Shown: piece by piece, positions 1-64,000 of the stretch | How positions within the stretch are numbered: the stretch's first letter is position 1 | Layout of the letters: each line of letters opens with the position of its first letter | NCBI GenBank assembly: GCA_016212825.1 | Contig: JACRDS010000013.1 | Span: forward strand, 31,677 to 95,676 | Source: Elusimicrobiota bacterium | GTDB lineage: Bacteria > Elusimicrobiota > Elusimicrobia > UBA1565 > UBA9628 | Reading direction: 5' to 3' | DNA: 64,000 bases | Position numbers and translations under genes: made by a program | The notes under the pieces: generated by a model | What the model was told of the DNA's origin: nothing | Seen by the model: the letters and a program-made list of their open reading frames with translations, nothing else | Databases searched by the model: none

Positions 1-2
1 GG

Positions 3-128
3 CTGCTGGCCCGGCGGGGCGGGCTCGACGACGACCCTGTGCGCTTCGTGCTCCGGGACAAGACGAGCTGGCTCTGCGCGGCCCTGACCGCCGCCGTGCT
101 CGCGGCCGCGAGCGGGTGGACCTCATGA
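3..128 (+). CDS. 3' end of an upstream gene (partial, runs off window start)
   Basis: Frame is open from the window edge to TGA at 126-128. The stop overlaps the next start as ATGA. No recognisable domain in the 41 visible residues. Confidence 0.3.
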   Translation: MLARRGGLDDDPVRFVLRDKTSWLCAALTAAVLAAASGWTS

Positions 129-478
129 ACTGGTCGAGCCGCATCGTCGGGGCTCTGGTGGAGTCGGTCTGCGCCGGGCTGGCGGCCGGCCAGCCGCCGC
201 TGGCGGCGCCTTTCGACGATGTGGCCCGCTTCGTCGACGAGGCCGTGGGCCGCATGCCCTCGCCGCAGGGTCTGGGAGTGCGCCTGCTGGCCATCGCCTT
301 CGACCTCAGCGCCTTTCCGTCCTGCGGAGAACTCTTCCACCGCCTCGACCCGGAGGCACGTGCCGCGCGCCTGAGCGCCTGGCGGCAGAGCCGGCTGGCC
401 GTGTGCCGGCAGTTCGTGCGCCTGCACGAGAGCCTGGCCGTGTTCCGGCTCTACGCGCGGCTGGAGCCCGGGGAATGA
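125..478 (+). CDS. small hypothetical protein, possible accessory subunit of the downstream GMC oxidoreductase
   Basis: ATG at 125 inside track ORF 116..478. Its stop overlaps the GMC start (ATGA at 475-478). Function is inferred from position only. Confidence 0.5.
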   Translation: MNWSSRIVGALVESVCAGLAAGQPPLAAPFDDVARFVDEAVGRMPSPQGLGVRLLAIAFDLSAFPSCGELFHRLDPEARAARLSAWRQSRLAVCRQFVRLHESLAVFRLYARLEPGE

Positions 479-1836
479 GCGAGCGGGCCTCGGTCGCGGT
501 GGTCGGGTCCGGCCCTGGCGGGGCCGTGGCCGCCTGCGTCCTGGCCGAGGCGGGTCGCGACGTCATCCTCGTGGAGGAAGGGCCGGGCCTGGGGCAGCAG
601 TCCTGCCGGCCTTTCTCCATCGAGGAGATGACCCAGAAGTACCGCCACGGCGGGGTCACGGCCGCCCTGGGCCCCTGCCCGGTCGCCTATGTGGAAGGCT
701 GCGCCGTGGGCGGGGGCAGCGAGGTCAACAGCGCGCTCTACCACAGGGCTCCGGCGGCTCGCCTCGAGGAATGGGCCCGGCGCTTCGCGGTGGAGGGGCT
801 GGGGGAGAAGGACCTGGCTCCCCATTTCGAGGCGCTGGAGGCCGAGCTCTCGGTGCTGCGCGATTCCACCGAAGTCCATCCGGCCGGCCGCAAGCTCGCG
901 GCGGGCGCCGCGAGCCTGGGGCTGGAATGCCGCCAGGCCCCGCGCATGGCCCGGCCCGGACCAGGCCCCCTGCACCGGCTCGCCATGTCCGACACCTACA
1001 TCCCGCGCGCGCTCAAGGCCGGCTGCCGCCTCCTGGACCAGACCAGAGTCGAGCGCCTGCAGCGCCGCGGCCGCGGCTGGGTCCTCAAGGCGCGGACTCT
1101 CGGTCCTCTATTCGAAATCGAGGCGGACCAGGTCTTCCTGGCCTGCGGCGCCATCCAGACCCCGGCCCTCCTGCGCCGCAGCGGCCTGGCGCCGCGCGCC
1201 GGCGCGACGCTCGCCATCCATCCCATGGCCAAGCTGGTCGCGCAGTTCCCGGAGGAGGTCAACGGCCCGGACCTGGGCGTGGCCGCCCAGCAGGTCAAGC
1301 CCCCGCACGGGCGCTGGTCCTTCGGCTGCTCGATCAGCTCGCCCCAGAACCTGGCCTTGAACCTGCTGGACTATCCGGAGCCGCTCTCGCGCTTGGCGCG
1401 GGATTGGCGGCGCATGGCTTCCTTCTACGTCATGGTCCCGGGCTCGGGCCGCGGGGAGGTCGGGCTCCTGCCGGGCTGCCCCGACCCTCTGGTGCGCTAC
1501 GCGCTCTCGCCCGAGGAGCTGCGCGGCCTCGACGACGGGCTTCAGGAGCTGGCGCGGCTGCTCCAGGCCGCCGGCGCCGAGAGGGTGTTCGCGGCTCCGG
1601 CGGCGGGGCCCGACGCGCGGCTGACCACCCTGCACCTGATGGCGTCCTGCCCCATGGGCGAGCACGGCGGCCTCTGCGCGGCCGACTCTTTCGGGAGGGT
1701 GCGCGGCAGCGAGGGGCTCCGGCTCGCGGACGCGAGCCTGTTCTGCGGGCCGCTCGGGGTCAACCCGCAGGGCACGGTCATGGCCCTGTCCCGCCGCAAC
1801 GCTCTGGCTTTCCTGAAAGGGGGGCCAGAGGAGTGA
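475..1836 (+). CDS. GMC-family FAD-dependent oxidoreductase
   Basis: N-terminal Rossmann motif VAVVGSGPGGAVAACVLAEAGRDVILVEEG, GGGSEVNSALY block, and C-terminal NPQGTVMAL typical of GMC enzymes. ATG at 475 lies inside track ORF 403..1836. Confidence 0.85.
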   Translation: MSERASVAVVGSGPGGAVAACVLAEAGRDVILVEEGPGLGQQSCRPFSIEEMTQKYRHGGVTAALGPCPVAYVEGCAVGGGSEVNSALYHRAPAARLEEWARRFAVEGLGEKDLAPHFEALEAELSVLRDSTEVHPAGRKLAAGAASLGLECRQAPRMARPGPGPLHRLAMSDTYIPRALKAGCRLLDQTRVERLQRRGRGWVLKARTLGPLFEIEADQVFLACGAIQTPALLRRSGLAPRAGATLAIHPMAKLVAQFPEEVNGPDLGVAAQQVKPPHGRWSFGCSISSPQNLALNLLDYPEPLSRLARDWRRMASFYVMVPGSGRGEVGLLPGCPDPLVRYALSPEELRGLDDGLQELARLLQAAGAERVFAAPAAGPDARLTTLHLMASCPMGEHGGLCAADSFGRVRGSEGLRLADASLFCGPLGVNPQGTVMALSRRNALAFLKGGPEE

Positions 1837-4172
1837 ACGGCCGGGACGACGATCTGGAAGCCATAAAGGCTCTGATCGGCCGCGGGGAATACGACGAGGC
1901 CGCGCGATTGTGCGAAGAGGCGCTGGCGCGGGGGGAGGGCGACCCCAGGCCTCTGATCCTGAAGGCCGAGATCCTGATGGGCCGGAAGGACTACGATGGA
2001 GCCCGGCGCTGCGTCGACGCGGTGCTGAGCCGGGACCCCTCCCACGCCTGGGCCTTGAGGGTGAAAGGCGAGATCTGCGCCGAGGCGGGCGACCCTGAGG
2101 CCGCGGCGGAGCAGTTCCAGACGGCGATACGTCTGGACGGCTCCTCCGGCGCCGCGTGGTCCTATCTTGGCCTCGGCAAGCTCCATATCCTGAAAGGCGA
2201 GCATCCCCTCGCGATAGAGGCCCTCGAGAAAGCGCTGTCCCTGGCCCCGGATTCCCCGGGCATCCTCTATGCCCTGGAAAGAGCGCGCCATCCCGAGCGC
2301 GAGCATCTGGCGGCGGGCGAGGCCCACATCGAGGCGGGCAGATATGACCTGGCCGAGAAGGAACTCAACGAGGCCATAAGGCTGGCGCCGTCGGGCCGGG
2401 CCTATCGCGCGCTGATCGGCGTCTATAAGAAGCAGAAGAAAGTCGACCTGTGCGTCGAAGCCAGCGCGGGATACATGCCGGTGGCCGAGGCGGAGGAGCG
2501 CGTGGGCAACCTGGAGCTGGAGCGCCGGCTGCGCAGCGCCGCCAAAGACCCGCGGCGGGACGGCGAGTTCCGGGTGAAGATCGTCAAGACCCCGTATTTC
2601 GAGCCCGGCGGGGACGACGCCTACAATTATTCGCTGTTGCTGCCTCTGGGGCTGGGGCAGATCGTCTCCTATCTGAGGGCCAACGGCATAGCCGTCGACC
2701 AGGACGACCTGTACATCAAGATCAGCCATGACAACATGTTCGGGGCCCCGGAAGACCGGATCGACCCGGACGTCTTCTCGGACGAGAAGAGGGTCCTCGC
2801 ATACGCCGCAGGCGGGCTGGACGCCGGCATCGAGTCCCTGATGGAGAGGATCGAGGCGAAGACCAAGCTCGCCGGGTATCCCGTCATCCTGCTGTCGATC
2901 GCCGGAGACCCCTCGAAGTCGGGGGGGGCCCTATTCGTGCTGGCTCTGGCCCGGTACCTGAAGGCCAGGTACGGCCCCTTCATCATGGTCGGCGGGATCG
3001 ACAGCGAGATCGATTCCCTCCTGAGGTACGATACCAGGCACATCGATCTCATCGGCAGGGGCCGGGGAGAGCGGCTGCTGTTCGCGGTCCTGACGGCCTT
3101 GAGATACGGGGTGAGCATCGAGGCGATGCCCGGCCTGCCGGTGCGCAGGGACGGGAAGGTGGTGAGAGCGCACGGATACAACCCGTTCTGGACGGAGCCG
3201 GATTACGACGGCCTCCCCCTCCAGCTCTATCGCTACCGGCATTCCCGGGACATCGGGGGGGCGTCCGCGGAGCTGAAGGCGCTCGTGGACGGCTTCAACG
3301 GCAGCGGGACAGCCGTGTCCCCCTACATGTCGATGGAGGGCTGCTTCTACGGCTGCATCTTCTGCAACTCCTCGTCCACCAGCCAGGTCACCGTCTTGAG
3401 CCCCCGGGACGCGGTGGCGCGTCTGCGCGGCCTCAAGGAGAAGTACCGGCTGGACGGCTTCTTCTTCCTGCATCCGCTGATCAACATATCGAAGAAGTAC
3501 CTCGACGGGTTCTGCGACGAGATCATCGGGTCGGGCCTGGACGTCCTGTGGTCCGACTGTGCGCGGGCCGACAACCTGGACCGGGACACGCTCCTGAAGA
3601 TGCGGCGGGCGGGCTGCGTCCGGCTCGTGTACGGGATGGAGACCGCGAGCCCGCGGCTGCTGAGGTACATCGACAAGAGGATCAGCCTCAGGCGCCTGGA
3701 GGATATCCTGCGCTGGTCCGACGAGGCGGGCATCATGAACGGGCTGGAGGTCATATGCGGCTTCCCCGGGGAGACGGATGAGGACGTCCGGATGACGGTC
3801 GATTTCATCGAGCGGAACAGGGAACGCCTCGACTTCGTCTACTGCAACACGCTCTACATCGAGAAGCAGAGCCGGCTGTGCCTGTCCCCGGAGCGGTATG
3901 GGATAAGGTTCCTCGCGGACGGAGAGCGGCGGGAGGGCGCGGCGCCCGACAAGAAGGTCCGCTACGACGAGATCGACGGCCTGCGCTGGGAGGATAGGCT
4001 GAGGCAGATGGGCCGGGCCTACGGCGCCATAACGGAGTGCATCAAGAGGGTCAACCTGGACCTGCACTTCTACGAGAACGAGCACTTCATGTTCTATCTG
4101 TATTCCCGGCTCAAGGACAAGAAGAAGGTCGTCCAGGCGTTCCGAGGGGCCGCGGACGCCGTGTCCGCATGA
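1833..4172 (+). CDS. TPR-repeat / B12-binding-domain radical SAM protein
   Basis: GTG at 1833 overlaps the GMC stop (GTGA). The N-terminal ~200 aa are TPR-like. CFYGCIFC is a CX3CX2C radical SAM motif preceded by a B12-binding-like Rossmann segment. The first 354 codons of track ORF 771..4172 overlap the GMC gene and are not part of this gene. Confidence 0.8.
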   Translation: MNGRDDDLEAIKALIGRGEYDEAARLCEEALARGEGDPRPLILKAEILMGRKDYDGARRCVDAVLSRDPSHAWALRVKGEICAEAGDPEAAAEQFQTAIRLDGSSGAAWSYLGLGKLHILKGEHPLAIEALEKALSLAPDSPGILYALERARHPEREHLAAGEAHIEAGRYDLAEKELNEAIRLAPSGRAYRALIGVYKKQKKVDLCVEASAGYMPVAEAEERVGNLELERRLRSAAKDPRRDGEFRVKIVKTPYFEPGGDDAYNYSLLLPLGLGQIVSYLRANGIAVDQDDLYIKISHDNMFGAPEDRIDPDVFSDEKRVLAYAAGGLDAGIESLMERIEAKTKLAGYPVILLSIAGDPSKSGGALFVLALARYLKARYGPFIMVGGIDSEIDSLLRYDTRHIDLIGRGRGERLLFAVLTALRYGVSIEAMPGLPVRRDGKVVRAHGYNPFWTEPDYDGLPLQLYRYRHSRDIGGASAELKALVDGFNGSGTAVSPYMSMEGCFYGCIFCNSSSTSQVTVLSPRDAVARLRGLKEKYRLDGFFFLHPLINISKKYLDGFCDEIIGSGLDVLWSDCARADNLDRDTLLKMRRAGCVRLVYGMETASPRLLRYIDKRISLRRLEDILRWSDEAGIMNGLEVICGFPGETDEDVRMTVDFIERNRERLDFVYCNTLYIEKQSRLCLSPERYGIRFLADGERREGAAPDKKVRYDEIDGLRWEDRLRQMGRAYGAITECIKRVNLDLHFYENEHFMFYLYSRLKDKKKVVQAFRGAADAVSA

Positions 4173-5533
4173 GCGCGCGCCGCCCCCGGCTGGCCGCCCT
4201 GCTGCTCGGGCTGCTTTGCGCCGCGGTCCTGCTTGAGCTTGGGCTGCGCGCGGCCTGCCTGCCTCGCTTTCGGACTCCGGATGAGACGCGGGTCTTCACC
4301 CTCTACGCCGTGGGCGGCTCGACCACCCAGGGCCAGCCCTTCTCCCGGAGGCTCTCTTTCCCGGCCATCGTCAGCGCCATGTTCTCGGACCGGGCCCGGG
4401 GCCTGCCCATCCGCGTGCGCAACCTCGGGAAGGGGGGGGAGAACATCGGCGCGCAATGGCGCCGGCTCAGGCGGGAGCTCGCCTTCCGCCGCCGCGGCGC
4501 CCCGGGCGCCGTGCTCATCTACGCCGGCCTCGAGCCGGGAGGGCCCTGGCCCCAGGCCGGCTGGGCCGAGCGCCTGAGCCTGTGGTTCGAACGCCGGGTC
4601 GCGGTCCGCTCCTTCTTCCTGACGGACCTCGTGCAGCTGGTCAAGCAGAGCCGGCCGCCGCGGTACTCCCGCGCGTCCTACGAGTTCTACCTGCGCCAGA
4701 CCGTGCGCCTGGCGCAGGACCGCGGCCTGGTCCCCGTGCTCTCCACCGTGGCGGCCAACCTCTCCGACATGGAGCCGAGCTTCCTGGGCGACGAGCGGAC
4801 CGACCCGGCGCTCCCGGTCGTCCTGGAGGGACGGCGCCTGGAGGCCGCGCGGCGCTTCCCCGCGGCCATCGCGCTCTACGAGTCCGCCGCCTCCGCCGGC
4901 GAGCCTGCGCGCCCGTACCTGATCTATCGCGCCGCGAAATGCTGGCAGGCCCTGGGCCGCTACGACCAGGCCCGCGAGGGGTTCTGGCGGGCGGCCGAGG
5001 GGGACGCCGACCTCCGGTTCTGGAGGCCCAGCCGGGCCCAGAACGACCTCCTGCGCCGCATCGCCTCCGAGAGCGGGGCCGTCCTGTCGGACGCGGCCCG
5101 GCTCTTCGAGGAGTCCGCCCCCCACGGGCTGCTCGGCGCGGAGTTCTTCATGGACTTCCACCACCCCAACCTGCGCGGCTACCACCTTCTGGCGCGCGGT
5201 TTCGCGGAGGCGCTCGGGACGGCGCTGGGGGAGCGGCCGGAGGGAGCCGGCTGGGACGAAGAGGAGTTGCGGCGCCGGTTCTCCCTCGACGACGACTCCC
5301 TGGCGTGGTCGTCCCTGACCTCCGGGAGGCTGTTGCTGGAGTGCGCTTGCACCCTCTATCCTTGGCCGGATGACCGTCTGGCCCTGGCCCGGCGCGACTT
5401 CGCCGCGGCCCTGCGCCTGAGCCCCGGGGACAGCCGGGCCGCGCTGGGGCTGTCCCTGACCCAGTCCCCCGCCTTGCGGCCGCTGCTGCGCGACCGGGAG
5501 GCCATGGTCCGGCTCCTCCCCCGCCTGCGCTGA
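4169..5533 (+). CDS. membrane-anchored/secreted protein, SGNH/GDSL-hydrolase-like N-terminal part with C-terminal TPR-like region
   Basis: ATG at 4169 overlaps the previous stop (ATGA). Signal/anchor RLAALLLGLLCAAVLLELG. LYAVGGSTTQG resembles SGNH block I. The C-terminus is helical-repeat-like. The domain call is tentative. Confidence 0.5.
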   Translation: MSARRPRLAALLLGLLCAAVLLELGLRAACLPRFRTPDETRVFTLYAVGGSTTQGQPFSRRLSFPAIVSAMFSDRARGLPIRVRNLGKGGENIGAQWRRLRRELAFRRRGAPGAVLIYAGLEPGGPWPQAGWAERLSLWFERRVAVRSFFLTDLVQLVKQSRPPRYSRASYEFYLRQTVRLAQDRGLVPVLSTVAANLSDMEPSFLGDERTDPALPVVLEGRRLEAARRFPAAIALYESAASAGEPARPYLIYRAAKCWQALGRYDQAREGFWRAAEGDADLRFWRPSRAQNDLLRRIASESGAVLSDAARLFEESAPHGLLGAEFFMDFHHPNLRGYHLLARGFAEALGTALGERPEGAGWDEEELRRRFSLDDDSLAWSSLTSGRLLLECACTLYPWPDDRLALARRDFAAALRLSPGDSRAALGLSLTQSPALRPLLRDREAMVRLLPRLR

Positions 5534-5574
5534 TGCCCCGCTCCCTGCTTCTAGTAGTTGCGGGATTATCCTTG

Positions 5575-5580
5575 TATAAT
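5575..5580 (+). promoter_or_regulatory. -10 box (TATAAT) of the ancestral tRNA-Thr promoter, now in front of the truncated tRNA copy
   Basis: Perfect TATAAT lies 9 nt upstream of the first tRNA nucleotide (5590). No good -35 is seen. Confidence 0.4.
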
Positions 5581-5589
5581 AGGCGCACC

Positions 5590-5626
5590 GCCGACGTAGC
5601 TCAGCGGTAGAGCAACCGCCTTGTAA
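5590..5626 (+). repeat. attL core: 37-nt 5' half of tRNA-Thr(UGU), truncated copy
   Basis: Identical base for base to 40617-40653. Identity ends exactly at the 3' end of the anticodon loop, and the following sequence cannot complete a cloverleaf. Confidence 0.85.
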
Positions 5627-5730
5627 TCCCCAGCCTGCTTCCTTCCTGCGGCGGCTCCGCGCCCGTCGGGAACGCTGTTTCTCGACGAGAAACGCCCGAA
5701 TCGTCGGCTTGTGCCCAGTTGTGCCGGCCG

Positions 5731-5778
5731 GTGTCCAACTGGCCGGTTTTGGCTCCAGCGTGGACACTTTTTGGACAC
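5731..5778. repeat. candidate arm-type recombinase binding sites (GTGTCCA ... TGGACAC-TTTT-TGGACAC), attL side
   Basis: The 22-bp AGCGTGGACACTTTTTGGACAC (5757-5778) is identical to 40516-40537. An inverted copy of the TGGACAC heptamer is at 5731-5737. Confidence 0.45.
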
Positions 5779-5784
5779 CGGCGC

Positions 5785-5952
5785 TCAAGGGGACCGGAGG
5801 AGCCGTTCGAGCCCAAGGATGATCCGGACGACATCGCGCCGGGCGCCGGCGCCGCCGGCGGCAAGATGCCGCGCTGCCTGGGAGAGCACCGCCTCCCCGT
5901 CCCAGGGGACTGGATGCTGCGCGACGATGGGCCGTTCAGGCCGCGTATTCAT
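5785..5952 (-). CDS. small hypothetical protein (55 aa)
   Basis: Its start overlaps the stop of the upstream 63-aa gene (ATGA on the minus strand). This is the tail of track ORF 5785..6219. No recognisable domain. Confidence 0.4.
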   Translation of the reverse strand: MNTRPERPIVAQHPVPWDGEAVLSQAARHLAAGGAGARRDVVRIILGLERLLRSP

Positions 5953-6140
5953 CGCACGGCCTCCACATACTGCATGGCCAGGCGTATCAGCGCGACCCGG
6001 ATCGGGCCGGCCCCTTTGCGGCCGTCCACGATGAGCCCGAGATGACATGATGCGTAGAGGGGGAACCCCTCGACCGCGCTTTCGCGCCAGCCGTTCCCGT
6101 CCTGCCCGAATCCGACTGCGCCCTGCCCGTTGATCTTCAT
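5949..6140 (-). CDS. small hypothetical protein (63 aa)
   Basis: ATG at 6140 is preceded by GGAGGTGCGATT, the same SD context as the second RadC-like gene. Lies inside track ORF 5949..6158. Confidence 0.45.
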   Translation of the reverse strand: MKINGQGAVGFGQDGNGWRESAVEGFPLYASCHLGLIVDGRKGAGPIRVALIRLAMQYVEAVR

Positions 6141-6413
6141 AATCGCACCTCCGCCCACCCGGAGGGCGAAGGCGTCCGAGGGCCCGGCCCGAGGCGAGGA
6201 TTAAATGGCGGGCCCCCACCGGACGGCGGTCCTCGGCGCAGCCGAGCTGACCGCCCCGGCGCAGCCGGGCTGCCTGAAAATTTGGGGCCTGAGAAACGTC
6301 ATGAAAAACGCGCGGCGGGGGTTGGGCCGGATTTTCAGGCCGTCGGAGGGGAGGGCCGTTTATGCCGCAGCCGCGGTCCGGGCCGCTCCTGGACGCCTGA
6401 GGGGGGTGCGATT
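6141..6413. repeat. hairpin-rich non-coding module, copy 1 (inverted relative to 10811-11083)
   Basis: Aligns end to end with the reverse complement of 10811-11083 at high identity (my estimate is 80-90%). Both ends carry GGTGCGA SD-like boxes facing outward. A 2-nt indel breaks the overlapping track ORFs. Confidence 0.7.
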
Positions 6414-6554
6414 ATGACAGATTGCGAACGGGGCGCATCCGGACCGAGCAGGGTGATCTTGGCGCTGACCGCTACCGCTATGGCGCGATGGGGTCTTGAG
6501 GGGTGGGAACTTCCCAGGCGCTCGGCCGTTTGGATTGGTGGAGGACAAAGATGA
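6414..6554 (+). CDS. small hypothetical ORF (46 aa) translationally coupled to the RadC-like gene
   Basis: ATG at 6414 follows GGGGGTGCGATT. Its stop overlaps the RadC-like ATG (ATGA at 6551-6554). No homology recognised. Confidence 0.35.
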   Translation: MTDCERGASGPSRVILALTATAMARWGLEGWELPRRSAVWIGGGQR

Positions 6555-6976
6555 TCGATTCCGACATGGTTGCCACGAAAAAGGTCTCGTGCCCTGCGGG
6601 CGTCTCGATAGACGCCGCAGAGGACGTATTTCTACTGCTTGCCGCACGGGCTCAGGCGCTGGCGGACGCGCATCTGTGGCGGGTGGACCTTGACCGGATG
6701 AACCGAGTCATTGGCTGCGAGTTGATCGTGCCGCGCGGCGCGGACACGCATATCGTCCATCCGTATGCGGTCTTCCGAGGGGCCGTCGCCGCTCGCGCGG
6801 CGAAAGTGGCGCTTGTGCATAATCATCCCGCGCAGAACCTGGTCTTGTCGGATGGAGACCGCATCCTAACGGAAATGATGGCGATTTTCGGCGACCTTCT
6901 GCGGATTCCTGTCTACGACCACATCATCGTGACGGACAAGGCCTATTTTAGCTTCAATGAAGCTGGTCTACTCTAG
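6551..6976 (+). CDS. RadC-like JAB/MPN domain protein
   Basis: HNHPAQNLVLSDGD is the H-x-H-P...S-x-x-D JAB metal motif, and the C-terminal IPVYDHIIV is typical of RadC C-terminal domains. The alternative start at 6503 cannot be excluded. Confidence 0.8.
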   Translation: MIDSDMVATKKVSCPAGVSIDAAEDVFLLLAARAQALADAHLWRVDLDRMNRVIGCELIVPRGADTHIVHPYAVFRGAVAARAAKVALVHNHPAQNLVLSDGDRILTEMMAIFGDLLRIPVYDHIIVTDKAYFSFNEAGLL

Positions 6977-7009
6977 CCGAATACCCAGACCGCTTCGAAG
7001 GTCCGCTGC

Positions 7010-7216
7010 GTGAGCGATAACGGCGGGATTCGTTGGCGGATGGGCTGGGTGAAGGTGAAGGTCTCGATGGCCTGCATCGGAGAGAACGTCGGCCTTGAAG
7101 AAGTCGACAACGGCATCTGGGACGTCTACTTCGGTTCTTTCAAGCTAGGCCGGCTAAATGACAGAAAAATGGAGATCGAGAGTCCTTGCCGGAAATTCAA
7201 CCAAAGAAAAGTGTGA
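7010..7216 (+). pseudogene. 3' remnant of a DDE transposase (IS481-family-like C-terminus)
   Basis: GIRWRMGWVKV..CIGENVGLEEVDNGIWDVYFGSFKLGRLNDRKMEI resembles the conserved C-terminal tail of IS481-type integrase-core transposases. The catalytic part is absent. Confidence 0.5.
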
Positions 7217-7444
7217 CCTGTGTCTCTGGAACACCACGAGATATGCCCTTCCCATCCCGGCCTCCGGGTTCAGCAAGGCAACGCCACGATTGCCTTAAGC
7301 TTCTGGATAATGATATTACGTAGATAGGTTCATTTCTTGGGAATGTGTCAGAGCTTCAGGCACATGGAGCCCGCAGAACGTAGTCTTCATTGGCAGCTTG
7401 GAACTTGCCAACTTAAAAGGTATCAATTGAGGTAAAGCCCCACC

Positions 7445-8044
7445 ATGACCGAGGAGGCTGTTAGGGATTTAAAACACGATTACATTGAAGTTGTGTGTTG
7501 GGTGTCATTTCTTGCGTTGCTCCACCCGATGGTTTATTTGGCTATGCACGACTTCCCGAAGCCCATGCAATATTCATGCGTTGTGCTTCTGGTGTTGCCG
7601 TTCATTATTCTCTCCGCCGCCAATTCCGCGGTCGATCCATTCAAGATTTCTGCGGCAAGAGCGAGAGCATTTCTCTATTTTTTTGGGGCTGTGTTGCTGG
7701 TGTTCTCCACGTGGGTTATCAATTCCACGGGTGGACCAGCCTACAGTTTCTTCACCTGGCTCTTCGGCGTCGCCTTTATTCTGGCCTATTGCTTGGGGAA
7801 GTCGACTGTTCATCCGAGCGGCGGATACAGCGAAGCACTCGACCCCCTCCTCACTCGCCCCGTCATCTCAACGCTATCTTTGATGAGTTTGCTTTGTATT
7901 GTACTCGTTTGGTTCGCTCAGCGTTCGCCGGCGGACCCGCCGCCGGCGGCCACGCTGGAATCGATTTGGGGGGCCACTGCTATCTTGTGGTCGACCATTG
8001 TGTCCCTATTCACCTACCACAATAGTTTGAAGAGGTTCTTCTAA
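7445..8044 (+). CDS. polytopic membrane protein, unknown function
   Basis: Several hydrophobic helices. Lies in a visibly lower-GC block, with its stop 5 nt before the MFS start. Confidence 0.6.
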   Translation: MTEEAVRDLKHDYIEVVCWVSFLALLHPMVYLAMHDFPKPMQYSCVVLLVLPFIILSAANSAVDPFKISAARARAFLYFFGAVLLVFSTWVINSTGGPAYSFFTWLFGVAFILAYCLGKSTVHPSGGYSEALDPLLTRPVISTLSLMSLLCIVLVWFAQRSPADPPPAATLESIWGATAILWSTIVSLFTYHNSLKRFF

Positions 8045-8049
8045 CCGCC

Positions 8050-9279
8050 ATGACGACGAAACAGATTGAGACATCTGCGCTCAAAACAGGCCTCCAGTGG
8101 TCGCTTTATGACTTTGGGAACTCCGCCTATGCGCTAAACATTATCACGCTTTTTTTCCCGCTCTACTTCAGTTCGTTTGTGTCCAGCAACCCCGCAACAT
8201 GGAGCCGAACAGTTGCCGTCTCCATTCTGGCTTCCGCTTTGATTGCGCCAATAGCAGGGTATTTTGCGGACCGATACTCGGCCCGGAGAATCTCACTGAT
8301 TGCCTTCGCGTCCCTCGCGGTGGTTGGCACTTTGTTGCTTGGCTTCACCACCTCGTCCGCGGAAACGACAATCATATTCATCGCTACTAACATAGCTTTC
8401 TACGTAAGCACGTCCTTTTACGATGCGATCCTGGTCACTATTGCGCGTGATCGTCGCACCTTCACGTCAGGTTTGGGCTGGGCGATCGGCTACTTTGGCG
8501 GGCTGCTCTGCCTTGGCTTCTGTTATCTCATGCTCGGCTCACAAATGCCCACAAACCAGGGCGATTTCCTAAAAGTCTTTTTTTTGACAGGCCTGTTTTA
8601 CATGGTCAGCTCCCTATTTTTCTTCCGCAATCTCTCCCCCGATTCCGATGCGCATGCCGCTTCCTTGGCAGTGAGCCGAAGCGACATGGCTGGGATGGGC
8701 AGTGATTTCCGCGGCCCTCTTCTTTATGTGCTAATTGGGAGTTTCCTAGTGATGGAGGGGGTCACCACAATCGTTTATTTCACTGCAATCTACGCGAGCA
8801 GCACGTTGCATTTTTCAATCGGCCGAATCGCAGGATTACTTTCCCTCACCCAATTGATTGCGGCACCCGCTACCTATTTGATTTGCCGCTATGCGGAACG
8901 GCGGCAGAACGAATTCACTATCCTGATCATGTGCAATGTCGTTTGGCTTTTGCTTGCCTTGGCGATGTTTAAGTTCCGCTCCCCTTTGGCCTATATCGGA
9001 ATCGCCTGCCTGACAGGTCTCGTTATTGGGACTTCACCCGCATTGTTGCGTGCCTGCCTCTCGAAAATCACTCCGCCGCATCGGCGCGGATCGATTTTTG
9101 GGTTTAGCCTGCTCTGTAGTCGCGCCGCATCCGTAGTCGGGCCGCTTGTCTTCGGCTTGGTGGCTAGCAAATTCAGTGCGCCCGTTGGGATGTTGAGCGT
9201 GATTCCATTTTTTGTGCTTGGTTCAATCATCTTGTTCTCGGCTTCAGTCAAGATTTCAGCACTCCAAACTCATGCCTAA
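8050..9279 (+). CDS. MFS-type transporter
   Basis: 409 aa with ~12 predicted helices and a DRYSARR-type loop between TM2 and TM3 that resembles the MFS signature. Confidence 0.75.
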   Translation: MTTKQIETSALKTGLQWSLYDFGNSAYALNIITLFFPLYFSSFVSSNPATWSRTVAVSILASALIAPIAGYFADRYSARRISLIAFASLAVVGTLLLGFTTSSAETTIIFIATNIAFYVSTSFYDAILVTIARDRRTFTSGLGWAIGYFGGLLCLGFCYLMLGSQMPTNQGDFLKVFFLTGLFYMVSSLFFFRNLSPDSDAHAASLAVSRSDMAGMGSDFRGPLLYVLIGSFLVMEGVTTIVYFTAIYASSTLHFSIGRIAGLLSLTQLIAAPATYLICRYAERRQNEFTILIMCNVVWLLLALAMFKFRSPLAYIGIACLTGLVIGTSPALLRACLSKITPPHRRGSIFGFSLLCSRAASVVGPLVFGLVASKFSAPVGMLSVIPFFVLGSIILFSASVKISALQTHA

Positions 9280-10159
9280 TTCTTCGCTTCCAAGCGACAT
9301 CCTGCGATTTGGTTTGGCTCATGAGGTTGCGCGCGCGCGGGAAACCCGCGGGGCTGTCTTGGCTGAAATCCTCGACTACGCTTTGACCGATGGGGTCGGG
9401 AACTACGGCGGCTCGCTGTCCCGGGGTTCGCTAGCCTTGCTTCTATCTGGACAAACGACAGCGCAGGCTTGCGATTTTGGCCTTGGTATCGAACTCCTGC
9501 ACCATGCAACCTTATGCGTTGATGACTTGGTCGACCTCGGCGTGAGTCGACGAGAAAAGCTCGCAGTATGGCGGCGTTTTTCGCGGGAGTCGGCGGTCTT
9601 GCTATCCCACTACCTAACCAATCGAAGCCAAGGGCTTTTCGCGGCTAACCTCTCTTCGGAAAACAATGCGCAGGCTAGCACCTTGGTCGAGAAGATGGTC
9701 TCGGCCGAATTGCAGATTCGCACTCAATTACCCAAGAATCTCATTGATTATTCTCATCTCGTCAGTCACAAAACCGGTGCGCTCTATGCGATCGCCGGTC
9801 TGGGCATTACCCTGAATCCCGCAGTGTCCTTCGATCCGCTAATTTTGACTGCTTTCGAGGACATTGGCAGCGCCCGCCAAATTCGTGACGATCTCGCGGA
9901 TGCCGCTATAGTCACGCATCAACTGTTCCTCGACCCTGCGGCTCACCAGCGCGATATGGAGAGAGCCTTTGGTCTTGGCTGTAAACTCCTTGCCTTGAAA
10001 AACGACTTGGTCGTGCTCCAGCACGAGCTTGCAGAAAGTGCACTGAGGGCGATCTCTGCCGCCCTTGTTAATCATCCCGAGCACGAACCCATTCTTGGCT
10101 TGCTGCGGATGGTCGCCTACGGAACTGCGTCTGTAGCACGCGCGGATTTGGTGGCGTAG
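9272..10159 (+). CDS. polyprenyl synthetase / isoprenoid synthase family protein
   Basis: Two Asp-rich motifs, LHHATLCVDDLVD...RR and RQIRDDLAD. ATG at 9272 overlaps the MFS stop by 8 nt. Confidence 0.7.
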   Translation: MPNSSLPSDILRFGLAHEVARARETRGAVLAEILDYALTDGVGNYGGSLSRGSLALLLSGQTTAQACDFGLGIELLHHATLCVDDLVDLGVSRREKLAVWRRFSRESAVLLSHYLTNRSQGLFAANLSSENNAQASTLVEKMVSAELQIRTQLPKNLIDYSHLVSHKTGALYAIAGLGITLNPAVSFDPLILTAFEDIGSARQIRDDLADAAIVTHQLFLDPAAHQRDMERAFGLGCKLLALKNDLVVLQHELAESALRAISAALVNHPEHEPILGLLRMVAYGTASVARADLVA

Positions 10160-10810
10160 CGCAGTCTCGCGTTCGGAAGCGCCCCATGCGATCCCGAACT
10201 GCGCCGTGGCCAACTTGTAGATATTTGGTGGTTCGAATCGACCTTGCTAGCAGCCGAGGCCTCTTGAAGAACACGATGTCCCTTGGCCTTGGACCGCTTG
10301 GGTTTAGAGCACCTAACAAAACCACCTCTGGATGAAATTCCAGCAGATGAACGCACAGCCAATCCGGACGAAGGCCATGTAGATGTCGTCTCGCCGTTCG
10401 ACAAGGCTCTTTCCGCACGGCTTTTCGCGGGCTGCATCAAGAACTATTTGAGCAGTTGAGATCTCATTCATGAATGTCTCGGCCTAACGATAGAGTCACT
10501 CGATCTTTGTAGCACGGGTCTCGAAACGATCGTCAATGAAGATTGTATCTGAGCCGCCTACATTTGGCAACGGGAAAGAGGCTCCACTTCCCAGGATATA
10601 CTGCAAAAGCGGCCCAGGTATCACGTCGGCCTTCCCATCAGCCTATTCGCCACGCGGTCCTCGACCCGGAGCGGGTGCTGCGGACCGCGCGACTTCGATT
10701 TGAGATTCCGATATGCCGATCTGGCTGATGGCGTCCGACCCAGAGTAGTTGTGTGGCTCCGCTATGTGTCTCGCCTGGCCCTATAGCGCCTTCTCCGCAT
10801 TTTTCAGTGT

Positions 10811-11083
10811 CGCACCTCTCCTCGGGACCCAGGAGCGCCGGCCTCCCGGGCTTGCGGCATAAACGGCCCTCCCCTCCGACGGCCTGAAAATCCGGCCCAA
10901 CCCCCGCCGTGCGTTTCTTTGTTGGCGTTTATTGGGCCCCGGATTTTCAGGCAGCCCGGCTGCGCCGGGGCGGTCAGCTCGGCTGCGCCGAGGACCGCCG
11001 CCTGGTGGGGCCCCGCCATTTATTCCGCGCCCGCGCGGCGCGGCCTCGGGTCCCTCGCCCTCCGGGTGGGCGGAGGTGCGAAC
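10811..11083. repeat. hairpin-rich non-coding module, copy 2 (inverted relative to 6141-6413)
   Basis: Reverse complement aligns with 6141-6413. It ends in GGAGGTGCGAAC immediately before the ATG at 11084. Confidence 0.7.
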
Positions 11084-11491
11084 ATGAAAAAAGACTTCGA
11101 AGGAGCAAAGCAGGGCGGCCAGCCGGCGACGGCGGCCTCAAGCAAGCAGCACTACTACATCCCGTCCTACAGCGTCCGCCTGGTCCGCGAGACGTTCGTC
11201 CGGGCCGAGAGCAAGCTGGCGGACAGCCCGCAACGCGTGGTGGACATCATCCGGGCCTATTGGGGTGACGGGGAGTTGGACCGCGAGCACCTGGTCTGCT
11301 TGATGCTGAATGCGCGCTCCCAGTGCATGGCCATCAACACGATCAGCGTGGGCACGTTGACCGCCAGCTTGGTGGCGCCCCGCGAGGTTTTTAAACCTGC
11401 CGCAATCTTGGGCGCGGCTGGACTTGTCCTCTGCCATAATTTATGTGAAGCTTCACATAAGTTATGTTATGTGGAGCGCCGAGTTATGTGA
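11084..11491 (+). pseudogene. RadC-like gene, 3'-truncated
   Basis: N-terminal and linker regions are RadC-like (REVFKPAAILGAAGLVLCHN). Similarity breaks inside the HNHP motif at about 11439, where unrelated AT-rich sequence begins. Confidence 0.65.
11441..11491. repeat. 20-bp perfect palindrome plus TTATGTG heptamer repeats at the RadC truncation junction
   Basis: TTATGTGAAGCTTCACATAA (11441-11460) is self-complementary. TTATGTG recurs at 11467 and 11484. Confidence 0.5.
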
Positions 11492-11536
11492 ACTCGCGGG
11501 CGTTTGGGCTCATGCTGACTGGTATGCGCCCCGTTC

Positions 11537-12367
11537 TCAGGACAGCTTGACCCCATTCTTGTGTAGGGCTTGACCGGTTCCGATATTGAACTCCATCTGC
11601 TGCTCGAATTCAACCGGCGGCAGATAGCCTAGCGACGAATGCAACCGCTTCTTGTTGTAGACCTCCTCGATGAAACGCGGCAGTCTCTCGACGACATCTT
11701 CGTGGGTCTCGTAGTTCCCGAGATAGACCTCCTCGTATTTGAGCGTCTTCATGAAGCTCTCGGCCGCGGCGTTGTCATAGGGGTTCCCCGCCCGCGACAT
11801 GCTCGGCCGCAGTCCCCAAGCCTGCAGCAGGGCCACGTAATCCCCGCAGGCATACTGCACCCCTTGATCCGAGTGGTGGATGCAGCCAGGAGGCGCCTGG
11901 CGGGCCTCCAGGGCATGCCTGAGCGCTCCCAGCGCCAGCTGGGCGTCGATGCGCTTCGACACGGACCAGCCGATGACCCGTCGGGAATGCAGGTCCAGGA
12001 TCACGGCCAGGAACACGAACCCCGTCAGGATCCGGATGTAAGTAATGTCCGCCACCCAGACTTGGTTGAGCCCGGTGGTGACCAGTCCCCTCAGGAGGTT
12101 GGGATACCTCGGGAAGGGATGCTGCGAGTCGGTGGTGCGCACGAAGGCCCGCGGCCGGATCGGGAAGAGCCCGTATTGGCGCATGACGCGCCTGACGCGT
12201 TTCCCGTTGATGTGGATTCCCTGGCGCCCGAGCTCCACCTGGAGGCGCCGATAGCCGTAGGCCGGCAGCTCGAGATGGATCGCATCGATGCGGTCCTTGA
12301 GTTCGACGTCTGCCACCACACGGGCCCCGCTGGACCGGTAGTAGTATCCGCTTGTCGAGAGGCCCAC
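11537..12367 (-). CDS. IS3-family transposase OrfB (DDE integrase core)
   Basis: Typical rve domain with HSDQGVQYA, a [11 protein letters not shown] block and a C-terminal [10 protein letters not shown]. Probably expressed as an OrfAB fusion. Confidence 0.85.
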
Positions 12368-12717
12368 TATGCCGCATCCTTGCGAAACCGATGCCAGTTT
12401 AGCCCGGTTATCGTCGACGAATCGGCGCTTTTCAGCCGTCGTGCGTATGCTTCGAGTTTTTTTAAAAGGTCGATCTCCATCGTCAGTGAACCGACCTTCT
12501 CGCGAAGCTCCCGGACTTCTTTCTCCAGGCTTTTCTCTCGGACGGAGGGCTGGCCATCGAGCGCCCCATCTTTAAGCTGCTCGCGCCAACGGCTGATGGC
12601 TGTCGCCGAGATCGAATACTTCCGGGCGGCTCCCGTCAACGACACCTGCCCAGATTCGATCTCTGAAACGATATGCTTCTTCAACTCCGGCGGGAAAGAC
12701 CGTCTCTTCTTTGGCAT
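12367..12717 (-). CDS. IS3-family transposase OrfA (HTH)
   Basis: [17 protein letters not shown]...[18 protein letters not shown] is the IS3/IS911 HTH_Tnp_1 pattern. The leucine-zipper-like end contains the slippery site. Confidence 0.8.
12457..12463 (-). other. programmed -1 frameshift slippery heptamer A AAA AAA
   Basis: The minus strand reads TTA AAA AAA CTC in the orfA frame. The orfB frame is -1 relative to orfA (checked by coordinate arithmetic). Confidence 0.6.
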
Positions 12718-13066
12718 TTCCAGCTCCTTTTCAGCAGACATTTTACCATGCCTCCTTTCGGGAGCCGGTCTGAGGCCATCACAAAAACGACATCAATCTA
12801 TCCAGTCCAAGGGCGCAGTCCAGCCAGCATTTTGGTGCATATCTACAATCGTTCCATCTTGGTTGGGCCGCCGCTAACAAAATCCAGCGATGAGTGTTGG
12901 CTGCATATTCTTGGAGTCCTCCTATTTTCCGGCTACTTCATTGGCATTGGCATCGGGATTCTAGAGGTTCTTAAAGCACGACTTCTTTGTGCGCAATTTT
13001 CACGAGCCCATGGTCAGGCACCTCAATTCGGAGATAGTACAACGACTGGCATGAAGGAGCAGGGCG

Positions 13067-13798
13067 ATGATTAATTTGGGATCCCGACCGCCGAGTGTGA
13101 GGGGAAGTTTGTTCGCATTGATTGTGCTGGCCGTCCCTGGCTGGTCCGCAACTCCGCAAGCCGATTCAACCGATCTCCGCCGCCAGCAACTCATCAAGGC
13201 CCAGAACCTCGTCATCGTCGACGTCCGCGACCCCGACTCCTACGCCAAGGGCCACATCCAAGGCGCAAAAAGCATTCCCGCCCACTCCCTCGCAACAGCC
13301 CAACTCCCCCGCGACTCCCGGATCGTCATCTATTGCGGCGAAGACGCCTGCTCCCTCGGCGCCCAAGCCAGCCAAAGCCTCATCGCCGCAGGCTACACCA
13401 AGGTCCAGACTTTGGCCGGCGGCTTTGCCGACTGGCTCAAACACGGCTACCCCGCCCAGACCGGCACACCCAACACTCCCCAGGCCAAACACGACCGCAT
13501 CACCGCCAAAGCGGCCCAAGCTCGCCTCGACAAAGAACAGCTCATCCCCATCGATACCCGCCCCAGCCTCGAATACTTAGCCGGCCGCATACCCCGCAGC
13601 CGCAACATCCCATTGGAACAATTCGACGCCAACATCGCCGGCCTCGCCAAGGACAAGGAATACCTCGTCTACGACCGAGACCCCAAGCGCAGCAAGCTCG
13701 CCGCAGACAAGCTCATATCAGCCGGCTATAAGACCCTGGAACTCTCGGGCGGCTGGGCCGCCTGGGTCAAGACCAAGCAGCCCGTGGAGATCAGATAG
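13067..13798 (+). CDS. secreted tandem rhodanese-domain protein
   Basis: Signal peptide followed by two rhodanese-like domains. The first has a Cys loop (IYCGEDACS). The second has Asp in the catalytic position (VYDRDPKRS). Confidence 0.75.
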   Translation: MINLGSRPPSVRGSLFALIVLAVPGWSATPQADSTDLRRQQLIKAQNLVIVDVRDPDSYAKGHIQGAKSIPAHSLATAQLPRDSRIVIYCGEDACSLGAQASQSLIAAGYTKVQTLAGGFADWLKHGYPAQTGTPNTPQAKHDRITAKAAQARLDKEQLIPIDTRPSLEYLAGRIPRSRNIPLEQFDANIAGLAKDKEYLVYDRDPKRSKLAADKLISAGYKTLELSGGWAAWVKTKQPVEIR

Positions 13799-16700
13799 AT
13801 GAGCCCCAAAGGCCTTAGACGCCTCGGCCTCGCAAGCGCAGCTTCAGCGCTCTGCCTCGCCCTGCCCGTCATCAAGGCCCTCGGCCAGACCAACTCCCTG
13901 TGCGCCGTCGTCAAACTCGAGATCAAGCAACAGGCCACCCTGGAGCGCGAAGGCTTCGACGCCCATCTCGTCATAGAGAACAACGTCATAGACCAACCCC
14001 TCACCAGCCTCAAGGTCCAGATCTACTTCAAGGACGCCGAAGGCAACCCTGCGGACCAAAGCTTCTTCGTCAAGGTCGCCACACTCACCGGCACCAACGC
14101 CGTAGACGGCACCGGCGTCGTCCAATCCTCCGGCACAGCCGACATCCACTGGCTCATCATCCCCGCCGCCGGCGCAGGCGGCAACAACCCAGCCGGCCAC
14201 CGCTACGGCGTCAGCGCGCTCATCACCAGCGTATCCAATGGCGCGCCCCAATCCGTCAAGACCTTCGACGCCTACATCACCGTCCACCCCCAGCCCCTCA
14301 TCAAGCTCGAATACGCCCTGCCCTACGAAGTCTTTGGCGACGAGCCCATGACCGAAGGCAGCATTGAGCCTGTCGAGCCCTTCCCATTGGCCGCACGCGT
14401 CACCAACATCGGCTACGGCGCCGCCAACAACTTCCAGATAGAATCCGCCCAGCCAAAGATCGTTGAGAACAAGCAGGGCCTCCTCGTGGACTTCAAGCTC
14501 ATCGGCACCCAGGTGGGGGGCAAGACCATCCCCGACACCTTGCTCATCCCCTTCGGCGACATCCAGCCCGGCGCCGTCAGCCAAGCCTCCTGGCTCATGA
14601 CCGCCACTCTCTCCGGACGGTTCATCTCCTTCACATCCACCTTCAGCCACGCCGCCGAGTTGGGCGGCCAGCTCACCTCCCTCATGCAGAGCGTCACCAC
14701 TTATACGCTCCTTAGGGACGTGCTGGTGGACCTGCCCGGCCGCGACCAAGTTCCCGACTATCTGGTCAATACCAGCATGGACCGCGAAGCCATGCAGGAC
14801 CTCCTCAATAGCGGAAGCCAGCCTCCGGCCGAGTTGATATTGGAGTCCGACCAAGCCCAGCCCCTGCCCGTCACCGAAGTCCCAGGCAGCCTCTCCGGCG
14901 GCATCGGAGGCACTAGCGCGGCACTCACCTATACCATGACTGGGGCTGTCGGCTCCAACATCTGGGTGCACAGCTACGCTCCCTGGCCCTACGGAAAGAA
15001 CGTCGTCCTGGCCTATGCCAAGCGCGGCGACGGCAAGCTGCTCAACACCAAGAACGTCTGGATCTCCAAGCACTTCCGCAAGTCCGACCTCTCCACCATA
15101 TACTGGATCAACATTCTCGACCTCACCGGCTCGACCAACACCTACACCCTCCAATTCGACCCCGCCGGACTGGACCTGCCGCCCGGTGCGGTCACGGACC
15201 TGGCCGCGGCCACCTACCCAAGCGGCGGCAGTCTGGCCCTATCCTGGAGCTCTCCCGGCGAGGACGGCTACACAGGCCAGCTCTTCGGCGGCCACGTCTT
15301 CATCGACGCCCAGCTCAGTTCGGCCGCGGCTTTCTCCCCGGCCAACTCCCAGGTGCGCTTCGCCACCAGCGCCGCCGCCGGCGGCTCCCAGACTTATCTG
15401 GCATCTGGCTTTATCGGAAACGCCACCTACTATGCTGCCATCTTCATACAGGACACCGGTGGCGGCATGTCCGGCCTCTCCAACCTGGCCACGGCCTATA
15501 CCCTGCCCAATCCTCCGCTGAACCTGGCCATATCATCCGTGTCGGCCTTCTCCATCGCCGCCAACTGGCAGGTCGGCAACAACAGCCTGCCCGTCACCTA
15601 TAGCCTCGGCATCTCCACGGCCATGGGCGGCGCCATCGTGGCCGCAAGCCCGCCCCAGGACTCCTTCAACCGCAGCTACACCTTCACCGGCCTCTTGCCC
15701 GGCACCACTTACTTCATCTATGGCTCGGCCAAGAATCCCGACAGCAGCGTGACCTCGCCCTTCTCCTTCATGGGTTCCACCCAGACTTTGCCCGGCCCGC
15801 GCGATGCCTTGCCGCCCAGGACCGCTTTGGCCGTGAACAGCCCGTCCGCGACAGGGGCGGACAACGTCCTGATCGTAGGCCGCGTCTCCACGTTCACCTT
15901 GACCTCCCTCGATGACGCCCTGGCCGTGGGCGACGGCACGGGCATGGGCACGGCCTTCCAGGTCCTGGCCGTTGACGGAATGGTCCGGCCCACCTTCACC
16001 AACCCCAGCCCGGCCCCAGGCCAGGTCTTTGCCAGCACGTTCTCCTTGGCTTCTGAGGCGGACGGCCTCTATGTGCTCGCCTACCACGGTGAGGATAGCC
16101 TGGGCAACCGCGAGGATGTCCATCTGGCCACCGTGGCCGTGGACAACACTCCGCCTGCCGCAGTCCTCACTTCCCCATCTTCAGCCTGCCAGGGCCTCTG
16201 CGGCGTGGTCAAGGGACGGCTCGATGTTCGCGGCTCGGCGGCGGATGAGCATCTTGCCTATTGGAGCCTGGAGGTGTCCTCGGGCGCTGACTATGCGCTC
16301 ATCTCCTCGGGAACGGCCGCATCCTCAGGCACTTTGGCGGTCTGGGACACGGTCGGCCTCACCGGTTGGCAGACCCTGCGCCTCACAGCCGTTGACGCGG
16401 TCCTCAACGTTGCGGTAGCCACCGCCTCTGTGTTCCTGGGCGAGCCTTCCGCTACCCTCATCCTGGGCGACAATACCGTATTCAATAAGCCCGCAGGCGT
16501 GGCCGTGGGCATGGACGGCAAGATCTACGCGGCTGACGCCAACAACGACCGCGTGGCCGTGTTCAGTGCCACAGGGACCTTCCTGGCGTCCTTCACAGGA
16601 TTCAAGAAGCCCAAGGCTGTCGCGGTGGATGCTTCCGGCAGCATCTTCGTGGCCGATACCAACGGCAGCAGCTTGGTCAAGCTCTCCACCTCAGGCCAGA

Positions 16701-18109
16701 TTCTCATGGCCGTGGGCCGGACCAAGAAAAAGAATGAAGGCTTTATCCCAGGCTCCGGATCGGGCGAGTTCAACAAGCCCCAGGGCGTGGCCCTGGACGA
16801 GGCAGGCAACATCTACGTCTCGGACACCAACAACCACCGGGTGCAGAAGCTCGGGCCGGACGGCAGCTTCAAGCTGGCCTTCCAGCTGCCTCCGGCCCCG
16901 GCGTGGTCCGGTGATGAGGACGACGGTGCGGACAGCTCCGGGCTGGGCCGGCCCGTGGGCATCGCCTTGGACGCCGCAGGCAACATCTATACGGCAGACC
17001 AGGCAGGAAGCCGCATCCTGAAGTTCGACCCGGCCGGGCTCCTGCTGGCCAGTTTCGGCGTGGGCATCACCTCCAGCCCCTTGGGCGTTGCGGTGAGCAG
17101 TTCTGGCGACTGCCTCTTCGCCTCGGATTCAGGCCATGACCGCATACTGCGCTTTGACGCCTCCGGCGAACTCCTGCTCGAGTTCAGCCTGGGCTTCAAC
17201 AAGCCTGCGGGCTTGGCCTTTGACGCAGGCCAGAGCCTCTTCGTCGCTGACCGCAACAACAACCGCATCGTCAAGATTGGAGCGCCTGCCGGACAGGCCG
17301 CGAAGGTCGTTTCGGGAGGCGAGAAGAACAAGACGGTCAAGGGGCGCATCACCAAGCAAGCCGGCGGCAGGCTCGACCGCGAGGACAAGGCCGCAGTGCT
17401 CATCCCGGCCCAGGCCTTGGCCGAGGACCTGGAGATCACCATCTCCTCGCCCGTGCTGCGCAGCGAGCTTGAAGAAGCCCTCAAGGCTCGCAAGCTCGGC
17501 CAGGCCAGCTTGGTCTCGGTCTCCACCGGTGTGGAGTACGGCCCCGAAGGCACGGTGTTCAACGCTCCCGTGACCCTGGTCCTGCCGTACGACCCGGTCG
17601 CGGTGAGCGCGGCCGGCTTGCGCGAGGCCGATCTTAAGGTCCACTACTGGAACCGGGACAGGCAGGAGTGGGAGGTCCTGACTTCCATCGTAGATGCGGG
17701 CGGCCGCGTGGTCATGGCCCAGACAATGCATTTCTCGCTCTATGAGGTGCTTGGCTCAGGTTCAGGAATGGGCGTGGCGGCCGCGGCCGACGAGGCCTTC
17801 GGTTATCGCGACGTCTACGCTTTCCCGAACCCGGCCCGACGCAGCAACCCCGTCATCCGGACCCAGGTGGGTCTGGCCGATTCCGTGGACGTGAACATCT
17901 ACGACATAGCGGGCAAGCTGGTCGGCTCCGGCAGCCTGACGGGCAGCCAGGTCCTTGACGACGGCAACGGCAAGGGGCCGCAGTACACCTACGATTACCT
18001 TTGGGACACCTCGAACGTGGGTTCCGGGGTCTACATCTATGCTGTGACGGCCAGGAAGGCAGGCTATTCGCCCATACGCAAACAAGGGAAGGTCGGCATC
18101 CTGAAATAG
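13799..18109 (+). CDS. 1436-aa secreted surface protein with FN3-like domains, NHL repeats and a FlgD-Ig/T9SS-type C-terminal domain
   Basis: Signal peptide. Repeated NKP.GVA.D..G.IYV.D..N.R(V/I) NHL units. C-terminal YAFPNPAR...VNIYDIAGKLV...GVYIYAV...GKVGILK matches the CTD/FlgD-Ig pattern. The start abuts the rhodanese stop. Confidence 0.8.
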   Translation: MSPKGLRRLGLASAASALCLALPVIKALGQTNSLCAVVKLEIKQQATLEREGFDAHLVIENNVIDQPLTSLKVQIYFKDAEGNPADQSFFVKVATLTGTNAVDGTGVVQSSGTADIHWLIIPAAGAGGNNPAGHRYGVSALITSVSNGAPQSVKTFDAYITVHPQPLIKLEYALPYEVFGDEPMTEGSIEPVEPFPLAARVTNIGYGAANNFQIESAQPKIVENKQGLLVDFKLIGTQVGGKTIPDTLLIPFGDIQPGAVSQASWLMTATLSGRFISFTSTFSHAAELGGQLTSLMQSVTTYTLLRDVLVDLPGRDQVPDYLVNTSMDREAMQDLLNSGSQPPAELILESDQAQPLPVTEVPGSLSGGIGGTSAALTYTMTGAVGSNIWVHSYAPWPYGKNVVLAYAKRGDGKLLNTKNVWISKHFRKSDLSTIYWINILDLTGSTNTYTLQFDPAGLDLPPGAVTDLAAATYPSGGSLALSWSSPGEDGYTGQLFGGHVFIDAQLSSAAAFSPANSQVRFATSAAAGGSQTYLASGFIGNATYYAAIFIQDTGGGMSGLSNLATAYTLPNPPLNLAISSVSAFSIAANWQVGNNSLPVTYSLGISTAMGGAIVAASPPQDSFNRSYTFTGLLPGTTYFIYGSAKNPDSSVTSPFSFMGSTQTLPGPRDALPPRTALAVNSPSATGADNVLIVGRVSTFTLTSLDDALAVGDGTGMGTAFQVLAVDGMVRPTFTNPSPAPGQVFASTFSLASEADGLYVLAYHGEDSLGNREDVHLATVAVDNTPPAAVLTSPSSACQGLCGVVKGRLDVRGSAADEHLAYWSLEVSSGADYALISSGTAASSGTLAVWDTVGLTGWQTLRLTAVDAVLNVAVATASVFLGEPSATLILGDNTVFNKPAGVAVGMDGKIYAADANNDRVAVFSATGTFLASFTGFKKPKAVAVDASGSIFVADTNGSSLVKLSTSGQILMAVGRTKKKNEGFIPGSGSGEFNKPQGVALDEAGNIYVSDTNNHRVQKLGPDGSFKLAFQLPPAPAWSGDEDDGADSSGLGRPVGIALDAAGNIYTADQAGSRILKFDPAGLLLASFGVGITSSPLGVAVSSSGDCLFASDSGHDRILRFDASGELLLEFSLGFNKPAGLAFDAGQSLFVADRNNNRIVKIGAPAGQAAKVVSGGEKNKTVKGRITKQAGGRLDREDKAAVLIPAQALAEDLEITISSPVLRSELEEALKARKLGQASLVSVSTGVEYGPEGTVFNAPVTLVLPYDPVAVSAAGLREADLKVHYWNRDRQEWEVLTSIVDAGGRVVMAQTMHFSLYEVLGSGSGMGVAAAADEAFGYRDVYAFPNPARRSNPVIRTQVGLADSVDVNIYDIAGKLVGSGSLTGSQVLDDGNGKGPQYTYDYLWDTSNVGSGVYIYAVTARKAGYSPIRKQGKVGILK

Positions 18110-18110
18110 C

Positions 18111-19034
18111 ATGAAGATAACCACTCTCGCCTTGCTGGCGCTTCTGACGCCCGCGGCAGTCCGGGGCGGCGAGACCGCGGCCTTCCTCAAGCTGGGCGTA
18201 GGCGCCCGGGCCGTGGGCATGGGAGGAGCCTACACGGCCTTGGCCAACGACGTCAACGCCCTGGGCTGGAACCCGGCTGGGCTCTCCTCTCTGAATAAGC
18301 GGGAACTGGGCGCCATGCACGCGGAGCTGGCAGCGCAGACCCGCTACGACTTCATAGGCTATGCCCAGCCCGTCAAGTACGGCACCCTTGGAGTCGGTGC
18401 TGTTTACCTGAGCCATGGCGGGCTGGAAGGACGCAGTGAGACTGGTGCTCCCACCGGCACCTACGGCGCCTCGGACCAGGCCGTGAGCCTGGGACTGGCA
18501 TCCCGACTGGACGCGGGCCTGCGCCTGGGCGCCAACGTCAAGTACATCAGAAGCAGCATCGCAAATGTCTCGGCGCAGAGCTTCGCCTTGGATCTGGGTG
18601 GGCAGTACGCTTTGAAAGGAGTCCGGGGCCCGGGTCTGCCTTTGCTAGGCGTGTCGGTCCAGAACCTGGGCCCCGGGATGAAATACCTGGACCAGACCTC
18701 GCAACTGCCCCTGACCATGGCGGCCGGCATAGGCTATCAGTTGCCCGTGGGCCTCACCTTTGCCATGGACTTCAAGCACAGGCCCCATAGCCGTGATTCA
18801 GAGCTCAGTGTAGGCACTGAATACGCCCTGCTGGCAAACTTCGCCTTGCGGGCCGGCTATGCCACGCAGAAGGCCTACAACGGCACCCGCGCCTCGGCGG
18901 GGGGATTCTCGGCCTTGAGCGGCTTCGCGACCGGCCTGGGCTTCAAGATGAAGGCCTACAGTCTGGACTACGCCTTCACCCCTGCCGGCGAAATGGGCAA
19001 CGTGCAGAGGTTCTCCCTCGGCGCCAGGTGGTGA
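18111..19034 (+). CDS. PorV/PorQ-family (TraF_2-like) outer-membrane beta-barrel protein
   Basis: Signal peptide, then LGVGARAVGMGGAYTALANDVNALGWNPAGL, the family N-terminal signature. Alternating beta-strand pattern with a terminal aromatic residue. Confidence 0.7.
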   Translation: MKITTLALLALLTPAAVRGGETAAFLKLGVGARAVGMGGAYTALANDVNALGWNPAGLSSLNKRELGAMHAELAAQTRYDFIGYAQPVKYGTLGVGAVYLSHGGLEGRSETGAPTGTYGASDQAVSLGLASRLDAGLRLGANVKYIRSSIANVSAQSFALDLGGQYALKGVRGPGLPLLGVSVQNLGPGMKYLDQTSQLPLTMAAGIGYQLPVGLTFAMDFKHRPHSRDSELSVGTEYALLANFALRAGYATQKAYNGTRASAGGFSALSGFATGLGFKMKAYSLDYAFTPAGEMGNVQRFSLGARW

Positions 19035-19046
19035 TTGGGGCGGGCG

Positions 19047-20384
19047 TCAGGTTCCCTGCTTCTTCAGCGTGGAGTATAGCAACCTGTTCGATATCTTGAG
19101 ACTGGACAGCGTCTTGATCTTCTTTCCGTGGTTTTCCGCGAGATTCCTGCGGATGACCTCGCCGATAAAGCGGTCCACGGTCTCAGGCAGGCCGTGGTCC
19201 AGGGCATAGCGGTACCAGACATCGTCCACGCAGACCCCGTCGGCCGACGGTCTGCCTGAGTCCTGGGCCAGATGCCGCCGCACCTGCTCCAAGGTCACAT
19301 GCCCCTCGACGCCGGCGGCCAACAACTCCACGAACTTCTTCAACTCCCGGGTATTTCCCGGCCAAGCGTGTTCGAGCAGGCAAGCCTTGGCCTCCGGGGC
19401 GAAGGAAAGCCGCTTGCCGCCCCGGGTGAAGAATCTGACGAGGGGCAGGATATCGCACTTGCGCTGGTACAGCGGCTTGAGGTTCACCGTGAAGCCGTGG
19501 ATGCGCTGGAAGAAATCGAAGCGCAGCCGCCCTTGAGCGATCAGCTTCTGCAGATCCTCCAGAGTGGCGCTGATGATGCGGAACTCGGAGGACTCAGGTT
19601 GGTCGGACCCCACCGGATAGAATGAGCGCTCCTCGATGGCCTTCAAGAGCTTGGTCTGCATGTTCAGGCTCATGGACCCAATCTCGTCGAGGAACAGGGT
19701 GCCCTTGTGCGCCTGCAGGAGCTTGCCCTTGCGGCTGTCCGCGGCGCCGGTGAAGGCCCCCTTCCTGTAGCCGAAGAGCTCCGCCTCCAGCAACTCTTCG
19801 GTATAGGCGGAGCAGTTGATGGCCACGAAAGCGCCTGCCCTGCGGGAGTGCTCGTGGATGAGCTGGCCCAGGCTCGTCTTGCCGGTTCCCGACGGCCCCA
19901 GTATCAAGATCGGCAGGTCCGAAGGGGCATACTTGGCGGCCTCGACGATGCTGGCCCTGGTGGCCGGGTCCTCGGTGACGAACTGGCGGGTGAAGACGAA
20001 ATCGGCGTTGAAGCCGGTCTTGCTCTGCCGGTACTTGGCGATGACTTCGCCGACATTGGCCTCCTCGTTGCCCTTGGCGTAGAAATCCTTGCACCCGAGG
20101 GCGTAGGCCTGCGTGACCACCTCCTCGGACTCCGAGGAGGACATGACCACGGGATAGATGCCCTTCTTGGCCGCGCGTGGGATGACCTTCAGGCCCGAGC
20201 ACTCATGGTCGTCCTCGCCCAGACGCAGGTCGATGAAGCAGATGTCGAAGCCGCCGGCGTCGAGAGCGTGGGAAGCCGCAGCCAAGTCCCCGGCCAACGT
20301 CACATCATGGCTGCCCAGGTGCTTGGCCATCGCTTTTTGGGCCAGCTTGTCGTCCTCGACCACGAGAATCCTGAGCTTTTCCAT
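19047..20384 (-). CDS. sigma-54-dependent response regulator (NtrC-type bEBP)
   Basis: Receiver domain, AAA+ Walker A GPSGTGKT, GAFTGA loop, and C-terminal Fis-type HTH. Confidence 0.9.
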   Translation of the reverse strand: MEKLRILVVEDDKLAQKAMAKHLGSHDVTLAGDLAAASHALDAGGFDICFIDLRLGEDDHECSGLKVIPRAAKKGIYPVVMSSSESEEVVTQAYALGCKDFYAKGNEEANVGEVIAKYRQSKTGFNADFVFTRQFVTEDPATRASIVEAAKYAPSDLPILILGPSGTGKTSLGQLIHEHSRRAGAFVAINCSAYTEELLEAELFGYRKGAFTGAADSRKGKLLQAHKGTLFLDEIGSMSLNMQTKLLKAIEERSFYPVGSDQPESSEFRIISATLEDLQKLIAQGRLRFDFFQRIHGFTVNLKPLYQRKCDILPLVRFFTRGGKRLSFAPEAKACLLEHAWPGNTRELKKFVELLAAGVEGHVTLEQVRRHLAQDSGRPSADGVCVDDVWYRYALDHGLPETVDRFIGEVIRRNLAENHGKKIKTLSSLKISNRLLYSTLKKQGT

Positions 20385-20499
20385 GAATGCAGCCTCCGTT
20401 TGAGCGGCTATTCTTTCAAATGAGAGATGGCCCCCTATTATACCCCACTTCCCGGCATCAGCAGGGTGCTTTTCCGCGCAATCCTGCGAGCGCAGTCCA

Positions 20500-20515
20500 T
20501 GGCACTCCGATTGCT
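20500..20515 (+). promoter_or_regulatory. sigma-54 (-24/-12) promoter TGGCAC-N5-TTGCT
   Basis: TGGCACTCCGATTGCT has exact consensus spacing. It lies 50 nt upstream of the 38-aa ORF and next to the divergent bEBP gene. Confidence 0.65.
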
Positions 20516-20565
20516 CCGCAAGGGGTGCATGTCGGCCATGAAATCAAAAACACGGAGGATTACAA

Positions 20566-20682
20566 ATGAAGAACATCGGCTCGCTGATGCAGGAACTCGG
20601 TCTCAGGATGGACGCGCAGAGCGCCACGATCTCCGCCGAGGCCTTGGAGGACGTCGAGGTCAACAGCATCCGGAAATACTAG
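20566..20682 (+). CDS. 38-aa candidate RiPP precursor peptide (not in ORF track)
   Basis: MKNIGSLMQELGLRMDAQSATISAEALEDVEVNSIRKY. GGAGG SD lies 8 nt upstream. The ORF sits directly upstream of the ABC exporter and RRE-rSAM/SPASM genes. Confidence 0.55.
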   Translation: MKNIGSLMQELGLRMDAQSATISAEALEDVEVNSIRKY

Positions 20683-20752
20683 AGTATCGCCCGTGGGGAA
20701 CGGCGTTGGCGGCGGGAAAGCCCGCCAACGTCTCCCCGCGAGGAGAGCCGAT

Positions 20753-22090
20753 ATGAGGTCCGTCTTCCTGACGCGCTGCACGGGGCTGAGCCTGGCCTTT
20801 CTGTTCCTGGAGCAGGCCATAGTGGCCTCCTCGACCATCTGGCTCGCGTTGCTGGCCCGGGCAGTCACCGGAGGAGGGGATATCCTCCCTCCTTTCATCG
20901 GCTTCATGTGCAGTCTCACCTTGGTGTACGTCCCGTCCATCTTCATGCGGACCTTCCTCGCCAAGGCGAAGGTCGCGGCGCTCGAACGATACCTGGACCT
21001 CTGCATGAAAGGACTGCGCTGCGTACCGCATCTCTCCCGCAGCCAGGCGTTCCAGCGCGAGAAGCGCCCCGCCATCGAGACGGAGTCTTTCCTGGTGATC
21101 GACGAGGCCTTCGATTTCGCGCAGCTCTCGCTGAGCCTCATCCTCAACGTGGCGTTCAACGTGTCCGCGCTCTGCATCGCCTTCGGCGCGCAGCTCCTGT
21201 GGGCGTACCTGCTTACGGCGGTCCTGGGAGTGGCCCTGACCGCGGCTTCCTCCGGGAAGGCGCGCCGCGACTCCGCTGCCATGCAGAAGACGCGCGGCAG
21301 AGCCTACGGAGCGCTGGCCGGAGCCTGGGACGCCGTTACCCTCGGCAACGCCTACAACCTGGGGCTTTGGAAGGCGGACTTCGAGGGCAAGGCCGCGGAC
21401 TACAGCTCGAAGTCCGCGGCCGCGGTCCGCAATCTCGAGGCCCTGACGAGCATGACCTTGTGGGTCTCGGTCATCCCCGTTGCCGCGGTCATGGCGCATG
21501 GGATGTTCTCGCCGACTTCCGACGCCGCGTTGAAGACCATGATCCTGGCTACGTTCCCTCGCCAGATCCAGGTCATCCAGTACATCGCGGAGATCGTCAA
21601 CTGCCTGCTCAAAGGCAGCGCCATCCGCGAGCGCGTCAGCGCCCTTGACCGGGCCATGACCGTCGGCAGTGCGACCGACGGCATGACAGGCAGGGTCCAG
21701 GTGGAGCGGCTTTCATGCGTCGATGCCGAGGGCCGGCGCATCGGGCTGGAGGGATTCGAGCCGCCCAAGGCGGGCCGCCTCACCGTGAGGGGGGACAACG
21801 GCTCCGGGAAATCCACCTTGCTCCTGGATCTCAAGCGCCGTCGGCCGGAGGGGTCCATCATCCTTCCGGCCCACAACCGGCTGCGCTTCGCGTCCGTGGC
21901 GGACGGGGACCTCTCCACGGGCCAGCGGCTCAGCCGCATCATGGACGAACTCTGCGGCGTCGAACCCCTGAGCCTGGTCCTCCTGGACGAGTGGGACGCC
22001 AACCTGGACAAGGAGAACATGGGCAGGATAGACGCCATGATCGACCGGCTGGCGCGGCGCTGCTGCGTCATCGAGGTCCGGCACCGATAG
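20753..22090 (+). CDS. ABC transporter, fused permease/ATPase (compact NBD)
   Basis: N-terminal multi-helix TMD. Walker A GDNGSGKST, signature LSTGQ, Walker B LVLLDEWD. ATG at 20753 with AGGAG SD. Confidence 0.75.
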   Translation: MRSVFLTRCTGLSLAFLFLEQAIVASSTIWLALLARAVTGGGDILPPFIGFMCSLTLVYVPSIFMRTFLAKAKVAALERYLDLCMKGLRCVPHLSRSQAFQREKRPAIETESFLVIDEAFDFAQLSLSLILNVAFNVSALCIAFGAQLLWAYLLTAVLGVALTAASSGKARRDSAAMQKTRGRAYGALAGAWDAVTLGNAYNLGLWKADFEGKAADYSSKSAAAVRNLEALTSMTLWVSVIPVAAVMAHGMFSPTSDAALKTMILATFPRQIQVIQYIAEIVNCLLKGSAIRERVSALDRAMTVGSATDGMTGRVQVERLSCVDAEGRRIGLEGFEPPKAGRLTVRGDNGSGKSTLLLDLKRRRPEGSIILPAHNRLRFASVADGDLSTGQRLSRIMDELCGVEPLSLVLLDEWDANLDKENMGRIDAMIDRLARRCCVIEVRHR

Positions 22091-22098
22091 GAGGCCGC

Positions 22099-23496
22099 AT
22101 GCTCAAACTCATGGAGGACGGCGCCGTCCAGGAATGCCGGCGGCCCGGCCCGGCGCAGGCCGGCGGCGGGACGGCCTATCCCGTCTACCATAGAGACCTG
22201 CACGGCGGCATGCTGGCGGCCAACTCCTTCATGGACGAGGTCTGGTTCGTGGAGGGCGGCGAACTCCTCGCGCACGGCAGGGACGCCATCCTCTCCCGCC
22301 TCGCTCAGGGCCCGGCGCCGGAGGCCTTGATCCGGGAGGCCGCCCTGCGGACCCAACGGCTGAAGGAGGCCGCGCCTTACGAACTCGCTTTTTGCCCGAC
22401 CTATTCCTGCAACCTCAGATGCGCCTACTGCTATCAGCAATTCGACCCCACGCTCGACAAGCGGGTCGTCAGCGACGAGAACCTCTCCAAGTTCCTCGCC
22501 TACGCCGGCGGGATGATAGACAAAGTCCGCGCCGCGCGGCCCGAGCGCCCCGTCGTCCTCCAGTTCTTCGGCGGAGAGCCGTTCACCCGGCCCGCCAAGC
22601 CCGTCATCAAGAAGCTCTTCGAGTTCTGCCGCGAGAGGAAGGTCCACGTCGCGGTGACGACCAACGGCGTCGGGGTTGACGACTTCTTCGACATCCTCCT
22701 GCCCTACCACGGCTACATCGCCAAGGTCGGGGTCACTCTCGACGGGGTGGGGGAGTTCCACGACAGCCGGCGCAAGAGCCGCGACGGCCGGGACACCTTC
22801 GACGGGATCGTCCGCAACATCAACGTGCTCCTGCGCGCGGGCATCCGCGTCATGACCTCCCTGACGCTCGACAAGAGCAACCTCGGCCAAGCGGAGCGGT
22901 TCTTCGCCTTCGCCGAGGCCCAAGGCTGGAGCGACAACCCCCTGGTCGAGCTTTCCGTGGCTCGGGTGGACGACCGCAAGTACGAGACCGGATACGACGC
23001 CATCATGTCCGAGGCGCGGCTCTTCAAGGAGCTGCTCGACCTCAACAGCCGCAAGCCTTTCCCGGCGAACATCCGCTTCGCCTTCCTCAAGACCAGCCTC
23101 CCGCTGGCCGCGAGACTCCGCAGCGCCTTCAATCAGAACGAGGCGGGCCGCGACAAGTTCAGGTACTGCTGGTCCTGCTCCGGCCTGGACAGCATGGTCT
23201 ACGTCGATTCCGGGCTCGATGTCTACCGCTGCACCTACACCGTGGGCGACAAGAGGTTCCGGATCGGGACCCTGGCCGGAGGATTCTCCACCGAGGAATG
23301 GGAGAAGCACTGGACCTGGGGCCGCAGGGAATGCCGCGAATGCCCGATAGGGGGCTACTGCTCCGGCGGCTGCCGGCTATCCGCTCAGAAGGACTTCGAG
23401 CGCAACTGCCGGGAAGAAAAGGCCAACTTCGAATACCTCATAGAGCATGTCGTCGCCCCCAAGCTCGCCGGCATGCTTCCCGCCAAGGCCGCCTGA
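22099..23496 (+). CDS. radical SAM/SPASM peptide-modifying enzyme with N-terminal PqqD-like RRE
   Basis: CNLRCAYC is a CX3CX2C motif. C-terminal CWSC...C and CRECPIGGYCSGGC (CX2CX5CX3C) form the SPASM motif. About 85 aa N-terminal extension resembles a PqqD-type recognition element. Confidence 0.85.
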   Translation: MLKLMEDGAVQECRRPGPAQAGGGTAYPVYHRDLHGGMLAANSFMDEVWFVEGGELLAHGRDAILSRLAQGPAPEALIREAALRTQRLKEAAPYELAFCPTYSCNLRCAYCYQQFDPTLDKRVVSDENLSKFLAYAGGMIDKVRAARPERPVVLQFFGGEPFTRPAKPVIKKLFEFCRERKVHVAVTTNGVGVDDFFDILLPYHGYIAKVGVTLDGVGEFHDSRRKSRDGRDTFDGIVRNINVLLRAGIRVMTSLTLDKSNLGQAERFFAFAEAQGWSDNPLVELSVARVDDRKYETGYDAIMSEARLFKELLDLNSRKPFPANIRFAFLKTSLPLAARLRSAFNQNEAGRDKFRYCWSCSGLDSMVYVDSGLDVYRCTYTVGDKRFRIGTLAGGFSTEEWEKHWTWGRRECRECPIGGYCSGGCRLSAQKDFERNCREEKANFEYLIEHVVAPKLAGMLPAKAA

Positions 23497-23574
23497 CGCT
23501 TCCGGCCGTCCTGCATCTTCAAGGCGCACAGCTCTCCGTGCATCGCGCGGCGTACTCTTTCTCCCGCCGCCCCG

Positions 23575-23590
23575 TGGCATTCGGATTGCT
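23575..23590 (+). promoter_or_regulatory. second sigma-54 promoter TGGCAT-N5-TTGCT
   Basis: TGGCATTCGGATTGCTCCGCA is nearly identical to the 20500 promoter, including the shared GATTGCTCCGCA. Confidence 0.55.
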
Positions 23591-23673
23591 CCGCATCAGG
23601 TGAAGGCGCAAGCCTTCGACCTGTGTAGCTTGGGGAATCGGCCCCAGGGCATCCACGATCCCGCCGGAACGGG

Positions 23674-24186
23674 ATGAGACCACGGGAGAAGACCAAACTC
23701 GTTTCTCTCTTCCGTCCCGGCCGCAGGAAGGCCGGACCGGAAGCGGGAGACGCGCCGAGGGGTCAAATGGATACGAAAGAGCCTGTATGCGTACAAGCAG
23801 CGAATCGGTCCGCGGCCTGCGCGGCCAGCCGTCCGGGCCCGGCCGTGGAGGAGGTGATGCGCCGCCGGACCTCCAGGGAGCGATGGGTCATCCTGATGAG
23901 GCATGTCCGCGGCCAGTACCCGCACGGGATCATGTACGGGGTGAACGTCGCCGACGGCATCATCGTCTCCTGCGACAAGCTGCAGCCTTGCTTGTCCTTG
24001 GAGCCCTCCCCGGCGGCGGGCGACGGAGCCGGGAAGGCCTTCGACGCCAATTGGGAGAAGCTGGAAGCCCTGTGCGGACGCATGGGAACGGGGCGTCTGA
24101 GCGAACTGAGGTTCAACGAGGGAAGGCCCGTATCCGTGCTGCCCCCGGCGCGGGGCTGGAGGTTCGGACGCAGAACTGATAACTGA
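23674..24186 (+). CDS. hypothetical protein
   Basis: Track ORF downstream of the second sigma-54 promoter. Alternative start at 23767 (MDTKE). No domain recognised. Confidence 0.45.
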   Translation: MRPREKTKLVSLFRPGRRKAGPEAGDAPRGQMDTKEPVCVQAANRSAACAASRPGPAVEEVMRRRTSRERWVILMRHVRGQYPHGIMYGVNVADGIIVSCDKLQPCLSLEPSPAAGDGAGKAFDANWEKLEALCGRMGTGRLSELRFNEGRPVSVLPPARGWRFGRRTDN

Positions 24187-24452
24187 CGACGTTCGCGTAA
24201 AGATCGGGTCAAGGTTAAGTACGCAGTCACCCGTGCGGCCGAAAGGCCGCGCCTGGTCCCAATGAGGGGCGGGGTGAGATCCCCCAGGCTTCGTTGTGAA
24301 GCCAGCCGGCCGGTCCCCCGGGCATAAGTCCCGGCACGACGGCAAGGCGACAGGTACCGTCTTGGCAGGGCATCCAGGCTATGACCTGGAGCCTCAACCC
24401 TAGAATCATCCGCTGACCGAAGAACGGAGGCGGGTGGCAGGATGGTACCTAA

Positions 24453-25052
24453 ATGGCCTTTAAGAACACCGTTGCACCCGCCGTCGCCGTGCCCGCCTCA
24501 GAGAAGAACGCCGAGCTCGATCGGGAAGCCGCCGCAATCCTCGTCGACAGCCTGATCGAGGGCGCCGAGGAAGCCGTCCGCCAGGACTCCCACAGGGAGT
24601 TCTACGCCGCCAACCACAGCAAGGCCCTGGTCATCGCCCTCGCGGCGCTCAAGGACCGCTGCGAGGCTGAGGATGCCGTGGCGCAGACCTACGTGGAGCT
24701 CCTCAAGGGCCGCACCAGGCCCGCATGCTTCTTCCACGCGCTCAGGTGCAACATCCTCGACCGCAAACGCCGGCTGCGCCGCGAACAGTCTCTGTTTGAG
24801 CCGGCCGACCTAGCCTTCGATTCCAGGAACGCGTCCGGCGAGGACCGGCTGGCCGGGGGTGACAGCGAGGAGTTCGCGGCCGAGCCGGCGTCCCCGCAGC
24901 CGGAAGACCAGGACCCCTTGGCGATACTGGTCCAACGGGAGGAAGCCGCCGCGCGCCTTGCCATGGTGGAGCGCGCCATGGCCGACCCCCGGTGGCGGTA
25001 CGTCAAAGGCCGGAAGTGGGCGCGGCCGCTCGTCGGCGATGTGCGGAAATGA
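24453..25052 (+). CDS. hypothetical protein with sigma-70 region-2-like segment
   Basis: EFYAANHSKALVIALAALKDRCEAEDAVAQTYVELLKG resembles ECF sigma region 2. No clear region 4. First gene of the co-directional T4SS gene train. Confidence 0.45.
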   Translation: MAFKNTVAPAVAVPASEKNAELDREAAAILVDSLIEGAEEAVRQDSHREFYAANHSKALVIALAALKDRCEAEDAVAQTYVELLKGRTRPACFFHALRCNILDRKRRLRREQSLFEPADLAFDSRNASGEDRLAGGDSEEFAAEPASPQPEDQDPLAILVQREEAAARLAMVERAMADPRWRYVKGRKWARPLVGDVRK

Positions 25053-25166
25053 CGGGCTCAAGCGAATATTGTGTGCAGGGTGACTTTGCGGGCAGCCCGG
25101 TCGCCAGTCGGTGAAAACTCGGGGAGCAAATCCCCACCTGCCCGACAGAACGCAGGAGGTGGAAGA

Positions 25167-25709
25167 ATGGACCAGTCGGCGACGCGGACGTGCGGAAAGC
25201 CGGACATCGGGGATGGGGCGGGAAGGAAGCCGCGCTTCCTCAAGGTGCGGTTCTACCTGCCGCACCAGGACATGGTCAGCCTGGAGGAGGAGCGCCTCAG
25301 GCTCATCAAGGAGGGCCACGACGTGAGCCTCAGCAGGCTCATCTCCGAGGCCATCCGGCATCACATCCAGACCGGCCGGCGCCAAGCGGCGGGCGGCGCG
25401 GCCCTGGCCGCGCTGCTGGCCTTCGGCCTGTTGGCGCCGGGCCTGGCCGGGGCCCAGTCCTACGGCTCGCAGATCACGCAGGCAGGCCAGGCGCTCTACT
25501 CCTGGATCCGCAGCATCGGGGCCGTCATCCTGGCCATCGGCATCTCGGGGGCGGGTTTCCAGATGGCGGTGGCGCATGACCGGGAGGCCATGAAGAAGTT
25601 CTTCTACGTCATCCTGGGTGGGCTCATCGTGTTCCTGGCCCCTTCGTTCGTCTCCCTCATCCAGGGCGTGGCCGGTTCCGCGCAGTCGCTCAACATGTCG
25701 GGGCAGTGA
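25167..25709 (+). CDS. VirB2/TrbC-type pilin with N-terminal ribbon-helix-helix-like extension
   Basis: AGGAGG SD precedes the ATG at 25167. Residues ~25-68 fit an RHH pattern (KVRFYLP...VSLSRLISEAIRHHI). These are followed by the signal sequence ALAALLAFGLLAPGLAGA and two hydrophobic helices separated by AHDREAMKK, the VirB2 topology. Confidence 0.6.
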   Translation: MDQSATRTCGKPDIGDGAGRKPRFLKVRFYLPHQDMVSLEEERLRLIKEGHDVSLSRLISEAIRHHIQTGRRQAAGGAALAALLAFGLLAPGLAGAQSYGSQITQAGQALYSWIRSIGAVILAIGISGAGFQMAVAHDREAMKKFFYVILGGLIVFLAPSFVSLIQGVAGSAQSLNMSGQ

Positions 25710-25978
25710 GCGGGATGAACACCTACAAGGCGCTCGACTACCACCTCAAGACCTTCGGCTTCTGGCCTGGGGACTTGATCGGCACGTTCCTGGGCTTCTG
25801 CGTGGTCCACTGGGTCTTCAACAGCTTCCTGCTGGACCTGGTGGTAGTCGGGCCCTTGCTTTTCGCGGCGTTCAAGACGAGGAAGCGCGCTCCCGCCTAT
25901 GTCGGGTCGCTGTGGCGCTTCGCCACCACGGCCCGGCGCTTCAGCGTGGGGCTGGGCAGGGAGGGCTGCGGCCGATGA
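25706..25978 (+). CDS. VirB3/TrbD-like small membrane protein
   Basis: About 90 aa with a two-helix hydrophobic core. Its stop overlaps the VirB4 start (ATGA). The call rests on position and size. Confidence 0.55.
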   Translation: MSGMNTYKALDYHLKTFGFWPGDLIGTFLGFCVVHWVFNSFLLDLVVVGPLLFAAFKTRKRAPAYVGSLWRFATTARRFSVGLGREGCGR

Positions 25979-28425
25979 TTCTGCCTACCTTGACGCGCGA
26001 CTTGTTCCAGACCCGGCGCGAGCCCTGCGCGCACAACCTGCTCAACCTGTGGGCTCTGGAGGACGGAGCCTTGGTCGGCGTGGACCTGCAATACACCAAG
26101 CTCTTCAGGCTCACCTGTCCGGACGCCCTCTTCGCAAGCGAAGCGGAGCTGGAGCAGCACGCGGTGGCCCTCGGCCGCCTCCTTGACGGCCTGCCCGAGA
26201 ACTGCACGGCCCAGCTCATCGTCAGGGTGCGCTGGGACGCGGGCAGCAAGATCGAGGAGTACGCCTCCTACGAGCGGCCGGAGGGGGACATGCTGCGCTT
26301 CATCGTGGGCGCGAGGGTGGATTTCCTGCGGAAACTGCCGTTCAAGCGAGTGGAGCACTTCCTGGCCCTGAGCACCTATGCGGAGAAGACGGACCTCATG
26401 AAGCTGGGCCTGCGGCCCCTGGCGCTCAAGGTCCCGGACCTGGGCCGCGAGCTGGCCGGCCTGCATGAGCGCAGGATAGAGGGGCTCAGGAAAGTCTGCG
26501 CCACCGCCTCGGCCGCATTGCGCGACGCCAAGGTCGCGGCTTTGCCGCTCTCCGAGGCTGAGTCTTTGGCCTTCCTCTACGGCCGCCTCAATCCGGCCTT
26601 GGCCCAGCACACCCCGCCTCCGCCCCTGCGCAAGTCCGCGACCTTGCGCAGCCAGCTGGCGCTCAACGCCTGGGACTGCGGCTTCGACACCTTGACCGTG
26701 GACGGCCACCACCACCGGGCGGTCAACCTGGTGGTCAGGCCGGGCGGGCTCGACGGCCGGGCCATGGCCGCCTTGGCGGACCAGGTGCCGGGAGACTTCG
26801 ACCTGGTCATCGCCGTGCACAGCCTCTCGCAGGAGAAGGCGCAGCGCGAGGTGGAGTGGAACTCCACCTCGGCCGCGGTCATTGGCGGGCTGAGCATGTT
26901 CACACGCTACCACGAGGCCGACCTCAAGTGCGAGGACGCGGACGCCCTGCTGGCCCATGTGAAGTCCTCCTGCCAGAAGCTCTACCTCATGAGCTGCCAC
27001 CTGGTCCTGCGCGACGTGGACTTGAAGGCCCTGACGCGCAGCACGGACCAGGCCATCCAGGCCCTGCGCCGGCTCGACGACGCGGTGGGGGTGGTGGACG
27101 ACATGAACCACCTGCCGCTCTTCCTGGCGTCCTTGCCCGGCCATTCCCATCTCAATCCCCGCGCGCACCTGGTCCACACCGAGGCCGCGGCGCGCTTCCT
27201 GACCATGAGTTCGGGCTGGGACGGCTGTCCATGGCCGCAGTTCATGACCCCGGGAGACGACGGCAAGGCCTTGGGCATAGACCTCTTCTCCCCGGAGCTG
27301 ACCGCCAAGCACTCCCTCATCCTGGGGGTGTCCGGTGAGGGTAAGAGCGTGCTGACCAACTCGCTGCTGACCAGCTTCTTCAGCGCGGACGAGAGCCACA
27401 ACGTCATCGTCATAGACGACGGCGGCTCCTACAGGCGTCTGTGCGGCCTCTTGGGCGGGCAGTACCTTGAGCCCACCTTGGACGGCACCTACGCCTTCAA
27501 CCCCTTCCTGGCCCGCGAGTACGCCTTCGACGAAGCCGGCCGGCTCGACGCGGACTTCCTCTCCTTCATGACCTTGCTGGTCCAGCTCATGGTGCACAAG
27601 GCCGACCTGAGCAACAACCAGAAGTCCATCATCCAAAGGTGCGTGCTGGCGGCATACGAGAGCGGCAAGAGCCGGACCCCCATTCTGGCCGACCTGCGCG
27701 AAGCCTTCAGGGCCTTCCGGGGCGACGAGGAGGATGAGGCCCTGGCCCGGAGCTTCTACAAGGATCTGGACCTCTGGACCGAGGGCACCTACGGCCGGCT
27801 GCTCAACCGGCCGGGGACCTTCGACGCGGCCTCGCGCTTCATCGTCTTCGACCTCAACAAGATGACGCAGGAGGACCTCAAGCCCGTGCTCCTGCTCATT
27901 ATCAAGAGCGTCATCCATCCCAAGCTGGCGGACAAGAGCCTGCGCAAGGTGATCGCCTTGGACGAGGTGTGGAAGTTCCTGCGCGAGAAGGCCGGGGCCG
28001 ACCTGGCGGCCGAGTGGTACAAGACCGGCCGGCGCTTCAACGCCGCGGTCATGGTGGTCACCCAGTCGGCAGAGGACCTGCTGGCCAGCAAGGCGGCGGA
28101 GGCCATCACTCATAACTCCACGGTGAAGTGGATCCTCAACCTGGGCGGGGGCTACGAGAAGCTGGCGGACCTCAAGCTCTCGGCCGAAGAGATCGAGGCG
28201 GTCAAAAGCCTGGGCAAGAACGTGGACCGCTCGCGCTTCCGCAAGGTGTTCCTGCGCTTCGGCGAGCGCAAGGCCGTGATCCGCAACCAGCTCTCACCCA
28301 CCGAGTACTGGCTCTACACCACGGACCCCAACGACGTGAACCGGGAGGCCGCCCTGCGCGAGGCCCACCCGGAGTGGGGCGCGGTGGAGCTCCTGCGCGC
28401 TCTGGCCGGAGGGGCCCGTGCTTAG
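25975..28425 (+). CDS. virB4: type IV secretion ATPase VirB4/TrbE family
   Basis: 816 aa. Walker A GVSGEGKS, Walker B VIALDEVWKF, VVTQS motif, conserved N-terminal VirB4 architecture. Confidence 0.9.
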   Translation: MILPTLTRDLFQTRREPCAHNLLNLWALEDGALVGVDLQYTKLFRLTCPDALFASEAELEQHAVALGRLLDGLPENCTAQLIVRVRWDAGSKIEEYASYERPEGDMLRFIVGARVDFLRKLPFKRVEHFLALSTYAEKTDLMKLGLRPLALKVPDLGRELAGLHERRIEGLRKVCATASAALRDAKVAALPLSEAESLAFLYGRLNPALAQHTPPPPLRKSATLRSQLALNAWDCGFDTLTVDGHHHRAVNLVVRPGGLDGRAMAALADQVPGDFDLVIAVHSLSQEKAQREVEWNSTSAAVIGGLSMFTRYHEADLKCEDADALLAHVKSSCQKLYLMSCHLVLRDVDLKALTRSTDQAIQALRRLDDAVGVVDDMNHLPLFLASLPGHSHLNPRAHLVHTEAAARFLTMSSGWDGCPWPQFMTPGDDGKALGIDLFSPELTAKHSLILGVSGEGKSVLTNSLLTSFFSADESHNVIVIDDGGSYRRLCGLLGGQYLEPTLDGTYAFNPFLAREYAFDEAGRLDADFLSFMTLLVQLMVHKADLSNNQKSIIQRCVLAAYESGKSRTPILADLREAFRAFRGDEEDEALARSFYKDLDLWTEGTYGRLLNRPGTFDAASRFIVFDLNKMTQEDLKPVLLLIIKSVIHPKLADKSLRKVIALDEVWKFLREKAGADLAAEWYKTGRRFNAAVMVVTQSAEDLLASKAAEAITHNSTVKWILNLGGGYEKLADLKLSAEEIEAVKSLGKNVDRSRFRKVFLRFGERKAVIRNQLSPTEYWLYTTDPNDVNREAALREAHPEWGAVELLRALAGGARA

Positions 28426-29272
28426 GCCGCTCGCCCTGGTCCTGTTCCTGGCCGCGCCGGCCCGGCCCGCGGTCATGATCGTCAACGACCCGGTCCAGAC
28501 CTCGATCCAGAAGGTGAACCTGTCGGTTCAGACCCTGCACACCAAGTTCATGAAGCTGCAGATGGTGCAGGACGCCATCACGCTCAAGAACAACTACCTG
28601 GCGGCCAAGCGCTTCTACGACAATATCGAGGCCAAGAGCAGGCACCGCGGCGGGCTCATGGGCTACTACGCGGACTATGCCAAGGAGCAGTTCAAGGCCA
28701 TGGCCGAGCAGGAGTGGGCGCGGCTCTACGCGGAGGGCACCAGCCAGACCGGGCCTGCGGCTGTCGAGGACCTCATCAACGGGGTCTTCGGCGCGGTCAA
28801 CCAGAAGGTGGGAGGGGTCATAGACTCGGCCGAGGGCGCGGTGGCCGAGGGCATGGCGGTCCCGGACCGGGGTTACGCCAACGTGCGCCACTCCCTTTTC
28901 TCCCAGCAGAAGCGCCAGACCGAGGCCGTGGACAAGATGGTCGCGTCTTCGGAGAAAGGCGCCGCAGCCACCAACAAGCAAATACAGGACCTGGTCCGGC
29001 GCGGCTCCGCGGCACAGATAGACGACAAGGCCAGCGACAGCATCCAGATGCAGGCGGCCATACTGCAGGTCCAGCTCCTCTCCCAGATACGCCAGCTCCT
29101 CAACCTCAACGCCCAAATCAACAATTTCCAGGCCAAGCAGGGCATGGCCGAGGAGGCGGTGGGCATGGCCACTGCCAACGACCTGGCCGAGTACCGGGCC
29201 CAGGCGGCCAAGAGCAGGCGCTCGGCCGCGGCGTCGCGGAGCCGGCTCGCAACAGTCCTCGGGAGGCCATAA
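28418..29272 (+). CDS. secreted coiled-coil protein, TrbJ/VirB5-like
   Basis: Signal peptide, then IVNDPVQTSIQKVNLSVQTL..MKLQMVQD, which resembles the TrbJ N-terminus. Position after VirB4. Confidence 0.5.
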   Translation: MLRPLALVLFLAAPARPAVMIVNDPVQTSIQKVNLSVQTLHTKFMKLQMVQDAITLKNNYLAAKRFYDNIEAKSRHRGGLMGYYADYAKEQFKAMAEQEWARLYAEGTSQTGPAAVEDLINGVFGAVNQKVGGVIDSAEGAVAEGMAVPDRGYANVRHSLFSQQKRQTEAVDKMVASSEKGAAATNKQIQDLVRRGSAAQIDDKASDSIQMQAAILQVQLLSQIRQLLNLNAQINNFQAKQGMAEEAVGMATANDLAEYRAQAAKSRRSAAASRSRLATVLGRP

Positions 29273-29273
29273 C

Positions 29274-30266
29274 ATGGATGTCTCATTCCTCGGCAAGGCG
29301 GCCACGCCCTACAACGACCTGGCCATCCCTGAGGTGATGGGCTCGGTCATGCTCATCACTCGGAGCATCGGTCTGGCGCTTTTCAGCCTGTTCTTCTTCG
29401 CCGAGGCCCTGCGCCTGCAGGCGGCCGGAGTTGAGAACGCCTGGGACAGGCAGGCGGCCAGGCCCAGGTGGCTGAGCTTCCTGTGGCGCTCGGCGGTGGT
29501 CTTTCTCTCTTCGGTTTTCCTCTACAAGTGGGCGTTCCTGCAGATGGTGTCCCTGTGCGACAACATCGCCATGGCCATCTCCGACGAGGAGAGCTGGATG
29601 CGGCTCCTGAGCTCCCTGTCCCAGGGCGGGGCCACCAGCGTCAGCCTGCTCAACGTGACCGTGCCCACGCTCCTGAGCGCAGCCGCCATGTCCCTGCTGC
29701 AGATCGTGGAGGACGTGCTCATCATGATCCGCTTCGTGATGCTCTCGCTGCTCTTCATCGTGGGGCCCATCGTCTGGTCCTTCGGCATCTCGGAGCTGGG
29801 CCTGGGCGCGGTCAAGGGCTGGTTCAAGAACACCTGGCAGGTCTCTTTCTGGCTGGTGGCCTTCTCGGCCATCAAGGCATCCATCGTTCCCCTGGGCATA
29901 AGCGCCTTCCAGGACGGGGCGGCCAGCGGGGCCGTGCTGGCCATGGTCTACGCGGTCGTCATCGTCCTGTGCATCCTGCTCGTCCCGGCCATTACGGCCG
30001 CGCTGTTCTCCCAGGCCAACATTGACGCGGTAGGCGGCGCTGTGACCAGCTCCATCGTCTCCTACACGGCCCTGCGCAGCACGGTGGCCGCGGGCGGGGC
30101 GGCGCACCGGGGCATCGTCGGCGCCGCAGCTTTCGGCTCGGCAGTCAAGAGCGCCTACCAGGCGGATGGGGTCAAGGGTGTGCTGAAGACCTTGGTCTCG
30201 TCCAAACCGGCAGCCTTGGGCTGGAGCGCTTCCGCGGGCGGCTCCAGCAAGGAGCGGACCAGGTAG
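29274..30266 (+). CDS. polytopic membrane protein, VirB6/TrbL-like
   Basis: 330 aa with multiple TM helices in the gene-order position of VirB6/TrbL. Confidence 0.55.
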   Translation: MDVSFLGKAATPYNDLAIPEVMGSVMLITRSIGLALFSLFFFAEALRLQAAGVENAWDRQAARPRWLSFLWRSAVVFLSSVFLYKWAFLQMVSLCDNIAMAISDEESWMRLLSSLSQGGATSVSLLNVTVPTLLSAAAMSLLQIVEDVLIMIRFVMLSLLFIVGPIVWSFGISELGLGAVKGWFKNTWQVSFWLVAFSAIKASIVPLGISAFQDGAASGAVLAMVYAVVIVLCILLVPAITAALFSQANIDAVGGAVTSSIVSYTALRSTVAAGGAAHRGIVGAAAFGSAVKSAYQADGVKGVLKTLVSSKPAALGWSASAGGSSKERTR

Positions 30267-30268
30267 CC

Positions 30269-30940
30269 ATGTTCTCCGCTATCAAGGCCAGGCTGCAGGC
30301 AGCCGCGGCCGCCAAGAGGGAGCGCGGGGAGCCTCGGTTCTTCGAGGTGTTCGGCGACGCGGTCTCCGAGACCTTGTTCCTGCGCAACCTGGCCATCGTG
30401 CTGGGAGGCGCCAGCCTGGTGCTGTGCATGGCCCTCCTGCGCCTCTGCGTCCGGCCGCCCCTGGTCATCCGGGTAAGCGACCTGGGCGAGCCGATGCCAA
30501 TCACGGATGCGCGCCGCGCCGCCTATGTGACCGCCCCCGAGGTGCGCAACTTCGCGGAGCACTTCACGCGCAACCTGCTGGCCTGGGACCTCTACACCTT
30601 CGTGGACGACATAGACCGCGCCCTGGCCATGATGGCCCCGGAGGCCGCGGCCAAGATGAAGAGCCGCCTCGACGGGCTCAACACGACCTCCGCCATCCGG
30701 GAGAACTCGCTGCGCACCACCGTGGCCATCACCGAGATCGAGGTTGAGAAGGACACCCCGGATGTGGTGCGCGTCAAGGTCCGGGGAACGCGGACCGCGG
30801 CGAGCTACGAGAAAAAGGATTACCACAAGGAGACCTCGTTCGAGGATACGCTGGTGGCGAACAAGGTCGCCCGGACGGCCAAGACGCCATGGGGTTTGCT
30901 GGTCGTGGAGTGGACGGAAGCCATATACGAGGAGCGATAG
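30269..30940 (+). CDS. bitopic protein, VirB8/TrbF-like
   Basis: A single N-terminal TM helix followed by ~150 aa with an NTF2-like alpha+beta pattern. The gene order is consistent. Confidence 0.5.
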   Translation: MFSAIKARLQAAAAAKRERGEPRFFEVFGDAVSETLFLRNLAIVLGGASLVLCMALLRLCVRPPLVIRVSDLGEPMPITDARRAAYVTAPEVRNFAEHFTRNLLAWDLYTFVDDIDRALAMMAPEAAAKMKSRLDGLNTTSAIRENSLRTTVAITEIEVEKDTPDVVRVKVRGTRTAASYEKKDYHKETSFEDTLVANKVARTAKTPWGLLVVEWTEAIYEER

Positions 30941-32347
30941 ATGACCAAGAGAATCATATCGTCGATAGGGGCGGCCCTGCTGGCCGCGACGTTGGCGACC
31001 GCCTCCTACGCGGTCCAGTTGCAGACCATGTTGCAGGGCTACCTTACGGACTCGAGCGGCACGCCCTATACCGGTCCCCAGGCCGCTGAGTTCAAAGTCT
31101 ACCAAGGCGGCAGTCCGGCCGCCGCAGGCTCCGGAATCTTGGTCTACGATGAGACCGCCACCGTCCTTCCCGCGGCCAGCGGAGTCTTCAACTACATGCT
31201 GGGCAGCGGGACGCCGGTCGCGCCCGTGCTCCTGGTGGGCAGCCAGGCCATCCCCAACGCGCTGTCCACCGCCACCTTCGACACCGCTCAATCGGTCTAT
31301 GTCGAGATCGCCGTGGGTGGGACGGTCCTGCTGCCGAGACTCCAGCTCGTGGGGATGCCCTTCGCGGCCGTGGCGGGGGTGGCGGAGAGCCTCAAGCCGG
31401 GCGTCCGCTTGCCCGCGGAGAACCTCCTGCCAGGCCCGCTGACCGTGACTTCCGGGACCTTCAGCGCGGCTGGAGCCGAGCAGTACAGCCTGAGGACCTC
31501 GTCGGGCATCGAGGTCGGCGGCGGCGGCGTCAAGGCGGCTTTCTTCGCCGGCTCGTTCCACGGCGACGGCGCGGGGCTCAGCGGCGTCAGCGCGTCGTCG
31601 GTCCCGGCGGGCAGCGTGACGCCCGGCATACTCGGCGCCGGAGTGCTCCTGCCCGCAGGGAGCATCCTTCCCGGTCCCGTGGCAGTGACCTCCGGCACAT
31701 TCTCGGCGAGCGGCCCCACGCAGTTCAGCATCCAGACCTCATCCGGCATCAGCGTGGGCGGAGGGGGAGGCGTCAGCGCGGCATTCTTCAGCGGCGCATT
31801 TTACGGCAACGGCGCTGGGCTGACCGGCGTCGGCGGAGTCGCGCCCGTCGGCTCCATCACGGCCTTCGCGGGCCAGAGCGAGCCTTCCGGGTGGGTGGAA
31901 TGCGACGGCCGGTCCCTTCCCCAGAGCGGCTCTGCTGCCGCGTCCTGGGGCTCGTTCAACACGGCTGCGCTTTTCGCCGTCATCGGCACGGTCTGGGGCT
32001 CGCAGGGCGCCGGGCAGTTCAACATCCCCGACCTGCGCGGTATCTTCCCGCGCGGCTGGAACCACGGCAAGTCCTCCGGCCTGTACGATCCTGACGCGGG
32101 CTCACGCGTAAACCAGTACTCGAGCGGCGCCACGGGAGACGCCATCGGCTCCTATCAGACGGATGACTTCAGGTCGCATACACACTCGGGGTTTGCAGCC
32201 AGCGGTTTGCAGGCTCAAAATGGCGGACCCTGGGCGGGTTCCGGCGGGGTCGGAGGCTCGACCGGAGCCCCGAATTCCGGCATGGCGCACGGCAACGAGA
32301 CCCGCGCCAAGAACGCCTCGGTCATGTACATCCTGAGGGTCCAGTGA
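30941..32347 (+). CDS. secreted protein with internal tandem repeats and C-terminal phage tail-collar domain
   Basis: Signal peptide. Two ~55-aa repeats (LPGP.(T/A)VTSGTFSA.G...GGGG(V)..AFF.G.F.G(D/N)GAGL(S/T)GV). The C-terminus ITAFAGQSEPSGWVECDGRSL...ALFAVIGTVWG...FNIPDLRGIFPRG matches the tail-collar (Collar/MdpB) pattern. Confidence 0.75.
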   Translation: MTKRIISSIGAALLAATLATASYAVQLQTMLQGYLTDSSGTPYTGPQAAEFKVYQGGSPAAAGSGILVYDETATVLPAASGVFNYMLGSGTPVAPVLLVGSQAIPNALSTATFDTAQSVYVEIAVGGTVLLPRLQLVGMPFAAVAGVAESLKPGVRLPAENLLPGPLTVTSGTFSAAGAEQYSLRTSSGIEVGGGGVKAAFFAGSFHGDGAGLSGVSASSVPAGSVTPGILGAGVLLPAGSILPGPVAVTSGTFSASGPTQFSIQTSSGISVGGGGGVSAAFFSGAFYGNGAGLTGVGGVAPVGSITAFAGQSEPSGWVECDGRSLPQSGSAAASWGSFNTAALFAVIGTVWGSQGAGQFNIPDLRGIFPRGWNHGKSSGLYDPDAGSRVNQYSSGATGDAIGSYQTDDFRSHTHSGFAASGLQAQNGGPWAGSGGVGGSTGAPNSGMAHGNETRAKNASVMYILRVQ

Positions 32348-33192
32348 GCCTGATGTTCCTGCGGTCCTTCCTGCTCGGCCTGGGCATGCTGGTCTTGAAG
32401 GGCGCTGCCAATGCCAACATGTGTGCCCTTCCCCAGTTGGGCGCGGCCGGCGCTGGGACGCTCTCCGGCAGTGCCAAGTCGGCGGTGGTCACGGCTGGCC
32501 TGGCCGCGGGTGTGGCGGTCGCGCCGGGCATGGTGCTCTCCATCGGCCTGCAGTCTGTGTCGCAGGGGTCCTTCGCCTGCTTTTTGTCCACGGATGCGCC
32601 TCTCGCCGTGGCAGCCTTGCCCGGCACGTATTCGGTCCAACGCCTGGTGCCCAGCCCAGGCCGCACCATGACCCTGCAATGGAGCGAGGCTGCCGGCCTC
32701 CTGCCCGTCACCTACGAGGTATTCCTGGGGGAGTCTCCCTCCGCTCTGGCCAGCGTCGCCCGGGGCCTGGCAGCGCCGAGCCACACCCTCTCCAGCCTGG
32801 AGTTCATGCGTCCCTACTACTGGCGCGTCATGGCCTCGGACCAGTTCGGGCGGTACTCACAGAGCGGGATCTACTCCTTCTCCATAGCCCCGGCCCAGGA
32901 TCGCATGATAGCGGCGCCCAACCCGTTCCACCCGGGCAAAGTCGGCATCACCTTCATGTGGCTCATGCCCGGTCCGGGCTGGGCCGAGCTCGAGGTGTTC
33001 GCCTTGCCTGAGGCGCGTCGGGTCTTCAGGACCCGGCTGGAAGGCCTGCAGGACGGAGTCAACACCTTTCTCTACGACGGCCGGGATAGCGACGGTCGGC
33101 TGCTCTCCAACGGAATCTACACAGTCCGAATGAGGATGAAGGGAGCCAATGGCAACAAGACAGAGCTTCTCAAGATTATCGGCGTGCGTTAG
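32344..33192 (+). CDS. secreted FN3-like protein with FlgD-Ig/T9SS-type C-terminal domain
   Basis: Signal peptide, an FN3-like block (TLQWSE..PVTYEVFLGES...YYWRVMA), and a C-terminal APNPFHPG...LEVFAL...NGIYTVRM...LKIIGVR CTD pattern. Confidence 0.6.
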   Translation: MSLMFLRSFLLGLGMLVLKGAANANMCALPQLGAAGAGTLSGSAKSAVVTAGLAAGVAVAPGMVLSIGLQSVSQGSFACFLSTDAPLAVAALPGTYSVQRLVPSPGRTMTLQWSEAAGLLPVTYEVFLGESPSALASVARGLAAPSHTLSSLEFMRPYYWRVMASDQFGRYSQSGIYSFSIAPAQDRMIAAPNPFHPGKVGITFMWLMPGPGWAELEVFALPEARRVFRTRLEGLQDGVNTFLYDGRDSDGRLLSNGIYTVRMRMKGANGNKTELLKIIGVR

Positions 33193-35038
33193 CCTGCTCC
33201 TGGCAGGCCAGGCCGCGGCTTCAGGGTTTCTGGCTACAGGACCTGGAGCGCGCGCCGCAGCGCTGGGCGGGGCCTTCACGGGCCTGGCTGACGACGCCTC
33301 GGCCGTGTACTACAACCCGGCCGGCCTGGCGGGCCAGCGCGGGGCCCTGATGCTGGAGCATGTGCCTGTCAACCAAGCCGGAACCGGCCTGGCTTTCGAC
33401 GACGGCAGGCTGGACTTCGCGGGTATCCATTATCCCAGCCGCATCGGGACCTTCGGCTTCGCCGCTTTACAGTTCGCCGCAGGCCGAATCGAGGGCCGCC
33501 AGACCCTCTCGGAGGCCGCCGATCGCATCCAAGCGACGCAAACCGCGCTCTTCCTCCCTTACGCGGCCGCCTTGGGCTCCCTGTCCTTGGGCGTGACCGG
33601 CAAATCCATCATGTACTCGCTGGGCTCCTATCGGGGGACGGGCTACGGCGCGGACCTCGGGGCCAAGGCCGCCCTGTTCCAGGGCGATTCCGCGCTGGGC
33701 CGGGAGACGCGTCTGTTCGCCGGCGTGACGGTGCGCAACGCCGTTGCCCCGGCCATGCGGCTCTACCAGGACCCGGTCGCCCTGGAGCGGACCTTTGCCG
33801 CGGGCCTGGGAGCCTCGGCCCTGGTGCGGGAGAGCTATGATGCGGCCCAGAACCGGGTGTCCTACGACCGCATCGCCGCGGACCTCGATTTCGTGCGCGG
33901 GGACCAGGACACCGTGCTGAGCCCTGCCGGCGGACTTGAATACTCCTACCTGGACCGCTACGCGCTTCGCGGAGGCTTCAGCAGGCTTGGCAACATCACC
34001 ATCGGCTTCGGGCTGGGCGGACCTGACTCGGCCTTCCGCTTCGACTACGCGGCGGATGTGGGGGCGCTGGCTCCCCAGCACCGGTTCACGGTCTCCTGGG
34101 TGTTCACTCCTTCCAAGGCCAAGGTGGAGAGCGGCGTGCGCTTCTCAGCCTTCAGGCGCGCCAAGCTCGACCAGGAGCGTCTCAAGGACCGGTTCGTCAG
34201 GGAGGGACGCGCCGCGGCCGCGGCTGGTGACTACGAGCTGGCCTGGGCCGACTTCCAGAAAGCTAGGGTGCTGGACCCGGAGGACAAGATCGCGGCCGAC
34301 CTGGCGGAGTCGAGCCGGGAGGGGAGCAGGCTGGCCGGGGTCAAGGCGCGCCTCGACGAAGCGCGCCGCCAGCGGGCCGCGGGAAACGATGCAAAGGCAG
34401 TCGCCGCGGCCCTGGCCGCCCTGGTCTTCGACCCGGCGAGCCCGGAGGCCGCGGACTACGCCGCTCAACTGCGCAACGAGCTCATAAGCTCGGGCACCGC
34501 GGCGCAGTTCGAGAGCACGCGGCGCGCCATGATCGAGGAAGGGGAGCTGGCTTTCCAGGCGGCCCGCGCGGACGGCAATGTCGCGGCCATGCGCCGCGCC
34601 TTGGAGCGCGTCAAAGCCCTGGAGCCGGACGCGGACGCGGTCTGGAAGCCGCTTGAGGCGAGCCTGGACGAGGCCCGGCAGCAACTCCTGGCAAGCAGCC
34701 TGGACGATGCCCGGCGGGCCTTTGCGGCGAAGGACGCCGTAGTTGTGGCGCGCTCCGTGCGCCGCATCAGACGCCTGGATCCGGACCAGTCTGAACTGCC
34801 CGGCCTGGAGGCCAAGCTGAGGAAGGCCAGCCGCAGAGGGATGCTCTCCTTCTACGACGCGCACTATGTGCGCCAGCTTTACGATACTGCCGCGGCCGAC
34901 TATGTGCTGGGCAACTATGCCACTTCGGCCCAGACCTTGGCACTGCTGTTGCGCTGCGACGCGGCCCACCGAGACGCCAATGCCCTCGTGGACAGGCTGC
35001 GGGAAGAGGGGAGGATCGCGCAGGAGCAGGAACCCTGA
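33149..35038 (+). CDS. PorV/TraF_2-like beta-barrel fused to C-terminal TPR-like helical region
   Basis: Signal peptide, then GPGARAAALGGAFTGLADDASAVYYNPAGL, the same signature as the 18111 protein. The C-terminal ~300 aa are helical repeats. Overlaps the previous gene by 44 nt. Confidence 0.6.
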   Translation: MATRQSFSRLSACVSLLLAGQAAASGFLATGPGARAAALGGAFTGLADDASAVYYNPAGLAGQRGALMLEHVPVNQAGTGLAFDDGRLDFAGIHYPSRIGTFGFAALQFAAGRIEGRQTLSEAADRIQATQTALFLPYAAALGSLSLGVTGKSIMYSLGSYRGTGYGADLGAKAALFQGDSALGRETRLFAGVTVRNAVAPAMRLYQDPVALERTFAAGLGASALVRESYDAAQNRVSYDRIAADLDFVRGDQDTVLSPAGGLEYSYLDRYALRGGFSRLGNITIGFGLGGPDSAFRFDYAADVGALAPQHRFTVSWVFTPSKAKVESGVRFSAFRRAKLDQERLKDRFVREGRAAAAAGDYELAWADFQKARVLDPEDKIAADLAESSREGSRLAGVKARLDEARRQRAAGNDAKAVAAALAALVFDPASPEAADYAAQLRNELISSGTAAQFESTRRAMIEEGELAFQAARADGNVAAMRRALERVKALEPDADAVWKPLEASLDEARQQLLASSLDDARRAFAAKDAVVVARSVRRIRRLDPDQSELPGLEAKLRKASRRGMLSFYDAHYVRQLYDTAAADYVLGNYATSAQTLALLLRCDAAHRDANALVDRLREEGRIAQEQEP

Positions 35039-35817
35039 TGGCGCGGGTAAGCCCTGTCGTGACCTTCCTCGTGGTCGCCGCGCTCTGCGGCCTGGCGGTC
35101 TTCGCGGGCCCGCACGAGCCTTCGGATCCGCCCGAGCCCATCTCAGGCGTGCTCTTTTCGGTCAGGAAGGCCACCTGCGCGCCGGCCGGGGCCTCACCGG
35201 CCAAGGCGGCCGCCCCTGCCCTTCCGGCCAGCCCGGCAAGGGCCAAAGCCCTTCCCAGGAAAGCGGCAAGGACTGCCGAGCCTGTCCGGGCCATGGCCGA
35301 GGCCGCGCCTGCGGCCCTGGTGGATCTGTCCTCAGCCCCAGCCGCGCCGGCCGCTGCTCCCGTGGCACTGGCCGTCGCGCCTGCGGCTGCGACGCCAATG
35401 CCGGCGGCGAAGCCGACTTCCAAGCCCGAGCCTGCCGGCCCTGTCGCTTTCGGGGACCTGGACGAGGCCCTGCGCCAGAGCCCCACGACCCAGGCCCTGA
35501 ACTTGCGGGTCAAGAAGGGCGGGATGGTGTTCCGCATCACGCACGTGGGCCGTGCGCGGGGGCGCGCCGCGGCGCGCTTCGCGCTGGCCAACGAGGAAGC
35601 GGCGGATTTCTTCCTGTCCGTGGTCAGCGTGTCGGCCGGCGGCGCGCCCGTCCTGGCTGATACCGCCGGGCCCTACGTGTGCCGAGCCGGGGAGGAAATC
35701 TACGGCGTGGTCCACCTCGCGCCCGAGGCAGCCTCCGGCAAGCGCCTCTCAGTGACCTTGGTGCAGAGCGGCGGGGAGCGTCGTCGCTTCCAACTCGCCT
35801 TGGAGTACCCGTTTTGA
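35038..35817 (+). CDS. secreted Pro/Ala-rich protein (possible VirB9-position component)
   Basis: Signal/anchor helix, long P/A-rich linker, ~100-aa beta-rich C-terminal domain. TGATG overlap with the upstream gene. No motif-level assignment. Confidence 0.45.
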   Translation: MARVSPVVTFLVVAALCGLAVFAGPHEPSDPPEPISGVLFSVRKATCAPAGASPAKAAAPALPASPARAKALPRKAARTAEPVRAMAEAAPAALVDLSSAPAAPAAAPVALAVAPAAATPMPAAKPTSKPEPAGPVAFGDLDEALRQSPTTQALNLRVKKGGMVFRITHVGRARGRAAARFALANEEAADFFLSVVSVSAGGAPVLADTAGPYVCRAGEEIYGVVHLAPEAASGKRLSVTLVQSGGERRRFQLALEYPF

Positions 35818-36206
35818 GGCGCCATCATCCTGCCGTGCGCCGGGACGGCCCCTTGGAGGGGCTTCTGCGCTGCGGCGCGAGCCCTGAGCCGGCCCGGATG
35901 CCGGAGCAGGCCGAGTTCTGGCCCGCGGCTTCCGGCCCCGCAGGGGTGTACCGGCAGGAGAAACTGCTCCTGCGCGGCGACTACCTTGACGGCCTGGAGA
36001 GGGTGAGGCGGGACTTCGGCTTGAGAAAGGCTGAGTTCAGGAAGTCCTTGACCATTGGGGAGCTGGTGGACGCGGCAGTGGGCTTCATGCTCCGCCAGGT
36101 GGACTTCAGCACCCTGGAAAGCGCGGAGGACCTGGAGCGCCACGTTGCCAGGCAGGCCCTGCGCGGGACGCAGGCGAGCCTGGGCAGGTCGTGGCAGGAG
36201 GGATGA
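35814..36206 (+). CDS. hypothetical protein
   Basis: TTG at 35814 overlaps the previous stop, with an alternative ATG at 35899. Its stop overlaps the next ATG. No domain recognised. Confidence 0.35.
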   Translation: MRRHHPAVRRDGPLEGLLRCGASPEPARMPEQAEFWPAASGPAGVYRQEKLLLRGDYLDGLERVRRDFGLRKAEFRKSLTIGELVDAAVGFMLRQVDFSTLESAEDLERHVARQALRGTQASLGRSWQEG

Positions 36207-36889
36207 TGATGAGATACGCGGCGCTGTTCCTGCTTCTTGCACGGCCTGGAGCGGCCGAGGACCTGGTGGACCCCACGGCGCTCTTCAGCCAGGCGGCGCA
36301 GGCGGCCAAGCCTGCCGCGGCCGAGCGGCCGCCGGCCTGCCCGGGCGCGGACGACTTCTTCCTGCCCACGGGCTTCACCTTCCCGGCCCTGCTTCCCGAC
36401 GCCATCTTCAGCTACAACACCGCGGCCCCGGTCAACGCCGTGCTGGAAGACGACGTGAAGTCCCGCGGCCGCGTGATCCTGCCCAGGCACACGCGCCTCA
36501 TCGGCGGCGTCAACGCCCTGCACACGCTGGACCGGGTCAACATCGCCTGGCGCCTGGCGGTACTGCCCGAGGGGTGCGAGTTCGAGTTCTCGGGCATCGC
36601 CCTCTCGGCGGACGACGGCTCGGGAGGAGTGAAAGGCAAGGTGGAGAAGCATGAGGATTCGGTCGCGGCGCAGGTGGCCCTTAAGTCCATCCTCAACGGC
36701 GCACAGCAGGCCGCGGCCATAGCAGTCCCGGTCGAAGGCGCGCTGGCCTCCGGGTTCTCCGGCGAGGCCAACCTGATGCTCGACCAGAACATAGCCAAGG
36801 TCAAGAGCCTGGAGTCCATCTACATCCGCGAAAGGACGCAGATCCGCGTCTTGGTCATGAGGAGGTTCGCCCGAGATGGCGGAAAATGA
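36203..36889 (+). CDS. VirB10/TrbI-like protein (short form)
   Basis: Signal-like N-terminus. The core VLEDDVKSRGRVILPRHTRLIGG...RVNIAWRLAVLPEG...DDGSGGVKGKVEKH follows the TrbI/VirB10 C-terminal domain pattern. It lacks the usual long Pro-rich N-terminal region. Confidence 0.6.
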   Translation: MMMRYAALFLLLARPGAAEDLVDPTALFSQAAQAAKPAAAERPPACPGADDFFLPTGFTFPALLPDAIFSYNTAAPVNAVLEDDVKSRGRVILPRHTRLIGGVNALHTLDRVNIAWRLAVLPEGCEFEFSGIALSADDGSGGVKGKVEKHEDSVAAQVALKSILNGAQQAAAIAVPVEGALASGFSGEANLMLDQNIAKVKSLESIYIRERTQIRVLVMRRFARDGGK

Positions 36890-38765
36890 ATCCTCGCCCT
36901 GCGGCTGGGAGTTCGTGCTCATGGTCGCTCTGATAGGCATGGCCTTGCAGAAGAACGCGCCGGCCATGGAGCGCCGGCTCGTGGCCTGGGAGGTGGCGCC
37001 TGTCACCGCGGCCGGGGTCGCGGCCCGCGCGGCCTATCGCCGGCTGGGGCAAGGGGCGACCCTCGGCAAGAAGGCATGCCTCAACGTCGCGGTCAACCTC
37101 TTTGCGAAGTCGGCCAATCCGCTTCGTCCTGGCGTGGGCTGGTTCGGGTTGTTGTCGCTCGGAGTCTTTCTCTGCCCCTTGGCGGCGCGCCGCATGGGCT
37201 CGTTGCGTTATTGGAACACCGAGTGGCTCGCAGCCGCGGTGCTGGTCACGGGGGCAGGCGCGTGTTTCGGGTTGGCCATGCCCGCTGCCTGGCCCTGGCC
37301 GGTGCTCTGGGTGGGCGGCGTGTGGGCCTTCGCCAACACAGGGGCCGCCCTCTTCTGCCTATGCCTGGCAATCTGGTCCTTCCATAAGGGTTCGAAGCGT
37401 CTCCACCATGGTCCGGCATTCAAACTGCCCATGATGTCGAAGCCATGCTCCGGCTTCACCGTGGGCCGCGTGGACCCGAAGATCATGCCCGGCCACTCCC
37501 GGTGGCTGGCCTCAGGTGGAGGCGACATCCAACTCCCTTTCAACCGCCTTTCCTGCGGCCTGACCGTGCTGGGAGAGAAGGGCGCCGGGAAGTCTCGGCT
37601 GCTTTTCGCCATACACGATGCCATCAGGAGGCAGCATCCGAACGTCCCCATCCTCATCCACGACCCCAAGAGCGAATGGTACCGGACCTACTACGACCCC
37701 AAGGCGGACCTGTTCTTCGCCCCGCACTTCAAGGGCACCGCGGCCTGGAGCCTGTGGCGGGATTTCAGGGAGGTGCCGGAGCTGCGCCACGAACTGCTTT
37801 CGACCTGCGTCTACGCCCACCAGGACCGGGATGATACCTTCTGGATGGACCAGGCCGTGGACCTCCTGCACCAGGTCTCGGGTTTCAAGACTCTCTCCAA
37901 AGCTGCGGATTATCTGGGAGACATCCCGCACCAGCACCCGGACGACGAGTTCCTCTTGTCGGTCTTCGGCACCGCAAAGCTCGGCTTCCTGGATCTGGCC
38001 AAGACCGAGCTGATGTCCGCCATCTCGGGGGCCCGGCCGCTGTCCATTGACGATTTCCTCCGGCAGAAGGGCCGCATCATCCTGCTCAACAACCCCTCCT
38101 GCGCATCCGAACAGAAGGGGGCTTTCAGCCTGTTTTTGTCCGCATTCCTGCTGAGGGCGCTTTCGCTGCCGGACGTGCCGGAGGGCACCCTGCGCGCTGT
38201 CGCCATCATCGACGAGGCGCTGACCTTCAACCTGCCCCCGGACGTGGAGAGGCGCATCTCGACGCTGTGCCGGTCCAAGGGCGTCTGCGTCGTGGCCGGC
38301 GCCCAGCGCCTGCCGGACCGCCAGCGCAACGAACGCGGCGAATGGCGCACCGCGGAGCACACCTTCGCCATGAAATGCGTGAACCAGGACACGCAACGCG
38401 AGCTGTCCAGGAAGGCCGGCAGCCTGCTGTTCCGACGCATGGCCCAGAGCACGACCACTTCGGCCTCGGAGCGCGCGGCCGGGCAGTCTCATACCAGGAG
38501 CGAGCAGGACCTCAGCCAGGAGGCCATCCCGCCGGAGCACTTCGGAAGGCTGTCGCCCCGCGAGTTCGTCTTGTTCCACGACCAGGGCATCGTGACCGGC
38601 AGGACCGTGGAGGTGGGGCGCGAGCAGCGCGCCGTCGCCCTGCCGCCGTACGAGCTGCGCGAGGACGTGCGCCGGATATCTATGGGGCTGATCGCCGACA
38701 TGCCTGCGCAGAAGGAGGACGAAAAAGAAGACGGAAAGGAGGATGGAGAAGATGAGCGTGATTGA
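36876..38765 (+). CDS. virD4: type IV coupling protein (VirD4/TraG/TraD family)
   Basis: N-terminal TM helices, Walker A GEKGAGKS, Walker B AIIDEALTF, acidic KEDEKEDGKEDGEDE tail. Confidence 0.85.
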   Translation: MAENESSPCGWEFVLMVALIGMALQKNAPAMERRLVAWEVAPVTAAGVAARAAYRRLGQGATLGKKACLNVAVNLFAKSANPLRPGVGWFGLLSLGVFLCPLAARRMGSLRYWNTEWLAAAVLVTGAGACFGLAMPAAWPWPVLWVGGVWAFANTGAALFCLCLAIWSFHKGSKRLHHGPAFKLPMMSKPCSGFTVGRVDPKIMPGHSRWLASGGGDIQLPFNRLSCGLTVLGEKGAGKSRLLFAIHDAIRRQHPNVPILIHDPKSEWYRTYYDPKADLFFAPHFKGTAAWSLWRDFREVPELRHELLSTCVYAHQDRDDTFWMDQAVDLLHQVSGFKTLSKAADYLGDIPHQHPDDEFLLSVFGTAKLGFLDLAKTELMSAISGARPLSIDDFLRQKGRIILLNNPSCASEQKGAFSLFLSAFLLRALSLPDVPEGTLRAVAIIDEALTFNLPPDVERRISTLCRSKGVCVVAGAQRLPDRQRNERGEWRTAEHTFAMKCVNQDTQRELSRKAGSLLFRRMAQSTTTSASERAAGQSHTRSEQDLSQEAIPPEHFGRLSPREFVLFHDQGIVTGRTVEVGREQRAVALPPYELREDVRRISMGLIADMPAQKEDEKEDGKEDGEDERD

Positions 38766-38994
38766 CATCGGAGGGATCAAGATCAACTACTTGTCGTTGC
38801 AGGGGCTGGGCCGGGCGGTTGAGGCGGAACTGGCCAACACCGACCGAAGACTCGCCGAAACCCTCAAGGAGCTCAAGAGGCTGCGCCGCGCCCGGCGGGC
38901 GCTGCAGCAGATGCTGGGCGGCCAGAAAGCCAGGCCGGTCCAGCCGGCTCCCGCGGCCGGGGCCGCGCGCGAGCCGGCCTGCGCCTCGCGCTGA
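38743..38994 (+). CDS. small hypothetical coiled-coil protein
   Basis: Track ORF overlapping the T4CP 3' end. No domain recognised. Confidence 0.3.
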   Translation: MEKMSVIDIGGIKINYLSLQGLGRAVEAELANTDRRLAETLKELKRLRRARRALQQMLGGQKARPVQPAPAAGAAREPACASR

Positions 38995-39031
38995 GGCGGA
39001 GCGCGGCATGGCGGTCTTTCGCTGGCGGCTG

Positions 39032-39070
39032 ATCCCCGCCCGGGCGTCGTCCGGGCCGGAGGCGGGGGAT
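39032..39070. repeat. GC-rich imperfect inverted repeat (ATCCCCGCC...GGCGGGGGAT)
   Basis: A 9-10 bp outer stem with an inner CCCGG/CCGGG stem, lying between the T4SS genes and xis. Candidate terminator or oriT-type structure. Confidence 0.3.
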
Positions 39071-39107
39071 TGCGAGAGGAAGAGCTTCGTTTGGAAGGAG
39101 GTGCGGC

Positions 39108-39296
39108 ATGACGGAGAGATTGCTGACGATAGAGGAGGTCTGCGTGAAGCTGGGGGGGGTCAAGCCTTGGACGATACGCGGCTGGGTGAGCCAGAGGAGG
39201 ATACCCTTCACCAAGGTGGGCCGGCTCACCAGGTACCCCGAGGCTCAGATCAACGACTGGATCAGGTCCAACACCCGCGTCCCCCTCGGCGCCTGA
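39108..39296 (+). CDS. xis: excisionase-family / MerR-type HTH DNA-binding protein
   Basis: 62 aa. LLTIEEVCVKLGGVKPWTIRGWVSQRRIPFTKVGRLTRYP matches the excisionase-family HTH_17 pattern. Located directly upstream of the integrase. Confidence 0.7.
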   Translation: MTERLLTIEEVCVKLGGVKPWTIRGWVSQRRIPFTKVGRLTRYPEAQINDWIRSNTRVPLGA

Positions 39297-39350
39297 GCAA
39301 GGGAACTTCTCCAGGCCTCGTCCGTTGGAAGTAGAGGGGGAGGAGCCGCC

Positions 39351-40493
39351 ATGGGACTGGTGAAGAAGGGCGAGAACTGGTTTATAGACTACCGCGCCAA
39401 CGGGCGGCGCATCCGGGAGAAGGTCGGCCCGAGCAGGAAGCTGGCCGAATCGGCGCTGGCCAAGCGGAGGCTGGAACTCGCGGAGAACAGGTTCCTGGAC
39501 GTCCGCAAGGCCAGCCGGGAGACCTTCCAGAGCTTCGCCGAGAAGTACCTGGAGTGGGTCCAGGGGCGCATCCGCTCGATCGCCAACGAGCGCATCTACG
39601 TGCGGCGGCTCAACGCGACCTTCGGCGGCACCTGCCTCTCGGATATAGACGTGGCCCGCGTCGAGAAGTTCATGGCGCAGAGGCTCAAGGAGCCGCGCCA
39701 GCATCCATATCGCGGGAAATCCGCATGGAAGCTCGACGCGGTCGAGCGCGAGGCGAAGATTAAGGCGTGGTACGCGGGGAACGGAAAGACGATCTCAAGG
39801 GCGCACGTGAATCGCGAGGTCTCCTGCCTCCGGCGCATCCTTAATAAGGCGGCGGACTGGAAACTGCTGCCGGCGCGTCCGCTCGGGGGGCTCAGGCTGT
39901 TCGATGAGCGAGAGTCGATACGCAAGCGCTATCTGAAGCCCGAGGAGATCCGGACCCTGCTTGCCGCCTGCGGCCCGGGCCTCAGGCAGGTCGTGACCTT
40001 CGCCCTCTACACCGGCCGCAGGTACGGCGAGATATCCGGAATGCGGTGGCAGGACGTGGACGTCGAGAACGGATACGTGTACTTCCCGAGGACCAAGAAG
40101 AAGGAGCCGGACCAGGTGGCTCTGCCGCCGCGGGCGCGTGAGGTCCTGGCGGAGTTGCGCCGCGATGCGAACGGCGATTTCGTCTTTCATAAGAAAGACG
40201 GCGGGCAGCTGCGGGTCGTGCGGTCGGGCTTCAAGAGGGCCCTGCGCAGGGCGGGAATCGCGAATTTCAGGTTCCATGATTTGCGGCATACGGCCATATC
40301 TTATATGATGATGAACGGCATCGATTTGAAGACCATCGCCGAGCTCGTGGGCCATGCGACGGCTCAAATGGTGGACAAGCGCTACGGCCATCTTTCGCCG
40401 GACCACAAGCGCGCCGCCGCGGAGGTTTACGGTTCGGCGATGGACAGGTTGTGCGGGCATGGGCAAGTCCCCTCTCAAGCCGGGGCGGCCTGA
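39351..40493 (+). CDS. int: tyrosine recombinase / integrase
   Basis: N-terminal SAM-like domain. Catalytic region with R...HDLRHTAISYMMMNG...GHAT...Y (RFHDLRH, RYGHL). Confidence 0.9.
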   Translation: MGLVKKGENWFIDYRANGRRIREKVGPSRKLAESALAKRRLELAENRFLDVRKASRETFQSFAEKYLEWVQGRIRSIANERIYVRRLNATFGGTCLSDIDVARVEKFMAQRLKEPRQHPYRGKSAWKLDAVEREAKIKAWYAGNGKTISRAHVNREVSCLRRILNKAADWKLLPARPLGGLRLFDERESIRKRYLKPEEIRTLLAACGPGLRQVVTFALYTGRRYGEISGMRWQDVDVENGYVYFPRTKKKEPDQVALPPRAREVLAELRRDANGDFVFHKKDGGQLRVVRSGFKRALRRAGIANFRFHDLRHTAISYMMMNGIDLKTIAELVGHATAQMVDKRYGHLSPDHKRAAAEVYGSAMDRLCGHGQVPSQAGAA

Positions 40494-40515
40494 CGATTTG
40501 GCTGACTGTGGGTTT

Positions 40516-40537
40516 AGCGTGGACACTTTTTGGACAC
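40516..40537. repeat. candidate arm-type site (AGCGTGGACACTTTTTGGACAC), attR side
   Basis: Identical 22-mer to 5757-5778. Lies 79 bp upstream of the core. Confidence 0.45.
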
Positions 40538-40616
40538 TCGCCCCGATTCTGGAACTCCGGTCGCAAATCCCTTGTTGTGAATTATGTAGGAAAAACCAAT
40601 AGAAACAATTGCCGAT

Positions 40617-40653
40617 GCCGACGTAGCTCAGCGGTAGAGCAACCGCCTTGTAA
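40617..40653 (+). repeat. attR core (37 bp, 5' half of the intact tRNA-Thr)
   Basis: Identical to 5590-5626. Confidence 0.85.
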
Positions 40654-40688
40654 GCGGTAGGTCGCCGGTTCGATCCCGGCCGTCGGCT
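40617..40688 (+). tRNA. tRNA-Thr (anticodon UGU)
   Basis: Hand-folded cloverleaf: acceptor GCCGACG/CGUCGGC, D arm GCUC-AGCGGUA-GAGC, anticodon stem ACCGC/GCGGU with loop CUUGUAA, T arm GCCGG-UUCGAUC-CCGGC. CCA is not encoded. Confidence 0.9.
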
Positions 40689-40702
40689 GAGCCATTTCCT
40701 CG

Positions 40703-42577
40703 ATGACGAAGAGCCACGCCAAGGCGCACCCCCACGAGAGCCCCCACCACCCTCATTGGCCGCTGGCCGCGGCCCTCTTCCTCTTCGTCCTGCTCACGGC
40801 CGCCTACTCCGTCCACGATTCCTCCACCTGGCTGCACATCCGCAGCGGCGCCGAGATCCTTTCCCGCAAGGCCCTTCCCGCGGCCGACACCTTCTCCTAC
40901 ACCGCCTCCGGCCAGCCCTGGTCCACCGACTCCTGGCTCAGCGACGTCATCTTCCGGCACCTCGACCAGAACGGCGGGTTCCTCGCCCTGGCCGCCCTCA
41001 AGTGCGTCGTCGTCGCCGCCGCCTTCGCCCTGCTCCTGCCCCTCTCCCCGGGCAGCCCCCTGCTCGCGGCCGGCGTGCTGGCCCTGGCTGCGGCCGGGGC
41101 TTGGCCCGGGATGACCGAGACCCCCAACTTCTTCGACTTCCTGCTCCTGGCCCTCCTCGTGCGCGTGCTGCGGCCCAAGCGCCCCTTCACCTGGGGCACC
41201 ACGGCCGCAGTCGGCGTCATCATGCTCCTCTGGTCCAACCTCAACGGCTCCTCCGCCTTCCTAGGGCTGGGGCTGGTCGCCCTGAAGGTGGTCAAGACCA
41301 CCATCCACGCGGGCCGGGGCGAGCGCCTGCGCTTCGGGGCGCTCATCGCCGCGGCCCTGGCCGGGCTCGCCCTCAACCCCCAGGGCTTCGCCGTCATCCG
41401 GCACACCTTCCTCGGCGCGGAGCCCGCCTTCGCTCCGCGCTTCCCGTGGCTGAGCCTCTACGTCGCCTTCGTCCTGGCCGGAGCCGCCGCGGTCTGGGTG
41501 TGCCTGCAGCAGGAGTTCTTCCTGGCCGTGGCCGCGGCCGGCCTGCTCGGCCTCTCCCTCGTCGCGCCGGGCCTACGGTCCCTCTACATGCTGGCCGCCT
41601 GTCCCGTCATCGTCCTGGCCCTCGGGCACTTCATCCATCCCCTGCGCGACACCGCCGGCCGCGTGGCGCGCCTGGCCCTGGCCCTCGCCGCCCTCTTCGC
41701 CTGGCATTGGTACACGGTCTACACTCCCTTGAGGAGCCTCCCCGGCTACGGCCGCCCCGCGCTGGGCGGGGCGGCCAACTTCCTCAAGGCCAATGACATC
41801 CGCGGCCGCATGTTCAACGAGCCCGAGACCGGGGCCGAACTCATGGCCCTCTCGGAGCGGCCGGTCTTCGCGGACCAGCGGGCCGAGCTCTACGAACCCT
41901 CGTTCCTGAAGGAGGCCTCCCGCTGGCCGGGGCGCTTCCGGCAGCTGGCCGAGGTCTACCGCTTCGACTATGCCGTCATCCGCAACCGCCGGGCCGCCTA
42001 TCCGGCCCGCGTCCTCGACGAGGACCCCGACTGGAGGCTGGCCTACGCGGACGACGCGGCCCTGGTCTACCTGCGCCGCTCCGGGACCGCCGGCTGGCTG
42101 GTGTCCAGCGCCCCGCGGCGGCTCCTGGCGCCCAACGGGCTCTGGCCCGACGCCCTGGACCCCCTGCTGGCCAAGCCCCTGACGCGGGCCAGGGCCCTGG
42201 CCGAGCTCGACGCCTGGATCCTGCAATCCCCGGAGAGCGTCCAGCCCCTCCTGTGGAAGGCGTACGCCTTCGACCGCCTGCGCCTCTCCCCCAAGGCCGA
42301 CCGGTTCCTGGAGTTGGCGCGCGGCCGCTTGGCGGGGCGGGGCGAGCCCGAGCTTACCGCCGTCATGGCCTGCGTCCTGGAGCGGCGCGGCCGCGACGCC
42401 GAGGCCCGGCGCCTCTATCAGGGGACGGCCCGGCTGGCGCGCCGGCGCGGGGAGAGCGCCCTGGAATCCGCCGTCGGGTCGCGTCTGGCCGCCCTCTGGC
42501 GCCGGGCCGGCGACGAGGCCCGGGCGCGGCGCTGGGAGGAGCGGGCCCGGGAGCCCGCGGCCCCGGCGGCGGACTAG
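40703..42577 (+). CDS. polytopic membrane protein with C-terminal TPR-like region
   Basis: About 10 hydrophobic helices followed by a soluble helical-repeat C-terminus. Function not assignable. Confidence 0.6.
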   Translation: MTKSHAKAHPHESPHHPHWPLAAALFLFVLLTAAYSVHDSSTWLHIRSGAEILSRKALPAADTFSYTASGQPWSTDSWLSDVIFRHLDQNGGFLALAALKCVVVAAAFALLLPLSPGSPLLAAGVLALAAAGAWPGMTETPNFFDFLLLALLVRVLRPKRPFTWGTTAAVGVIMLLWSNLNGSSAFLGLGLVALKVVKTTIHAGRGERLRFGALIAAALAGLALNPQGFAVIRHTFLGAEPAFAPRFPWLSLYVAFVLAGAAAVWVCLQQEFFLAVAAAGLLGLSLVAPGLRSLYMLAACPVIVLALGHFIHPLRDTAGRVARLALALAALFAWHWYTVYTPLRSLPGYGRPALGGAANFLKANDIRGRMFNEPETGAELMALSERPVFADQRAELYEPSFLKEASRWPGRFRQLAEVYRFDYAVIRNRRAAYPARVLDEDPDWRLAYADDAALVYLRRSGTAGWLVSSAPRRLLAPNGLWPDALDPLLAKPLTRARALAELDAWILQSPESVQPLLWKAYAFDRLRLSPKADRFLELARGRLAGRGEPELTAVMACVLERRGRDAEARRLYQGTARLARRRGESALESAVGSRLAALWRRAGDEARARRWEERAREPAAPAAD

Positions 42578-42627
42578 CGCGATTCTGGACAAAGCACTCT
42601 TTCCCTGATATACTCACAACGGGCTTT

Positions 42628-43317
42628 ATGAGAAGATCCGCGGCCGTCGCGGTGTTGGCGCTGTGCGCCCTGGTCTGCGGCTGCAAGTCCCCCAAGTACG
42701 CCCTCTACACCTCGCTGAACCGCGATTTCCAGTGCGACGTGCCCTGGGCCTGGAACGTCATGTACGACTCCGAGGGGACCCATTTCACGCACGTGAACTT
42801 CATCGGGCCGTTCGAGCCCGACTTCTACCTGGGCGCCCCGAGCTACAGCGTGCGCTGGTACAGCAACTACGCCACGCACCGCCTGCGCGACGGCCGCCTG
42901 GAGATGTACGCCGGCCCCGACGACTTCATCAGGCAGACCCTCGACGGGGTCTACGGCGCGGACCGAGACCTGGTCCAGCCCGTCCATGACGTGGCCATCG
43001 ACGGGCTGAAGTTCAAGTGCTTCACCGTGGTCTCGGCCGGTCCCGCCCAGCCCGGGGCCCGCTGGGGGACGGCCGTGGACGGAATCACCAAGCAGGTCAT
43101 CAACCCCCGCCAGCACGCCTACGCGATACTTCCCATGCGCAGCGGGTTCTACGTGCTGACCTATCCGGCCACGACCGCGGCTTTCAAGACCGACCGCCTG
43201 CAGGCCTACAAGAAAGATTTCGAGCATCTGGTGAATTCCTTCGTGCCGTTCAAGGACGGCCCCGGAGGCGCGCCGCTGCCGCCGTCGGGCCGCAGCAAGC
43301 CCGCCAAGCCGGTCTGA
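42628..43317 (+). CDS. lipoprotein, unknown function
   Basis: Signal peptide with a lipobox-like LVCGC. ATG at 42628 lies inside track ORF 42253..43317. Confidence 0.55.
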   Translation: MRRSAAVAVLALCALVCGCKSPKYALYTSLNRDFQCDVPWAWNVMYDSEGTHFTHVNFIGPFEPDFYLGAPSYSVRWYSNYATHRLRDGRLEMYAGPDDFIRQTLDGVYGADRDLVQPVHDVAIDGLKFKCFTVVSAGPAQPGARWGTAVDGITKQVINPRQHAYAILPMRSGFYVLTYPATTAAFKTDRLQAYKKDFEHLVNSFVPFKDGPGGAPLPPSGRSKPAKPV

Positions 43318-43340
43318 CGGGAGTCCGCCGAGTGTCTGCC

Positions 43341-43886
43341 ATGTGCGCCGAGAAGGGACCTGCCCCCGCGCCCGCGCGAACCCGTTCGCGCACGCGCGAC
43401 GTGCGCCTGTCGGTCCGGATACAGGCCAAGCCCGCCCAGGTCTACCGCGTCCTGACCTCGGCCCGGGAGCTGTGCCGCTGGTGGCTCACCGGGGCGGAGA
43501 CCGACGCGCGCAACGCCGGCCGCCTGCGCATGGTCTGGCCCAAGCGGCCCGGCTGCCGCAGCTTCTCGGGCGAGCGCGAGGGCTGCTTCGTGGACCTCGA
43601 TCCCGAGCGCAAGGTGGCCTGGATGTGGAAGCTGGGCGCGCGCGGCAACGGCATCCCGCCCCTGTGCAGCTTCTTCCTCCTGCCCAAGGGCCGGGGCTGC
43701 GAGGTGACCCTGCTGCACGCGGGCTTCCCGCGCCGCCGGGCGGCGGACAAGGCCTTCGCCTGCTTCTCCACGGGGTGGGAGGACGCCCTGGCCAAGCTCA
43801 AGCTCTACCTGGAGACGGGCCGCACCTGCAAGCAGGAGGTCCTCACCCTCACCGGACTGCGCATCCTCCTCCGACCCCGACGGTAG
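43341..43886 (+). CDS. SRPBCC/AHSA1-like domain protein
   Basis: The patterns VRIQAKPAQVYRVLTSARELCRWW and GWEDALAKLKLYLE fit the Aha1/SRPBCC family. Confidence 0.55.
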   Translation: MCAEKGPAPAPARTRSRTRDVRLSVRIQAKPAQVYRVLTSARELCRWWLTGAETDARNAGRLRMVWPKRPGCRSFSGEREGCFVDLDPERKVAWMWKLGARGNGIPPLCSFFLLPKGRGCEVTLLHAGFPRRRAADKAFACFSTGWEDALAKLKLYLETGRTCKQEVLTLTGLRILLRPRR

Positions 43887-43965
43887 CCCGCGGGGCATGA
43901 CGGGAATCATGGCGAAAGATCGGAACATCTGCTACCCTTCTTCTCGTCCTCAGAGGAGGGCTCCC

Positions 43966-44244
43966 ATGTCAGACGATCAGGCCCATCGCGCCGCCGGCTC
44001 GCTGCAGAGCGCCTTGGAGATGTTGTTCTCCGGGACGCATGATCAGGAGGCGTTCACGCGGCTGCTCGCCGCCGCCGAGTCCGGGGACCTCCAGGGCCAG
44101 TACCTCGCCGGCATGCTCTACGCCCTCGGCAAGGGCACCGAGAAGGACCTGGGGAAATCCCTGCAATGGCTGACCCGCGCCGCGGAGCAGGGCCATCCGG
44201 ACGCGCAGTACGAGTTGTCCCAGCGCCGCGCCTCCACCAACTAG
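43966..44244 (+). CDS. Sel1-repeat protein
   Basis: GDLQGQYLAGMLYALGKGTEKDLGKSLQWLTRAAEQGHPDAQYEL is a Sel1/TPR-like repeat. ATG at 43966 with a GAGGAGG SD. Confidence 0.65.
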   Translation: MSDDQAHRAAGSLQSALEMLFSGTHDQEAFTRLLAAAESGDLQGQYLAGMLYALGKGTEKDLGKSLQWLTRAAEQGHPDAQYELSQRRASTN

Positions 44245-44265
44245 CCGGCTTGCCGGCCCCGCGTG

Positions 44266-44274
44266 TGGTATGAT
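44266..44274 (+). promoter_or_regulatory. extended -10 promoter TGGTATGAT
   Basis: TGnTATGAT lies 25 nt upstream of the ATG at 44299 (which has a GGAGGA SD). Confidence 0.4.
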
Positions 44275-44298
44275 ACTCCCACACGGATCGGAGGAGCC

Positions 44299-44730
44299 AT
44301 GATCACCGCCAGACTCATCCTCGGAGCCTCCCTGTTGCTGGGGCCCGCCGCCGCCTTCGCCGAGCCTGCCCAGCCGCGCCTGTTCCGGCCGCCGACTTTG
44401 GTGCGGGCCATCGGCTTCTCAGCCTGGTTCGAGGGCGGGCGGGTCCTCGCGACGTGGAAGAAGTACAAGCGGGCGGACTTCAAGGCTTACAAGCTCGTCC
44501 GGTCCTCCACCATGCACGACCCCGTCTATCCTGAGAACGGGGAGATCTTCTCCGCGGATAAGCCGTCCGTCACCAAGCACGTCGACGCCAAGGTCGACAC
44601 CGGCATCTGGTACTACCGCCTCTGCGTCATCACCAAGGAGAACAACCGCTGGGTCAGCCCGGTGGTGGAGATCGTGGTGAACCGGGACGCCGGGCGGGAG
44701 ACCGTGCCCTCCGCCGCAGACTTCGAATAA
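44299..44730 (+). CDS. secreted FN3/Ig-like small protein
   Basis: Signal peptide MITARLILGASLLLGPAAAFA. The beta-rich body has an FN3-like W...Y..YKLVRS...YYRLCV pattern. Confidence 0.55.
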   Translation: MITARLILGASLLLGPAAAFAEPAQPRLFRPPTLVRAIGFSAWFEGGRVLATWKKYKRADFKAYKLVRSSTMHDPVYPENGEIFSADKPSVTKHVDAKVDTGIWYYRLCVITKENNRWVSPVVEIVVNRDAGRETVPSAADFE

Positions 44731-44735
44731 AGCAG

Positions 44736-44770
44736 GAGTCCGCCTCCCTGGGACACGAGGCGGACTCTTT
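44736..44770 (+). terminator. rho-independent terminator-like hairpin
   Basis: GAGTCCGCCTC / GAGGCGGACTC is a perfect 11-bp stem with a 10-nt loop, followed by TTTG. Begins 6 nt after the stop. Confidence 0.6.
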
Positions 44771-44958
44771 GCGCTAGGCCTTGGAGGGGCGTCCTCTTCG
44801 GCTCGGCCTTCATCCGGGATCCCGTCCGGCTCGTCCCGTCCGGGTAGGAGGATGTCGACCTTGTGATGAGTGTAGCCGGGCACCGCCCCGGCCCCCAGGG
44901 CCATGGGGGGAAGTCCGTTCTGGGCCGAAAGGCCTATGTCAGCGGACCCGTGCGTTTG

Positions 44959-44967
44959 TGGTAGAAT
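44959..44967 (+). promoter_or_regulatory. extended -10 promoter TGGTAGAAT, probably giving a leaderless mRNA
   Basis: TAGAAT ends 6 nt before the GTG start at 44974. No SD is possible. Confidence 0.45.
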
Positions 44968-44973
44968 GGCACC

Positions 44974-45633
44974 GTGAACCGGCAGGCCCAGGTCGACGGT
45001 GTCGAGCGCTACATCACCTTGGAACCGCGGGCGCGCGTGCTCGACCTCGCCTGCGGCAGCGGCCGCCAGACGCTGGAGCTGGCCCGGCGGGGATACCGGG
45101 TCCTGGGCGTGGACAGCGCGGAGGGGCCGCTGGCCGAGGCCCGCGCCGCGGCCCGCCAGGAGCGGCTCAACGCCCACTTCCTCCACACCGACATCCGGCA
45201 GATCTCCTACCGCGGCGAATTCGACGCGGTGGTCAACCTGCATTCCTCCATCGGCTGCCTGCCCAACGACCGCGACCACCTGAGGGTCCTGGAAGGGGTG
45301 CGCAAGGGGCTCAAGAGCGGCGGCCGGCTCCTGCTCGACATGCCCAACAGGGAGTGGCTCATGCGGCACTCCGACCCCGGCTCCTTCGACCTCCAGACCG
45401 GCCGGCGGGCGGGACAGCGGGTCTACGCCTTGACCGAGCTCAAGGCCCTCCTGGAGCGCGCCGGCCTGGAGTGCCTCGAGGTCTGGGGCGGCTACGAGGG
45501 CGAGGCCTACGGCATGGACAGTCCGCGCATGGTCGTGCTGGCCCAGCGGGCCGCGGAGGCCGCGCCGCGCCGGCCCAAGGACGAGGGCCTGGTCTCGGCC
45601 ATCCGCATCAAGGGGCGCAGCAAGGGGAGATGA
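44974..45633 (+). CDS. class I SAM-dependent methyltransferase
   Basis: VLDLACGSGRQTLELARRGYRVLGVD is SAM-binding motif I, with the downstream motif II/III pattern. Confidence 0.8.
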   Translation: MNRQAQVDGVERYITLEPRARVLDLACGSGRQTLELARRGYRVLGVDSAEGPLAEARAAARQERLNAHFLHTDIRQISYRGEFDAVVNLHSSIGCLPNDRDHLRVLEGVRKGLKSGGRLLLDMPNREWLMRHSDPGSFDLQTGRRAGQRVYALTELKALLERAGLECLEVWGGYEGEAYGMDSPRMVVLAQRAAEAAPRRPKDEGLVSAIRIKGRSKGR

Positions 45634-46976
45634 TGAGAGGCGGCGCCGCGCAGCTGGCTTTGGCCCTGGCACTTCCCGTCGCGGCCGCCTCCAGCCCGCG
45701 CATCGACTACACGGACTTCACCTTGCCCAACGGCCTGCGCGTGCTGGTCTCCACGGACCATGCCGTGCCCGTGGCCGCGGTGTCCATGGTCTTCGACGCC
45801 GGCGCCCGCCACGAGGCGCGGGGGCGCTCCGGCTTCGCGCACCTCTTCGAGCACATGATGTTCGAGGGCTCCCAGAACGTGCCTAAGGGGGCCTTCGACC
45901 GGACCCTGGAGTCCTACGGCGGCGACAACAACGCCTCCACCCACCAGGACCTGACCTTCTACTACGAGGAGGTGCCCTCCAACGCGGTGCCCGTGGCCCT
46001 GTGGCTCGACGCGGACCGGGTCGGCGCGCTCGACGTCTCTAAGGATTCGGTCAAGAACCAGATCGAGGTGGTCAAGGAAGAGAAGCGCATGCGGGTGGAC
46101 AACAAGCCTTACGGCCCCCTGCTCGACCTCGAGATGTCATCGGGCACCTTCAGCAACTGGGCCAACGCCCATCCCGTCATAGGCTCGGCCGAGGATCTCG
46201 ATGCCGCCGGCCTTGACGACGTGCGCGACTTCTTCAAGGCCTATTACGCTCCCTCCAACGCCATCATGGCCGTGGTCGGCGACGTGGACCCCCTCGAGGT
46301 GAGGAGGTGGGTGACCGAGCTCTTCGGCCCCCTGCCGAACCGCCCCAAGCCCCCGGCGCCGGACACCGCGGAGCCTGAGCCCGGGCCGGGCCGGCGCTTC
46401 GAGGTCAAGGACGGCCAGGCCAAGCTGCCGGCCCTGGCCCTCTCCTGGAAAGGCATGCCGGCCCGCGGCACCCCGGATTTCTGCGCCCTGGTCCTGCTGG
46501 GGCAGGCCCTTTTCGACGGCAAGGGCTCGCGGCTATACCAGGAACTGGTCAAGACCGCCAAGGCCGCGGTGGACCTGAGCGGCGGCCTGGGCTTCCCGGT
46601 CAGCGACCTCTCCGACTACAAGACCCCCGCGCTCTTCGGCGCCTTCATCATCCACACGGCCGAGCGCAAGCCCGAGGAGGTCAAGGCTCTGGCCCTGGCC
46701 CAGGTCGCGCGCGTCGCGGCCCAGGGCCTGCCCGCGGTCGAACTGGGCCGGGTCAAGACCAAGTTCCGCTCGGGCTGGATCCTCGGCCAGCAGACGGCCC
46801 TGGGCCGGGCCCGGAAGCTGCTCATGGCCGCCCTGCTCGACGGAGACCCCGAGGCGGCCAACGGACTGGACCGGTACATGGCGGTGACGAGCGAGGATAT
46901 CAAGAGGGTGGCGGGGAAATACTTGAAGTCTGACCTCGCCAACACGTTCGTGCTTATACCCGGAGGGGCACAGTGA
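45630..46976 (+). CDS. M16-family zinc peptidase (active subunit)
   Basis: Signal peptide. HLFEHMMFEG is the inverted HxxEH zinc motif. Pitrilysin family architecture. Confidence 0.85.
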   Translation: MMRGGAAQLALALALPVAAASSPRIDYTDFTLPNGLRVLVSTDHAVPVAAVSMVFDAGARHEARGRSGFAHLFEHMMFEGSQNVPKGAFDRTLESYGGDNNASTHQDLTFYYEEVPSNAVPVALWLDADRVGALDVSKDSVKNQIEVVKEEKRMRVDNKPYGPLLDLEMSSGTFSNWANAHPVIGSAEDLDAAGLDDVRDFFKAYYAPSNAIMAVVGDVDPLEVRRWVTELFGPLPNRPKPPAPDTAEPEPGPGRRFEVKDGQAKLPALALSWKGMPARGTPDFCALVLLGQALFDGKGSRLYQELVKTAKAAVDLSGGLGFPVSDLSDYKTPALFGAFIIHTAERKPEEVKALALAQVARVAAQGLPAVELGRVKTKFRSGWILGQQTALGRARKLLMAALLDGDPEAANGLDRYMAVTSEDIKRVAGKYLKSDLANTFVLIPGGAQ

Positions 46977-47029
46977 GGCCTTTCGTTGAAGGGCGCGGCG
47001 GCTTTGCCGCCGCGCAACCCGCGACCCCT

Positions 47030-48445
47030 ATGAGGGGTCGCGGGTTCCGTTGGGTGGCCATGCTTTTGATGCCACTAGCGGCACCGTCTCTCTTCAGCGC
47101 CCCCATACCCTCCGTCCCCCCCATGAAGCCCTACCAGGCCCCGCCGCGCCAGGAGTGGAAGCTCCCCAACGGCCTGAAGGTCGTCCTGGTGACTGACCGG
47201 CGCTCTCCCATGGTCACGGCCAAGCTGGCGGTCCGCGCCGGCGCCGCGGCCCTGCCGGCCGAGGCCGCGGGCCTGGCCGACGCCATGGCCGAGCTCCTGA
47301 CCGACGGCACGGCCCGGCGCTCCTCCAAGGCCGTCGCCGACGCGGCGGACGAGTACGGTGGCCGCATCGCCGCGGCCGCCGGGCCGGACGACGTCGTGCT
47401 GGAGAGCTACTGCCTCTCCGAGCACGCCGGGAAGATGCTGGCCCTCATGTCGGAGGTCGCGCTCTCCCCCTCGTTCCCCGAGAGCGAGGTGGCCCTGCGG
47501 CGCAAGAACATGCAGGACGAGCTCAACGTCGAGCGCTCCGAGCCGGACTTCCTGGCCTCCGTGGCCTTCCATAAGAAGCTCTTCGGCGCCCACCCCTACG
47601 CCGTGACCGCCCCGACCGACGCCTCCATCAAGCGCATCAGCCGGGCCCGCGTGGCCAAGGCCCACAGGCGCCTCTTCACCCCGCGCAGCGCCCTGCTGGT
47701 CCTGGTCGGCGACATCCGGCTCGCCCAGGCCAAGGTCCTGGTGCGCGACAGCTTCGGCGGTTGGCGGGGGGAGCCGGGCCCGGCGGCCGCTCCCGCCGTG
47801 ACCAGCCGGCCCCGGGTGCGGCGCGTCTACGTGGTGGACCGCCCCGGCTCCGTGCAGGCCTCCCTGTTCCTGGGGAACCTGGCCATCCGCGAGGACCATC
47901 CGTCCTACTTCGACTTCCTCCTGGCCAACCAGGTCTTGGGCGGCAGCTTCTCCTCCCGCCTGGTGTCGGACATCCGCGAGAGCAAGGGCTACACCTACCG
48001 CATCGGCAGCCGCATCGACACCTTTCTCACCACCGGGGTCTTCCGCGTGCGCACCCCGGTGCGCAACGAGGTGGTCAGGCCGGCCCTGGAGGCCATCCTC
48101 TCCCACCTTGACCGCATCCGCCGCAAGCAGGTGAGCCCCGAGGAGCTGGCCCAGGCCAAGAACTATCTGGCCGGGAGTTTCGCGCGCGGCCTGGAGACCC
48201 AGGAGGGTCTGGCTTCGGCGCTGCTGCACGTCAAGCTGCGCCGTCTGCCGGACGACTACCTCGACACCTTCGTGCCCAAGGTCCAGGCCGTGGACGCCGC
48301 GGGAGTGCTGCGCGCCGCCGAGACCTTCATCCGGCCCGAGGAGATGGTGCTGGTGGCCGTGGGTGACGGCGCCCGCATCCGGGGCGACGTGGGCCAGTTC
48401 TCCTCCGAGCCCCTCGAGATGGCCGACCTGGACGGCAACCGATGA
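47030..48445 (+). CDS. M16-family peptidase, non-catalytic partner
   Basis: Homologous fold pattern (LPNGLKVVLVTD...) without HxxEH. The start is uncertain (GTG at 46973 is possible). Confidence 0.7.
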   Translation: MRGRGFRWVAMLLMPLAAPSLFSAPIPSVPPMKPYQAPPRQEWKLPNGLKVVLVTDRRSPMVTAKLAVRAGAAALPAEAAGLADAMAELLTDGTARRSSKAVADAADEYGGRIAAAAGPDDVVLESYCLSEHAGKMLALMSEVALSPSFPESEVALRRKNMQDELNVERSEPDFLASVAFHKKLFGAHPYAVTAPTDASIKRISRARVAKAHRRLFTPRSALLVLVGDIRLAQAKVLVRDSFGGWRGEPGPAAAPAVTSRPRVRRVYVVDRPGSVQASLFLGNLAIREDHPSYFDFLLANQVLGGSFSSRLVSDIRESKGYTYRIGSRIDTFLTTGVFRVRTPVRNEVVRPALEAILSHLDRIRRKQVSPEELAQAKNYLAGSFARGLETQEGLASALLHVKLRRLPDDYLDTFVPKVQAVDAAGVLRAAETFIRPEEMVLVAVGDGARIRGDVGQFSSEPLEMADLDGNR

Positions 48446-49917
48446 CGCGGAGGGCCGCGCCGTTCTCCGACTCCGTCCTGCCCGCCGTCTGCGCCGCGCT
48501 GGGCCTGGCCGCCTTCGCCTGGGTCGACCGGCTGCCCGCGGCGGCCGACTACGTGGTCCCCCGGCATCCGGGCTGGGGGCTCTTCTCCCTGGGCCTGGCC
48601 GCGGCCGGCGGACCAGGCGGTCGGGCCGTCACCATCGCGGCCCTCCTCCTGCTGGCTGCGGCCCTGGCGCTGCTGGCGCGGGGGTTCTGGCGGTCTCTGG
48701 GCTCTCCCGAGGAGCGCCGGCACCTGTGGACTCCGCGCGGCGTCCTGGTCCTGGCCGCCGGGGTCGTGGCGCTGGCCGGGGCCGCGCGGCTGGCTTCCGC
48801 GGTGTGGTTCGACCTGCTCTTCAATTCCTGGTTCGACCCGGGCGGCGCTGACCCCCGCGAAACCATCCTCGCCGGGCTGGGCGCGCTCTGGGTCGTGTTC
48901 TGGCTCGGCGCGGCCCTGTCCTTCTGGGCCCGCCGCCTGGCGGGAGGCGGGGCCGCGGCCCTGGCAAGCGGCGCCGGGTGCGCCGCGGCCTTGCTGGTCC
49001 CGGCCCTGGCCCTCTACGTTTGGGCGGTTGCCGCCTGCGACGCTCGCGCCGCGAGCCTGGCCCGCGCGGCCGGGATACCGGCCGACCCGTCCGGCCGCGA
49101 GACCCTCCTGGTCCTGACCGCGGAGCCGAGAGGGGCGGGCTCCCAGGTCTACGACGTCCCGTTCGGGATGCCGGGGGTGGCCGACCTCTCGGGCCGGAGC
49201 CTCCAGGCCCTGGAGGGCTACCTGGCCCGCCGGCCGCGCTCGGTTTACCGCCAGCAGGCCCAGAGGCTGCTCTGGGAAGGCTATTCCCGGCGCCAGGACG
49301 TGGGCCGCCTGCGCCAGAGCCTGCTGGCCTCGGCGCGCGACGGCGACGCCCTAGCCTGGCTGATCCTGGCGGACCATCTCTCCAGCGCGCCGCCGGACGC
49401 CCTGGCCGTGAGCCTGCTCGACGAGCTGGCCGACGAGAGGCGCTGGCGCGTCGGCGGCCGCGCCGCCCTGCTCCTGGCAGCCGCCTACGCGCACCTCGGC
49501 CTGCCCGAGCGGGCCGGGGAGTGGGGCCGCCGCGGCGCCGCGGCCCTGGGCATGCCGGTCGAGCTCGTCCCCACGCCCCCGCGGGGCGGGGCTCTGCGGC
49601 CCGGCGCCATCGGCGCGACCCTCCGGGGACCGCGCTGCGCGCGCGCCGCGCTCTACGCGCGGCAGGGGGTCCAGGAGCCCTACTCCCTGAGCCCTAACCG
49701 CCTGGTGGCGGCGGTCCCATGCGGCGCGCGGGGAGGGGCCCGTTTCGGAGGGCTCGCCGCCGGGGACTACTACATGGCCTTCTCATTCCCGCCCGGCGCG
49801 CTGTCCGCGCGCAGCGGGGACCTTGTCGTGCGCGGGCATCGGGGCGACATCAGGCTCTCGGTGCGGCAGCCTGCGGCCCGGGTCGAGCTGGACATCTCAG
49901 GAGGACGCGCGCCATGA
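48442..49917 (+). CDS. membrane protein, unknown function
   Basis: Several N-terminal TM helices and an Ala/Arg-rich soluble part. ATGA overlaps at both ends. Confidence 0.5.
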   Translation: MTRRAAPFSDSVLPAVCAALGLAAFAWVDRLPAAADYVVPRHPGWGLFSLGLAAAGGPGGRAVTIAALLLLAAALALLARGFWRSLGSPEERRHLWTPRGVLVLAAGVVALAGAARLASAVWFDLLFNSWFDPGGADPRETILAGLGALWVVFWLGAALSFWARRLAGGGAAALASGAGCAAALLVPALALYVWAVAACDARAASLARAAGIPADPSGRETLLVLTAEPRGAGSQVYDVPFGMPGVADLSGRSLQALEGYLARRPRSVYRQQAQRLLWEGYSRRQDVGRLRQSLLASARDGDALAWLILADHLSSAPPDALAVSLLDELADERRWRVGGRAALLLAAAYAHLGLPERAGEWGRRGAAALGMPVELVPTPPRGGALRPGAIGATLRGPRCARAALYARQGVQEPYSLSPNRLVAAVPCGARGGARFGGLAAGDYYMAFSFPPGALSARSGDLVVRGHRGDIRLSVRQPAARVELDISGGRAP

Positions 49918-51707
49918 CCGAACATCCCCCGCATCCCCACGCCCCGCCCGCGCATCCGGAGCGCGAGCCGCAGCTGACCGTGCGCGCCGTGGTCGCGGGC
50001 ATGCTCCTGGGCGGCGTCCTGAGCCTCTCCAACCTCTATGTGGCCTTGAAGACCGGCTGGTCCATCGGGGTCTCCATCACCTCGGCCATACTCGCCTTCG
50101 CGATCTTCGCGATCCTGTTCCGGCTCAAGCTCGTGCGCAAGCACTTCGGCATGCTCGAGAACAACGTCATGCAGTCCACGGCCAGCGCGGCCGGCTACAT
50201 GACCGGCGGCGGGACTATCGCCGCCATACCGGCCCTGATGATGATAACAGGCGAAGTCATGGGCGGCTGGCAGATGTTCTTCTGGATCTCCGCCATCGGC
50301 ATGATGGGCTTGGTCATGTCCATCCCCATGAAGGCCCAGATGATCGACATCGAACAACTGCGCTTCCCCACGGGCATCGCCACGGCCGAGACCTTGCGCG
50401 CTTTGCACGGGGCCGAGGGCGCGGGCGGCAAGGGCAAGGCCAACCTCCTGGCCTGGGGCGGGGTGGCCGGCGCGGTGGTGGCCTTCTGGCGCGACGCCAA
50501 GTTCGACTGGCTCTGGAATCTGCCCGAGAAGATCAAGATCCCGGGCGTGACCCTGGCCGGCCGACCTCTGGTGGACTACACTCTCTCCTTCGAGGGCTCT
50601 CTCATCATGGTGGGCGCGGGCGCCATCATGGGCTTCCGCGCGGCCTGGAGCATGCTGCTCGGCGCGCTCATAAACTTCGGCATCCTCGCCCCTTGGCTCT
50701 ACAGCCAGGGGGTCATCAACCCCAAGCTGGGCTATAAGCACATCGTGGCCTGGAGCGTATGGTTCGGCTCGGCCATGATCCTGACCTGCGGCCTGACCGC
50801 CTTCGCTTTCCAGTGGAAGACGGTGATGCGTGCGGTCGACAGCGTGTTCAAGGCCTTCCGCGGCCAGGTGGTCGACGAGCACGGCGAGGTGCCCATGCTG
50901 TGGTTCGTCATCGGCATGGTCCTGCTCACGCCGGTCGTGGTGTTCCTGGAGTGGTTCCTCTTCGGCATCAAGTGGTGGATGGGCATCCTATCGGTGGTGC
51001 TGGGCTTCTTCATCGCCATCGTGGCCTGCCGCGCCACGGGCGAGACGGACACCACCCCGACCGGGGCCCTGGGCAAGATCACCCAGATCACCTTCGGCGT
51101 GCTCGATCCGGGCAACGTCACCACCAACCTCATGACCGCCAACGTGACCGGCGGCGTGGGCCTGCACGCGGCGGACATGCTCACCGTGCTCAAGAGCGGC
51201 TGGCTGCTCAAGGCCGACCCCAAGCATCAGTTCTGGGCCCAGTTCTTCGGCGTGGCGGCGGGCTCCTGCTTCGTGGTGCCGGCCTACCGCCTGCTCATCC
51301 CCACCGCGGACCTGCTGGGCACGGACAAGTGGCCGGCGCCCGGGGCGCAGACCTGGAAGGGCGTGGCCGAACTCCTGGCCAAGGGCTTCCACACCTTGCA
51401 TCCCACGGCGCAGTGGGCGCTGTTCATCGGCGGGGCCTTGGGCGTCATCCTGGTGCTTATGGAGAGATGGTTGCCGAAATACCGCGCCTACATCCCCTCG
51501 GCCACGGGCCTGGGGCTGGCCTTCACCACGCCGGCCAACAACACCATCTCCATGTTCGCGGGCTCGCTGATTGCTTTGCTCATCGAGCGGCGCAAGCCGG
51601 CGCTGGCGGAGAAGACCGTGGTGCCGGTGAGCTCCGGCTTCATCGCCGGGGAGAGCCTGATAGGCGTGCTGCTGGCGGCCCTGGTCGTGCTGGGCCTGAT
51701 GCAGTAA
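49914..51707 (+). CDS. OPT-family oligopeptide transporter
   Basis: About 600 aa with ~16 helices. LTVRAVVAGMLLGGVLSLSNLYVALKTGW is the typical OPT N-terminus. Confidence 0.75.
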   Translation: MTEHPPHPHAPPAHPEREPQLTVRAVVAGMLLGGVLSLSNLYVALKTGWSIGVSITSAILAFAIFAILFRLKLVRKHFGMLENNVMQSTASAAGYMTGGGTIAAIPALMMITGEVMGGWQMFFWISAIGMMGLVMSIPMKAQMIDIEQLRFPTGIATAETLRALHGAEGAGGKGKANLLAWGGVAGAVVAFWRDAKFDWLWNLPEKIKIPGVTLAGRPLVDYTLSFEGSLIMVGAGAIMGFRAAWSMLLGALINFGILAPWLYSQGVINPKLGYKHIVAWSVWFGSAMILTCGLTAFAFQWKTVMRAVDSVFKAFRGQVVDEHGEVPMLWFVIGMVLLTPVVVFLEWFLFGIKWWMGILSVVLGFFIAIVACRATGETDTTPTGALGKITQITFGVLDPGNVTTNLMTANVTGGVGLHAADMLTVLKSGWLLKADPKHQFWAQFFGVAAGSCFVVPAYRLLIPTADLLGTDKWPAPGAQTWKGVAELLAKGFHTLHPTAQWALFIGGALGVILVLMERWLPKYRAYIPSATGLGLAFTTPANNTISMFAGSLIALLIERRKPALAEKTVVPVSSGFIAGESLIGVLLAALVVLGLMQ

Positions 51708-51735
51708 CCGGTACCTGGTTTTAACTTTTTACTTA

Positions 51736-52092
51736 TTAGGCCTGCTTCTTGAGCTTCTCGGCCAGGCGCTGGAGCTCCTCGCCCGCGGCTGCCAGGCCGG
51801 CGCTGAGGGTTCGGCGCAGGTCCTTGGTGGCCTTGAGGCCTTCCTCTTTGCCCAGGGACGCGACCTTGCGGGCCTGTCCCTTGATGGCATGGAGCTCCTC
51901 GCTGGCCGCCGCCTTCTTGATGGCCTTGGCGACCCGGTCGCTGACGCCGCGCACGCTGTCCTTGATATCGGAGCGGATCTCGGAGACGTCGCGGCTGGTG
52001 GCCGCGCTCTTGATGGCATCGCTGATCTGCTCCGCGAGCAGGCCGATCTCGCCGCGCAGCCCGTGACGCTGGTCGTGCTTCTTTCTAGCCAT
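51736..52092 (-). CDS. small helical protein, unknown function
   Basis: 118-aa Lys/Ala-rich amphipathic repeats. The only convincing minus-strand ORF in this region. Confidence 0.5.
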   Translation of the reverse strand: MARKKHDQRHGLRGEIGLLAEQISDAIKSAATSRDVSEIRSDIKDSVRGVSDRVAKAIKKAAASEELHAIKGQARKVASLGKEEGLKATKDLRRTLSAGLAAAGEELQRLAEKLKKQA

Positions 52093-52130
52093 GTTGGTCC
52101 CTCCTTGTTTCCGACGCAGCCCCCATCATA

Positions 52131-52136
52131 TATAAT
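52131..52136 (+). promoter_or_regulatory. -10 box TATAAT close to the regulator start
   Basis: TATAAT lies 11 nt upstream of the ATG at 52148. There is no SD, so a short-leader or leaderless transcript is likely. Confidence 0.35.
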
Positions 52137-52147
52137 CTATCCCAGCC

Positions 52148-52855
52148 ATGCCCAACGAACGCATCCTCATCGTGGACGACGAGCCGGCCTGGGTGACCCT
52201 GGTCAGGTTCTGGCTTGAGTCCGCGGGCTACAAGAACCTCGAGTCCGCGGGCAGCGGCGGCGAAGCCTTGGTCATGGCGCAGAATAACCCCCCGGACTGC
52301 ATTCTGCTCGACCTGGAGCTCCCGGACCAGAGCGGCATGGAGGTCTGCCGCAAGCTGCGCTCCCTGCCCGCCCTGAGCCGCACCCCGGTGGTACTCTTCA
52401 CCGCGCACAAGCGCGAGAAGGTCCTGGGCCTGCAGAGCGGGGCGGACTACTTCGTGGGCAAGTCCGACCGACCTCACGAGCTGCTGGCCACTATTGACGC
52501 GGTGCTGCGTCGCAAGCAAATGGAGGAGGGGCTCTTGTCCTTGGGCAGCCTCATCCTCAAGTCCGCGACGCGGCAGGTCTTCTTCAAGGACGGGCTCGTG
52601 GCCACGCTCACTCCCAAGATGTTCGTACTCCTGCATGTTCTGGTCAAGCATAGCCCCCAGCCCGTGAGCCGCGCCGAGCTCTACCGCTTGGTGGAGGGCG
52701 TGGAAGACCCGGGGCTCTCCCGGGCCCTGGACGTGATGCTCAACCGTATGCGCAAGATGTTGCCCGCAGAGCTGGAGAAGCGCATCGTCAACGTCAAGAA
52801 CTTCGGCTATGTGTTCCTCGGGGAAGCGACCCAGGAACCTCCTCAGTTAGTCTGA
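52148..52855 (+). CDS. OmpR/PhoB-type response regulator
   Basis: Receiver domain (ILIVDDE...LLDLELPD) plus a winged-helix output (LTPKMFVLLHVL...VKNFGYVF). Confidence 0.85.
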   Translation: MPNERILIVDDEPAWVTLVRFWLESAGYKNLESAGSGGEALVMAQNNPPDCILLDLELPDQSGMEVCRKLRSLPALSRTPVVLFTAHKREKVLGLQSGADYFVGKSDRPHELLATIDAVLRRKQMEEGLLSLGSLILKSATRQVFFKDGLVATLTPKMFVLLHVLVKHSPQPVSRAELYRLVEGVEDPGLSRALDVMLNRMRKMLPAELEKRIVNVKNFGYVFLGEATQEPPQLV

Positions 52856-52892
52856 TTAACATTGTCGTTACTTTAAGTAACGGCGATGTGAA

Positions 52893-52921
52893 TTGACAGA
52901 ACAAAATCCTCCTGTTAAGCT
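52893..52921 (+). promoter_or_regulatory. sigma-70-type promoter TTGACA-N17-TAAGCT
   Basis: Perfect -35 with 17-nt spacing in an AT-rich patch. Lies ~60 nt upstream of the riboswitch-like element. Confidence 0.5.
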
Positions 52922-52990
52922 CCTATTAGCTCTTTTATTTGGGCTGGACGACAAATGGCACACGGTCTGCTTCAGGCAGGCCCCCAGAGG

Positions 52991-53085
52991 AATGCCGCTG
53001 GGCCGGGGAAACCCGGGGTCGCAAAGCTACGGGGCTAAAGGGAAGCCAGCCGGGCTTCTCCAAGTTCGCCGGGTTGCCGAAGGTG
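52991..53085 (+). promoter_or_regulatory. candidate c-di-GMP-I (GEMM-I) riboswitch aptamer
   Basis: A CCGGGG-GAAA-CCCGGGG hairpin is followed by GUCGCAAAGCUACGGGGCUAAAG, an inner GAAGCC/GGCUUC hairpin, and a 3' GCCGGGUUGCCGAAGG. Compare Vc2: GACGCAAAGCCUCCGGCCUAAAC ... GCGGGGUUACCGAUGG. Confidence 0.55.
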
Positions 53086-53113
53086 ATAACCGCGGAGGCG
53101 GCCGCAGCGCTAT

Positions 53114-53149
53114 CCCGGGGATCTTCGACAGCCCGGTTATTTTTTATCC
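53114..53149 (+). terminator. possible riboswitch expression-platform terminator
   Basis: A short CCGGG/CCCGG stem is followed by TTATTTTTTAT, a striking U-tract for this GC content. The stem is weak. Confidence 0.35.
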
Positions 53150-53322
53150 TAAAAAGACCAGCCGGCAGTCGCCTGCCAGCGACCGCCGGCTCTGTTGGGG
53201 GCCGAGGTTCGGGGGAACCATGCCAGCGCCCGTTAGTGAGTGTAGCAGACAGCCTGCGGGAAGCAAGCCCGCCTCAGTCAGCGTTGGTCAGAGGCTGTCA
53301 CCGGTCCTCGCCCTCCTTACTT

Positions 53323-54144
53323 ATGGCCGCCCCTGCCGTGGCCGGGGAATACGAGCGCGTCGCGGAGGAACTCTGCCGCGCGGCCCGGGCCCAGGGCCGC
53401 GGCCGCGTGGCCGTGCTCCCCTTCCAGAACGTGGGCAAGAAGAACGCCTTGGCCGGCGGCATCATATCGGAGAAGCTGGTGACCGCGGTGATGGGGAGGG
53501 GAGAACTCGAGGTCGTGGAGCGCACCCTGCTGGCCGCGGTGCTGCGCGAGCAGAGGCTCATGCACTCCGGCGCGGTGGACGCGGGCTCCATGAAGGAACT
53601 GGGGCGCATCCTGGGCGTCGATGCCCTGGTGGGGGGCACGGTCATGGAGCGCCAGGATGGACGCTTCGAGGTCAACATGCGGCTCATCGACACGCAGAGC
53701 GCGCGCATCCTCGGCGCGGCCTCGGCCAAGGTCCAGAAGGAATGGGCCGAGTCCTTCTTCGACGACTTCAACATGGAGCCGGCCCTGCCGTCCTGGGGCA
53801 GCTTCCAGATTGCGGGTCCGGCCTACGGAGCGGAGGCTGGCGAGCCGGACTGCGGCCGGGCCGCCGAGGACATGGACGAGCTCGACCGGGCCATCCTCGA
53901 CGTCAAGGCCCGCTACTGGGCGGGCCGGCTCAAGGACCGGGACATCGAGCGCGGCGCCCTGAAGCGCAACCCGGGCTCAGAGATCCGCAACGAGCTGACC
54001 CGGCAGGAGTTCTACCGGGTCCTGCGCAGCCACTACGACGACCCGGGAATGCGGCGGGTGACGCGCGGCGAGTTTCAGAGGCTGGTGGACACCCAGAAGA
54101 CGATCGACCGGGTGGCGGAGGCGTGCGGCGGCAGCGGCGTGTGA
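53323..54144 (+). CDS. FlgO/CsgG-like periplasmic or outer-membrane-associated protein
   Basis: VAVLPFQNVGKKNALAGGIISEKLVTAVM...LEVVERTLLAAVLREQ...LGVDALVGGTV resembles the FlgO/LpoB/CsgG-type fold. The start is uncertain. Confidence 0.45.
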   Translation: MAAPAVAGEYERVAEELCRAARAQGRGRVAVLPFQNVGKKNALAGGIISEKLVTAVMGRGELEVVERTLLAAVLREQRLMHSGAVDAGSMKELGRILGVDALVGGTVMERQDGRFEVNMRLIDTQSARILGAASAKVQKEWAESFFDDFNMEPALPSWGSFQIAGPAYGAEAGEPDCGRAAEDMDELDRAILDVKARYWAGRLKDRDIERGALKRNPGSEIRNELTRQEFYRVLRSHYDDPGMRRVTRGEFQRLVDTQKTIDRVAEACGGSGV

Positions 54145-54154
54145 GGGAGGAGCT

Positions 54155-54598
54155 ATGAGAACAGCGAGATGGATGGTGTTGGCAGCGGTCGCGTGTCTGG
54201 CCGGCTGCGCCGGCGTGGAGAGCCGTGTGCGGGGGGGCAAGGTGCCGCAGACTTTGGACCAGAAGCCGGTGCGCGGGGGCTTCCTCGAGGCCATCGGCAT
54301 CGGGGCCTCGGATCCGGCCCTGCCCACCGAGACCCAGCGCAAGGCCTTGGCCCGGGACGCGGCCATCGTCAAGGCGCAGTACGAGCTGCTCTCCATGGTC
54401 AAGGGCGTGACCATGGAGGGCGGCGTCTCCGTGTCGCGGGCCCTGGAGACGGACTCGGTCCTGGCGGCAAAGGTCAACGCGGCCATCGTGGGGGCCGAGG
54501 TGCGCAAGAGCGAGTTCACGGCTGACAACGGCTGCGTGGTGACCTTGCGCCTGCCCAAGCAGCGCCTGGAAGAGCTGATGGGCGTGAGGTTCCAGTGA
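54155..54598 (+). CDS. LPP20-family lipoprotein
   Basis: Lipobox LAGCAG. EAIGIGAS...TQRKALARDAAIVKAQYELLSMVKGV is the LPP20/FlgP-type pattern. Confidence 0.6.
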   Translation: MRTARWMVLAAVACLAGCAGVESRVRGGKVPQTLDQKPVRGGFLEAIGIGASDPALPTETQRKALARDAAIVKAQYELLSMVKGVTMEGGVSVSRALETDSVLAAKVNAAIVGAEVRKSEFTADNGCVVTLRLPKQRLEELMGVRFQ

Positions 54599-55359
54599 AG
54601 AGAGCCGGGCTCGCCGTCCTGCTCCTCCTGGCCGGCTGCGCGCACGGGCCGGCGCGGCGAGGCGGGCCTGAGCGGGTCTGCGTGACGGCCGAGGGTTGGT
54701 CCGCGGTGGTCCCATCCGACCAACTGGGCACGGCCAAGCGGGCCTTGGCCGAGGCGCAAAGGAAGGCCGTGGAGGCCGTCACGGGAGTCTCGGTGCGCGC
54801 GCGCACCCGTGTGGAACAGGCCGTGTCGGTGGAGCAGAAGATATGGTCCGATGCGGAGGGTCGCATCCTGTCCTACGAGGTGCTCGGCGAGCGCGAGGAG
54901 GGGGGCTTCCACAAGACCCGCATCCGGGCCGTGGTGCTCAAGGATTCGCCTCAGCCGGGCCAAACCAGGCCCGCGTCCTTGCCCGGGGACCCGAAGGTCG
55001 CGGTGGTGGTGGACACCTGGGCCTTCCCGGACCGGGGCGCGGCTGAGAGGGGAGTGGCGCAGGGGCTCAAGGAAGCGGGCGTGAAGGTGGGTTTCGGCGC
55101 GGCGGATTATGTGGTCAGCGGCGAGGCTTCGGTGGCGCCGCTGGACTCGGGCGGGCTGGAGGGCTTCGTGTCGTATCGGGCGCGTCTGGCCGTGGAGCTC
55201 AAGGACCCGGCCAAGGACGAGGTCATAGCGGCGCGGAACTTCGAGGCCTCGGCCATGGATGTGTCGCGCCCAGCGGCCGCGGGCAAGGCTTTGGCGCAGG
55301 CCGGACGCCTGGCCGGAGAAAGGCTGGCTGCGGACCTGCGGGCCCGCTTGGAGGAATGA
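54595..55359 (+). CDS. lipoprotein with LPP20-like N-terminal domain
   Basis: Lipobox LLAGCAHG plus AKRALAEAQRKAVEAVTGV. Its start overlaps the previous stop. Confidence 0.5.
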   Translation: MKRAGLAVLLLLAGCAHGPARRGGPERVCVTAEGWSAVVPSDQLGTAKRALAEAQRKAVEAVTGVSVRARTRVEQAVSVEQKIWSDAEGRILSYEVLGEREEGGFHKTRIRAVVLKDSPQPGQTRPASLPGDPKVAVVVDTWAFPDRGAAERGVAQGLKEAGVKVGFGAADYVVSGEASVAPLDSGGLEGFVSYRARLAVELKDPAKDEVIAARNFEASAMDVSRPAAAGKALAQAGRLAGERLAADLRARLEE

Positions 55360-55428
55360 GGCCTTGGTTGGTGCCTGGTTTTCACTATTTCACGATTTTT
55401 GGGATAACTCGGACGGGTTGGAGGAACG

Positions 55429-55902
55429 ATGAATATCATCTTGGCGTTGCTGCTTCTGCCTTCTCTGGCTCAAGCGCAGGAGTCCTCGCCGTGGACCGTG
55501 TTCCAGGTCGAGATGGCCCTGGCGGACCGGCTGCAGGAGAAGGTCCTCGACCGCATCCTGGGGCCGGGACAGAGCGCTGCCTTCGTGTCCATGGACATCG
55601 AGTTCGCCGAGGAGGAAACGTCCTCCTCGCGCGACGGCTTGGGCCGGGTTGACACGGTCCTGTCCGTGGCGACTTCCACCGGGACCTCCCAGTCTCAGAG
55701 GGCCAGCCAGGCCAAGGGCTCCCGAGACTCCAAGTCCATCGTCCGGCGGGAAGCCAAGCGCCTGGCCGTGCGCGTGCTCTACGACCAGAAGCTGAGCGGC
55801 GAGGAGGTCACGGCGGCGAAGAAGGCCCTGGAGACGGCTCTGGAGCCGTACGGGAAGGGCGCGGACATCCGGTTCGTCGCTGCTCCGTTCCGGGAGACCT
55901 AG
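55429..55902 (+). CDS. secreted hypothetical protein
   Basis: Signal peptide MNIILALLLLPSLAQA. No domain recognised. Confidence 0.5.
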   Translation: MNIILALLLLPSLAQAQESSPWTVFQVEMALADRLQEKVLDRILGPGQSAAFVSMDIEFAEEETSSSRDGLGRVDTVLSVATSTGTSQSQRASQAKGSRDSKSIVRREAKRLAVRVLYDQKLSGEEVTAAKKALETALEPYGKGADIRFVAAPFRET

Positions 55903-56006
55903 CCCACGCGGGCCACGGGATCCGGGGACAATACTCATCTCCGGAATTAGGTATTGTGTTCCCCAACTGGAATCCTGTCTGTTGTCCGGCCGCCTCCTTG
56001 ATTAGC

Positions 56007-56012
56007 TAGAAT
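56007..56012 (+). promoter_or_regulatory. -10 box TAGAAT, probably giving a leaderless mRNA
   Basis: TAGAAT ends 6 nt before the ATG at 56019. Confidence 0.4.
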
Positions 56013-56018
56013 CCCTCC

Positions 56019-57563
56019 ATGCCTCTGCGCGACGCCCTGGCCGCGGCCTTCACTCCGACCATGCTCTGGTCCTTCCCCCTGCTCCTCGCGGCCATCGCCG
56101 CCCTCTCCGCCGCCGCGCCTGCGGCGCGCCGCCGGCTCGGGGCGGCCGGCCTGCTGGCCCTGGCCGCCGCCGTGGGTCTGCTCCTGGCCGCGGCCCTGCG
56201 CACTCTTGGCCTGCAGGCGGACGCCGGCTTCTACCGCATCACGCACGGCCTGGCCGTCCTGCTCCTGGCCTTGGCCGCCATCAACGCGGCCGCGGCCACG
56301 GCCTTCGGCGTCATCCTGCCGGCCCTGCGTCTGCCTCTCTCTCCCATCCTGCGCGACCTCATCCTGGCCGTGCTCTACGTCGGGGCCGCCCTCACCGTGG
56401 CCGGCCACGAGGGCGCCAATCTCACCGGCATACTCGCCACCTCGGCCATGGTCACGGCCGTGGTCGCCTTCTCCTTGCAGGACACCCTGGGCAACGTCAT
56501 CGGCGGCATGGTCCTGCACCTGGAGAGCTCCTTCGCGCCCGGGGACTGGATCCGCGTCGGGGAGGAAGAGGGCGTGGTGCGCGAGATCCGCTGGCGCCAG
56601 ACCACCTTGGACACCGGCTCGGGCAACATCATCGTCATCCCCAACAGCAGCATCATGAAGGGGACGGTGACGGTCCTGGGCCGCGCTGCGGGGCTGCCCC
56701 CGCGCCGCCTGATGCGGGTGCCGTTCAACGTCTATTACGACCGGCAGCCCAACGAGGTGATAGCCGCGGTGGCCGACGCCCTGCGCGCGGACCCGCCGGC
56801 CGGAGTGGCGGCCGACCCGCCGCCCTGGTGCGTGCTCGTGGATTTCGCGGAGGGCCACGCGGTCTACGCGGCGCGGTACTGGCTGCGCGACCTGGGCCGG
56901 GTCGAGGCCGTGGCCTCGGAGGTGCGCGTGCGCGTCTACCACGCTTTGGCCCGCGCCGGCATCAAGATATCCATCCCCAGCCGCTCCATCGTGGTCACCC
57001 AGCAGGACGCGGACGTCCAGGAGCGCCGCCGCCGCCTGGAGCTCGAGCGCCGCCTGGCCGCCCTGCGCGGGGTGGACATATTCCAGAGCCTCACCGACGA
57101 GGAGGTCCGCACCTTGGCCGGGCGCCTCAAGGCCACCCCCTTCGCCCGCGGCGAGGCCATCACGCGCGAGGGCGCGGCCGAGGACTGGCTCTTCATCGTC
57201 TACGCCGGGGAGGCGGACGTGCGCGTGCACGCCGCCGGAGGCCCGGCCTTCCAGAGCGTGGCGCGCCTGAAGGCCGGCTCCTTCCTGGGCGAGATGGCCC
57301 TCATGACCGGGGAGCCGCGCTCCGCCACCGTGGTGGCGGTCAACGACGTGGGCTGCTACCGCCTCGACCGGGCCGGCTTCAAGGACATCCTGGCGCGACG
57401 GCCCCAGCTCGCCGAAGCCATCTCCCTGATCCTGGTCCAGCGCCGGCTCGAGCTCAAGAGCGCGCGCGAGGGCCTCGACGAGGAGGCCGGCCGCCGCAAC
57501 CTGGGCCGCGCGCAGGGGGACCTGCTCTCGCGCATCCGCAGCATCTTCTCCCTGGGAGGCTGA
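56019..57563 (+). CDS. MscS-family mechanosensitive channel with C-terminal cyclic-nucleotide-binding domain
   Basis: TM helices, an MscS beta-domain (GDWIRVGEEEGVVREIRWRQTTL), and a cNMP domain (FLGEMALMTGEPRSATVVA). Confidence 0.8.
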   Translation: MPLRDALAAAFTPTMLWSFPLLLAAIAALSAAAPAARRRLGAAGLLALAAAVGLLLAAALRTLGLQADAGFYRITHGLAVLLLALAAINAAAATAFGVILPALRLPLSPILRDLILAVLYVGAALTVAGHEGANLTGILATSAMVTAVVAFSLQDTLGNVIGGMVLHLESSFAPGDWIRVGEEEGVVREIRWRQTTLDTGSGNIIVIPNSSIMKGTVTVLGRAAGLPPRRLMRVPFNVYYDRQPNEVIAAVADALRADPPAGVAADPPPWCVLVDFAEGHAVYAARYWLRDLGRVEAVASEVRVRVYHALARAGIKISIPSRSIVVTQQDADVQERRRRLELERRLAALRGVDIFQSLTDEEVRTLAGRLKATPFARGEAITREGAAEDWLFIVYAGEADVRVHAAGGPAFQSVARLKAGSFLGEMALMTGEPRSATVVAVNDVGCYRLDRAGFKDILARRPQLAEAISLILVQRRLELKSAREGLDEEAGRRNLGRAQGDLLSRIRSIFSLGG

Positions 57564-57565
57564 GC

Positions 57566-57967
57566 ATGTCAGTCAAGATCACGGCCCGGTACGTCGGCGA
57601 CGACACGGTGGAGCTCGAGCACGGCCCCAGCGGCCGCAAGATCGCCACGGACCTGCCCGTGGACAACGGGGGCCGGGGCCGGACCTTCTCGCCCACGGAC
57701 CTGCTGGCCGCGTCTCTGTCCTCCTGCATCCTGACCATCATGGCCAAGGCCGCCAAGAGGGACGAGCTGGACCTCAAGGGCGCCACGGTGGAAGTCGAGA
57801 AGGAGATGCAGGCCAGCCCGCGGCGCGTGGCGCGCTTCGTGGGGCGCATCGTCCTGCCCAAGCACGTGACCGCCGAGCAGAGGGAGCGGCTCAAGGCCTT
57901 CATCAAGGCCTGCCCGGTGCACGGCAGCCTGCATCCGGACGTCAAAGTCGACCTGGCCGTCGAATAG
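57566..57967 (+). CDS. OsmC/Ohr-family protein
   Basis: GGRGRTFSPTDLLAASLSSCILT and ACPVHGSL are the two conserved-Cys OsmC motifs. Confidence 0.75.
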   Translation: MSVKITARYVGDDTVELEHGPSGRKIATDLPVDNGGRGRTFSPTDLLAASLSSCILTIMAKAAKRDELDLKGATVEVEKEMQASPRRVARFVGRIVLPKHVTAEQRERLKAFIKACPVHGSLHPDVKVDLAVE

Positions 57968-58025
57968 GGCCGGAGCGGGAACCTTCGGCTGCCCCTGGTG
58001 TCTAGTAGGTCATGGAGGTGATGAG

Positions 58026-59252
58026 ATGATCAAGAACGCGTTGGCTCTGGCGGCGGCCCTGCTGGCCGCGCCCGCCGCGGCGGCTCCGGCGGACCAGGCG
58101 GCGGTGGTGCAGGGGAACACGTCCTTCGCCCTCCAGCTCTATTCTCGCCTGGCGTCCCGGCCGGGGAACCTCTTCTTCTCGCCCTACAGCATCTCCAGCG
58201 CTTTGGCCATGACCTATGGCGGGGCCGCGGGCCATACCGCCGAGGAGATGGCCAAGACCCTTCGTCTGGACCTTCCGTCCTCGCGGCTGCATGCGGCCTT
58301 CGGCGGGCTCAATCAGGCGCTCAACGAAGGAGGGAAGAAGGGCGGCTACTCCTTGAGCGTGGCCAACGCCCTTTGGGGTCAGCGAGGAGCCGCGTTCCTG
58401 GCTCCCTTTCTCGATCTTGTGAAGCGCGGCTATGGGGCCGGCCTGAGCCAGCTGGATTTCAAGGGCGATGCGGAGGGGGCGCGCAAATCCATCAACGGGT
58501 GGGTGGAACAGAAGACGAGCGGGAGGATCAAGGACCTCATCGCTCCCGGCGTGCTCAACCACCTGACGCAGTTGGTTCTGACGAACGCCATCTACTTCAA
58601 AGGAAAGTGGGAGAAGGAGTTCAAGGCGGGCTTCACCTCGGACGAGCCGTTCTATGCGGTTTCGGGAAAACAGGTCAAGGCCCGGCTGATGCGGCAGACG
58701 ACGGAGTTCGGCTATTTCGATGGCGGGACGTTCCAGCAGCTGGAGATGCCCTACCAAGGCCAGGATCTGGCCATGGTGGTCCTGCTCCCAAGAGACAAGT
58801 ACGGCCTGGCGGCGCTAGAGCAGACGCTTTCTGCGGAAGCTCTGCAGGACTGGTCGGCCAAGGTGCGTCGAGTCAAGGTGCAGGTCCATCTTCCGAAGTT
58901 CAAGATGACGGAGCAGATCGCTTTGGCGAAGGAGCTCAAGGCTCTGGGCATGTCCGAGGCTTTCGATAAGCAGAAGGCGGATTTCGCGCCGATGAACGGC
59001 AAGAGGCCGCCGGATGCCGAGGCCTTGTCCATCTCGGAAGTCATCCATAAGGCCTTCGTCGAGGTCAACGAGGAGGGGACCGAGGCCGCCGCCGCGACAG
59101 CGGTAGTGATGCAGACCCTTGGGATGAGCGCCCATCCCCGGCTTCCTCCTCCGCCGGTTTTCCGGGCCGACCATCCCTTCTTGTTCCTGATCCGCGACCT
59201 GCACTCGGGCTCGATCCTGTTCTTGGGCCGGGTCGTGGACCCCAAGGCGTGA
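58026..59252 (+). CDS. serpin-family protease inhibitor (secreted)
   Basis: Signal peptide. NLFFSPYSISSALAMTYGGA block. Hinge and reactive-centre loop EEGTEAAAATAVVMQTLGMS. C-terminal FRADHPFLFLIRD. Confidence 0.85.
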   Translation: MIKNALALAAALLAAPAAAAPADQAAVVQGNTSFALQLYSRLASRPGNLFFSPYSISSALAMTYGGAAGHTAEEMAKTLRLDLPSSRLHAAFGGLNQALNEGGKKGGYSLSVANALWGQRGAAFLAPFLDLVKRGYGAGLSQLDFKGDAEGARKSINGWVEQKTSGRIKDLIAPGVLNHLTQLVLTNAIYFKGKWEKEFKAGFTSDEPFYAVSGKQVKARLMRQTTEFGYFDGGTFQQLEMPYQGQDLAMVVLLPRDKYGLAALEQTLSAEALQDWSAKVRRVKVQVHLPKFKMTEQIALAKELKALGMSEAFDKQKADFAPMNGKRPPDAEALSISEVIHKAFVEVNEEGTEAAAATAVVMQTLGMSAHPRLPPPPVFRADHPFLFLIRDLHSGSILFLGRVVDPKA

Positions 59253-59734
59253 TCCCCGAGCGCGTCGTGTCCGGCGGGCAGACCGGCGTGGACCGCGCCG
59301 CGCTCGACGCGGCCCTGGATGCCGGCATCCCCTGCGGCGGCTATGTCCCAAAGGGCCGGCGCGCCGAGGACGGCCCCATACCGGAGCGCTACCCTGTCCA
59401 GGAGGCCGATTCCCCGGACTACGTCTTGCGCACGGAGCTCAACGTAATCCACTCCGACGCCACGCTCATCCTCAACCGCGGCCGGCTCGACGGCGGCTCT
59501 GCGGCGACTTTGGAGTTCTGCCGGGACCATGACAAGCCCCACTGCGTCCTGCAGTTGGACGGGGTCTCGGCGCAGCAAGCCGCAGCCGAGATCTCCAGGT
59601 TCCTGGCTCTGGCCAAGCCCCGCACGCTCAATGTGGCCGGCCCGCGCGAGTCCAAATGTCCGGGGATAGGGCAGGCCGTGCGGGAGGCGCTCGGCCTGGT
59701 CTTCAGGGATGCAGCTTCGCGCCCAGCTCCCTGA
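59249..59734 (+). CDS. YpsA/SLOG-type (putative molybdenum-carrier family) protein
   Basis: VVSGGQTGVDRAALDAALDAGIPCGGYVPKGRRAEDG fits the SLOG/MoCo_carrier pattern. The GTG start overlaps the serpin stop. Confidence 0.55.
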   Translation: MIPERVVSGGQTGVDRAALDAALDAGIPCGGYVPKGRRAEDGPIPERYPVQEADSPDYVLRTELNVIHSDATLILNRGRLDGGSAATLEFCRDHDKPHCVLQLDGVSAQQAAAEISRFLALAKPRTLNVAGPRESKCPGIGQAVREALGLVFRDAASRPAP

Positions 59735-60296
59735 CCTCTGCGTGCCGGAAGCAGCCGGTCAGGTGGTCGTTGACCATGCCCACGGCCTGCATGTGCGCGT
59801 AGATGATGGTCGAGCCCACGAAGCTCATGCCCCGGGCCTTGAGGTCCTGGCTGAAGACGTCCGATTCCTTGGAGGTCGCGGGCAGCTGCGACTGGCACTT
59901 CCAGAGGTTCTCGACCGGCCGGCCGCCCACGAAGCGCCACTGGTAGGCTGAGAAGCTCCCGAACTCCTCCTGGATGTCCAGGAAGACCCCGGCGTTCTTC
60001 GCCGCGGCGCGCACCTTCATCCTGTTGCGGATGATGCCGGTGTCCTGCAGCAGGCGGGAGACATCCTTCTCCCCGAACCGGGCCACCTTCTCCGGGTCGA
60101 AGCCCGCGAAAGCCCTGCGGTAGCCTTCGCGGCGTTTGAGGATGGTGAGCCAGGACAGCCCCGCCTGCGCCCCTTCGAGGATGAGGAACTCGAAGAGCTT
60201 CCGGTCGTCCGTGAGCGGCACGCCCCATTCCCGGTCGTGATAAGGGATGTACTCGGGCGCCGATTCTCCCCAGGGGCAGCGCCGCATGGGTCCCAT
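59703..60296 (-). CDS. tag: DNA-3-methyladenine glycosylase I
   Basis: CPW...YHDREWGVP..DDRKLFEFLILEGAQAGLSWLTILKRRE is the Tag family signature. Confidence 0.85.
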   Translation of the reverse strand: MGPMRRCPWGESAPEYIPYHDREWGVPLTDDRKLFEFLILEGAQAGLSWLTILKRREGYRRAFAGFDPEKVARFGEKDVSRLLQDTGIIRNRMKVRAAAKNAGVFLDIQEEFGSFSAYQWRFVGGRPVENLWKCQSQLPATSKESDVFSQDLKARGMSFVGSTIIYAHMQAVGMVNDHLTGCFRHAEVRELGAKLHP

Positions 60297-60356
60297 GATA
60301 ACACATCGCGGGTCCGCGTTCCTTGAGTCTGGTCATGGGTCGGCCCTGCCGTGATT

Positions 60357-60365
60357 TGGTAGAAT
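60357..60365 (+). promoter_or_regulatory. extended -10 promoter TGGTAGAAT
   Basis: Lies 10 nt upstream of the ATG at 60376, with no SD in between. Confidence 0.4.
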
Positions 60366-60375
60366 CCGCCTGAAC

Positions 60376-61728
60376 ATGGAGATGTTCCGCTCGGTCAAGT
60401 TCAACGTCGGGCTGATCTGCGTCCTGGCGTTCGCCTGCGGCGTGGGTTCGTTCATCCCCCAGGCCGCGGAATCGCCCGAGAGGGTGGAGGTCTTCCTGCG
60501 AGCCCAGCCCTTCTGGGGGGGCGTCCTGGAAGGGGCCGGGCTCTTCAACGTCTTCCGGAACTGGTGGTTCTTCTCCTTGCTGGCCCTGCTGGGCTTCGAC
60601 ATCGCGCTGTGTAAGTGCCTCCGCCTGCCCGGGCTGGAGCCGCAGGAGAGCGCGGAGGAGGTCGCGCAGAGCATCGGCGGCAGGCCCCTGCGCGCCTCCT
60701 TCATGGGCGGCGTCCGTCCGGCCGCCGCCGCCGAAGCCATCCGGTCTTTGCTGCGGGCCTCCGGCTATTCGGTGCGCCAGGCGCCTGGGGCGGACTCTGA
60801 CCGAGTCGCTCTGTGCGCGTCCCGGCACCGCCTCCAGCGCTGGGGCTCCTTCATCAGCCACTCGTCTATGGTCGTCATCCTGGCCGGCGGCTTGGTCAAG
60901 CTGGTCTTCGGCTTCCAGGGGTCATTGGCCATCCCGGAGGGCGGCCAAGCCCCGGTCCCGCGTCGTCCCGGCTGGGAGCTGGCCATGGACAGGTTCCAGG
61001 TCGAGCACTATCAGGGCAGCGGCTCGCCCAAGCTCTTCGCCTCGGACCTGCGGCTGCTGGATAGGGGCCGGGTCCTGGCGCAGAAGCTCATCCGGGTCAA
61101 CAAGCCCATGGTGATCGGGCGCCTGGGTTTCTACCAGGAGACCTGGGGCGCCACCGGCGCCTGGCGCAGCGCCACCCTGAGCTCCCCCCAGGGGGATGTG
61201 GTCTTGCGCCCCGGCCGAGCCCAGGCCCTGCCCGGGGGCCGGGGTCGGGTCTCCGTGGGCGAGCTCATACCGGATATTGCGATCGCCGAGGATGGGCATG
61301 CCCATCAGGCGTCTTCCGAGCCCCGCAACCCGGCCCTGCGCGTGCGCTGGGAGGCTCCGGGCCAGAAGCCCCGGGCCCTCTGGCTGCTACGCGACGAGCC
61401 GGACGCGGCCTTCGCCGAAGACGCCCGCGGAGTCCTCAGCCGCGTGCCTCCCCCCTTCCGTCTGGCGGCTGTGGACATGGTCCTTTTCTCGGGCATCCAG
61501 TTCGTCTACGACCCCGGCTATCCGCTGATCGTGGCCGGCGCCCTGGCCTGGCTCGCCGGGATGATGCTCCTGTTCTACCTGCACGGAAGGAGGCTCTGGG
61601 TCCTGGTGTCGCCCGGGACCGGGCAGGCGTGCCGGGTGCTCATGGGGGGATGGAACTCCCAGGGGCCTGTGGCCTACAGGGATGAGTTCGAGGCGCTGAC
61701 CGAACGGATGAGGGAGGTCTCTTCATGA
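60376..61728 (+). CDS. resB: cytochrome c biogenesis protein ResB/Ccs1
   Basis: N-terminal pattern MFRSVKFNVGLICVLAFACGVGSFIPQ with a large periplasmic domain. Directly precedes and overlaps ccsA. Confidence 0.65.
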   Translation: MEMFRSVKFNVGLICVLAFACGVGSFIPQAAESPERVEVFLRAQPFWGGVLEGAGLFNVFRNWWFFSLLALLGFDIALCKCLRLPGLEPQESAEEVAQSIGGRPLRASFMGGVRPAAAAEAIRSLLRASGYSVRQAPGADSDRVALCASRHRLQRWGSFISHSSMVVILAGGLVKLVFGFQGSLAIPEGGQAPVPRRPGWELAMDRFQVEHYQGSGSPKLFASDLRLLDRGRVLAQKLIRVNKPMVIGRLGFYQETWGATGAWRSATLSSPQGDVVLRPGRAQALPGGRGRVSVGELIPDIAIAEDGHAHQASSEPRNPALRVRWEAPGQKPRALWLLRDEPDAAFAEDARGVLSRVPPPFRLAAVDMVLFSGIQFVYDPGYPLIVAGALAWLAGMMLLFYLHGRRLWVLVSPGTGQACRVLMGGWNSQGPVAYRDEFEALTERMREVSS

Positions 61729-62585
61729 TGGAGTTAGTCCTTTTTCAGGCCGCGGCCGCCCTCTACACCGCGGGCACGGTCCTGGGATTCATCTATCTCT
61801 GGAACCGGGGGGAGCGCTGGAGCCGCTGGATGTACTACCTCCTGGCCGTGGGCGTGGCCTTCCACCTCGCCTCGAGCGGCCTGCGCCTGGCCGCCTTCTG
61901 GGCCATCCCGGAGAACCGTTTCTTCGTGCCCATCAACTCCTTCTTCGGCGCGCTCTCCGCCATGACCTTGGCCATCACCGGCACGTTCATCGTGGTGGAG
62001 GGCCGGCACAGGCTCGGCATACTCGGGGCCTTCGTCCTGCCCTGGGCCTGGCTGGCCGCGGCCGGGACGGCCTTCCGCGGCTATTCCATGGGCGGCACCG
62101 AGATCCACGGCCTAGCGCCGGCCCTGCAGAGCTACTGGATGAACATCCACCCTCTGGTCATCATGGTCTCCTACGCGATATTCGGCAACGCCTTTGGCGT
62201 GGGGCTGGCCCTGCTCATCCAGGAGCGGCAGCTGCGCTCCAAGCGGCCGCAGGAACTCTGCTACCGCCTGCCCTCCATCGAGGAGCTCGACAACCTGAAC
62301 TACCGACTCATCGCCGTGGCCTTCCCCATCCTCACCGTCGGCATCATCATGGGCGGCATCTGGGCCCACGAGGCCTGGGGCCGTTTCTGGGGCTGGGACG
62401 CCAAGGAGACCTGGTCGCTCATCACCGCGCTGATTTACGCCGTGTTCCTGCACATGCGCCTGGTCGCGGGATGGCGCGGCCGCAAGGCCGTTTACACCTC
62501 CATGTGCGGCTTCGCCTGCGTCCTGTTCACCTTCATCGGCGTGAACTTCATCTCCCAGCTGCACGGATACCTCTCGGCGAGATAG
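61725..62585 (+). CDS. ccsA: cytochrome c assembly protein CcsA/ResC
   Basis: Trp-rich haem-handling motif WAHEAWGRFWGWDAKETWSLI. Polytopic. Confidence 0.85.
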   Translation: MMELVLFQAAAALYTAGTVLGFIYLWNRGERWSRWMYYLLAVGVAFHLASSGLRLAAFWAIPENRFFVPINSFFGALSAMTLAITGTFIVVEGRHRLGILGAFVLPWAWLAAAGTAFRGYSMGGTEIHGLAPALQSYWMNIHPLVIMVSYAIFGNAFGVGLALLIQERQLRSKRPQELCYRLPSIEELDNLNYRLIAVAFPILTVGIIMGGIWAHEAWGRFWGWDAKETWSLITALIYAVFLHMRLVAGWRGRKAVYTSMCGFACVLFTFIGVNFISQLHGYLSAR

Positions 62586-62592
62586 CGCGGAA

Positions 62593-63684
62593 ATGGAACT
62601 TCTGCTGGCGGGCATCAACCACAAGAGCGGGGCCCCGGTCTCGGTCCGGGAAAACCTCGCCGCGAAGGGCACCCCCGAGATCCTGCGGCGGCTGCGCGAG
62701 GCGGGGTGGACGGAGGCCGTGGTCATCTCCACCTGCAACCGCTGCGAGGTCTACGTCGTGCGCTCGGGGGGCGCTCCGTGCGGGGGCCTCTCGGAACTGG
62801 CCCGCCTGGTGGAGGGGTTGGGCGGCACCAACCTGGGAAGCCACCTCTACCGCCGACAGGGCGCCGAGGCGGTGAACCATCTCTTCTGCGTGACCGCCGG
62901 CCTCGACTCGCTGGTCCTCGGCGAGAACGAGATCCTGGGCCAGGTCAAGACCGCCTATGAGGCGGCTTTCGCGGCCGGCGCCACGGGCAAGCTGACCAAC
63001 ATCCTCTTCCAGAGAGCCCTCTTCGTGGGCAAGAAGGTGCGCGGCGAGACCGGCATCTCGGCCGGCCAACTCTCCGTCTCCTCCGTGGCCGTGGCCCTGG
63101 CCGAGCGCATCTTCGGCTCGCTCAAGGAGAGTTCGGTGCTCATCCTCGGCGCCGGCCAGATGGCCGAGCTGGCGGCCCGGCATCTGCTCAGCGCCAAAGT
63201 CTCCCGCTTGTACATCGCGAACCGCACCTTCGAGCGCGGCCGGGAGCTGGCCGAGAAGTTCCAGGCCGAGGCCGTGCGCTGGGAGGACTTCCCGCGGCTG
63301 CTGCGCAGCGTCGACGTGGTGCTCACCTCGACCGGCGCCACCGAGCCCGTGCTGACCCGCGCCATGGTGTCGGCCGCCATGGAGGCTCGAATGGGCCGCT
63401 CGCTGTTCCTCATCGACATTGCCATGCCGCGCGACGTGGAGGATGTGGCCGGGGAGCTGGACCAGGTCTACCTCTACACGCTCAAGGACCTGCAGGGCAT
63501 CGTGGACGAGAACATGGGCCAGCGCCGCAAGGAGATCATCGCGGCCCAGGCTCTGGTGGACCGGGTGACCGAGGAGTTCGCCGGCTGGCTGACGGACACG
63601 GCCGCCGGCAAGAAGGCCAGCCTGCGCCACGCCCCGGGTCGCAGCGCCCGCCGCGGCGAGCGGCCTTTCGGAGGCGCCTCATGA
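62593..63684 (+). CDS. hemA: glutamyl-tRNA reductase
   Basis: LLLAGINHKSAPV..RE, the STCNRCEVY catalytic Cys motif, and an NADPH Rossmann segment VLILGAGQMAE. Confidence 0.9.
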   Translation: MELLLAGINHKSGAPVSVRENLAAKGTPEILRRLREAGWTEAVVISTCNRCEVYVVRSGGAPCGGLSELARLVEGLGGTNLGSHLYRRQGAEAVNHLFCVTAGLDSLVLGENEILGQVKTAYEAAFAAGATGKLTNILFQRALFVGKKVRGETGISAGQLSVSSVAVALAERIFGSLKESSVLILGAGQMAELAARHLLSAKVSRLYIANRTFERGRELAEKFQAEAVRWEDFPRLLRSVDVVLTSTGATEPVLTRAMVSAAMEARMGRSLFLIDIAMPRDVEDVAGELDQVYLYTLKDLQGIVDENMGQRRKEIIAAQALVDRVTEEFAGWLTDTAAGKKASLRHAPGRSARRGERPFGGAS

Positions 63685-64000
63685 AGATCCGTTACGGGAC
63701 GCGGGGCTCGGCCCTGGCCCTGGCCCAGTCCGGGCAGTTCGCCGAGGAGTTGGCCCGCGGCCGTCCGGGCCTGGAGGTGGAGCGGGTCGTCATCCAGACC
63801 AGCGGCGACCGCTTCTCCTTGGCCAGGCCGCGGGCCGCGGCCGGCGCCGAGCCCGAGAACGTCAAGGCCATGTTCGTCAAGGAGCTCGAGGAGGCCCTGC
63901 TTGCCGGGACCATCGACTTCGCGGTGCACTCCAGCAAGGACCTGCCCGGCGAGCTTCCCCCGGGCCTGGTGGTGGCCGCTTTCCCTCAGCGCGCCGACCC
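63681..64000 (+). CDS. hemC: porphobilinogen deaminase (5' part, runs off window end)
   Basis: MKIRYGTRGSALALAQS...IQTSGD...FVKELEEALLAGTIDFAVHSSKDLP. ATGA overlap with hemA. Confidence 0.85.
   Translation, partial: MKIRYGTRGSALALAQSGQFAEELARGRPGLEVERVVIQTSGDRFSLARPRAAAGAEPENVKAMFVKELEEALLAGTIDFAVHSSKDLPGELPPGLVVAAFPQRAD

Follow-up and report, generated by a model that had tools for sequence, protein, structure and literature searches.

The 38-codon ORF at 20566-20682 of the window (the whole 64,000-nucleotide stretch of DNA analysed here) is, judged by the conservation of its sequence, a real precursor gene for the radical SAM (rSAM) enzyme encoded two genes downstream. It opens a unit of three genes, which specify the precursor, an ABC-like exporter and a radical SAM/SPASM maturase (Table 1). 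On the basis of the family relationship of these sequences, from which the reaction is inferred, we propose with moderate confidence that the peptide encoded by the ORF is matured into a ryptide-like RiPP with an Arg-x-Tyr cross-link. Arg36 and the C-terminal Tyr38 would thus probably be joined into a small ring, and the locus is probably a variant, so far unannotated, of a peptide class already known, and not new chemistry.

Table 1 Features of the precursor locus (positions are those of the window)
Feature	Position	Strand	Description and evidence
Sigma-54-dependent response regulator (REC, AAA+ activator domain, lid)	19047-20384	-	Divergent; Pfam Sigma54_activat 5e-57, Response_reg 5e-9
Sigma-54 -24/-12 element	20500-20514	+	TGGCAC-N5-TTGC (perfect), 66 nt 5' of the precursor ATG
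Shine-Dalgarno sequence	20554-20558	+	GGAGG, 7 nt 5' of the precursor ATG; direct reading
Precursor peptide gene	20566-20682	+	38 aa and stop; MKNIGSLMQELGLRMDAQSATISAEALEDVEVNSIRKY
Codons for R36-K37-Y38, predicted modification site	20671-20679	+	Arg and Tyr invariant, middle residue K, I, L or Q, in 11 clade sequences
Strong RNA hairpin between precursor stop and ABC-like gene	20687-20746	+	-41.4 kcal/mol, z = -3.9
ABC-like exporter, 445 aa	20753-22090	+	About 5-6 TM segments, shortened nucleotide-binding domain
Radical SAM/SPASM maturase, 465 aa, N-terminal RRE-like domain	22099-23496	+	NF040899, Pfam Radical_SAM 6e-15, AF2 model

A conserved short gene heads the cluster

The first-pass annotation had proposed, from the letters of this DNA, a Cys-free candidate RiPP precursor at 20566-20682 of the forward strand, with an N-terminal leader and an -RKY end. 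The frame indeed translates into MKNIGSLMQELGLRMDAQSATISAEALEDVEVNSIRKY followed by a stop codon; the peptide has neither Cys nor Trp, R36-K37-Y38 are its terminal residues, and positions 1-32 hold six acidic and two basic residues. Counting frames of 30 aa or longer, 166 ORFs overlap positions 12000-32000 (about 20 kb around the precursor gene, in DNA of about 65% G+C), so the size of a 38-aa ORF is in itself unremarkable. The ORF occupies an intergenic gap, with the divergent regulator gene on one side and the ABC-like gene on the other, and GGAG-type sites matching the position of its Shine-Dalgarno sequence precede the precursors of its relatives. Its GC content by codon position (0.53/0.34/0.92) has the same third-position bias as that of the ABC-like gene (0.62/0.47/0.89) and the rSAM gene (0.63/0.45/0.90). 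Pairwise dN/dS of the ORF is 0.3-1.2, a value that is weakly informative for so short a gene. Precursor, ABC-like gene and rSAM gene lie on one strand with short gaps between them, in the manner of a ryptide-type operon.

A profile search of 5.8 billion proteins, in which all query sequences were given two artificial N-terminal Gly residues, returned nine clusters of 36-38-aa precursor homologues, and more were recovered by reading the related loci. All nine clusters end in [ST][IV]R[KILQ]Y and none (0/9) carries an informative name. Altogether 11 distinct precursors of the clade, 36-38 aa long, were collected, and all of them terminate in [S/T][I/V]-R-x-Y. Across their alignment M1, L7, M8, G12, E25, L27, R36 and Y38 are invariant, and [ST]34 and [IV]35 are likewise conserved. 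E31 of the window peptide is replaced by M or V in relatives, and the leader region of a few relatives contains a Cys (at position 5, 24 or 26), the position of which is not conserved.

Homologous ORFs of 36-38 aa adjoin homologues of both the ABC-like and the rSAM gene in ten loci (L001-L004, L006-L008, L095, L102 and L103), while L106, a short contig that stops within the ABC-like gene, carries the peptide and the ABC-like gene only. The precursors end in ...VEVNSIRIY in L001 and L002, ...VMVNTVRLY in L003 and L004, ...VVVNTVRQY in L006 (where the ORF was missed by the depositors' gene calling), ...VELETVRQY in L007 and L008, and ...IEVETVRQY in L095, which has two identical copies in tandem. 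The length, the start, the stop and the C-terminal motif are thus kept across loci whose rSAMs are 56-74% identical.

The search for short ORFs near homologous rSAM genes and the alignment for invariant residues, both suggested by the first-pass annotation, were run, and yielded the 36-38-aa ORFs and the eight invariant positions named above. A similar ORF is present in every related cluster that has its precursor-side flank on the contig, which upholds the proposed RiPP precursor; since all readable homologous clusters have such an ORF, the objection that these clusters might lack it fails. The proposed N-terminal leader is likewise supported, by the conserved pattern L7-M8..G12..E25.L27 and by an RRE-type domain in the modelled enzyme.

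The maturase belongs to the clade of the ryptide enzymes

By its sequence, the maturase is a distant ryptide-class (RrrB-like) enzyme. Its best NCBIfam match is NF040899 (radical SAM/SPASM ryptide class RiPP maturase), with 221.2 bits and an E-value of 2.1e-65; with the family cut-off set at 600 bits, this is about one third of what curated membership requires. The alignment spans model positions 98-457 of 464 and leaves the N-terminal 93 residues of the enzyme unaligned. The next-best NCBIfam family, CefB (93 bits), lies more than 125 bits under NF040899. The scores for CefB, PapB (84 bits) and SCIFF (69 bits) are far below the respective cut-offs, as are those for MftC (TIGR03962; 55.5 bits, cut-off 265), GrrM/OscB (49 bits, cut-off 310) and YhhB (46 bits, cut-off 445). 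Relatives of the maturase score 158-421 bits on NF040899, in a continuum that reaches up to 845 bits for P0126; the more distant of them climb from 208 to 421 bits, and no other family is comparable. The enzymes of the window's own clade are all under the cut-off. P0126 is a true NF040899 member, whose 90% cluster holds an Amygdalobacter indicium protein named by NCBI as a ryptide-class maturase, and the window's enzyme is 30% identical to it (phmmer, E 6e-56).

The enzyme family of the window is rare. Among 1.84 billion representatives searched with phmmer, about 45 had an E-value below 1e-45, and the window's clade amounted to one representative. A word-indexed search added nine further proteins with 56-74% identity to the maturase, one of them from Elusimicrobia bacterium RBG_16_66_12. 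A contig scan with the rSAM alignment matched on generic CxxxCxxC/SPASM patterns and, among the matches listed, gave at most 27% identity and no close relative; looking around these matches for short Tyr-terminated ORFs was uninformative. In a neighbour-joining tree (no bootstrap) the maturase, its intermediate relatives and P0126 all stand apart from the outgroups, and the window's clade forms a branch of its own. By these sequence comparisons the maturase shares a clade with the ryptide maturases of NF040899, but scores far under their cut-off.

The Cys residues of the C104-x3-C108-x2-C111 motif and C357, C378, C412, C415, C421, C425 and C437 are invariant in 14 sequences. An AF2 model built on 14 homologues (pLDDT 85) comprises an N-terminal domain, a radical SAM barrel and a SPASM domain; in the small N-terminal domain, residues 30-91 are modelled as three strands and three helices. 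The best PDB folds for the full-length model are CteB and SuiB (E 1e-14 to 5e-17, about 460-480 aligned columns). With its CxxxCxxC motif, seven-Cys SPASM region and predicted N-terminal leader-binding domain, the protein has the features of a radical SAM/SPASM maturase with a fused RRE.

Arg and Tyr are shared by the precursors of the wider clade

In L097, the locus of the NF040899 member P0126, a neighbouring 41-aa ORF ends in ...GEPIIRRRY; its length and its RRR motif match the description of RrrA (PMC9389541). The window peptide, ending in I-R-K-Y, lacks an RRR run before its Tyr and shares a single Arg and the Tyr with IIRRRY. Elsewhere in the enzyme family the precursors end in ...SHRRY (P0121), ...GPRRY (P0012 and L111), ...QERRMY (P0011), ...HRRYSLVA (P0014), ...PRRYGVSVTK (P0015) and ...SRRYVTTL (P0116, from Clostridium bornimense). 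L118, L119, L131 and L169 have -SIRY, -AIRY, -PIRY and -PIRY ends, respectively, and in this -IRY group the enzyme is paired with an ABC-like protein of the window's kind. An Arg occupies position -1 and/or -2 from the Tyr in all 12 of the 12 precursors collected from the wider clade. Arg and Tyr are the only core residues common to every clade of the enzyme family, with the Tyr terminal or near-terminal, and the window peptide conforms to this by having an Arg near a C-terminal Tyr (R36 and Y38, invariant in its 11 clade sequences). The register of the Arg varies: the window's clade has it at -2 and the -IRY clade at -1, and the RRY and RRRY types have an Arg at each of these two positions. 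An HMM of the clade precursors did not match the precursors of the outgroups, so precursor homology beyond the clade, including the likeness of the leaders in a MAFFT alignment, is suggestive only.

Promoter, hairpin and neighbouring genes

The sigma-54 promoter pattern occurs three times in the window, against 0.29 matches expected, and three matches were reached in 0 of 100 shuffles. The same TGGCAC-N5-TTGC element precedes the precursor in L003, L007 and L095, GGCAC-N5-TTGC is found in L001, and a degenerate form in L006. The divergent response regulator gives NtrC/AtoC-type NCBIfam matches, all of them under cut-off, and is 57.5% identical to a divergent regulator at the same position in L006 (Elusimicrobia bacterium RBG_16_66_12), a locus that also has a gene with a sigma-54 DNA-binding domain. 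The regulator is likely the activator of the precursor promoter.

The hairpin that follows the precursor stop codon was equalled in stability by none of 200 shuffles (0/200). It is kept in L001, L003 and L006, with compensatory changes at 3 of 18 pairs, and in L007 and L095 a terminator-like hairpin with a T-run lies at the corresponding place. RiPP clusters are commonly arranged in such a way that precursor mRNA is held in excess, and the placement of the hairpin fits this arrangement; it is likely an attenuator or an RNA stabiliser that favours precursor over enzyme transcripts.

Motif and hydropathy reading of the ABC-like protein located Walker A at 347, LSTGQ at 387, Walker B at 408 and His444. 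Pfam and NCBIfam match it to ABC proteins only weakly (CydD, PrtD, MsbA), and a PDB sequence search with it returned nothing significant. Across the loci of the clade it co-varies with the rSAM (75/66/58/34% identity). The ABC-like family as a whole occurs mostly without such an rSAM, which was present in 10 of the 80 best loci (154 relatives, metagenome scan), and one 59%-identical copy lies in a different context, without a peptide. When the neighbours of the 80 ABC-like loci were clustered, they were heterogeneous and had no partner in common.

A class I SAM methyltransferase gene lies 3' of the rSAM gene in L001, L003-L005, L007-L008 and L095-L096, with the stop and start codons often overlapping. 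Neither such a gene nor a remnant of it was found near the cluster in the window, and in L006 the methyltransferase-like ORF appears to be truncated. In P0017, an rSAM with an internal deletion is fused to this methyltransferase, which indicates that decay of such clusters does occur.

Proposed maturation of the peptide

The most likely chemistry is a ryptide-type Arg-Tyr C-C link, in an R-x-Y register. RrrB works at the C-terminal end of its 41-residue substrate, where it bonds a side-chain carbon of Arg to the Tyr ring at the carbon ortho to the hydroxyl; it rejects Arg-to-Lys and Tyr-to-Phe variants and takes N-terminally truncated substrates (PMC7670169, PMC9389541). As to the Arg carbon, reviews are at odds, giving either C-delta (PMC7670169, PMC11851443) or C-gamma in a 16-membered ring (PMC9389541). 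The first-pass annotation had listed Arg-Tyr coupling as in ryptides among several options and had left the chemistry open. The ryptide option is now favoured, and the chemistry less open than stated there, since NF040899 is by far the best-scoring family (221 versus 93 bits), a true member is accompanied by an -RRRY precursor, and the relatives have R(x)Y precursors. Its remark that no known motif matches exactly holds in so far as the register of Arg and Tyr and the family membership differ from those of ryptides.

We envisage that the response regulator would activate the sigma-54 promoter and that the hairpin 3' of the stop codon would hold precursor transcripts in excess. The N-terminal RRE-type domain of the enzyme would bind the leader through the conserved LMxE.G...E.L pattern, whereupon a 5'-deoxyadenosyl radical would take a side-chain hydrogen from Arg36. 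The resulting Arg36 carbon radical would attack the ring of Tyr38 at the position ortho to its hydroxyl, and the auxiliary SPASM cluster would accept an electron, giving a C-terminal Arg-x-Tyr cyclophane of -2 Da with a variable middle residue. The leader would then be cut off by a protease that is not encoded in the cluster (which contains no protease gene), and the product would be exported by the ABC-like protein. Most relatives may add a methylation, and no methyltransferase gene stands beside the rSAM gene of the window.

As a more tentative possibility, the clade may make a product distinct from the published ryptide, namely an Arg-x-Tyr cyclophane of three residues, with the ring residue variable and the C-terminus free, that is methylated in most relatives. 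If so, the ring would be 14-membered when closed through C-delta and 13-membered when closed through C-gamma, against the 16 members published (PMC9389541); if the linked Arg of RRRY is the one at -3, the ring here would be smaller than that of the published ryptide. With such a product, ryptide-type RiPPs would for the first time be recorded outside Firmicutes and under sigma-54/two-component control. Taken with the sister -IRY clade, it would mean that one enzyme family sets ring size by the spacing of Arg and Tyr.

Comparison with known systems

The closest known systems are the ryptides (RrrA/RrrB, the RRR subfamily of the streptococcal RaS-RiPPs), with which the window shares its best enzyme family (NF040899) and one enzyme clade. 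Both have a short precursor (38 aa here, 41 aa in RrrA) with Tyr last and an Arg just before it. The streptococcal rrr operon consists of peptide, rSAM and transporter (PMC12445099), and the window has the same parts, likewise without a separate RRE protein. In contrast to ryptides, the motif here is [IV]-R-x-Y with a variable middle residue in place of RRR-Y, the leader is different, and the peptide gene is followed first by that of the transporter and then by that of the rSAM. In place of an MFS or standard ABC protein, the transporter is an unusual ABC-like one whose ATPase domain is short; a sigma-54 promoter with a response regulator replaces the shp/rgg quorum-sensing control of the streptococcal systems. 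The host is of a high-GC Elusimicrobia type and not a Firmicute, and the window's relatives have a methyltransferase.

SuiB (streptide) and CteB (sactisynthase), represented by the structures 5V1T and 5WHY, have the same RRE-rSAM-SPASM layout with seven SPASM Cys, but are 16-19% identical to the window's enzyme and act on substrates with Lys/Trp or Cys, whereas the window peptide is without Trp and Cys. Sactipeptides and ranthipeptides were rejected for the lack of Cys and on the PapB, SCIFF and CefB scores (84, 69 and 93 bits), all far below cut-off, and the first-pass annotation had argued soundly against them. Triceptides (XyeB, GrrM/OscB, YhhB) contain a three-residue ring from an aromatic residue to an aliphatic carbon, such as an R-x-Y link would give; their aromatic residue, however, comes first and their motifs are usually repeated, while the window peptide has a single terminal motif with the aromatic residue last. 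The triceptide assignment was rejected on this single terminal R-x-Y and on the GrrM/OscB and YhhB scores (49 and 46 bits).

Mycofactocin (MftA, ending in ...GVY, with MftC) also starts from a short precursor with Tyr last and an rSAM/SPASM enzyme. In the window peptide, however, the Tyr is not preceded by Gly-Val; no MftB-, MftD-, MftE- or MftF-type domain was found in the called neighbours of the related loci or in the ORFs scanned around the cluster, which has an exporter in their place. The candidate was rejected with MftC at 55.5 bits against 265 and an -RKY in place of -GVY. In PQQ biosynthesis (PqqA, E-x-x-x-Y, with PqqE) an rSAM/SPASM enzyme likewise acts on a Tyr of a short peptide, but the window's clade has no conserved Glu at a set spacing from the Tyr, and pqqB, pqqC and pqqD genes are missing. 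The PqqE model was absent among the best 25 NCBIfam families for the maturase, and PQQ was rejected on enzyme scores and motif.

Alternative readings

Given that the precursor is genuine, the reaction on its conserved C-terminus could differ from the ryptide C-C link, for example as an Arg-Tyr ether or C-N bond, a bond of Tyr to Ile/Val35 or Ser/Thr34, hydroxylation, epimerisation or oxidative decarboxylation of the terminal Tyr. We regard this as rather unlikely, though not to be neglected. SPASM maturases can switch chemistry at about 30% identity, which is the identity of the window's enzyme to a true ryptide maturase; its NF040899 score of 221 bits stands against a cut-off of 600, the R-to-Y spacing is unlike between the clades, [ST]34 and [IV]35 are conserved as well, and the methyltransferase of the relatives points to further tailoring. 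The related enzymes DarE and XncB moreover display a substrate-controlled switching between C-C and ether bonds (PMC11851443). What speaks for the ryptide-type link, on the other hand, is that Arg and Tyr alone are common to the core in every enzyme clade, that the MftC, PqqE-type and three-residue cyclophane families score far under NF040899, and that the true ryptide maturase falls into one clade with these enzymes.

The window's cluster might instead be a decaying or non-functional copy that yields no mature product, a reading which is improbable because the precursor, ABC-like and rSAM ORFs are of full length with all invariant Cys and motifs kept, the promoter, the ribosome-binding site and the hairpin are intact, and L006, too, apparently has just the truncated ORF. 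It draws on the missing methyltransferase, present in most relatives, on the decay of such clusters seen in P0017 and on the foreign DNA that adjoins (a riboswitch-led ORF and conjugation genes, with T4SS genes from about 2 kb downstream). That the 38-aa ORF is an untranslated chance frame in an intergenic leader region is hardly credible and is effectively refuted by conservation: length, start, stop and C-terminal motif persist beside rSAMs 56-74% identical, GC3 is 0.92 and a ribosome-binding site is present, the whole small gene is tandemly duplicated in one relative (L095), and analogous ORFs adjoin every enzyme of the wider clade. These observations outweigh the frequency with which ORFs of such size arise by chance in a GC-rich window, the dN/dS of 0.3-1.2 and the omission of the ORF by gene callers in the public genome L006.

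Occurrence and significance

What is known of ryptides comes, to our knowledge, from a single biochemical study in streptococci, and no description of the window's clade was found in the searchable literature. The enzyme family and the Arg/Tyr-terminated precursors reach into uncultured high-GC environmental bacteria. Current annotation misses such loci, since the enzymes of the clade fall below the NF040899 cut-off and the peptide clusters carry no informative names. A known class is extended and none is added, so the value of the locus lies chiefly with RiPP specialists and with annotation. The natural series of R-Y, R-x-Y and RRRY precursors offers material for learning how a radical SAM cyclase sets ring size, and the conserved sigma-54 promoter with its response regulator provides a clue to the timing of peptide production.

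The DNA 3' of the window's rSAM gene contains a second sigma-54-like element, a riboswitch, an ORF of no known identity and conjugation genes. An Rfam search of 14 related loci found nothing, so the riboswitch that follows the rSAM gene in the window is not part of the system. The T4SS genes begin about 2 kb downstream of the cluster.

ABC-like family and sister clusters

In the 445-aa ABC-like protein encoded between the precursor and the radical SAM (rSAM) gene, the Walker A motif is only ~33 residues from the signature motif, and this spacing suggests that the helical subdomain is much reduced. The protein belongs to a widespread family without a Pfam model, 154 relatives of which were recovered in a metagenome scan. 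A ryptide-like rSAM is present in only 10 of the 80 best-matching loci (L102-L181); the neighbour genes of the others among these 80 are heterogeneous. The precursors of a sister group (L118, L119, L131 and L169) are 43-51 aa long and end in -IRY, the terminal Tyr being directly preceded by Arg, and the best match of the sister-group rSAMs is also the ryptide-class family NF040899 (158-219 bits, cut-off 600). The gene order in this group is peptide, rSAM, ABC-like. At locus L104, an ABC-like copy 59% identical to that of the window occurs without peptide or rSAM; the genes after it encode a standard ABC ATPase and an ABC-2-type permease.

Variation among related clusters

A class I SAM methyltransferase lies 3' of the rSAM gene in most relatives; unlike these, the window lacks it. 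In the database protein P0017, an rSAM missing residues ~99-410 is fused in frame to the same methyltransferase, which looks like the remnant of a decayed cluster. The related locus L095 carries the precursor gene in two identical tandem copies, and both have a ribosome-binding site of their own. In L006, a contig of Elusimicrobia bacterium RBG_16_66_12, the gene just beyond that of the response regulator encodes a 346-aa protein that contains a sigma-54 DNA-binding domain and may be a cluster-associated RpoN paralogue.

Surroundings of the peptide cluster

A second sigma-54-like -24/-12 element (TGGCATTCGGATTGC) is found ~80 nt past the rSAM stop codon. After it come a full-length 2dG-II purine-class riboswitch aptamer and then an ORF of at most 170 aa, for which there was neither a Pfam match nor an equivalent in the related loci. 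As no 2dG-II-type riboswitch was found in 14 related loci, the riboswitch does not belong to the peptide system. The window also contains conjugation and type IV secretion genes, among them those for a TraC/VirB4-like ATPase and a TrwB/TraD-type coupling protein, followed by tRNA-Thr(TGT); together, these genes and the tRNA suggest that an integrated conjugative element begins ~2 kb downstream of the peptide cluster. Within the conjugation-gene region, the sigma-54 -24/-12 pattern is matched exactly for a third time (TGGCACTGCTGTTGC). An NHL-repeat protein is encoded upstream of the peptide cluster, and a c-di-GMP-I riboswitch aptamer and, farther downstream of the cluster, a bacterial serpin were also detected.

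Coordinates of features in the window and in related loci
Feature	Locus	Position	Strand	Details
ABC-like gene	window	20753-22090	+	
ABC-like copy, then ABC ATPase and ABC-2-type permease	L104	5001-8121		
Sister-group precursors	L118	3072-3203		
	L119	1027-1170		
	L131	1348-1503		
	L169	2928-3065		
Class I SAM methyltransferase	L001	6717-7412		
	L003	4235-5017		
	L007	7368-8165		
	L095	6408-7208		
Tandem precursor copies	L095	3262-3372, 3415-3525		
Sigma-54-domain protein	L006	677-1717	-	346 aa
NHL-repeat protein	window	13799-18109	+	1436 aa
Second sigma-54-like element	window	23575-23589	+	
2dG-II aptamer	window	23618-23688	+	RF03165, 74.9 bits vs gathering score 60, E 1e-17
ORF	window	23674-24186		
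Conjugation/type IV secretion genes, then tRNA	window	25618-28425, 36876-38765, 40617-40688		
Third sigma-54 match	window	34938-34952	+	
c-di-GMP-I aptamer	window	52986-53081	+	RF01051, 46.8 bits vs gathering score 35
Serpin	window	58026-59252	+	Pfam Serpin, 2e-118

Follow-up and report, generated by a model that had tools for sequence, protein, structure and literature searches.

The open reading frame at positions 25167–25709 of the window, as the whole 64,000-nucleotide stretch of DNA analysed is called here, raises the question of how a type IV secretion system (T4SS) pilin came to be encoded in one frame with an N-terminal ribbon-helix-helix (RHH)-like domain, and of whether the composite gene is an error, a decaying accident or a protein kept by selection. 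The frame starts with the ATG at 25167–25169, stays open to the TGA at 25707–25709 and encodes 180 aa; the sequence at 25140–25170, ACGCAGGAGGTGGAAGAATG, holds the Shine-Dalgarno sequence (SD) and the start of the fused gene. The strong SD claimed for this start was found to be AGGAGGT (25154–25160, + strand), separated from the ATG by a 6-nt spacer (whole signal 25154–25169), and the same SD and spacing occur in two loci with the same fusion (L001 and L007) and at the separate RHH-like gene of a third locus (L005). The C-terminal part had been described as a VirB2/TrbC pilin body, and two Pfam profiles agree: PF04956 (TrbC/VirB2) covers residues 78–165 with an E-value of 3.6e-11 (43.6 bits, with the cut-off at 27.9), and PF18895 (T4SS_pilin) is above threshold on the 180-aa protein (28.3 against 26.6). 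Hydropathy revealed three hydrophobic segments, at residues 76–95, 111–135 (pilin helix 1) and 141–170 (pilin helix 2), the two pilin helices being divided by the loop HDREAMKK. The first of these, described earlier as a signal-like segment ending in AGA-QS, is borne out by its hydropathy (Kyte-Doolittle peak of 2.09 for the h-region with its A-G-A motif, residues 76–96, 25392–25454, + strand) and by its setting, with two arginines before it and A-G-A followed by Q-S at its end. The A-x-A site followed by Q (or Y) is kept in all 10 homologues compared, and the preceding R-R pair is conserved too. Cleavage and topology were judged from hydropathy and the −3/−1 rule, which place the predicted signal peptidase I cut between 25454 and 25455 and leave a mature 84-aa VirB2/TrbC-type pilin (residues 97–180 plus the stop, 25455–25709, + strand), which shares 85–86% identity with pilins encoded by genes with a start of their own. 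By these profiles and this predicted topology, the fused ORF has the typical hydrophobic layout of a prepilin, and its pilin part is a genuine member of the TrbC/VirB2 family.

The N-terminal part begins with a variable, probably disordered tail (residues 1–21, 25167–25229, + strand; pLDDT below 50 at residues 1–17), which is 13–28 residues shorter than in the free-standing homologues. The RHH-like core that follows (residues 22–68, 25230–25370, + strand) was delimited by AlphaFold2 (AF2) and by homology to free-standing proteins, and consists of an extended strand (23–31) leading into helix A (33–48), and of helix B (55 to about 70), which follows after the turn G50-x-D52-x-S54. The strand is the alternating RFLKVRFYL, and the turn leads through G50-H-D52-V-S54-L-S56-R57, of which G50, D52, S54 and R57 are invariant in the family alignment; all nine invariant family columns are kept in the fused proteins, and substitutions in the core are conservative (F/L, V/L, I/V, M/L). 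The RHH pattern proposed in the initial annotation can thus be recognised here and is conserved across a family of related proteins, but the fold and profile searches that bear on it stayed below significance. The first 77 residues had no match in Pfam or NCBIfam, and no curated RHH profile reached threshold on the window's own N-terminal sequence; among 26 family members, eight gave sub-threshold matches to RHH_1, RHH_3 or RHH_6 (the best at 20.4 bits, where the cut-off is 21.6), each of them falling on helix B in the expected register. Structure prediction gave a confident core, with AF2, given 12 sequences, showing an extended stretch (22–32), a helix (33–48) and a second helix (55–7x) at core pLDDT values of 87–96, in monomer models, where the ribbon strand cannot pair; a Foldseek search of two AF2 models against the PDB returned no significant match (all E-values above 1), with ParB-pCXC100, ParD and the TraM DNA-binding domain among the top matches. 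The best PDB match of the narrow family profile was a CopG-family RHH chain (E 0.12), while a PDB search with the broader alignment (A3) returned nothing but noise, mainly Hsp90 fragments. Alignment to CopG with hhalign was in register (P 0.008), the same comparison with Arc found nothing, and the matches in PHROGs were to a "transcriptional repressor" and an "Arc-like repressor". Taken together, these observations make it very likely that the N-terminal domain has an RHH fold and, by its resemblance to such proteins, the domain is probably a dimeric DNA binder.

Relatives of the fused protein proved to be rare, only seven being found among the 5.8 billion proteins searched. Two of them are fused in the same way: P0002 (180 aa, 89% identical), encoded on a 127-kb JGI contig (L001) with the same gene order as the window, and P0003 (165 aa, 87% identical), on groundwater contigs from ENA (L007–L009). 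The search for the same fusion in homologous T4SS loci that the initial annotation had proposed therefore recovered it, with the same junction, in L001 and in L007–L009. A further candidate (L004/P0004) may be either fused or split, as its contig breaks off 2 nt upstream of an ATG that corresponds in position to residue 79. Two other relatives, P0005 and P0006, are prepilins of 114–115 aa with their own ATG, a 31-aa leader and a mature part 85–86% identical to that of the window. In L005, a separate 92-aa RHH-like gene (99–377) stands before the pilin ATG at 386, with a gap of 8 bp, and the same two-gene layout was found in L010 and in L011, a 47-kb contig. The product of the split 92-aa gene, RYLKVQLFLAHRDVVLLEEARLKLVKQGQDVSRNRLIAEAIRRYLADGGQSKTKVRG, is homologous to residues 22–70 of the window's protein. 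Other distant relatives still have the RHH gene at the head of the gene train, 8–10 kb from the pilin, and the still more distant L002 and L003 are without the RHH-like gene, their pilin following a perfect TGGCAC-N5-TTGC promoter. The N-terminal family itself is small and narrow, made up of free-standing proteins of 84–99 aa that head this T4SS train; a profile search recovered 20 clusters of it among 1.84 billion representatives. A search with the junction region matched only fusions of the window type (three clusters at 90% identity), and scans of genome and metagenome contig collections, with the protein and with the alignment, yielded no further relatives. Since the nearest relatives carry the RHH-like and pilin genes separately, the ancestral state was two genes, and the domain is therefore no original part of the pilin leader but an adjacent gene that a deletion captured.

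The junction itself records how this happened. Alignment of fused with split forms placed it, together with a positively charged n-region, at residues 69–75 (TGRRQAA, 25371–25391, + strand), and at both the DNA and the protein level G-R-R-(Q/P)-A-A-G is common to the window, L001 and L007. Compared with the split loci, the fused form has lost the stretch encoding the tail GGQSKTKVRG together with the stop, the 8-nt spacer, the pilin SD (AGGGGG) and the pilin ATG, and also the first ~12 codons of the pilin leader, a net deletion of about 55 nt after which the frame is restored. With the pilin SD and start deleted, only in-frame joins keep the pilin expressed, and this need would explain why the surviving forms are in frame. 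A second RHH–pilin fusion was found in a sister clade (P0020, 191 aa, on L024, a single contig of 1.35 kb), with RRYV joined to WVLDHK... and a pilin about 40% identical to that of the window and 83% identical to that of L011. In P0034 (134 aa), recovered from three samples (L025–L027), the RHH protein contributes only its first 28 residues, which are joined directly to the pilin leader, the domain being deleted, and P0031 (50 aa) carries an internal deletion of the RHH domain between two R-Y-L repeats. The sister-clade joins (P0020 in L024 and P0034 in L025–L027) are independent in-frame events, and the boundary between the RHH and pilin genes is prone to rearrangement. The rearranged forms show that between 28 and 80 residues can be added to the leader at its N-terminus, and P0034 and P0031 that the RHH domain can, in some cases at least, be dispensed with.

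The three fused genes have diverged at many synonymous sites (dS of about 0.2–0.45 among the window, L001 and L007), so that one and the same junction is seen in three diverged lineages from independent samples, as the claim of an in-frame fusion would have it. The strongest constraint was found in the mature pilin (dN/dS of 0.07–0.10), followed by the linker and signal (0.09–0.39) and the RHH-like core of the fused clade (0.30–0.41); the core in free-standing genes gave values of 0.29–0.74, and the first 21 codons about 1.26 (against L001). One-sided Fisher tests for ω<1 in the RHH core gave p values of 0.026, 0.065 and 0.025, on 12–24 substitutions per pair and with pairs that are not independent of one another. 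The core evolves at about four times the rate of the pilin, the N-terminal tail is shortened and shows what looks like neutral evolution, and the conserved C-terminal K-x-x-x-R-G tail is lost in the fused proteins. As ω of the core in the fused clade is not above that of the free-standing genes, there is no sign of relaxed selection on the core, and the ratios indicate that both halves of the fusion are under purifying selection. The ORF at 25167–25709 is accordingly best read as a lineage-specific gene fusion maintained by selection, to which we assign a probability of roughly 0.6.

The alternative that survives best is that of a neutral relic, in which the RHH part is inert and slowly decaying, tolerated by the leader, while its start and SD drive the pilin. 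The tolerated loss of the domain in other lineages (P0034, in three samples, and P0031) means that the fused RHH could likewise be on its way out; the shortened tail with its ω of about 1.26, the missing C-terminal tail and a core ω (0.3–0.4) far above that of the pilin all fit such a course. Against it, ω in the fused clade does not exceed that of the free-standing genes and is below 1 (p about 0.03), the invariant family residues are all kept with conservative substitutions in the core, and there is no other RHH copy in the genome to supply the function. The fused ORF was in fact found to be the sole TrbC-family pilin above cut-off and the sole member of the RHH-like family in this genome (186 contigs, 86% complete), and a second copy of either the pilin or the RHH gene that could complement it, when looked for, was not detected in the 86% covered. 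On balance, an inert RHH part is considered unlikely.

Internal initiation is a second alternative, in which the pilin is made mainly from a GTG at codon 53 and the full-length product is minor. The statement in the initial annotation that no ATG, GTG or early TTG lies in frame between the two parts is true from residue 54 to the h-region, but not of this GTG, which stands at the start of helix B. The possible secondary start (25309–25325, + strand) consists of a perfect AGGAGG (25309–25314), 8 nt and the GTG (25323–25325), and would yield a prepilin of 128 aa whose leader, at 44 aa, resembles known pilin leaders, such as the 51-aa leader of F TraA (PMC7555446). The K-E-G codons that make up the SD-like motif occur in all three fused genes, whereas the split genes have K-Q-G. 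However, codon 53 is ATC, a very poor start, in both L001 and L007, so this route is not conserved; the GTG versus GTC/ATC difference may be plain synonymous or conservative variation; and the ATG at 25167 is preceded by an SD of equal strength, from which full-length protein would be made in any case. As for other separate pilin starts, the first in-frame TTG falls within the h-region, the CTGs lack an SD, and these candidates were rejected. From the codons available, no conserved internal start can make the pilin alone, and initiation at codon 53 as the main source of pilin is judged quite improbable. An assembly or sequencing artefact, with a frameshift or mis-join merging two genes, is extremely improbable even though the nearest relatives have two genes and the assembly is fragmented (186 contigs, 86% complete), because the same junction occurs in independent assemblies (the 127-kb JGI contig and ENA groundwater) at 87–89% identity and the difference from the split loci is a deletion of about 55 nt, not a one-base slip, and both halves have moreover been under purifying selection since the lineages diverged. 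Of the two-part expectation that homologues would show separate genes owing to a frameshift in this sequence, the separate genes were found (L005, L010 and L011) and the frameshift was not.

The selected fusion is embedded in a conjugation-type T4SS gene train on an integrative element, in an order conserved in L001, L002 and L011. Upstream lies a gene for a 199-aa protein, weakly sigma-70 region-2-like (24453–25052, + strand; NCBIfam sigma-factor matches, best E 3.7e-4), which is always found upstream of the RHH-like gene in related elements and is present in L001. Its orthologue in the genome G040 (L013:591-1292) stands directly 5′ of the RHH gene and gave a Pfam Sigma70_r2 match with an E-value of 0.042; the 292-aa ORF after the RHH gene in G040 matched Replic_Relax weakly (E 0.16), and no homologue of this ORF was found in the window's genome, which makes it at best a tentative candidate for a relaxase with which the RHH protein might work. 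Downstream, an 87-aa gene occupies the VirB3/TraL position (25715–25978, + strand), and although it had no match in Pfam, a gene of 87–90 aa stands there in every related locus. It is followed by a VirB4/TraC-type ATPase of 817 aa (25972–28425, + strand; Pfam P-loop_TraG with an E-value of 1.2e-41, TraC_F_IV and AAA_10), and Pfam also identified TrbI/VirB10 (36191–36889), a coupling protein (T4CP, 36876–38765) and a tyrosine integrase (39351–40493). Sigma-54-type promoters were observed elsewhere in the window, at 20500 and 23575. Between the 199-aa gene and the fused gene lies a conserved non-coding element of 65 nt (25084–25148, + strand), with 44 columns invariant across six loci including a distant relative. 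Its consensus fold has three stems, in which two pairs covary, and an Rfam search returned no match, that is, no known RNA family. The element may serve as an operator or promoter or form a structured 5′ leader and, given its place ahead of the gene, is a candidate target of the RHH-like domain.

How such a fusion most likely works can be outlined from these features. The whole 180-aa precursor would be translated from the strong SD and ATG; as this ATG is the sole conserved start, the pilin would have to come from the 180-aa form. The RHH-like domain would remain cytoplasmic and make up a much-expanded n-region of the prepilin leader, and the R-R pair together with the conserved A-x-A site before Q predicts that the hydrophobic segment 76–96 inserts N-in and is cut after Ala96. 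Host signal peptidase I would thus cleave behind A94-G-A96 and release an ordinary 84-aa pilin for the pilus, with the RHH domain remaining on a membrane-tethered leader fragment of 96 residues. A cleavable N-in leader of this kind would tolerate cytoplasmic additions at its N-terminus, and such fusions would survive for that reason. From its tether the domain could still act close to the membrane, or proteolysis of the signal peptide could set it free. Liberated signal peptides are known to be cleared by site-2 proteases such as RseP, and release of the RHH domain by this route is therefore conceivable; among the proteases of the window's genome are two S26 signal peptidases and an M50 site-2 protease. 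One could go further and regard the fusion as a coupling device, in which the RHH domain is made stoichiometrically with the prepilin, held at the membrane by the signal sequence of the pilin and freed only once signal peptidase and afterwards a signal-peptide or site-2 protease have cut the precursor, and in which the freed domain may act on the element at 25084–25148 or on an oriT; this extension is put forward tentatively and is itself doubtful. If it were true, transfer-gene expression or relaxosome assembly would report successful insertion of the pilin, and a pilin leader would have been turned into a system of regulated intramembrane proteolysis.

Conjugative prepilins are noted for the odd length of their leaders, and the present leader has absorbed a whole domain, probably a DNA binder. 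The fusion offers a natural experiment on the amount of cytoplasmic cargo that a VirB2-type leader can bear and is a candidate for feedback between pilin insertion and transfer-gene control, and it shows how a deletion at a tight gene junction, together with selection for an in-frame join, creates domain architectures on mobile elements. Should the RHH part be inert, it would be merely a tolerated gene fusion in a rare environmental family of integrative and conjugative elements (ICEs). To our knowledge, a folded or DNA-binding domain has not been described in the leader of any other prepilin, and full-text literature searches for an RHH–pilin or TraY–TraA fusion returned nothing relevant.

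The closest known counterparts of the C-terminal part are the TrbC/VirB2/TraA prepilins (RP4 TrbC, Agrobacterium VirB2 and F TraA), with which it shares the two-helix body (PF04956), the cleavable A-x-A leader and the place directly before VirB3- and VirB4-type genes. Conjugative pilins carry a leader that is removed after membrane insertion, the 51-aa leader of F TraA being removed by LepB (PMC7555446; PMC11722321). A long leader is thus a known trait of these proteins, but at 96 residues the present one is about twice as long as the longest classic ones, and it differs from them in holding a predicted folding domain homologous to the product of a separate gene. The order of the split relatives, in which the RHH-like gene heads the operon and is followed by the pilin, the TraL/VirB3-position gene and a TraC-type VirB4, resembles that of traY–traA in F. 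TraY is an RHH protein (PMC7555446), as are most relaxosome accessory proteins (PMC12857230). TraY, however, contains RHH repeats in tandem and is not known to occur fused to TraA, the RHH-like domain matched neither TraY (PF05509) nor another named accessory family in Pfam or NCBIfam, and the element differs from the F transfer region in that an oriT and a relaxase were not identified in it. With the CopG/Arc/MetJ superfamily of RHH proteins, the N-terminal domain has in common the alternating strand, helix A, the G-x-x-x-S turn, the N-capped helix B and a core of about 45 residues, along with weak matches to HMMs, PDB and PHROGs in register, none of which reaches a curated cut-off; it differs in preceding a signal or transmembrane segment instead of a soluble domain or the end of the protein. 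Regulated intramembrane proteolysis provides a last parallel, known from RseA/RseP, and enterococcal sex pheromones are cut from lipoprotein signal peptides by Eep. After the predicted cleavage, a cytoplasmic domain on an N-in segment would be the type of substrate that a site-2 protease handles in the RseA/RseP case, whereas the tether here would be the signal peptide of a structural protein and not a dedicated anti-sigma factor or sensor. Set beside these systems, the parts of the fused protein belong to known families, and it is their architecture and its maintenance that are new.

The RHH-like gene was always found to be preceded by a sigma-like gene, also where the pilin gene lies 8–10 kb further on. 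This gene encodes a protein of 199–233 aa with weak similarity to sigma-70 region 2, as detected with NCBIfam for the window protein (24453-25052, E 3.7e-4) and with Pfam for its orthologue in G040, a genome of the same order (L013:591-1292, Sigma70_r2, E 0.042). Together, the sigma-like and RHH-like genes look like a conserved regulatory module of the element family. Immediately before the gene for the RHH or fusion protein, a non-coding element of about 65 nt (window 25084-25148), with the pattern CTTTGCGGGCAGCC.GGT.GCCAGTC...GGGGAGC..ATCCCCACCTGCCCG.CA, is conserved in six loci and nearly invariant among them, one of these having an RHH protein that is just ~45% identical. RNAalifold placed three stems in this element, with covariation at two pairs of the small stem (CG/UA/GC), and a search of Rfam returned no match. 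The element may serve as an operator, as a promoter for the neighbouring sigma-like protein or else as a structured leader. In G040, two ORFs come after the RHH gene, one of 78 aa and then one of 292 aa (L013:1931-2809). The second has only a weak match to Replic_Relax (E 0.16), and no homologue of it was found in the genome of the window; it could be relevant to the relaxase missing from the element family.

The free-standing RHH proteins end in a conserved K-x-K-V-R-G, which overlaps the ribosome-binding site of the pilin gene (L005:350-388, L010 and L011:8250-8290) and is gone from the fusions. Because the R-G codons, which read AGGGGG, form part of this overlap, the tail may be conserved in part at the RNA level. 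Within the window fusion gene, an internal AGGAGG is followed, after 8 nt, by an in-frame GTG at codon 53 (25309-25325). The SD-like motif derives from K-E-G codons common to all fused genes, where the split genes carry K-Q-G, and the GTG was found in the window only. A contig with a related pilin (L004, 97% identical) ends 2 nt before an ATG (positions 1-5) where the window protein has residue 79 (GCC to ATG), and could represent either a contig-end error or a lineage that has regained a start within the fused leader.

The junction of the RHH and pilin genes was found to be rearranged in other ways in the sister lineage (L024, L025 with L026 and L027, P0031 and P0019). These rearrangements comprise a second RHH–pilin fusion, joined at another point (191 aa, L024:238-813, single contig), a pilin fused to no more than residues 1–28 of the RHH protein (134 aa, L025:282-686, also L026 and L027, three samples), an RHH protein of 50 aa that carries an internal deletion from one R-Y-L repeat to another and a 127-aa frameshift-like variant. 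In a more distant relative (L002 and L003), a perfect sigma-54 promoter, TGGCAC-N5-TTGC, lies before the pilin gene (L002:2880-2976 and L003:5915-6003), accompanied by a divergent NtrC-type activator, and the element also encodes a Sigma54_DBD (rpoN-like) protein of its own and a SET-domain protein.

Follow-up and report, generated by a model that had tools for sequence, protein, structure and literature searches.

A fibre gene within the transfer operon of an integrated element

The window, a 64,000-nucleotide stretch from an uncultured Elusimicrobia bacterium, contains a ~35-kb tRNA-Thr-integrated element in which the fibre gene lies (Table 1). The VirB4 ATPase, the coupling protein, the VirB10/TrbI protein and a pilin are encoded in one cluster, the arrangement of a conjugative T4SS; pilin orthologues carry PF04956 (TrbC). 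An integrase adjoining the tRNA gene and the flanking 37-nt repeats mark the element as an ICE. VirB7 and VirB9 were not recognisable in this T4SS. No TrwC relaxase was found in the 85.7%-complete genome, and no relaxase was found among the Pfam-scanned ORFs of the element; the conjugative function assigned here therefore rests on the relatives L004 and L005, in which TrwC is present. The element's cargo genes are located at about 6–24 kb, away from the fibre gene.

Table 1. Coordinates in the window of the fibre gene, its parts and neighbouring features.
Feature	Position	Strand	Basis or remark
Left-hand 37-nt direct repeat, copy of the 5' part of tRNA-Thr	5590-5626	+	Delimits the ~35-kb element
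VirB4/TraC-like ATPase of the T4SS	25618-28425	+	
VirB8-like gene, directly upstream of the fibre gene	30269-30940	+	Profile match
Fibre gene (P0001, 468 aa): signal peptide, MAT-like N-domain, two shaft repeats, gp12-type Collar/receptor-binding domain	30941-32347	+	
Predicted Sec-type signal peptide, residues 1-24, cleavage after SYA	30941-31012	+	Read from sequence
N-domain, residues 25-152, beta-rich, distantly related to Bdellovibrio MAT	31013-31396	+	NF053851 match, AF2 model
Two Gly-rich shaft repeats, residues 153-229 and 230-~305	31397-31837	+	Repeat alignment
Collar domain and conserved framework, up to H413-T-H415	31838-32185	+	PF07484, HMM alignment to gp12 structures
Hypervariable tip loop, residues 416-450	32186-32290	+	Pairwise identity, DNA comparison
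Conserved C-terminal strand GNETRAKNASVMYILRVQ and stop codon	32291-32347	+	Alignment with gp12 C-terminus
p282, small protein ending in an FlgD_ig (T9SS-CTD-like) domain	32344-33192	+	Always after the fibre gene
p629, N-terminal PorV/PorQ-family barrel plus ~300-aa extension	33149-35038	+	NF033709
TrbI/VirB10-like protein	36191-36889	+	
Type IV coupling protein	36876-38765	+	
Tyrosine integrase of the element	39351-40493	+	
tRNA-Thr(TGT); the right-hand direct repeat is its 5' 37 nt (40617-40653)	40617-40688	+	

The ATG of the fibre gene directly abuts the TAG of the upstream gene (30938–30940), with no intergenic bases, and a GAGGAG Shine-Dalgarno sequence is located 6 nt 5' of it. At the other end, the TGA overlaps the GTG of the downstream gene (32344) by 4 nt. 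A first-pass annotation had placed the gene directly after a VirB8-like gene and overlapping the next one, and these junctions agree with it. The VirB8-like label of the upstream gene can be kept provisionally: its profile matched the R388 TrwG/VirB8 structure 7o41_D (E 0.0023), five further listed matches, likewise to VirB8/TrwG, were not significant (E 0.05–1.1), and the orthologue in L105 carries PF04335 (VirB8). The third member of the fibre-p282-barrel trio, p629, is encoded two genes downstream of the fibre and scored 86.4 bits against NF033709, where the cut-off is 90. The absence of phage structural genes nearby, also part of the first-pass annotation, was upheld, as PHROGs searches gave no match for nine neighbours and Pfam assigned the surrounding ORFs to the T4SS, the integrase and cargo.

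Domain architecture of the fibre

The intact ORF encodes a four-part protein made up of a signal peptide, an N-domain, two Gly-rich repeats and a C-terminal Collar/receptor-binding domain. Its predicted secretion, claimed earlier, is supported by a Sec-type signal peptide, MTKRIISSIGAALLAATLATASYA followed by VQ, in which basic residues and a hydrophobic core can be recognised and positions -3 and -1 are occupied by small residues. Ala24 is invariant across 14 homologues, and the N-terminus reads as a Sec signal and not as a prepilin leader. A Pfam scan of P0001 detected Collar and a weak chlorovirus repeat only, and the fibre gene accounts for every Collar match in the whole genome (3.56 Mb, 85.7% complete).

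The N-domain, about 130 residues and β-rich in an AF2 model (pLDDT 68–85), matched NF053851 (Bdello_MAT_N) over model positions 3–149 of 162 with 27.9 bits (E 1.7e-6), where the curated cut-off is 60 bits. All 14 homologues matched NF053851 at E <= 0.01 (best, 4.9e-7). Judged by profile score, the N-domain and the Bdellovibrio MAT N-domain are distantly related, and by the NCBI threshold the former does not belong to the MAT family. A profile search collected 14,819 protein clusters. Fibres with this N-domain occur in 206 of 401 genomes, with up to 10 per genome, and hundreds of them are chromosomal and unrelated to T4SS; the family is common in Elusimicrobiota, and the source genome encodes two further N-domain proteins outside the element. 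Some relatives carry S74 chaperone tips. Since the N-domain appears to be a general cell-surface fibre domain of the phylum, the fibre is more probably displayed on the cell surface than at the pilus tip. The AF2 monomer of the full-length protein was poor (pLDDT 47.9), as would be expected of an obligate trimer, yet this is not evidence for a trimer; a PDB fold search with this model yielded no significant match, the hits being generic β-sandwiches.

PorV-like barrel genes are found within 3.4 kb of N-domain fibre genes in 13 of 26 genomes sampled, as compared with one barrel gene in 179 kb of control DNA from the same contigs. An earlier coordinate comparison of five genomes had paired 14 of 15 N-domain genes with a PorV-like barrel, and the controlled test in 26 genomes was stricter. 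The pairing is strong and not universal.

The two repeats (residues ~153–229 and ~233–307) share 48 identities over 75 columns (64%). The first-pass annotation was right that they are tandem and Gly-rich; their length is ~77 residues, longer than the ~55 it gave. The copy number ranges from one to five in the protein alignment of homologues, and L001 contains an extra 225-nt repeat at window position 31396. The repeats are visible at the protein level only, as no DNA-level direct repeat was found in the fibre gene at seed 9 and a minimum length of 30.

The proposed tail-collar domain was confirmed by a Pfam search, in which residues 304–370 matched the full PF07484 model (1–57 of 57) with 56.8 bits (E 2.1e-15; gathering cut-off 24 bits). 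With a profile of the 14 homologues, residues ~296–468 align with the whole receptor-binding domain of T4 gp12 (1ocy, E 6.6e-9, spanning residues 8–196; 1pdi, E 2.3e-8; 9cuy, E 4.1e-10). His413 and His415 are invariant in the homologues and fall on the H-K-H of gp12; in T4 gp12 this HxH is a zinc site. The C-terminal ends also match gp12, with the pattern GNETRPxN..YI(I/L)(K/R)V. An AF2 model of the C-domain (pLDDT 74 overall, below 50 in the tip loop) had three fold matches at E <= 0.001 and no others, each of them to T4 gp12 (5iv5, 1pdi and 1ocy; probability 1.00, TM 0.48–0.49), and the PHROGs matches of the fibre were to tail-fibre families only. From its Collar domain, HxH site, returning strand and modelled fold, the C-terminal domain is a predicted receptor-binding head of the T4 gp12 type.

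The ~35-residue tip loop corresponds to the part of gp12 that follows the HxH site. Mean pairwise identity is 0.25 in the loop, as compared with 0.67 and 0.78 in the flanking segments (the former being the Collar/framework). Between the homologue P0003 and P0001, identity is 26% in the tip and 77–90% in each of the remaining mature segments. At the DNA level, comparison with L108 revealed a sharply bounded divergent cassette at 32136–32300, with 51–65% identity and indels, and mostly 72–93% identity elsewhere in the gene. A hypervariable tip beside conserved flanks would be the signature of a specificity determinant. The tip is Gly/Ser-rich, and part of its variability could therefore reflect relaxed constraint rather than selection. 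A diversity-generating retroelement was considered as the source of the variation and set aside: the Pfam scans of the element contained no reverse transcriptase, and indels are present besides substitutions.

Conservation of the locus among related T4SSs

Genomic context was recovered for 12 homologues. In ten distinct loci (the window, L001, L003, L004, L006, L008, L010, L105, L106 and L108) the fibre gene is in the same slot, with the VirB8-like gene on one side and p282 on the other; of the other two, one is elsewhere in a T4SS cluster and one is beside a relaxase gene. Fibres in the same slot are 43–86% identical to the window's. In L107, the fibre gene and its two downstream partners lie between the coupling protein and pilin genes, just before the pilin. 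The L005 homologue is outside any T4SS cluster and beside a gene for a giant RHS/Tc-like protein. In two other T4SS lineages, G148 and G005, there are fibres that have the same N-domain and different tips, with the G148 fibre outside the usual slot. The survey thus found Collar-domain genes in homologous T4SS loci, the ten with the same slot and L107. Of the two checks that could have overturned the first-pass annotation, the Collar score and this survey, neither went against it. A pattern-based contig scan with the VirB8-like alignment recovered one locus, and an HMM-based genome search was needed to reach the wider T4SS family.

The identities to the window at L001, L003, L004, L006 and L008, respectively, were 81, 58, 65, 57 and 55% for the VirB8-like gene, 90, 65, 70, 60 and 62% for the fibre N-domain, 88, 67, 68, 70 and 69% for Collar, and 94, 16, 23, 20 and 20% for the tip. 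By these alignments the framework of the fibre is diverging in step with the T4SS, and the repeat number and tip loop are hypervariable.

Only some clades of this T4SS type have the fibre. It is absent from T4SS loci of the same type in 22 of 26 Elusimicrobiota genomes, and it is therefore not essential to the T4SS machine. Where the upstream region was sequenced, fibre-less loci contain, before the barrel gene, an ORF of ~800–1580 codons that encodes fn3/Ig-type domains together with the same CTD; fibre-bearing loci have the short p282 (272–298 aa) in place of this giant CTD-bearing surface protein. Four loci contain a gene for a sugar-modifying-type enzyme directly after the fibre gene: a TylF-type gene in L003 and L010 and two unrelated Acyl_transf_3 genes in L004 and L005. 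The window has none. These adjoining genes hint at a glycan receptor.

Proposed role, alternatives and relation to known systems

We consider it somewhat probable that the protein is a surface fibre for recipient recognition or mating-pair stabilisation. The first-pass annotation had suggested a mating adhesin, and we likewise infer this role from translational coupling, co-divergence with the T4SS, the hypervariable tip and the variable shaft length. The secreted fibre, most likely trimeric, would belong to the transfer machinery of the ICE. It would be exported by the Sec system, as its signal peptide suggests, and fixed to the donor surface by the N-domain, probably via the p629 barrel and p282, to which it is linked genomically. 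The Gly-rich repeats would make up a shaft, longer in some elements than in others in line with the copy-number variation, and the gp12-type head, with its HxH metal site and ~35-residue hypervariable loop, would bind a surface structure of the recipient, probably a glycan. Mating pairs would be stabilised by such binding, and the choice of recipients for the element would be biased. Because the tip resembles the receptor-binding end of the T4 short tail fibre, the fibre most likely helps donors to grip suitable recipients; it would be a functional counterpart of TraN of F-like plasmids or PilV of IncI plasmids, built from phage-fibre parts.

An unlikely reading, to which we still give some weight, is that the fibre is a general surface adhesin carried as cargo, which attaches the host to particles, partner cells or prey, presumably like the many chromosomal fibres that share its N-domain, and has no specific part in DNA transfer. 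The N-domain family is widespread, mostly chromosomal and in hundreds of cases not associated with T4SS, which makes the fibre type a general adhesin whose ICE copy could serve the host; the source genome itself encodes two N-domain proteins outside the element, and the location of the L005 homologue outside a T4SS cluster fits as well. The fixed slot inside the transfer operon with coupling at both start and stop argues against cargo, as do the location of 11 of the 12 Collar-fibre homologues with recovered context in T4SS clusters, the co-divergence with T4SS genes, and the location of the element's cargo genes elsewhere. It is improbable that the fibre targets a protein-delivering or neighbour-killing T4SS, instead of or besides DNA transfer: the coupling protein, the integrase and the repeats at the tRNA together mark an ICE, a TrwC relaxase is encoded beside the same operon in the close relative L004 and no effector/immunity pairs were seen, against which stand the lack of a recognisable relaxase in the element and genome and the RHS/Tc-like neighbour of the L005 fibre.

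The position between the VirB8-like and VirB10-like genes, usual for core-complex components, would suit a structural, non-adhesive role in the outer-membrane portion of a T4SS without recognisable VirB7 and VirB9. One would hardly expect most T4SS loci of this type to lack such a component, or L107 and G148 to carry it outside that slot, and the hypervariable tip, variable length and homology to a receptor-binding head likewise make this reading quite improbable. Sugar-modifying-type genes inserted beside the fibre gene in four loci imply that receptor modification and the fibre are linked, and the fibre might then be an exclusion or self-recognition factor that binds element-carrying cells or masks the donor's own receptor and so prevents redundant mating. 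We regard this as very improbable: the exclusion proteins that are known are lipoproteins or small membrane proteins at work in the recipient, the enzyme genes are not always present, and a long phage-headed fibre is better suited to capture than to blocking. A tail-fibre remnant of a prophage, landed in the operon by chance, would account for the phage-like C-domain and has a negligible probability: the ORF is intact, the N-terminal two thirds are not phage-like, and the retention of the same slot in ten loci by fibres of 43–86% identity, together with the absence of nearby phage genes, contradicts prophage debris.

If the fibre does serve recipient recognition, recipient choice in conjugation could evolve by modular exchange of tips, like phage host range, and the host range of an element might be readable from sequence. 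A phage-type receptor-binding fibre, hypervariable at its tip, variable in length and in some loci accompanied by glycan-modifying genes, would then be a stable member of a transfer operon. A broader proposal, possible and decidedly tentative, is that some conjugative elements set recipient range as phages do, by a tip-swappable, phage-derived, operon-encoded fibre displayed on the donor by a dedicated PorV-like barrel without T9SS; the barrel-fibre pairing would be the anchor of the MAT superfamily, and adjoining glycan-modifying genes would protect donors from self-recognition, as with seroconverting phages. Few donor-side recognition devices are known, a 2025 review naming only TraN and PilV (PMC12282955), and full-text literature searches found no paper on a tail-fibre or Collar protein in a T4SS.

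TraN and PilV, which bind outer-membrane proteins or LPS of the recipient (PMC12282955; PMC9246713), resemble the fibre in its proposed role and in being encoded in transfer regions with variable, receptor-specific parts. They are unrelated to it in sequence and architecture, TraN being a Cys-rich protein of the outer membrane and PilV a minor type IV pilin that is diversified by a shufflon; the Pfam scan and a reading of the N-terminus revealed no TraN domain or type IV pilin N-terminus in the fibre. With T4 gp12 (PDB 1OCY, 1H6W/5LYE, 1PDI, 5IV5), the fibre shares the C-terminal ~170 residues that contain Collar, HxH and the C-terminal strand. The N-terminal two thirds are unrelated, the signal peptide and surface-anchor domain replacing the baseplate-binding part of gp12; the loop after HxH is about half the length of that in gp12, and the gene lies in a T4SS operon and not in a virion module, so that the protein as a whole is not a gp12.

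The closest layout is that of the Bdellovibrio bacteriovorus MAT fibres, surface-displayed adhesins with a signal peptide, a ~130-aa β-rich domain and a variable tip (Caulton et al., 2024; PMC10769870). The fibre has the same order of signal peptide, β-rich N-domain of ~130 residues, shaft and interchangeable or variable C-terminal tip, and relatives of its N-domain carry S74 tips, as do S74-type MATs. It differs from them in its 27.9-bit score as against 60 bits, in its phylum, and in its T4SS linkage, MATs serving prey recognition and not being linked to T4SS. Our fold search of the full-length AF2 model agrees with the literature, in which the MAT N-domain is stated to be without a homologue in the PDB. 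The surface partner of MATs was left unidentified (PMC10769870), whereas the fibre N-domain is paired genomically with PorV-like barrels; this linkage is a concrete candidate for how the 14,819-cluster fibre family is held at the surface.

Stand-alone Collar proteins, such as MdpB ('microcystin-dependent protein') and Rhizobium RhiB, share the Collar domain and differ in their coverage of the query (33–35%), their identity (about 30%) and their setting, the one context examined not being a T4SS operon. A tblastn search of plasmids in PLSDB gave no record covering at least 80% of P0001 and returned only short RhiB/MdpB-like Collar proteins; the matches were confined to the C-terminal third and were mostly rhizobial 'tail fiber protein', with one annotated RhiB. 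Database annotations of the fibre homologues use the MdpB name.

The fibre gene within an integrated T4SS element

The 468-codon ORF on the forward strand is as the first-pass annotation described it, directly following the VirB8-like gene and overlapping its downstream neighbour (coordinates in the table). The upstream TAG stop abuts the fibre ATG, a Shine-Dalgarno sequence (GAGGAG) lies 6 nt upstream of that ATG, and the GTG of the next gene (32344) overlaps the fibre TGA by 4 nt. The upstream gene is weakly VirB8-like; its profile matches TrwG (7o41, E 0.0023), and PF04335 is present in one orthologue. The region is an integrated element of ~35 kb, because the first 37 nt of the tRNA-Thr(TGT) gene that follows the integrase at the right end are repeated at 5590-5626. 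Capsid, portal and terminase domains were absent from every Pfam scan of the surroundings, in agreement with the first-pass annotation, and nine neighbouring proteins had no match in PHROGs. Searches for TrwC-type relaxases found none in the element (window 5590-40653) or in the 85.7%-complete genome; the related elements L004 and L005 carry one. Several homologous elements have divergent genes for a sigma-54 activator and a Sigma54_DBD (RpoN-like) protein upstream of the T4SS operon.

Genomic context was recovered for 12 distinct fibre homologues. Ten loci (the window, L001, L003, L004, L006, L008, L010, L105, L106 and L108) share the order pilin, VirB3-like, VirB4, p284, VirB6-like, VirB8-like, fibre, an optional enzyme, p282 (a small FlgD_ig protein), the PorV-like barrel p629, p259, TrbI and T4CP. 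At L107 the fibre-p282-p629 trio sits between the T4CP and pilin genes, and these three genes therefore move as a unit. This survey of T4SS loci, which had been proposed at the outset, establishes that the fibre gene is a conserved member of the operon within a co-moving fibre-p282-barrel trio. Two further T4SS lineages, in the Elusimicrobiota genomes G148 and G005, have fibres with the same N-domain and different tips: the G148 tip contains many (A)HxH motifs and a PSGW motif, and its gene directly precedes the p282, barrel and pilin genes; the G005 fibre has W-x-x-I/L-K...P-x-x-F-A-D-G repeats and follows TrbI, its ORF being truncated by the end of the contig.

Of 401 Elusimicrobiota genomes searched with a profile of the VirB8-like gene, 26 have this T4SS type, and an N-domain fibre was present at only four of those 26 loci. 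In other Elusimicrobiota genomes (L065-L070, L043-L062), loci without a fibre have, where the upstream region is sequenced, an ORF of ~800-1580 codons before the barrel-pilin pair. These ORFs variously match fn3, Ig-like, CarboxypepD_reg/SdrD_B or beta-propeller repeats and have in common with p282 a C-terminal FlgD_ig/CTD-like domain; every fibre-bearing locus has a short p282 (272-298 aa). We infer that one slot is filled in two ways: some loci use a long surface protein anchored by its CTD, and others combine a short CTD protein with a phage-type fibre encoded separately.

Coordinates of the fibre gene, its surroundings and related loci
Feature	Location	Strand	Remark
Left copy of 37-nt tRNA-Thr 5' repeat	5590-5626		
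Sigma-54 activator	19047-20384	-	
VirB4/TraC-like ATPase	25618-28425		Pfam/NCBIfam
TAG stop of upstream gene	30938-30940	+	
Fibre gene (P0001)	30941-32347	+	ATG start
N-domain entry, contig C49	30941-35038		this window
Barrel p629	33149-35038		
TrbI/VirB10	36191-36889		Pfam/NCBIfam
Coupling protein	36876-38765		Pfam/NCBIfam
Tyrosine integrase	39351-40493		Pfam/NCBIfam; right end
Right direct repeat in tRNA-Thr(TGT)	40617-40653		
N-domain genes elsewhere in the genome	C40:2345-3878, C18:2711-3076		
TylF-type methyltransferase	L003:5179-5877, L010:2967-3692		
Acyl_transf_3	L004:11261-12376, L005:12184-13368		
Fibre, G148	L071:1249-2250	-	
Fibre, G005	L039:2-1171	-	
RHS/Tc-like gene at the P0026 locus	L005:1472-8341		metagenomic contig
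Sigma-54 activator/Sigma54_DBD	L006:902-3534, L008:915-3516, L105:1-2121, L106:1-2258		

A gp12-type head with a hypervariable tip

The N-terminus of the fibre protein P0001, MTKRIISSIGAALLAATLATASYA/VQ, reads from the sequence as a Sec signal, with A24 invariant in 14 homologues. The ~130 residues that follow are beta-rich in the AF2 model (pLDDT 68-85). All 14 homologues matched the NCBIfam model of the N-domain of the Bdellovibrio mosaic adhesive trimer (MAT) fibre, although below its cut-off (27.9 versus 60 bits), and the N-domain is MAT-like. The two Gly-rich repeats reported by the first-pass annotation are present, but each spans ~77 residues rather than ~55 (64% identity over 75 columns). 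The tail-collar assignment of the C-terminal domain held in Pfam, where PF07484 matched over the whole model at residues 304-370 (E 2.1e-15; 56.8 bits, cut-off 24); the genome contains no second Collar gene.

With a profile of the 14 homologues, the alignment of residues ~296-468 covered the whole receptor-binding domain of gp12, the short tail fibre of phage T4 (1ocy, E 6.6e-9; 1pdi, E 2.3e-8). The same residues also aligned to a second short tail fibre (9cuy, E 4.1e-10). The invariant H413-T-H415 of the homologues matches the H-K-H of gp12, which we take from the known structure to be a zinc-binding site, and the C-terminal strands GNETRPxN...YI(I/L)(K/R)V agree between the two. When the C-domain was modelled with AF2 (pLDDT 74.1), the only PDB folds matched at E <= 0.001 were three entries for T4 gp12. 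The fibre thus carries a gp12-type head.

Identity to the window was compared segment by segment across L001, L003, L004, L006 and L008. The VirB8-like neighbour (81, 58, 65, 57 and 55%, respectively), the fibre N-domain (90, 65, 70, 60 and 62%) and Collar (88, 67, 68, 70 and 69%) vary alike, while the tip (residues 416-450) is at 94, 16, 23, 20 and 20%. These identities show that the fibre framework has been inherited together with the T4SS and the tip has not. Mean pairwise identity is 0.25 in the tip, 0.67 in the Collar framework and 0.78 in the C-terminal strand. Between P0001 and its homologue P0003 the tip is 26% identical and each other mature segment 77-90%; at the DNA level the window and L108 are mostly 72-93% identical over the VirB8-like and fibre genes, 51-65% with indels at 32136-32300, and 90% immediately past that stretch. 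The shaft varies too: homologues have from one to five or more repeat copies, L001 has one additional 225-nt repeat relative to the window, and lengths of up to 1,875 aa occur among related N-domain/Collar proteins. A hypervariable tip on a shaft of variable length is the pattern expected of a receptor-specificity determinant on an adjustable stalk.

Probable surface display and a proposed role in recipient recognition

The MAT fibres of Bdellovibrio are laid out like the window's fibre, with a signal peptide, a beta-rich domain of ~130 aa that is conserved, a fibre and an interchangeable tip; their N-domain probably binds some surface element that the authors did not identify (PMC10769870). 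Run against 1.84 billion representatives, our N-domain profile matched 14,819 protein clusters (E <= 0.001), which include proteins with S74 chaperone tips and others with Collar tips. The domain occurs in 206 of 401 Elusimicrobiota genomes, at up to 10 copies per genome and in ORFs of ~140 to 4,698 codons. Such breadth marks it as an anchor used for cell-surface fibres in general, with no special tie to T4SSs, and favours a fibre shown on the surface of the donor cell over one carried at the tip of the pilus.

A PorV/PorQ-family barrel gene lies within ~3 kb of 14 of 15 listed N-domain genes from five genomes; the window's own barrel, p629, scores 86.4 bits against NF033709 (cut-off 90). In a stricter test on 26 genomes, each represented by a single locus, with an HMM built from the 17 barrels of the window's genome (E < 1e-5), a barrel gene was within 3.4 kb at 13 of 26 N-domain loci, several negatives being at contig ends. 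These genomes contain 13-35 such barrel genes each, so that chance pairing is expected at ~6%; control DNA from the same contigs held one barrel gene in 179 kb (11 regions). The barrel may be the surface partner of the N-domain fibre superfamily.

In four of the 12 loci, the window not among them, a gene is inserted directly 3' of the fibre gene. Two encode TylF-type methyltransferases (88% identical to each other) and two encode Acyl_transf_3 enzymes so barely related that independent insertions are suggested. Both enzyme types typically act on sugars. By analogy with seroconverting phages, and speculatively from gene position, these enzymes may change the surface glycan of the donor itself, which, if so, would point to a glycan receptor.

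Taken together, the fibre would belong with conjugative mating adhesins, assembled from phage-fibre and MAT-fibre parts. The best explanation, favoured somewhat beyond even odds, is the one first proposed, a recipient-recognition or mating-pair adhesin of the T4SS. The protein would form a trimer, be shown on the cell surface via the PorV-like barrel and bind recipients, perhaps through a glycan. In full-text literature searches, no paper turned up that describes a conjugation system with a tail-fibre or Collar protein; a 2025 review names TraN and PilV as the donor-side devices (PMC12282955). PLSDB plasmids contained only short, Collar-bearing proteins of the RhiB/MdpB type, whose likeness to P0001 is limited to its C-terminal third. 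At L005, where no T4SS lies downstream, the gene for the fibre homologue P0026 follows a giant RHS/Tc-like gene (product of 2,289 aa) and the gene for a TrwC relaxase; P0026 continues for ~300 aa past its Collar head.
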